The notes under the pieces were generated by a model. The model was given only the letters and a program-made list of their open reading frames with translations, ran no database searches and had not been told where the DNA came from. A program made the translations under genes and the position numbers. A DNA stretch of 16,495 bases, taken from positions 1 through 16,495 of the IMG/VR virus record IMGVR_UViG_2703718827_000004; one strand, 5' to 3'. The stretch is from a virus. Taxonomy: Duplodnaviria; Heunggongvirae; Uroviricota; Caudoviricetes. This document shows, piece after piece, positions 1-16,495 of the stretch. Within the stretch, counting starts at the first letter, position 1. Every line of letters starts with the position of its first letter.

Positions 1-185
1 TTCTCTTCCTCAAGCGACTTCAGGCGCTTAACTTCAGGCACCTCCATACCGCCATACTTCTTACGCCAGGTGTAAAACGTGGCATCGGAAATGGCATGCT
101 TGCGGCAGAGTTCACGGGCGGGTACCCCAGCTTCGGCTTCGCGGAGAATACTGATGATCTGTTCGTCGGAAAAACGCTTCTTCAT
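1..185 (-). CDS. IS3-family transposase OrfA, N-terminal 61 codons (3' end outside window)
   Basis: Reverse-complement translation from ATG (complement of 183-185) gives MKKRFSDEQIISILREAEAGVPARELCRKHAISDATFYTWRKKYGGMEVPEVKRLKSLEEE: an HTH followed by the start of the leucine-zipper region characteristic of IS3-family OrfA. A GAGGA Shine-Dalgarno lies about 8 nt upstream. Confidence 0.85.
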   Translation of the reverse strand, partial: MKKRFSDEQIISILREAEAGVPARELCRKHAISDATFYTWRKKYGGMEVPEVKRLKSLEEE

Positions 186-256
186 GGGGATGTCCTCATG
201 TGGCTTATGAAGACATTACTAACATCGGGGTGTACTAATCAACGGGGAGCAGGTCA
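1..256 (-). mobile_element. IS3-family insertion sequence, terminal portion only (element continues beyond the window start)
   Basis: Minus strand encodes the N-terminus of an IS3-family OrfA. Upstream of its start, the minus-strand sequence reading inward from position 256 is TGACCTGCTCCCCGTTGATTAG..., which resembles the TGA-initiated terminal inverted repeat typical of IS3-family elements. The other end is outside the window, so the boundary at 256 is inferred. Confidence 0.6.
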
Positions 257-680
257 TGATAGTTCGGCCTGTCGTTACAATCCTCTTTTTTCGGTACATA
301 TTTCCAGTCACCAGACCACTACTTCCCCTGAAAGTCCGTAACGCCTTTTTTCACGTAGCGATATCGCCATGCCACTGGTTTTGCTTGCCCCGCCGTTTCA
401 TGCCCTTCCTGATAATTAATCTCGCTCATTCATCGCCCCACTCATCACAATATGCTTCGACCGGAGTTTTTCCCGCTTCATAGTCATCACGCTAGGATTC
501 GACATCAGCAGCACTTCCACCGCGTAACTCACCATAGTCCATTAATAGTTCATCCCGCTCTTCAAAACTGATGTTATATTTAGCTGAACAAAAATCAGCC
601 ACTTTGTTCTTCCTCATCGTCTTTTATTTCGTGGTATGAGTAATTGCAGTAGTTAAAGAAAATTTCTTATGCTCCGTCAT

Positions 681-688
681 GAATTTCC
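681..688. repeat. Left copy of 8-bp target-site duplication GAATTTCC flanking the IS66-family element
   Basis: GAATTTCC at 681-688 directly abuts the GTAAGCG element terminus at 689. The identical octamer occurs at 3221-3228, directly after the other terminus. Confidence 0.7.
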
Positions 689-773
689 GTAAGCGTAAAC
701 TGACCGCCGTATGTAGCCATCAGACGAGAATTGGTAACTTAGACGCCCATCTGATATAGACGGACATCTAAGT

Positions 774-1199
774 ATGGAATTACAGGACTGGCGAAAAGAA
801 CCTCGTAAAAACTATTCGAATGAATTCAAACTTCGTATGGTGGAACTGGCATCACAACCTGGAGCTTGTGTTGCACAGATTGCACGTGAAAATGGCGTCA
901 ATGATAATGTTATTTTCAAATGGCTCAGGCTCTGGCAGAACGAAGGGCGTGTTTCGCGGCGTCTTCCGGTAACGACCTCTTCTGACACTGGCGTTGAATT
1001 ATTACCTGTAGAAATAACGCCGGATGAGCAGAAAGAACCTGTGGCGGCCATTGCGCCGTCTTTATCCACTTCCACTCAGACCAGAGTCAGTGCCAGTTCC
1101 TGCAAGGTGGAATTCCGTCACGGTAACATGACGCTGGAAAATCCATCGCCAGAGCTGCTCACAGTGTTGATCCGTGAACTGACCGGGAGGGGAAGATGA
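774..1199 (+). CDS. tnpA: IS66-family accessory protein TnpA (orf1)
   Basis: 141-aa ORF inside the element, first of three co-oriented ORFs. Its stop overlaps the tnpB start (ATGA). Start codon choice is uncertain because the upstream RBS is weak. Confidence 0.8.
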   Translation: MELQDWRKEPRKNYSNEFKLRMVELASQPGACVAQIARENGVNDNVIFKWLRLWQNEGRVSRRLPVTTSSDTGVELLPVEITPDEQKEPVAAIAPSLSTSTQTRVSASSCKVEFRHGNMTLENPSPELLTVLIRELTGRGR

Positions 1200-1546
1200 T
1201 CTCACTCCCATCAGGTACCCGTATCTGGCTCGTTGCCGGCGTTACCGATATGCGTAAATCCTTCAACGGACTGGGAGAACAGGTACAACATGTGCTGAAT
1301 GATAATCCCTTCTCCGGTCACCTGTTTATCTTCCGTGGCCGACGGGGTGACACCGTCAAAATTCTTTGGGCTGATGCTGATGGTCTGTGCCTGTTCACCA
1401 AACGCCTGGAGGAAGGCCAGTTTATCTGGCCTGCGGTACGTGACGGCAAGGTATCCATTACCCGCTCGCAACTGGCAATGCTCCTCGATAAGCTGGACTG
1501 GCGTCAGCCAAAAACATCCAGCCGTAACTCACTGACAATGTTGTAA
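1196..1546 (+). CDS. tnpB: IS66-family Orf2 protein TnpB
   Basis: 116-aa ORF beginning MISLPSGTRIWLVAGVTDMRKSFNGL, the characteristic IS66 Orf2 N-terminus. Strong GGGAGGGGAAG RBS; translationally coupled to tnpA through an ATGA overlap. Confidence 0.9.
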   Translation: MISLPSGTRIWLVAGVTDMRKSFNGLGEQVQHVLNDNPFSGHLFIFRGRRGDTVKILWADADGLCLFTKRLEEGQFIWPAVRDGKVSITRSQLAMLLDKLDWRQPKTSSRNSLTML

Positions 1547-1576
1547 AAAACTCCTGACCGCATTATAAAAACGGTC

Positions 1577-3190
1577 ATGAGTCAGAAATACCTCATTCGC
1601 ATCGCAGAGCTGGAAAGGTTGCTCTCTGAGCAGGCTGAAGCCCTCCGTCAGAAAGACCAGCAACTGAGTCTGGTTGAAGAGACGGAAGCCTTCCTGCGCT
1701 CTGCACTGACACGTGTCGAAGAAAAGATCGAAGAAGATGAACGGGAAATAGAACATCTGCGGGCTCAGATAGAAAAACTGCGCCGGATGCTGTTCGGTAC
1801 CCGTTCTGAAAAACTGCGTCGTGAAGTTGAACTGGCTGAGGCTCTGCTGAAACAACGTGAACAGGACAGCGATCGTTACAGTGGGCGGGAAGACGATCCT
1901 CAGGTTCCCCGCCAGTTGCGACAGTCGCGCCATCGTCGTCCGTTACCGGCACACCTTCCCCGTGAAATACACCGCCTGGAGCCAGAAGAAAGCTGTTGCC
2001 CGGAGTGTGGCGGTGAGCTGGATTATCTGGGGGAAGTCAGCGCTGAACAGCTGGAACTGGTGAGCAGTGCCCTGAAAGTGATCCGCACAGAACGGGTAAA
2101 AAAAGCCTGTACAAAATGTGACTGTATTGTTGAAGCACCGGCGCCGTCCCGCCCGGTAGAGCGTGGTATCGCGGGCCCCGGATTACTTGCCCGCGTGTTA
2201 ACGGGAAAATACTGCGAACATCTGCCACTGTATCGTCAGAGTGAAATCTTTGCCCGCCAGGGTGTCGAACTGAGCCGGGCCTTACTCTCCAACTGGGTTG
2301 ACGCGTGCTGCCAGTTAATGACACCGGTGAATGATGCCCTGTACCGTTATGTAATGAACACCCGCAAGGTTCACACTGATGACACACCGGTAAAGGTACT
2401 GGCACCGGGTCAGAAAAAGGCGAAAACAGGGCGTATCTGGACGTATGTCCGGGATGATCGCAATGTGGGTTCGTCATCTCCTCCAGCGGTCTGGTTCGCG
2501 TACTCGCCGAACCGGCAGGGGAAACACCCGGAGCAACACCTCCGCCCCTTCCGGGGTATCCTGCAGGCGGATGCGTTCACAGGTTACGACAGGTTGTTCA
2601 GTGCAGAACGTGAAGGTGGTGCACTGACAGAAGTTGCGTGCTGGGCCCATGCCCGGCGAAAAATCCACGATGTATACATCAGCAGCAAAAGTGCGACGGC
2701 AGAAGAAGCCCTGAAGCGAATCAGTGAACTGTACGCCATCGAGGATGAAATACGGGGATTACCGGAGTCAGAGCGTCTTGCCGTCAGGCAGCAGCGAAGC
2801 AAAGTGTTACTGACGTCGCTGCATGAATGGATGGTGGAGAAGAATGGTACGCTGTCGAAAAAATCCAGACTGGGCGAAGCGTTCAGCTATGTACTGAATC
2901 AGTGGGATGCCCTCTGTTATTACAGTGATGACGGTCTGGCGGAGGCGGATAATAATGCTGCGGAAAGAGCGCTTCGTGCAGTCTGTCTCGGAAAGAAAAA
3001 CTTTATGTTCTTTGGCAGCGATCACGGCGGCGAGCGTGGAGCACTGTTGTACGGGCTGATCGGCACCTGCCGTCTGAACGGTATCGATCCGGAAGCGTAT
3101 CTGCGCCATATCCTGAGCGTACTGCCGGAATGGCCTTCCAACCGAGTTGATGAACTCCTGCCATGGAACGTAGTACTCACCAATAAATAA
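1577..3190 (+). CDS. tnpC: IS66-family transposase TnpC (orf3)
   Basis: 537-aa ORF with an N-terminal coiled-coil/leucine-zipper-like region (LRAQIEKLRRMLFG), a zinc-finger-like CxxC...CxxC (CCPECGG...CTKCDC) and a DDE-type catalytic region. Size and order match IS66-family transposases. Confidence 0.9.
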   Translation: MSQKYLIRIAELERLLSEQAEALRQKDQQLSLVEETEAFLRSALTRVEEKIEEDEREIEHLRAQIEKLRRMLFGTRSEKLRREVELAEALLKQREQDSDRYSGREDDPQVPRQLRQSRHRRPLPAHLPREIHRLEPEESCCPECGGELDYLGEVSAEQLELVSSALKVIRTERVKKACTKCDCIVEAPAPSRPVERGIAGPGLLARVLTGKYCEHLPLYRQSEIFARQGVELSRALLSNWVDACCQLMTPVNDALYRYVMNTRKVHTDDTPVKVLAPGQKKAKTGRIWTYVRDDRNVGSSSPPAVWFAYSPNRQGKHPEQHLRPFRGILQADAFTGYDRLFSAEREGGALTEVACWAHARRKIHDVYISSKSATAEEALKRISELYAIEDEIRGLPESERLAVRQQRSKVLLTSLHEWMVEKNGTLSKKSRLGEAFSYVLNQWDALCYYSDDGLAEADNNAAERALRAVCLGKKNFMFFGSDHGGERGALLYGLIGTCRLNGIDPEAYLRHILSVLPEWPSNRVDELLPWNVVLTNK

Positions 3191-3220
3191 GCGTCAATAC
3201 GGTGCTCCGTTGACGCTTAC

Positions 3221-3228
3221 GAATTTCC
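3221..3228. repeat. Right copy of 8-bp target-site duplication GAATTTCC flanking the IS66-family element
   Basis: Identical to 681-688; immediately follows the right inverted repeat ending at 3220. Confidence 0.7.
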
Positions 3229-3579
3229 TCAGGTGTTGCGTCATCGTCCACTTCGAATACATCCTCAAAATCTCCACCAGCTATTCCCGTTTCAATAATA
3301 ATTTTGAACTTTCGCATTTCACTACCGCCCTTTCGGGCGGCCTCCTGATGTTCTGAGGGTGCAGAAATCCATCCGGTTAAGGATTAAATTTTATTTACAG
3401 AACTGAATTTAATTATTCAGATATACGTATCTGTAGCCTTACGAATCTACTCACTGGATGCCTCTTTCATAAAAATAATCCAGTGGGTTTTATCGTTTTT
3501 TCCCTGTTCGTTGACAGATAACAGGTTTTCTGTCTGTCAGTGCCAGAATCTGGCTTACTGGTATTTGCGTTTCATTCCA

Positions 3580-3936
3580 TTAAAAAATCAGAACGCCGTG
3601 CGGCCTCAACACCCGAAAGGCTTCTTTAAATCTCTGTCGCGAATCATCACGCCAGGCATCTTTATTCAGCCGTCCATATTTCTTTCCCATCCAGGCGTTA
3701 TCACCAACACTCTCAAGATGCGGAGGGTCTAATACAACCATCGAAAAAGATGCGTCTGCAAATGATAATGCACGAAAATCTGCGATAATGTCAGGGCTGA
3801 TAATCAAGCGTCTCCCATTGCGTAATGTGTATCCTTCTTTTCTGATATCGCTGAATATCGCCCGTTCGTCAGACTTATCGAACCAGAACATGCGGCTGCC
3901 ACAGCACATATCAAGAATGGTTGCCGGTGCACTCAC
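3580..3936 (-). CDS. Putative SAM-dependent amino-group (N6-adenine/N4-cytosine type) DNA methyltransferase, short form that is probably C-terminally truncated
   Basis: 118-aa ORF with a SAM-binding motif I-like ILDMCCGSRMFW near the N-terminus and a motif IV-like VLDPPH (D/N-PP-Y/F/H class) about 60 residues later. No target-recognition domain follows; all three frames downstream terminate within a few codons. GTG start overlaps the stop of the upstream ORF (GTGA). Confidence 0.5.
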   Translation of the reverse strand: MSAPATILDMCCGSRMFWFDKSDERAIFSDIRKEGYTLRNGRRLIISPDIIADFRALSFADASFSMVVLDPPHLESVGDNAWMGKKYGRLNKDAWRDDSRQRFKEAFRVLRPHGVLIF

Positions 3937-4355
3937 TGCGCCACGTCCTGAAAATTACCCTGATAGAAAGCCAGTATGCGCTGCATAACTTCGCTCTTCC
4001 GGCACTCGCGACAGATTATGTTTAGGCGACTGTCGTAGCGACGTATTTCTCCGTCAGGTGATGACCAGATAAGGTCCGGATCAACCACAGCAGGTTTCTT
4101 CACCTTTGCCCTCGAGAGTTTTTTGCGGGCGTTTTGCCAGTCCTTACGCGCCTGTTCAGAGGGGAATAACCCGTAGCCGGAGTTGTATACATCGCCACTG
4201 GCTACCAGCTCTCTGGCAAGAACGCTCATCAGATATCTAGTCGCACCTGTTTTAGCTTCCAGTTGCCGTAACGTCTCACGGCCGCTCTGGCGCACGAGTT
4301 CCACCACCTGCCATTTAATTTTTTCCCGCTCTTCTTGTGTAAAAACTTTTGCCAC
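3933..4355 (-). CDS. Hypothetical prophage early protein (140 aa), function unknown
   Basis: ORF with GTG start preceded by a strong AAGGGGGA Shine-Dalgarno; co-oriented with and translationally coupled to the downstream methyltransferase ORF. The N-terminal segment TLRQLEAKTGATRYLMSVLARELV is helix-turn-helix-like. No family recognised by inspection. Confidence 0.5.
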   Translation of the reverse strand: MAKVFTQEEREKIKWQVVELVRQSGRETLRQLEAKTGATRYLMSVLARELVASGDVYNSGYGLFPSEQARKDWQNARKKLSRAKVKKPAVVDPDLIWSSPDGEIRRYDSRLNIICRECRKSEVMQRILAFYQGNFQDVAQ

Positions 4356-4395
4356 AAGTCCCCCTTAAAATTACCTCATGACCTGAAATCAACAC

Positions 4396-5361
4396 TTATC
4401 CTCTGAAACCAGGCGGAATTTCTGTATCCGGTTCAGAAATATGATTAACACAACGCTGTACAGGTGAACGTCCCAGGCGGATGACCAGTTCGTCCCATTT
4501 TTCGCGGAGCTTTGACGGGCTCATGATGTTTTTTACCCAGAATGGATCTCGCTGAACCCGACCAAACATTTCGCAAATTTGTCTGTGGCTTCTGCCATCC
4601 AGCATCCGCATTGTGCGCACGTCATTGGCCCAGGCAGTCCAGTTAGGCTCTTTTGGTCGCATGATCTCGCCATCATCACTGGCTGCCTGTTCGTAGAGAC
4701 CCACGATCCGCCCCCAGATCCACTGCGCACACGCCAAATCCTCCCTGCTACCCCACTGGCGTTTTTTCGCACTAAACACAACCGCGTCGGAGTTCCGGGT
4801 TAAAAAATCCTGTTCAGTCGTCTGCGGGTCCGGTTGCGAAGCTTCCGGACGAAAAGTGTTTTTATTCTCTGTAGTAATCTCTGTTGTATTCTCTGTAAGA
4901 TCATCAGGCCATTTTGACCCGATGACATTGGGTCGTTTTGAACCAATGGAGCGTTTCATTTTGACCTCTTCCATCGTGTCATTTTGACCTGATGGAGCGG
5001 CGCATTTTGAACCGATGGATTCGCTCAATTTGCCACCATCTAAAAGCTCGCTCCCATAGTTGATCGTGTAGAAATTGGTCATATCGCGCTTTGATTTATT
5101 GAGCTTTTCACAACGCAAAAGCCCCAGCGTTTTCAGACTTGCAAACGCGCGCTTTAACGTTGACTCTGACCAGAATGGGAACTGTTCCAGCCATTGTTCC
5201 GTTGTGTTATAAATCCAGCGAACACCATCACATTCCATGCCGGAGTTGGTATCTCTCAACCAGTAGTGCAGTTGTTGCAAAACAATGGCTTCGTTTAAGC
5301 CAATTTTCATTGCCAGCTGCGTGTTTATAACCAGTGGGCGTTCAGCAAAAAGAAGGCTCAT
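4396..5361 (-). CDS. Phage replication initiation protein (lambda O-like replisome organiser with DnaT-like C-terminal domain)
   Basis: C-terminus ...VNHISEPDTEIPPGFRG closely matches my recollection of the E. coli DnaT C-terminus (...VNTVSEPDSQIPPGFRG). N-terminal region is wHTH-like. The central region contains direct DNA repeats (iterons) encoding repeated SIGSK/IGSK peptides. Start chosen at the internal Met (MSLLFAERP...), which has a GGATGGA RBS; the longest ORF would begin at 5415. Confidence 0.8.
   Translation of the reverse strand: MSLLFAERPLVINTQLAMKIGLNEAIVLQQLHYWLRDTNSGMECDGVRWIYNTTEQWLEQFPFWSESTLKRAFASLKTLGLLRCEKLNKSKRDMTNFYTINYGSELLDGGKLSESIGSKCAAPSGQNDTMEEVKMKRSIGSKRPNVIGSKWPDDLTENTTEITTENKNTFRPEASQPDPQTTEQDFLTRNSDAVVFSAKKRQWGSREDLACAQWIWGRIVGLYEQAASDDGEIMRPKEPNWTAWANDVRTMRMLDGRSHRQICEMFGRVQRDPFWVKNIMSPSKLREKWDELVIRLGRSPVQRCVNHISEPDTEIPPGFRG
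4867..4902. repeat. Three tandem 12-bp repeats (CTCTGTAGTAAT / CTCTGTTGTATT / CTCTGTAAGATC) adjacent to the iteron array
   Basis: Directly visible tandem repeats; on the coding strand they encode the repeated peptide TENTTEITTENK in the initiator linker region. Confidence 0.55.
4911..5023. repeat. Five direct repeats (iterons), consensus about CATTTTGA(C/A)C(C/T)GATGGAGCG, at 23-24 bp periodicity inside the replication initiator gene: putative prophage origin of replication
   Basis: TTTTGA cores begin at 4912, 4936, 4959, 4982 and 5005. Lambda-type origins also sit inside the O gene as iteron arrays. Confidence 0.6.
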
Positions 5362-5863
5362 AATTCCATCCAGCTTTTTGTTGGTATTGCTGTCGATACG
5401 CAAGTTTGAAAGCAATTGCTTTTTCTATAAGTTCGTCAGTTTCACGATCCACTACGGCAGGATCAGCAAAAAGCAGTCCGGACTCCACCACATCGCCATA
5501 TTCTTTGTTTAACCCGGCGATCATGCACGTGATGCTTTTTCCGTCAGTAATTTCACGATACAACCTGAAATCATTAATCCGGATAGCCTCCATAATTGCA
5601 GGCACTAGCGCCGTGAACTTTTCACGCTTATCCCTGGTGTCGATAGCCTTCCAGCGTTCAAATATCTTCACTCGATTAACGCCAAGCGCTCGCTGATCAA
5701 TCGCGCCACCTTCATATGTGACACGCTGAACATCGATGTTCGGGCGCTCTTTCAAAGCCCAGAATGCTTCAGTGATTAATATCGTCGCCTGCTCCTGTGT
5801 CATTCCTGGTCGACATATCCAGGCATCCAGAGCCTCACGAGCCTGTTCAGGAGTGATTTTCAT
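5342..5863 (-). CDS. Hypothetical prophage early protein (173 aa) in the cII/YdaT-like position between the cro-like gene and the replication gene
   Basis: ORF co-oriented with dicC and the replication gene; overlaps dicC by 17 nt and the replication gene by 20 nt, suggesting coupling. Start uncertain (alternative Met at 5803). Family assignment is positional only. Confidence 0.5.
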   Translation of the reverse strand: MKITPEQAREALDAWICRPGMTQEQATILITEAFWALKERPNIDVQRVTYEGGAIDQRALGVNRVKIFERWKAIDTRDKREKFTALVPAIMEAIRINDFRLYREITDGKSITCMIAGLNKEYGDVVESGLLFADPAVVDRETDELIEKAIAFKLAYRQQYQQKAGWNYEPSFC

Positions 5864-6077
5864 TGTTCAACCGCCCCGCCCGCTTCGTCTTACGATATTC
5901 ATCATAAACTTTGGGATCATACTGAAGCTCCCCGCCAGATGCCTCCTGTAGACGCATCGCGCGACCTTCGGGAACTAAATCCCCTTTCCAGCTATAAAGC
6001 GAAGCCAAACGAATACCTGCTGCTTGTGCAAGTTTTGTTTTTGAACCGAAATACAAAAGAGCGTCAGTTTTAAGCAT
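5847..6077 (-). CDS. dicC: Cro-like transcriptional regulator DicC
   Basis: 76-aa protein MLKTDALLYFGSKTKLAQAAGIRLASLYSWKGDLVPEGRAMRLQEASGG... matches my recollection of E. coli DicC; divergent from dicA with a short operator-containing spacer. Confidence 0.85.
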   Translation of the reverse strand: MLKTDALLYFGSKTKLAQAAGIRLASLYSWKGDLVPEGRAMRLQEASGGELQYDPKVYDEYRKTKRAGRLNNENHS

Positions 6078-6160
6078 TTAAAACACCTTTATTGTTAGTC
6101 ATAACTAACAAGATAGATGTTAACAAAAACATAGTCAATACGATTTAGCATTAGCTAACT
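6078..6160. promoter_or_regulatory. dicC-dicA divergent promoter/operator region (immunity switch)
   Basis: 83-bp spacer containing a perfect inverted repeat TTGTTAGT-CATA-ACTAACAA (6092-6111) and a second TTAGCATTAGCTAA element with a self-complementary TTAGCTAA octamer (6144-6158), sitting between divergent start codons. Confidence 0.6.
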
Positions 6161-6568
6161 ATGGAAACAAAAAATTTAACTATCGGCGAACGCATCAGGT
6201 ATCGTCGGAAAAACCTCAAACACACCCAAAGGTCTCTTGCTAAAGCCCTGAAAATCTCCCATGTGTCTGTATCACAATGGGAACGGGGTGATAGTGAACC
6301 TACAGGGAAGAACCTTTTTGCCCTCAGCAAAGTATTGCAATGCTCACCAACATGGATTCTATTTGGCGATGAAGACAAGCAACCAACACCACCTGTTGAG
6401 AAGCCAGTTGCCTTATCCCCCAAAGAACTAGAGCTCCTTGAGCTGTTTAATGCACTGCCAGAATCAGAACAGGATACCCAGCTCGCCGAAATGCGAGCTC
6501 GAGTAAAAAACTTCAATAAACTCTTTGAAGAATTACTAAAAGCCCGTCAGCGGACAAATAAAAGATAA
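6161..6568 (+). CDS. dicA: CI/C2-like HTH (XRE-family) repressor DicA
   Basis: 135-aa protein METKNLTIGERIRYRRKNLKHTQRSLAKALKISHVSVSQWERGDSEPTGKNLFALSKVL...; XRE-type HTH; matches my recollection of E. coli DicA. Confidence 0.9.
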   Translation: METKNLTIGERIRYRRKNLKHTQRSLAKALKISHVSVSQWERGDSEPTGKNLFALSKVLQCSPTWILFGDEDKQPTPPVEKPVALSPKELELLELFNALPESEQDTQLAEMRARVKNFNKLFEELLKARQRTNKR

Positions 6569-6600
6569 CATCATCAATGAGTTATCTTTTACCACATCAA

Positions 6601-6660
6601 TTATGTTAGCTATAGCATACAAAATCACTTGACCGATATGTTAGTCATGGCTAATCTTGT
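6601..6660 (+). promoter_or_regulatory. Putative promoter/operator of the ydfABC-dicF-dicB operon
   Basis: TTGACC (6629-6634), a 17-nt spacer, then TAATCT (6652-6657). The spacer contains TTAGTCATGGCTAA, an imperfect copy of the intergenic operator palindrome; a palindromic GCTATAGC lies at 6609-6616. Confidence 0.45.
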
Positions 6661-6734
6661 TTGCATCAACACACCGCACGGTGTTCTCAGCAAACAGTTC
6701 CGCTACCCCAGCGTTAAGGGGAAATGAGGTCAGC

Positions 6735-6890
6735 ATGGATACTATCGATCTTGGCAACAACGAATCTCTGGTGTACGGCGTGTTTCCAAACCAGGACGGC
6801 ACGTTCACCGCAATGACGTATACCAAAAGCAAAACGTTTAAAACCGAAAATGGTGCCCGTCGCTGGCTGGAAAGAAACTCAGGTGAGTGA
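6735..6890 (+). CDS. ydfA: Small prophage protein YdfA (51 aa)
   Basis: MDTIDLGNNESLVYGVFPNQDGTFTAMTYTKSKTFKTENGARRWLERNSGE; GAGG RBS 5 nt upstream; internal start within the longer six-frame ORF 6657-6890. Confidence 0.8.
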   Translation: MDTIDLGNNESLVYGVFPNQDGTFTAMTYTKSKTFKTENGARRWLERNSGE

Positions 6891-6891
6891 T

Positions 6892-7020
6892 ATGGATTTC
6901 GACACAATCATGGAAAAGGCTTACGAAGAATACTTCGAAGGCCTTGCCGAAGGCGAAGAAGCTCTCAGCTTCAGTGAGTTTAAACAGGCGCTTTCCAGTT
7001 CGGCAAAATCTAACGGCTGA
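6892..7020 (+). CDS. ydfB: Small prophage protein YdfB (42 aa)
   Basis: Not in the ORF track (under 60 aa). Manual translation from ATG at 6892 gives MDFDTIMEKAYEEYFEGLAEGEEALSFSEFKQALSSSAKSNG, stop TGA at 7018-7020. AGGTGAG RBS; starts 1 nt after the ydfA stop. Confidence 0.7.
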   Translation: MDFDTIMEKAYEEYFEGLAEGEEALSFSEFKQALSSSAKSNG

Positions 7021-7049
7021 TAAGCGAAACAGCACCGCGAGGAATCAGT

Positions 7050-7268
7050 ATGCAGAAACGAGAACCCGTCATCATCGCGCCAGACTATACCGATGATGAA
7101 CTTTATGAGTGGATGCGCCAGAAAATTAATGCAGCGCAGGATCTGAAATGGGCTAATGAAGCCAGGGCTAAGCAGGCTGAAAATCTGTCCGCTCTGGAGC
7201 AGGATATCACCAATCTGGAAAAAGCAGCGGCATTAAGCATTGCCAGAATGATTACATACCCGCGTTAG
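7050..7268 (+). CDS. ydfC: Small prophage protein YdfC (72 aa)
   Basis: MQKREPVIIAPDYTDDELYEWMRQKINAAQDLKWANEARAKQAENLSALEQDITNLEKAAALSIARMITYPR; AGGAA RBS. Confidence 0.8.
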   Translation: MQKREPVIIAPDYTDDELYEWMRQKINAAQDLKWANEARAKQAENLSALEQDITNLEKAAALSIARMITYPR

Positions 7269-7608
7269 TAGCTAATCAACAAAGCTAAGGTTAGTAATTA
7301 AGGAGTTCTCCACGGGTGAGGTGGAGTGCGTGCGCCGGACACGGGTGCGCATCCGGAACTGACAGTTTACTGAAAGGATATTTCCCTGAAAAGTCAGACC
7401 ATAACGCGAAAGCGCACGGCGAGGTAGCTGGTTCATAGATAGCCTGTCGTTAAATTTTCGTCGACCGTGCGCTTCCGGTTGTGGCAACCCGCGAAATGGC
7501 GCGGCGGTAAGTATGGCGGGGTTATTCCTTCCCCGTTGAGGACACCGGGTTGTCAGGTTGACCATACGCTTAAGTGACAACCCCGCTGCAACGCCCTCTG
7601 TTATCAAT

Positions 7609-7661
7609 TTTCTGGTGACGTTTGGCGGTATCAGTTTTACTCCGTGACTGCTCTGCCGCCC
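7609..7661 (+). ncRNA. dicF: DicF small regulatory RNA (antisense inhibitor of ftsZ translation), processed from the ydfABC-dicB operon transcript
   Basis: TTTCTGGTGACGTTTGGCGGTATCAGTTTTACTCCGTGACTGCTCTGCCGCCC followed by TTTTT matches my recollection of the 53-nt DicF RNA; ends in a GC stem plus U-run. Confidence 0.75.
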
Positions 7662-7666
7662 TTTTT
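7624..7666 (+). terminator. Rho-independent terminator-like hairpin forming the DicF 3' end (GGCGG...CCGCC followed by TTTTT)
   Basis: GGCGG (7624-7628) pairs with CCGCC (7656-7660), followed by T5 (7662-7666); an inner CAGT...ACTG stem is possible. Confidence 0.6.
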
Positions 7667-7835
7667 AAAGTGAATTTTGTGATGTGGTGAATGCGGCTGA
7701 GCGCACGCGGAACAGTTAAAACCCAAAACAGTGTTATGGGTGGATTCTCTGTATCCGGCGTTAATTGTTAACTGGTTAACGTCACCTGGAGGCACCAGGC
7801 ACTGCATCACAAAATTCATTGTTGAGGACGCGATA

Positions 7836-8024
7836 ATGAAAACGTTATTACCAAACGTTAATACGTCTGAAGGTTGTTTTGAAATTGGTGTCACTATCAG
7901 TAACCCAGTATTTACTGAAGATGCCATTAACAAGAGAAAACAAGAACGGGAGCTATTAAATAAAATATGCATTGTTTCAATGCTGGCTCGTTTACGTCTG
8001 ATGCCAAAAGGATGTGCACAATGA
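7836..8024 (+). CDS. dicB: Cell-division inhibitor DicB (62 aa)
   Basis: MKTLLPNVNTSEGCFEIGVTISNPVFTEDAINKRKQERELLNKICIVSMLARLRLMPKGCAQ; GAGGA RBS; internal start of six-frame ORF 7731-8024. Confidence 0.85.
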   Translation: MKTLLPNVNTSEGCFEIGVTISNPVFTEDAINKRKQERELLNKICIVSMLARLRLMPKGCAQ

Positions 8025-8212
8025 ATTCAGCATTTGTGCTTGTTCTGACAGTTTTTCTTGTTTCCGGAGAGCCAGTTGATATTGCAGTCAGTGTTCACAG
8101 GACAATGCAGGAGTGTATGACTGCAGCAACCGAACAGAAAATTCCCGGTAACTGTTACCCGGTCGATAAAGTTATTCACCAGGATAATATCGAAATCCCG
8201 GCAGGTCTTTAA
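8021..8212 (+). CDS. ydfD: Small prophage lysis-associated membrane protein YdfD (63 aa)
   Basis: MNSAFVLVLTVFLVSGEPVDIAVSVHRTMQ... with a hydrophobic N-terminus; start ATG overlaps the dicB stop (ATGA at 8021-8024). Confidence 0.8.
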   Translation: MNSAFVLVLTVFLVSGEPVDIAVSVHRTMQECMTAATEQKIPGNCYPVDKVIHQDNIEIPAGL

Positions 8213-8304
8213 AACAGTTCCGTAATAAATATCCGGTTTCATTCTTATATGCCAGCAATGGCAGGGATTTGTTCATCCTTAAATCTGTCATGAGGTTAAA
8301 ACAA

Positions 8305-10776
8305 ATGAGTAAAGTCTTTATTTGCGCCGCTATTCCTGACGAACTGGCAACAAGGGAAGAAGGCGCTGTGGCTGTAGCCACAGCCATTGAAGCTGGCGAC
8401 GAACGCCGTGCTCGAGCAAAATTTCACTGGCAATTCCTGGAACATTATCCGGCTGCTCAGGACTGCGCTTATAAATTTATTGTCTGCGAGGATAAACCTG
8501 GCATACCCCGCCCTGCCCTCGATTCATGGGATGCTGAATATATGCAGGAAAACCGCTGGGATGAGGAGTCTGCTTCTTTTGTCCCGGTTGAGACTGAATC
8601 CGATCCGATGAACGTCACTTTTGACAAGCTGGCCCCTGAAGTACAGAACGCTGTCATGGTTAAGTTCGACACATGTGAAAACATCACCGTTGATATGGTT
8701 ATTAGCGCACAGGAATTGTTGCAGGAAGACATGGCAACATTCGACGGACATATCGTTGAAGCGTTGATGAAAATGCCAGAAGTTAACGCCATGTATCCGG
8801 AGCTTAAGTTGCACGCCATTGGGTGGGTTAAGCATAAATGTATTCCTGGTGCTAAATGGCCCGAAATTCAGGCAGAGATGCGCATCTGGAAAAAACGTCG
8901 CGAAGGTGAACGCAAGGAAACCGGAAAATACACGTCTGTTGTTGATCTCGCCCGCGCCAGAGCCAATCAACAGTACACTGAAAATTCAACAGGAAAAATC
9001 AGCCCGGTCATTGCTGCCATTCATCGCGAATACAAGCAGACATGGAAAACACTGGATGACGAACTGGCCTACGCTCTCTGGCCTAGTGATGTGGATGCCG
9101 GAAACATTGACGGCAGCATCCATCGCTGGGCAAAAAAAGAAGTTATCGACAACGACCGCGAAGACTGGAAGCGTATCTCGGCATCAATGCGCAAACAGCC
9201 TGATGCCCTTCGCTACGACCGCCAAACTATTTTTGGCCTTGTCCGTGAGCGTCCGATCGACATTCACAAAGATCCCGTAGCACTGAACAAATATATCTGC
9301 GAATACCTGACGACAAAGGGCGTGTTTGAGAATGAAGAAACAGACCTGGGCACTGTTGATGTTCTCCAGTCATCAGAAACACAAACTGATGCAGTGGAAA
9401 CTGAGGTATCTGATATCCCAAAAAATGAAACCGCGCCGGAAGCTGAACCATCTGTAGAGCGTGAGGGGCCGTTCTATTTCCTCTTCGCAGATAAGGACGG
9501 AGAAAAATACGGTCGCGCAAACAAACTCTCTGGTCTGGATAAGGCACTGGCTGCTGGCGCCACTGAAATCACAAAAGAAGAATATTTTGCCCGAAAAAAT
9601 GGCACATACACGGGCTTACCGCAAAATGTAGATACCGCTGAAGATTCAGAACAACCAGAGCCGATAAAAGTTACCGCTGACGAAGTAAACAAAATTATGC
9701 AGGCAGCCAATATCAGCCAGCCTGACGCCGATAAGTTGCTTGCTGCATCACGTGGTGAATTTGTTGAAGGGATTAGTGACCCGAATGATCCGAAATGGGT
9801 TAAGGGGCTCCAGACCCGCGATTCTGTGAACCAGAACCAGCATGAATCGGAACGGAACTACCAAAAAGCGGAACAAAACAGTCCAAATGCGTTACAAAAC
9901 GAGCCAGAAACGAAACAGCCTGAACCAGTAGCGCAACAGGAAGTGGAAAAAGTCTGCACCGCCTGCGGTCAGACCGGCGGCGGCAACTGCCCTGATTGTG
10001 GCGCGGTGATGGGCGACGCAACATACCAAGAAACATTCGATGAAGAGTATCAGGTTGAAGTTCAGGAAGATGATCCGGAGGAAATGGAAGGCGCTGAACA
10101 TCCACACAAGGAGAACACTGGCGGCAATCAGCATCACAATAGCGATAATGAAACTGGCGAGACGGCAGATCACCCAATTAAGGTGAACGGTCATCACGAA
10201 ATCACATCCACCAGCAGGACGTGTGACCATCTAATGATCGACCTTGAAACCATGGGAAAAAATCCTGATGCCCCGATCATCTCAATAGGTGCAATATTTT
10301 TCGATCCGCAAACCGGAGATATGGGACCGGAATTTAGTAAGACTATCGATCTGGAAACTGCTGGCGGAGTCATTGATCGGGACACCATTAAATGGTGGCT
10401 TAAGCAATCACGCGAAGCGCAATCTGCCATTATGACCGATGAAATCCCGTTAGATGATGCACTGTTACAATTGCGAGAATTTATCGACGAAAACTCCGGT
10501 GAATTTTTTGTTCAGGTTTGGGGAAATGGAGCCAACTTCGACAACACGATTTTGCGCCGTTCATACGAACGGCAGGGGATCCCCTGCCCGTGGCGTTACT
10601 ACAACGATCGCGATGTACGCACAATCGTTGAGCTGGGGAAAGCCATAGACTTCGATGCCAGAACGGCTATTCCATTCGAAGGTGAGCGCCATAATGCACT
10701 TGATGACGCCCGTTACCAGGCAAAATACGTTTCAGTTATCTGGCAAAAACTGATCCCGAGTCAGGCTGATTCTTAA
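8305..10776 (+). CDS. ydfE: Prophage exonuclease, full-length YdfE-type: large N-terminal region of unknown function, RecE-like internal segment, CxxC...CxxC zinc ribbon, acidic linker, C-terminal DEDDh (DnaQ-like) 3'-5' exonuclease domain
   Basis: Start at MSKVFICAAIPDE (GAGG RBS 10 nt upstream) rather than the ORF-track start at 8269. The segment ADKLLAASRGEFVEGISDPNDPKWVKGLQTRD resembles a RecE (exonuclease VIII) internal segment from memory. Zinc ribbon CTACGQTGGGNCPDCG. DEDDh motifs: MIDLETMG (Exo I), VWGNGANFDNTIL (Exo II), HNALDDARYQAK (Exo III). Confidence 0.85.
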   Translation: MSKVFICAAIPDELATREEGAVAVATAIEAGDERRARAKFHWQFLEHYPAAQDCAYKFIVCEDKPGIPRPALDSWDAEYMQENRWDEESASFVPVETESDPMNVTFDKLAPEVQNAVMVKFDTCENITVDMVISAQELLQEDMATFDGHIVEALMKMPEVNAMYPELKLHAIGWVKHKCIPGAKWPEIQAEMRIWKKRREGERKETGKYTSVVDLARARANQQYTENSTGKISPVIAAIHREYKQTWKTLDDELAYALWPSDVDAGNIDGSIHRWAKKEVIDNDREDWKRISASMRKQPDALRYDRQTIFGLVRERPIDIHKDPVALNKYICEYLTTKGVFENEETDLGTVDVLQSSETQTDAVETEVSDIPKNETAPEAEPSVEREGPFYFLFADKDGEKYGRANKLSGLDKALAAGATEITKEEYFARKNGTYTGLPQNVDTAEDSEQPEPIKVTADEVNKIMQAANISQPDADKLLAASRGEFVEGISDPNDPKWVKGLQTRDSVNQNQHESERNYQKAEQNSPNALQNEPETKQPEPVAQQEVEKVCTACGQTGGGNCPDCGAVMGDATYQETFDEEYQVEVQEDDPEEMEGAEHPHKENTGGNQHHNSDNETGETADHPIKVNGHHEITSTSRTCDHLMIDLETMGKNPDAPIISIGAIFFDPQTGDMGPEFSKTIDLETAGGVIDRDTIKWWLKQSREAQSAIMTDEIPLDDALLQLREFIDENSGEFFVQVWGNGANFDNTILRRSYERQGIPCPWRYYNDRDVRTIVELGKAIDFDARTAIPFEGERHNALDDARYQAKYVSVIWQKLIPSQADS

Positions 10777-10787
10777 TGTTCAACTGT

Positions 10788-10819
10788 CGCCGGTTGTGAC
10801 TGGTATTCTGCAACCGGCG
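10788..10819 (+). other. GC-rich hairpin (CGCCGGTTG / CAACCGGCG, 14-nt loop) in the exonuclease-xis spacer; possible RNA processing or attenuation structure
   Basis: 9-bp perfect inverted repeat 12 nt after the exonuclease stop; not followed by a U-run, so not a canonical intrinsic terminator. Confidence 0.3.
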
Positions 10820-10848
10820 CTCGTCTGATGTAAGAGATAAAGAAATCG

Positions 10849-11100
10849 ATGAGCGAAGTAATCATGATTGTCTCTCCCGGCAAATGGGTATCCGAAGAGC
10901 AGTTAATTGCGCTGAAAGGAATAAAAAAAGGTACGTTAAAAAAGGCCCGGGAAAAATCGTTTATGGAAGGAAGGGAATATAAGCATGTCGCTCATGACGG
11001 TATGCCATGGGATAACAGTCCATGCTTTTACAACCTGGAAGAAATTGATCGCTGGATTGAGCGCCAGGCATCAGCGAGACCAAGACGTCATCTTACTTGA
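10849..11100 (+). CDS. Prophage excisionase-like protein (Xis)
   Basis: 83-aa ORF immediately upstream of and co-oriented with the integrase; the GKWVSEEQLIALKGIKKGTLKKAR segment is typical of lambdoid prophage excisionase-like proteins. Start codon uncertain (alternative ATG at 10864). Confidence 0.7.
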   Translation: MSEVIMIVSPGKWVSEEQLIALKGIKKGTLKKAREKSFMEGREYKHVAHDGMPWDNSPCFYNLEEIDRWIERQASARPRRHLT

Positions 11101-11134
11101 CTAAAAGCCACACTAACTAATGAGAGAAGTTGAA

Positions 11135-12415
11135 ATGAAATATCCGACAGGCGTGGAAAACCATGGAGGGAAATTACGTATCTGGTTTGTTTATAAAGAC
11201 GTAAGAGTCAGGGAAAATCTGGGGGTTCCTGACACAGCAAAAAACAGGCGCGTTGCAGGTGAACTACGCTCCTCTGTTTGTTACGCAATAAAAACTGGTG
11301 TTTTCGACTATGCAAAACAGTTTCCCTCCTCACGCAATCTGGAAAAATTTGGTGAGGCCCGACAAGATTTAACCATAAAAGAACTGGCTGAAAAATTTCT
11401 GGCACTGAAAGAAACTGAAGTCGCCAAAACATCACTCAACACATACCGTGCCGTCATCAAAAATATCCTGAGCATAATCGGTGAAAAAAATCTTGCCTCA
11501 TCGATTAATAAAGAAAAATTACTGGAGGTTCGTAAAGAGTTACTGACTGGATACCAGATCCCCAAAAGTAACTATATTGTTACACAACCAGGGAGATCGG
11601 CTGTAACTGTAAATAATTACATGACAAATCTTAACGCCGTGTTCCAGTTTGGTGTTGATAACGGTTACCTGGCAGATAATCCGTTTAAGGGGATCTCGCC
11701 ATTAAAGGAATCAAGAACCATTCCGGATCCTCTTTCGCGGGAAGAATTTATCCGTCTTATCGATGCGTGCAGAAATCAGCAAGCAAAAAATTTATGGTGT
11801 GTTTCTGTTTATACTGGAGTTCGCCCTGGTGAGCTGTGTGCACTTGGATGGGAGGACATAGATCTGAAAAATGGAACAATGATGATCAGGAGAAATTTAG
11901 CAAAAGACCGTTTCACGGTACCAAAAACACAGGCGGGAACCAATCGGGTCATTCATCTTATTAAGCCAGCAATCGACGCTCTCCGGAGTCAGATGACATT
12001 AACGAGACTGAGCAAAGAGCATATCATTGATGTTCACCTCAGAGAGTATGGCAGAACAGAAAAACAAAAATGCACCTTTGTTTTTCAACCTGAAGTGTCA
12101 GCGAGAGTAAAAAATTATGGTGACCATTTTACCGTTGACTCAATAAGGCAGATGTGGGACGCAGCGATAAAACGTGCCGGACTCCGCCATCGAAAATCAT
12201 ATCAGTCGAGACATACTTATGCCTGCTGGTCGCTGACAGCTGGTGCTAACCCGGCATTTATAGCAAACCAGATGGGCCATGCAGATGCGCAAATGGTATT
12301 TCAGGTATACGGAAAATGGATGTCTGAAAACAATAATGCACAGGTAGCTTTGTTAAATACACAGTTAAGCGAGTTTGCCCCAACCATGCCCCATAACGAA
12401 GCAATGAAAAATTAA
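11135..12415 (+). CDS. intQ: Tyrosine-type site-specific integrase, apparently intact
   Basis: 426 aa from MKYPTGVENHGGKLRIWF (purine-rich GAGAGAAG RBS). N-terminus resembles the Rac-type prophage integrase from memory; C-terminal catalytic region with RHTYACWSL...GHADAQMVFQVYGKW (R, HxxR and Y signature). Position next to rspB corresponds to intQ. Confidence 0.88.
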   Translation: MKYPTGVENHGGKLRIWFVYKDVRVRENLGVPDTAKNRRVAGELRSSVCYAIKTGVFDYAKQFPSSRNLEKFGEARQDLTIKELAEKFLALKETEVAKTSLNTYRAVIKNILSIIGEKNLASSINKEKLLEVRKELLTGYQIPKSNYIVTQPGRSAVTVNNYMTNLNAVFQFGVDNGYLADNPFKGISPLKESRTIPDPLSREEFIRLIDACRNQQAKNLWCVSVYTGVRPGELCALGWEDIDLKNGTMMIRRNLAKDRFTVPKTQAGTNRVIHLIKPAIDALRSQMTLTRLSKEHIIDVHLREYGRTEKQKCTFVFQPEVSARVKNYGDHFTVDSIRQMWDAAIKRAGLRHRKSYQSRHTYACWSLTAGANPAFIANQMGHADAQMVFQVYGKWMSENNNAQVALLNTQLSEFAPTMPHNEAMKN

Positions 12416-12602
12416 TTTAATATTTATCAAATAGTTAACACGCATGACTCTTGAAATCCATAAATTCAAGCGCAGTGCCCAGCCATCCCGATACTGCTGC
12501 TTTCACCAAATCCTTAGTGCTTCTTTCGTGTTTTTCTATTGTCATAATGGTTATCTCTAAAAAAGAGGTAAGATGCGTACTACTTACTCGCCGTTATTGG
12601 TA
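12416..12602. other. Prophage-chromosome junction interval (int-proximal attachment site expected here), convergent with the rspB 3' end
   Basis: Integrase stop at 12415 and rspB stop at 12603 delimit a 187-bp spacer. The att core cannot be located without the other junction or an empty-site sequence. Confidence 0.4.
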
Positions 12603-13622
12603 TTATTCAGAAAAAGTGAGTAAGACTTTGCAGCAATGTTTTTGATCCTGTTCAAATAAACTAATGGCATCAGCAACATGCTGGAAATCAAACGTATGGG
12701 TAATTAATTTTTCTGGTTTAATTAACCCTTTACTTAACCAGTCGATAACGATCGGGAATTTATTTGCATTTAAGCGTGAAGAGAAAATAGAGAGTTCTTT
12801 TCCGGTAATTCCTTGCTGAATCACTTCAGACGGTTCACTGGAGAACCCCATCAATACAATACGTGCCGCTGGAGAAGCCAGCGTTACGGCCTCTTTCAGG
12901 ATAGAAGGATGACAAGCCGCATCGATAATTAATGTCGGCTTGATGCCTTTTTCAGTGAAAATCTCGCCAAGCGGTGTCTGGCTGTTATTAATCGCCCAGT
13001 CAGCCCCGCTCTCTTTCGCTTTTTCCAGTCGTTCATCAATGCGATCGGCAACAATCACATTTTTAACGTTATAGACGCCTTTTAATACCTGAACGATCGT
13101 CAGGCCGATTGGACCGGCACCATAAACCAGAACGGTATCATTTTCAGTCGGTTGACCATGTCCGGTTACGTTAGCCGCAATGGTAAAAGGTTCGATCATT
13201 ACCGCATATTGATCGGCCACTGCTTCAGGAATTTTCCACGCATTTTTTGCCGGAACCACGGCATATTCACTGAAACCACCGTCAGCGTGCACACCTAATA
13301 CAGCCAGTGTCGTACAAACGTTCGGTTTACCTATAGAGCACGGATAGCAATGCCCACAGCTGACCACCGGATCGACAGCAACACGTTCACCGACTCTGGC
13401 GCTTTCCACGCCTTCACCCACTGCATCAATGACGCCAAAGAATTCATGACCAATGACGCGCGGATATTTCGCAAAAGGATTATGCCCACGATAAATATGG
13501 CTATCTGAACCACAAATTCCGGCAAGTTTCACTTTTACTCGTACTTCACCCGCTGACGGGGTGGGTATTTCACGTTCGACAATCGCCAGTTGATTCGGTT
13601 TTTCAATTAATATGCTTTTCAT
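12603..13622 (-). CDS. rspB: Zn-dependent alcohol dehydrogenase-family protein RspB (starvation-sensing operon)
   Basis: 339 aa from MKSILIEKPNQLAIVEREIP (AAGGAG RBS); GHEFxG and Cys-rich zinc-binding motifs; downstream of rspA in the same operon. Confidence 0.93.
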   Translation of the reverse strand: MKSILIEKPNQLAIVEREIPTPSAGEVRVKVKLAGICGSDSHIYRGHNPFAKYPRVIGHEFFGVIDAVGEGVESARVGERVAVDPVVSCGHCYPCSIGKPNVCTTLAVLGVHADGGFSEYAVVPAKNAWKIPEAVADQYAVMIEPFTIAANVTGHGQPTENDTVLVYGAGPIGLTIVQVLKGVYNVKNVIVADRIDERLEKAKESGADWAINNSQTPLGEIFTEKGIKPTLIIDAACHPSILKEAVTLASPAARIVLMGFSSEPSEVIQQGITGKELSIFSSRLNANKFPIVIDWLSKGLIKPEKLITHTFDFQHVADAISLFEQDQKHCCKVLLTFSE

Positions 13623-13633
13623 TATCTTACTCC

Positions 13634-14848
13634 TTACCAGTTCCACAGCGTGCCATCTTCCAGACGTGCGACTGGTAGATAAGCAGGTTCATAGGGATAT
13701 TTCGCCGCCAGCTTTTCATCGAATTCGATACCAAGACCCGGTTTGTCTCCCGGATGCATATAGCCGTTATCGAAAGTCCAGTTGTGCGGGAAGACTTCGA
13801 GCATTTGTTCGGAATAACCCATGTATTCCTGGACACCGAAATTGGGGACCCACAGATCAAAGTGCAGCGCCGCAGCCATGCAGACTGGTGACAAATCGGA
13901 AGGACCGTGTGAGCCAGTACGTACCTGATACAGCGAAGCAAAATCGGCAATCCGGCGCATACCGGTAATTCCGCCTGCATGGGTCAGCGTGGTGCGGATA
14001 TAATCGATGAGTTGCTCTTCAATCAGTTGTTTGCAGTCCCAGATGCTGTTGAAGACTTCACCCACTGCGATGGGTGTGACGGTATGTTGGCGAATGAGAC
14101 GGAAGCATTCCTGGTTTTCCGCAGGCGTCGGGTCTTCCATCCAGAACATGCGATAATCTTCAATGCTTTTACCAAAGCGCGCCGCTTCAATAGGCGTTAA
14201 GCGATGGTGCATGTCATGCAGCAAATGTTCATTAAAACCAAACTTGTTACGTACCGCGTCAAACAATTTCGGCATGAAATCGAGGTATTTCTCCGTCGAC
14301 CACAGCTGCTCTTCCGGCCACTGTCCTTTGGTTGCGGGTTCATAAGCCAGACCTTTACCTTTCGACATGCCGTAGGTGGTTTTCATACCAGGGATTCCGC
14401 ACTGCACGCGGATGGCTTTGAATCCAAGCTCTTGGTGACGGGCATAATCATCCAGAGCTTCATCAATACTGTGACCGGTGGTATGGCAATAAACCATCAC
14501 CCCTTCACGAGACGCGCCGCCGAGTAACTGGTAAAGCGGCATGTTGGCAGCTTTGGCTTTAATATCCCACAGCGCCATATCAACCGCTGAAATGGCCGAC
14601 ATCGTAACCGGACCGCGACGCCAGTAAGCACCTTTATAGAAAAACTGCCAGATATCTTCGATACGGTGCGCATCGCGACCAATAAGCTGCGGACAAAGGT
14701 GATCCTGCAAATAAGAGGCCACGGAAAGCTCACGTCCATTGAGGGTGGCATCCCCAAGGCCCGTAATACCGTCCTCAGTGGTGATTTTTAATGTGACGAA
14801 ATTACGCCCCGGACAGGTAACAAAAACTTCAGCCTTTACGATCTTCAT
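13634..14848 (-). CDS. rspA: Starvation-sensing protein RspA (enolase-superfamily mannonate dehydratase-like)
   Basis: 404 aa from [40 protein letters not shown] (AAGGAA RBS); the ORF-track start 11 codons upstream lacks an RBS. Confidence 0.93.
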
Positions 14849-15053
14849 GTTCGATTCCTTGCATCGCTTGTCGTGATGCATGAAATCTACGCAACTGAGC
14901 TACTACCATACAAGTATAAAGATCGAAAAAAGCCGGAGTGATCACAAAAAAAGGCGTATATTTGCGCTGTGAATGGTTGACAAAAGATGAAATAGAATAC
15001 CTTTTGTCAGCTGACACTTCCTCTTATCTTATTGATAAAATGGATTTATGTTC

Positions 15054-15380
15054 CTACGTGCGCCCCCAGCCCGCAACAATGATCAACATGCCGCAAAGCG
15101 CAATCAACGCACCCGTCCAGTCATAAAGAGTCAGTTTCACGCCATCCACAACGCGCAGCCACATCAACGCCGTGCAGACATAAACGCCACCATAAGCCGC
15201 GTAAACACGCCCACTCGCCGCTGGATGCAACGTTAACAACCAGACAAACAGCGCCAGTGAAATCCCCGCCGGAAGCAACAGCCAGATACTGGCGTTTCGT
15301 TTTAACCACAACCAGGGCAGAAAGCATCCAATAATTTCACACAGCGCAGTAGCAAAAAATAGTAACGTTGTTTTAATCAT
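15054..15380 (-). CDS. ynfA: UPF0060-family inner-membrane protein YnfA
   Basis: 108-aa hydrophobic protein [28 protein letters not shown]...; position between rspA and ynfB. Confidence 0.9.
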
Positions 15381-15514
15381 CTTTGTCTCTTATTGACATC
15401 ATGTATAGTTATAGGGCGACATAATATCATCAATATAAACACCCTCCTGGTACGTTTTGCGTCCGCAGTGGATGGTGTAGAATCACCTTTAATCATTCAT
15501 ACAGGGAATGAATT

Positions 15515-15856
15515 ATGAAAATCACTCTCAGCAAACGAATCGGCCTGCTCGCTATTCTGCTGCCTTGCGCACTGGCATTGAGCACAACTGTTCATGCCGA
15601 AACTAACAAACTGGTGATTGAGTCTGGCGACAGTGCACAAAGCCGCCAGCACGCCGCTATGGAAAAAGAGCAATGGAATGACACGCGCAATCTGCGCCAG
15701 AAAGTGAATAAACGCACTGAAAAAGAGTGGGATAAAGCCGACGCCGCTTTTGATAACCGCGATAAATGTGAGCAAAGCGCCAACATCAATGCCTACTGGG
15801 AGCCCAATACTTTGCGCTGCCTGGACCGTCGAACTGGCCGCGTTATTACCCCCTAA
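15515..15856 (+). CDS. ynfB: Secreted DUF1283-family protein YnfB
   Basis: 113 aa with an N-terminal signal peptide ([28 protein letters not shown]); GGGAATGAATT RBS region. Confidence 0.9.
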
Positions 15857-15890
15857 CCTGTTATTGATTTAAGGAATGTAAGGACACGTT

Positions 15891-16451
15891 ATGCCAAGCG
15901 CCCACAGTGTTAAGCTACGCCCGCTGGAGCGTGAAGATTTACGCTATGTACATCAACTCGACAATAACGCCAGTGTGATGCGTTACTGGTTTGAGGAACC
16001 CTACGAAGCCTTTGTTGAACTCTCTGATCTGTATGATAAGCATATTCACGATCAGAGCGAACGGCGCTTTGTGGTGGAATGTGACGGCGAAAAAGCCGGT
16101 CTGGTGGAGCTGGTGGAAATTAACCATGTTCATCGCCGCGCAGAATTTCAGATAATTATCTCCCCGGAGTATCAGGGGAAAGGTCTGGCAACCCGTGCCG
16201 CCAAATTAGCAATGGACTATGGCTTTACCGTTCTCAATCTCTATAAGCTGTATCTGATCGTTGATAAAGAGAATGAAAAAGCGATTCACATTTACCGCAA
16301 GCTTGGCTTTTCGGTTGAAGGTGAATTGATGCACGAGTTCTTTATTAATGGTCAATATCGTAATGCCATTCGCATGTGTATATTCCAGCATCAGTATCTG
16401 GCAGAGCACAAAACACCGGGTCAGACTCTCCTGAAGCCGACCGCACAATAG
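15891..16451 (+). CDS. speG: Spermidine N1-acetyltransferase SpeG (GNAT family)
   Basis: 186 aa [41 protein letters not shown]...; GNAT acetyl-CoA binding motif QGKGLATRA; AAGGA RBS. Confidence 0.95.
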
Positions 16452-16495
16452 CATTAATAATAATCGATCGTATTTTTGGGTGATGCTGCCAACTT

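What the first reader, a model, noticed from the sequence alone, without database searches (positions are those of the whole stretch)
4867..5023. Iteron array embedded in the replication-initiator gene: putative prophage origin
Five direct repeats (about CATTTTGAMCYGATGGAGCG) recur at a regular 23-24 bp spacing at 4911-5023, next to three tandem 12-bp repeats at 4867-4902. All lie inside the linker region of the O-like initiator, whose C-terminus is DnaT-like. This matches the lambda arrangement of ori inside gene O, so the element may retain a cis-acting origin even though the rest of the prophage is degraded. A protein that couples iteron binding to a DnaT-like domain suggests a PriA/DnaT-pathway loading mechanism rather than a lambda P-type one.
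Basis: seen in the sequence. Interest (0 to 1): 0.5.

Follow-up and report, generated by a model that had tools for sequence, protein, structure and literature searches.

The report
Prophage replication origin inside initiator gene
The repeats are real DNA-level signals that mark a lambda-style replication origin inside the initiator gene of a Qin-type E. coli prophage. The initiator has no lambda P-type partner gene and instead ends in a short peptide copied from the host restart protein DnaT.

Summary
Window 4904-5038 holds six 19-bp dyad-symmetric iterons (consensus TCGGGTCAAAATGACCCGA) spaced 23-24 bp, so they are read in all three codon phases. Three 12-nt repeats (TACAGAGAnTAC, 4862-4898) follow, in the least stable DNA of the gene. 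Both lie in the predicted disordered linker of a 321-aa initiator (4396-5361, minus strand).

Among 58 close variants, third codon positions vary at 22% in this segment against 62% elsewhere. About 60 distant homologues, from Gammaproteobacteria to Bacillota, keep the same layout, with symmetric changes in both iteron half-sites.

"DnaT-like" holds only for the last ~20 residues. The C-terminal domain proper is lambda-O-like. No P, DnaC-like or helicase gene follows. A sister prophage with the same initiator but a different tail carries a lambda-P gene at that position. Across phages, the DnaT-type tail goes with a DnaC-like loader or with none, never with P or a DnaB helicase.

The origin is a new variant of a known kind. 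The tail as a portable docking peptide for host helicase loading is the interesting, untested lead.

The parts
4396..5361 (-). Replication initiator gene (321 aa from ATG 5361). It has an N-terminal winged-helix domain, a disordered linker that carries the origin, a lambda-O-like C-terminal domain and a DnaT-like tail.
   Evidence: PHROG 391 'replication initiation O-like', E 1e-91, full length. No Pfam hit, and 'hypothetical protein' in RefSeq. 100% identical to the gene annotated 'DNA replication protein O' in phage PhiR42_1.
5041..5340 (-). N-terminal winged-helix (wHTH) domain, residues ~8-107; presumed iteron-binding module.
   Evidence: The AF2 model shows helix-turn-helix plus a beta-hairpin wing at pLDDT 60-84. 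All Foldseek hits are weak (none at E <= 0.001). The best is a plasmid Rep-DNA complex, 5kbj (E 0.03, prob 1.0); the rest are wHTH regulators and the DnaD N-domain. The domain is conserved from Enterobacterales to Staphylococcus and Bacillus phages.
4904..5038 (-). Array of six 19-bp iterons: 5020-5038, 4997-5015, 4974-4992, 4951-4969, 4928-4946, 4904-4922. Consensus TCGGGTCAAAATGACCCGA, an 8+8 inverted repeat around AAA. Spacing 23/23/23/23/24 bp.
   Evidence: The units fall in codon phases 2/1/0/2/1/1. The unit next to the 12-nt repeats (4904-4922) is the best conserved, with 1 variable site in 58 variants.
4851..4900 (-). Putative DNA-unwinding region: three 12-nt repeats TACAGAGAnTAC (4862-4898) plus an A-rich run.
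   Evidence: GC is 30%, the minimum in the gene. The region holds the least stable 40-mers of the gene: -44.3 kcal/mol at 4859, and -44.6 at 4860 (least-stable ~1% of the window), against a window mean of -54.3, sd 4.0. The DNA motif is fixed at synonymous sites across phyla: Glu GAG 80/81 inside against 49% outside, Thr ACA 71% against 17%. The same 40 nt occur at 97.5% identity in an otherwise dissimilar Stx-phage O gene.
4480..4764 (-). C-terminal domain (residues ~200-294), homologous to the C-terminal domain of lambda O.
   Evidence: BLASTP against lambda O: 34% identity over 148 aa, E 1e-26. Modelled as helical, pLDDT 58-83.
4399..4458 (-). DnaT-like C-terminal tail (residues 302-321, QRCVNHISEPDTEIPPGFRG); presumed docking peptide for host helicase-loading proteins.
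   Evidence: It aligns to the last 20-21 residues of DnaT chains 2ru8, 6aep and 9zbt and to NF002770 positions 160-179 only. DNA homology with the P-carrying sister prophage L173 stops at 4471, just before the tail. I315, P316, F319, R320 and G321 are near-invariant and G318 is invariant in the family.
3933..4355 (-). DUF977 / Ren-like gene directly after the initiator, in the position lambda gives to P. No helicase loader or helicase gene is present.
   Evidence: Pfam DUF977 E 5e-29; PHROG 142 'Ren-like exclusion protein'. In L173 a Phage_lambda_P gene lies between the initiator and DUF977.
5342..6138 (-). Upstream early operon that transcribes the initiator and origin: promoter-like site 6138-6110, dicC/cro-like gene 5847-6077, YdaT/cII-like gene 5342-5863.
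   Evidence: Pfam P22_Cro and YdaT_toxin; PHROG 163. One sigma-70-like site. Annotation of the near-identical ATCC 8739 locus (99.9% over window 3221-13409).

Best explanation
This is the vegetative (theta-type) replication origin of a Qin/mEp460-type lambdoid prophage. It is built like ori-lambda and lies inside its own initiator gene.

Proposed mechanism, by step:
1. The early rightward operon (dicC/cro-like, ydaT/cII-like, initiator) is transcribed after derepression and makes the 321-aa initiator. The gene order is shown; the regulation is inferred.
2. Dimers of the N-terminal winged-helix domain bind the six dyad-symmetric 19-bp iterons at 4904-5038 and build an O-some-like nucleoprotein complex. 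This is inferred from dyad symmetry, phasing, DNA-level conservation and half-site covariation.
3. Strain from that complex opens the adjacent least-stable segment (4851-4900). That segment consists of three TACAGAGAnTAC repeats whose DNA sequence, not their peptide, is conserved. Low stability and conservation are shown; unwinding is inferred.
4. The lambda-O-like C-terminal domain with its 20-residue DnaT-like tail brings host DnaB to the opened DNA without a phage P protein. My preferred partner for the tail is host DnaC (the DnaB-DnaC complex). PriA is the alternative. This step is inferred from gene neighbourhoods and two natural tail swaps.

Because the origin overlaps a coding region, the encoded peptide (residues ~109-175) is a disordered linker that tolerates the DNA constraint.
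For: - DNA-level, not peptide-level, repeat: 23-bp spacing, three codon phases.
- Phased array far beyond chance: lag-23 autocorrelation 0.56, 0/5000 shuffles.
- Synonymous-site constraint: third positions variable in 13/60 origin sites against 158/256 elsewhere, Fisher p 2e-8, while first and second positions are not more conserved (an earlier subset).
- Conserved architecture: N-domain, then 3-7 units at 21-24 nt, then 12-nt repeats, in ~60 homologues from Enterobacterales, Pseudomonas, Acinetobacter, Campylobacterota and Bacillota.
- Symmetric half-site covariation: GGTCA..TGACC, GGGCA..TGCCC, GGACA..TGTCC, GATCA..TGATC, TGTTCA..TGAACA.
- N-domain fold is winged-helix, with a Rep-DNA complex as the best (weak, E 0.03) hit.
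- The AT-rich, least-stable tract lies directly after the iterons in the direction of transcription, as in lambda (architecture of lambdoid origins as described in PMC7466680).
- The C-domain is homologous to that of lambda O, and the alignment places the last iteron and the AT-rich tract at the same position in both proteins.
- Module in deposited phage genomes: HannyBb 98%, mEp460_ev081 97%. No loader or helicase is annotated between integrase and Q in HannyBb.
- P-independence: sister locus L173 has the same immunity region and initiator (81% nt identity up to window 4471) but another tail (DWNSADGWEDVL) plus a Phage_lambda_P gene.
- Tail and loader type: 0 of 26 tail-bearing loci have a DnaB_C, IstB-like, lambda_P or primase-helicase gene downstream, against 32 of 59 tail-less loci. 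In other phages the tail is followed within 2-7 nt by a DnaC paralogue (48-49% identical to Salmonella DnaC in the two I compared, Rac YdaV and Gifsy-2), the layout of host dnaT-dnaC, or by no loader.
- Second swap: POCJ13 (DnaT-type tail, DnaC-like loader) against Stx2_14040/L107 (same C-domain, SGFSEQDYG..NW tail, IstB-like loader plus DnaB helicase).
Against: - There is no experimental evidence. Binding, unwinding and replication are all inferred.
- The close variants are related and recombining, so the Fisher test overstates independence. Low diversity in the segment could partly reflect recent recombination at a module junction.
- Within the array, the 13-bp cores are not less variable than the spacers (24/78 against 2/21 variable sites). 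I cannot separate contact positions from spacing constraint.
- The 12-nt repeat is only moderately AT-rich (67% AT), and its cross-phylum sequence conservation is more than simple meltability needs. It may be a specific binding site rather than, or as well as, an unwinding element.
- The AF2 model is of modest quality (mean pLDDT 59) and all Foldseek E-values are weak.
- The partner of the tail is unknown. The 2026 preprimosome structure paper states that DnaB/DnaC recruitment is unresolved, and it describes a hydrophobic DnaT-CTD/PriA interface without listing residues. PriA docking therefore remains possible.
- In this particular window an IS66 element and a truncated methyltransferase lie downstream, so the prophage as a whole may not be inducible.
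Confidence: 0.78

Rival explanations
1. The iterons are real initiator-binding sites, but in this cryptic prophage their maintained role is not initiation. They would titrate or handcuff the initiator, autoregulate it, or exclude superinfecting phages that use the same replication type.
For: Iteron arrays in plasmids serve control as well as initiation (general knowledge). Plasmids carrying part of the lambda replication region block plating of rep-lambda phages (abstract of PMC3349717, listed). The module is found in 2797 of 5426 complete E. coli genomes, many probably in defective prophages. The window's prophage carries an IS66 insertion.
Against: The same array with the adjacent low-stability tract is kept in deposited phage genomes that encode no other replication function I could find. 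The layout matches the origin architecture of lambda position for position. Exclusion would be an added use, not an alternative to the origin.
Confidence: 0.08
2. The DNA-level conservation, above all of the 12-nt repeats, reflects their role as a recombination linker. A conserved junction would let N-terminal (specificity) and C-terminal (loader-contact) modules be exchanged between phages, with no function in unwinding.
For: The 40-nt stretch is 97.5% identical in an Stx-phage O gene that otherwise shares no detectable DNA similarity. Klebsiella phages share only the N-domain plus origin part (query 468-909). N-domains, C-domains and tails are clearly shuffled.
Against: Homologous recombination needs identity, not a particular sequence. 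Yet the same motif TACAGAGAnTAC, with fixed GAG and ACA codons, is kept in Bacillota, Campylobacterota and Gammaproteobacteria, whose phages are unlikely to recombine with each other. It always lies next to the iterons and is the least stable DNA of the gene. Both roles can coexist.
Confidence: 0.07
3. The repeats only mirror a repeated peptide in the initiator linker (IGSK...), with no cis-acting DNA role.
For: IGSK occurs three times in the linker, and TE[NI]TTE is a repeated peptide.
Against: Adjacent iterons are 23 bp apart and are read as IGSK, SGQN and EVKM. Third positions are three times less variable there than elsewhere, while first and second positions are not more conserved. The linker is predicted disordered. 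Codon choice in the TE repeats is fixed.
Confidence: 0.01

Closest known systems
ori-lambda within gene O of phage lambda, with 4 iterons (6 in Stx phages P27 and 933W)
   Same: - The origin lies in the middle of the initiator gene, in the stretch between the DNA-binding N-domain and the C-domain.
- Iterons are 18-19 bp, dyad-symmetric around an A-tract, and spaced 20-24 bp.
- An AT-rich tract follows directly, in the direction of transcription from the pR-type operon.
[quoted passage not shown]
- As in lambda, the unit nearest the AT-rich tract is the best conserved.

   Different: - The N-terminal domain shows no detectable sequence similarity to that of lambda O (no Pfam Phage_rep_O hit, no BLAST match).
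- The iteron sequence is different.
- The tract after the iterons is a triple 12-nt repeat conserved across phyla, which lambda lacks.
- No P gene follows.
- The initiator ends in a DnaT-type tail instead of lambda O's ...TDWIYGVDL.
Rac YdaU-YdaV, Gifsy-2 O-DnaC-like, POCJ13 gp16-gp17 (phage initiator followed by a DnaC paralogue)
   Same: The initiator carries the same C-terminal tail (VNxxSxPDxxIPxGFRG). POCJ13's tail is identical to the window's over 18 residues. All are early-operon replication modules of enterobacterial temperate phages.
   Different: Those phages encode their own DnaC-like loader 2-7 nt after the tail; this module encodes none. Their N-terminal and central domains belong to other families. 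YdaU, Gifsy-2 O and POCJ13 gp16 lack the ACAGAGA repeats.
E. coli / Salmonella DnaT (primosomal protein I) and the dnaT-dnaC operon
   Same: The last ~17-20 residues are shared (70% identity). In the host, as in Rac and Gifsy, the tail's stop codon lies 2-7 nt before a dnaC-type gene.
   Different: There is no similarity to the DnaT N-domain, acidic linker or three-helix-bundle ssDNA-binding domain. NCBIfam scores 16 bits against a cut-off of 201. Other phage initiators (SPN1S, BUCT711) carry the whole DnaT C-domain (66% identity in SPN1S, the one I compared), but this one does not.
RepA_N-type plasmid initiators of Gram-positive bacteria (e.g. pSK41 RepA) and DnaD-like phage initiators
   Same: They have a winged-helix N-domain. 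The best fold hit is a Rep-DNA complex (5kbj), with the DnaD N-domain (2v79) further down the list. From my own knowledge of the RepA_N literature, not tested here: their origin iterons also lie inside the rep gene, between the N- and C-terminal domains.
   Different: The similarity is at fold level only (E 0.03, 14% identity). The C-domains and hosts differ.

Membership tests
Lambda-type origin embedded in the initiator gene | Array of at least 3-4 direct repeats of ~18-19 bp, each with internal dyad symmetry, spaced about two helical turns apart | tested here: met
   Six 19-mers at 23-24 bp with an 8+8 inverted-repeat consensus. Autocorrelation reached by 0/5000 shuffles.
Lambda-type origin embedded in the initiator gene | Array lies in the part of the initiator gene that encodes the inter-domain linker | tested here: met
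   Iterons and 12-mers encode residues ~108-167. AF2 pLDDT is below 50 for residues 109-175, between two folded domains. The alignment to lambda O puts both origins at the same place.
Lambda-type origin embedded in the initiator gene | AT-rich, easily melted tract directly after the iterons | tested here: met
   GC 30% at 4860-4899. The least stable 40-mers of the gene lie there, in the least-stable ~1% of the window.
Lambda-type origin embedded in the initiator gene | Repeats are selected as DNA, independently of the encoded peptide | tested here: met
   Three codon phases. Third-position variability 22% against 62%. Fixed codons in the 12-mers.
Lambda-type origin embedded in the initiator gene | Cognate initiator binds the repeats | not testable with these tools
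   Indirect only: wHTH fold and symmetric covariation of half-sites across lineages. EMSA or footprinting is needed.
Lambda-type origin embedded in the initiator gene | Fragment supports initiator-dependent replication in cis | not testable with these tools
   No experiment was possible. The module is the only recognisable replication function in HannyBb and mEp460_4F5.
Lambda O-P replication module | Helicase-loader gene P immediately downstream of the initiator | tested here: not met
   DUF977 follows. No Phage_lambda_P, IstB/DnaC or DnaB_C gene lies in the 4.4 kb downstream within the window, and none was found within 1.5 kb downstream in any of 26 tail-bearing loci. The sister locus L173 does have P.
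Lambda O protein family | Homology of the C-terminal domain | tested here: met
   34% identity over 148 aa, E 1e-26.
Lambda O protein family | Lambda-O-type N-terminal iteron-binding domain (Pfam Phage_rep_O) | tested here: not met
   No Pfam hit even at E <= 10. BLASTP finds no N-terminal similarity.
DnaT (primosomal protein I) | Full-length or C-domain (three-helix bundle) homology to DnaT | tested here: not met
   NF002770 scores 16.2 bits against a cut-off of 201, matching profile positions 160-179 only. PDB DnaT chains align over query residues 301-321 only.
DnaT (primosomal protein I) | C-terminal tail SEPDxxIPPGFRG at the very C-terminus | tested here: met
   16/21 identical to E. coli DnaT and 14/20 to Salmonella DnaT. 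The core IPxGFRG is near-invariant in the family.
PHROG 391 (replication initiation O-like) | Full-length profile match | tested here: met
   E 1.1e-91; residues 17-321 against profile positions 11-298 of 298.
RepA_N / DnaD-like winged-helix initiators | Winged-helix N-domain fold similar to solved Rep/DnaD N-domains | tested here: inconclusive
   Foldseek: 5kbj E 0.03, prob 1.0, TM 0.49; 2v79 E 0.38. The model pLDDT is only 60-84 in this domain.

The most novel reading that the evidence does not exclude
The 17-20-residue tail shared by host DnaT and many enterobacterial phage initiators (VNxxSxPDxxIPxGFRG-COOH) may be a portable docking peptide for the DnaC-type helicase-loading machinery.

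In this prophage it would replace the lambda P protein. An O-type initiator that has bound and opened its own in-gene origin would hand the DNA directly to host DnaB-DnaC.

If so, the same peptide would be the long-sought element by which DnaT recruits DnaB/DnaC during replication restart. The dnaT-dnaC operon would then look like a domesticated phage initiator-loader pair.

A weaker version, that the tail docks on some host restart or loader protein (DnaC, DnaB or PriA) and thereby makes P dispensable, has a probability of about 0.6.
Probability: 0.35. Interest if true: 0.75.

Novelty: new variant of a known kind. Interest (0 to 1): 0.5.

Why it matters
- **Annotation.** The initiator is present in about half of complete E. 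coli genomes, yet RefSeq calls it "hypothetical protein" and Pfam has no domain for it. The origin is not annotated in any record I looked at. Naming both would improve prophage annotation and help predict which "cryptic" prophages can still replicate.
- **A possible new origin element.** The family shows a conserved three-part origin grammar from Gammaproteobacteria to Bacillota: palindromic iterons, a fixed 12-nt repeat, then a module junction. I found no description of the 12-nt repeat in the papers I could search.
- **Helicase loading.** The tail swaps give a natural genetic handle on an open question that the 2026 preprimosome structure paper states explicitly: how the DnaT step recruits DnaB/DnaC. 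A 20-residue peptide that tracks the loader type can be tested with simple binding and truncation experiments.

Tried and rejected
- **Family searches.** Pfam (even at E <= 10) and NCBIfam gave nothing useful for the initiator. Only PHROGs recognised it.
- **Whole-window motif count.** Seven matches against 3.1 expected is not significant for the iteron core, so I replaced it with a phasing test.
- **"DnaT-like domain".** Rejected in favour of "DnaT-like tail"; the C-domain is lambda-O-like.
- **"The tail means no loader at all".** This was my first generalisation, from 0/26 against 32/59 loci. Rac, Gifsy-2, POCJ13, SPN3UB and others showed tail-bearing initiators followed by DnaC paralogues. 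I revised it to [quoted passage not shown].
- **Core against spacer conservation.** This gave no clean separation within the iteron array.
- **Single-linkage clustering of C-domains.** It merged distinct types, so I did not use it for counts.
- **Literature.** Searches for the Qin origin, mEp460 replication, the PPGFRG motif, YdaU/DnaT and the TEITTE/ACAGAGA repeat found nothing specific. The library lacks most subscription journals, so earlier descriptions may exist.
- **Preprimosome paper.** The paper and its supplements do not list the DnaT residues at the PriA interface. The PriA-or-DnaC question stays open.
- **The other periodicity outlier.** The 21-nt period at 9770-9960 in the recE-like gene is an in-frame Q/N/E-rich linker and is unrelated.
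Full report
**1. Where we are**

The window is the left arm of a Qin/Kim-type lambdoid prophage of E. coli, integrated next to rspB.
- Window 3221-13409 is 99.9% identical to E. coli ATCC 8739.
- The features on the map are listed here.
  - An IS66-family insertion at about 689-3220 (tnpA, tnpB, tnpC), absent from ATCC 8739.
  - A truncated methyltransferase (3580-3936, minus strand).
  - DUF977/Ren-like (3933-4355, minus).
  - The initiator (4396-5361, minus).
  - YdaT/cII-like (5342-5863, minus).
  - dicC/cro-like (5847-6077, minus).
  - dicA repressor (6161-6568, plus).
  - DicF RNA (7610-7661).
  - A RecE-like exonuclease (8269-10776).
  - Excisionase and integrase.
  - The host genes rspB and rspA.

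- The initiator gene matches 2797 of 5426 complete E. coli genomes. It is 100% identical in the phage record PhiR42_1 (annotated "DNA replication protein O"), 98% in phage HannyBb and 97% in mEp460_ev081.

**2. The observation**

- On the coding (minus) strand the array is six 19-mers at 5020-5038, 4997-5015, 4974-4992, 4951-4969, 4928-4946 and 4904-4922. The spacing is 23/23/23/23/24 bp. The consensus TCGGGTCAAAATGACCCGA is a perfect 8+8 inverted repeat around AAA.
- Lag-23 autocorrelation is 0.56, against 0.33 +/- 0.025 in dinucleotide shuffles; 0 of 5000 shuffles reach it.
- The three 12-nt repeats (ACAGAGAWTAC at 4862-4896) are also beyond chance: 4 matches in the window against 0.41 expected.
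- The gene start is ATG 5361 (321 aa), not TTG 5415 (339 aa). The N-terminus MSLL... is conserved across phyla, and RefSeq and the phage records use it.

**3. DNA signal or peptide repeat?**

Four results point to a DNA signal.
- Because 23 is not a multiple of three, successive units are read in different phases (IGSK, SGQN, EVKM, IGSK, IGSK).
- In 58 distinct close variants from IMG/VR, third codon positions vary at 13/60 sites in the origin segment against 158/256 elsewhere (odds ratio 0.17, p 2e-8). First and second positions vary at 23% against 15%. The usual codon periodicity of constraint disappears there, which is what selection on the DNA predicts. These variants are related and recombine, so the p-value is indicative only.
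- The encoded residues 109-175 are modelled as disordered (pLDDT ~25), between a folded N-domain and a helical C-domain.
- The iteron next to the 12-mers is the most conserved (1 variable site in 19). [quoted passage not shown]

**4. Comparative anatomy**

The N-terminal domain is widespread in phages of Enterobacterales, Pseudomonas, Vibrio, Staphylococcus, Bacillus and Listeria. I examined eight phage genes and 80 loci from one-genome-per-species contigs.
- About 60 have 3-7 units at 21-24 nt at the same gene position, again in mixed codon phases, followed in many by 2-5 copies of the 12-nt repeat.
- The unit consensus is always a palindrome around CA(A/T)(A/T)(A/T)TG. The flanks change symmetrically between lineages:
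  - GGTCA..TGACC (Escherichia, Citrobacter, Klebsiella)
  - GGGCA..TGCCC (Pantoea, Pseudomonas, PEp14)
  - GGACA..TGTCC (Hafnia yong2, some Pantoea)
  - GATCA..TGATC (Limosilactobacillus)
  - TGTTCA..TGAACA (Anoxybacillus)

- Paired changes in both half-sites are what a dimeric DNA-binding protein co-evolving with its site would produce.
- The AF2 model of the N-domain is a helix-turn-helix with a beta-hairpin wing. All Foldseek hits are weak (none at E <= 0.001). The best is a plasmid Rep-DNA complex (5kbj, E 0.03, prob 1.0), followed by wHTH regulators and the DnaD N-domain.

**5. The 12-nt repeat**

The peptide TE[NIT]TTE could be encoded in many ways, but the DNA is fixed.
- In 28 distinct versions, Glu is GAG in 80/81 cases (49% elsewhere in the same genes) and Thr is ACA in 71% (17% elsewhere). 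This yields TACAGAGAnTAC in Gammaproteobacteria, a Campylobacterota MAG and Bacillota alike.
- In the window it lies in the least stable 40-mers of the gene (about -44.5 kcal/mol against a window mean of -54.3, sd 4.0) and at the GC minimum of 30%.
- The same 40 nt are 97.5% identical in an Stx-phage O gene whose remaining DNA is dissimilar.
- The repeat is absent from lambda O, Gifsy-2 O, YdaU and SPN1S.
- I read it as the unwinding element of this origin family, possibly also a specific (perhaps single-strand) binding site. A role as a recombination linker between modules may coexist.
- I found no description of it in the searchable literature.

**6. Comparison with lambda**

In lambda the four annotated iterons lie at O-gene nt 349-433, followed by the AT-rich tract. 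PMC7466680 describes this architecture for lambdoid phages and notes six iterons in Stx phages.
- BLASTP aligns residues 147-294 of the window protein with residues 135-270 of lambda O (34% identity, E 1e-26). The last iteron and the AT-rich tract therefore fall at equivalent positions, and the C-terminal domains are homologous.
- The N-domains are not detectably similar.
- The gene order cro-like, cII-like, initiator, Ren-like equals the lambda order cro, cII, O, P, ren minus P.

**7. The DnaT-like part and helicase loading**

Similarity to DnaT is confined to residues ~302-321. No loader or helicase gene follows the initiator here, in HannyBb, in mEp460_4F5 or in the Klebsiella phage. Three lines of comparative evidence make the tail the likely determinant of the loading route.

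(a) Among 85 loci of this N-domain family, 26 end in [IVLTA]PxG[FW][RKN], usually within a few residues of the C-terminus. None of the 26 has a DnaB_C helicase, IstB/DnaC-like ATPase, primase-helicase or Phage_lambda_P gene within 1.5 kb downstream. Of the 59 others, 32 do.

(b) Natural swap 1. Protein P0036 (locus L173) sits in the same Qin-type immunity region, and its DNA is 81% identical up to window 4471 (residue 297). Its tail is DWNSADGWEDVL, and a Phage_lambda_P gene is inserted between the initiator and DUF977. Two further loci (L101, L103) end in ...HWNSPEAWENTL and are also followed by lambda-P genes.

(c) A tblastn search with the 21 C-terminal residues of E. coli DnaT against 50,697 phage records gave 49 hits.
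- By their annotations the hits are overwhelmingly replication-initiator genes, plus true dnaT in bacterial contigs filed as phages. A few records are unannotated or carry other labels.
- In the records I opened, the match is the C-terminus of the gene. They span at least four N-domain families.
- In Rac (ydaU-ydaV), vB_EcoS-666R9, Gifsy-2, SPN3UB, POCJ13 and a Klebsiella phage, a DnaC paralogue starts 2-7 nt after the tail's stop codon. This is the layout of host dnaT-dnaC. Rac YdaV and the Gifsy-2 protein, the two I compared, are 48-49% identical to Salmonella DnaC.
- In SPN1S and BUCT711, as in the window, nothing of the kind follows.
- Natural swap 2. POCJ13 gp16 and the Stx2_14040/L107 initiators share a C-domain. 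POCJ13 has the window's tail plus a DnaC-like loader. The others end in SGFSEQDYG..NW and are followed by a more distant IstB-like ATPase plus a DnaB helicase.

The tail, not the C-domain, therefore tracks the loader type. The DnaT-type tail goes with DnaC-type loaders, phage-encoded or, by inference, the host's.

I cannot exclude PriA as the partner. The 2026 preprimosome paper reports a hydrophobic, conserved DnaT-CTD/PriA interface without naming residues, and it states that DnaB/DnaC recruitment remains unknown. Truncating DnaT to residues 84-153 weakens cooperative ssDNA binding (PMC4132743), which is a third possible role.

SPN1S-type initiators carry the entire DnaT C-domain at 66% identity, and YdaU is 31% identical over 98 residues. 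This suggests an evolutionary link between DnaT and phage initiators.

**8. Verdict**

The finding is a correct sequence-only prediction of a lambda-type origin. The origin as such is ordinary in kind. It is a variant in three respects:
- an initiator family with no Pfam model that RefSeq calls "hypothetical";
- a cross-phylum 12-nt repeat as the post-iteron element;
- loss of P, coupled to a DnaT-type tail.

Everything mechanistic is inferred. The decisive experiments are simple and are listed under next steps.

Noticed in passing
window 689-3220: An IS66-family element (tnpA 774-1199, tnpB 1196-1546, tnpC 1577-3190) is inserted relative to E. coli ATCC 8739. It lies just beyond a truncated methyltransferase gene (3580-3936). 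This is the visible sign of decay in this prophage arm.
   Followed up: partly
window 7610-7661 (+): DicF small RNA (Rfam RF00039, 76.7 bits), as expected for a Qin-type dicB operon.
   Followed up: yes
window 9770-9960 (+), inside the recE-like gene 8269-10776: This is the only other strong short-period signal in the window (lag 21, autocorrelation up to 0.59). It is in frame (7 codons) and encodes a Q/N/E-rich low-complexity linker. It looks peptide-level and unrelated to the origin.
   Followed up: partly
L177 (Salmonella phage SPN1S) 1748-2563; L179 (Klebsiella phage BUCT711) 1514-2275: These initiators carry the whole DnaT C-terminal domain. SPN1S residues 179-271 are 66% identical to DnaT residues 87-179 (E 2e-41), and no loader gene follows. 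This hints that DnaT and phage initiators share ancestry.
   Followed up: partly
L180 (Shigella phage POCJ13) 1265-2260, against L003 (Stx2a phage Stx2_14040) 2094-2987 and L107: This is a second natural tail swap. The C-domain is the same. A DnaT-type tail identical to the window's goes with a DnaC-like loader. An SGFSEQDYG..NW tail goes with an IstB-like ATPase plus a DnaB helicase.
   Followed up: partly
L173 4001-5697 (Logan ERR10093472 contig): This is a sister Qin-type prophage. Its initiator has the lambda-O-like C-domain but ends in DWNSADGWEDVL, and a Phage_lambda_P gene follows. Lambda O itself ends in ...TDWIYGVDL. An aromatic/acidic tail ending in L may be the P-contact peptide.
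   Followed up: partly
L093, L094, L141 (MAGs labelled Veillonella parvula, Bacillota bacterium, Collinsella sp.): Their copies of the initiator N-terminal domain are 100% identical to the window's at protein level. L093 and L094 also carry the same tail, and L141 is only a 53-residue contig end. These are almost certainly E. coli prophage DNA mis-binned into the MAGs.
   Followed up: no
window 4396-5415 (-): The mechanical ORF begins at TTG 5415 (339 aa) and overlaps the upstream ydaT-like gene by 74 nt. The conserved start is ATG 5361. Some database entries (P0001, P0002, P0004; 448 aa, with a YdaT Pfam domain) appear to fuse the ydaT-like gene and the initiator.
   Followed up: no
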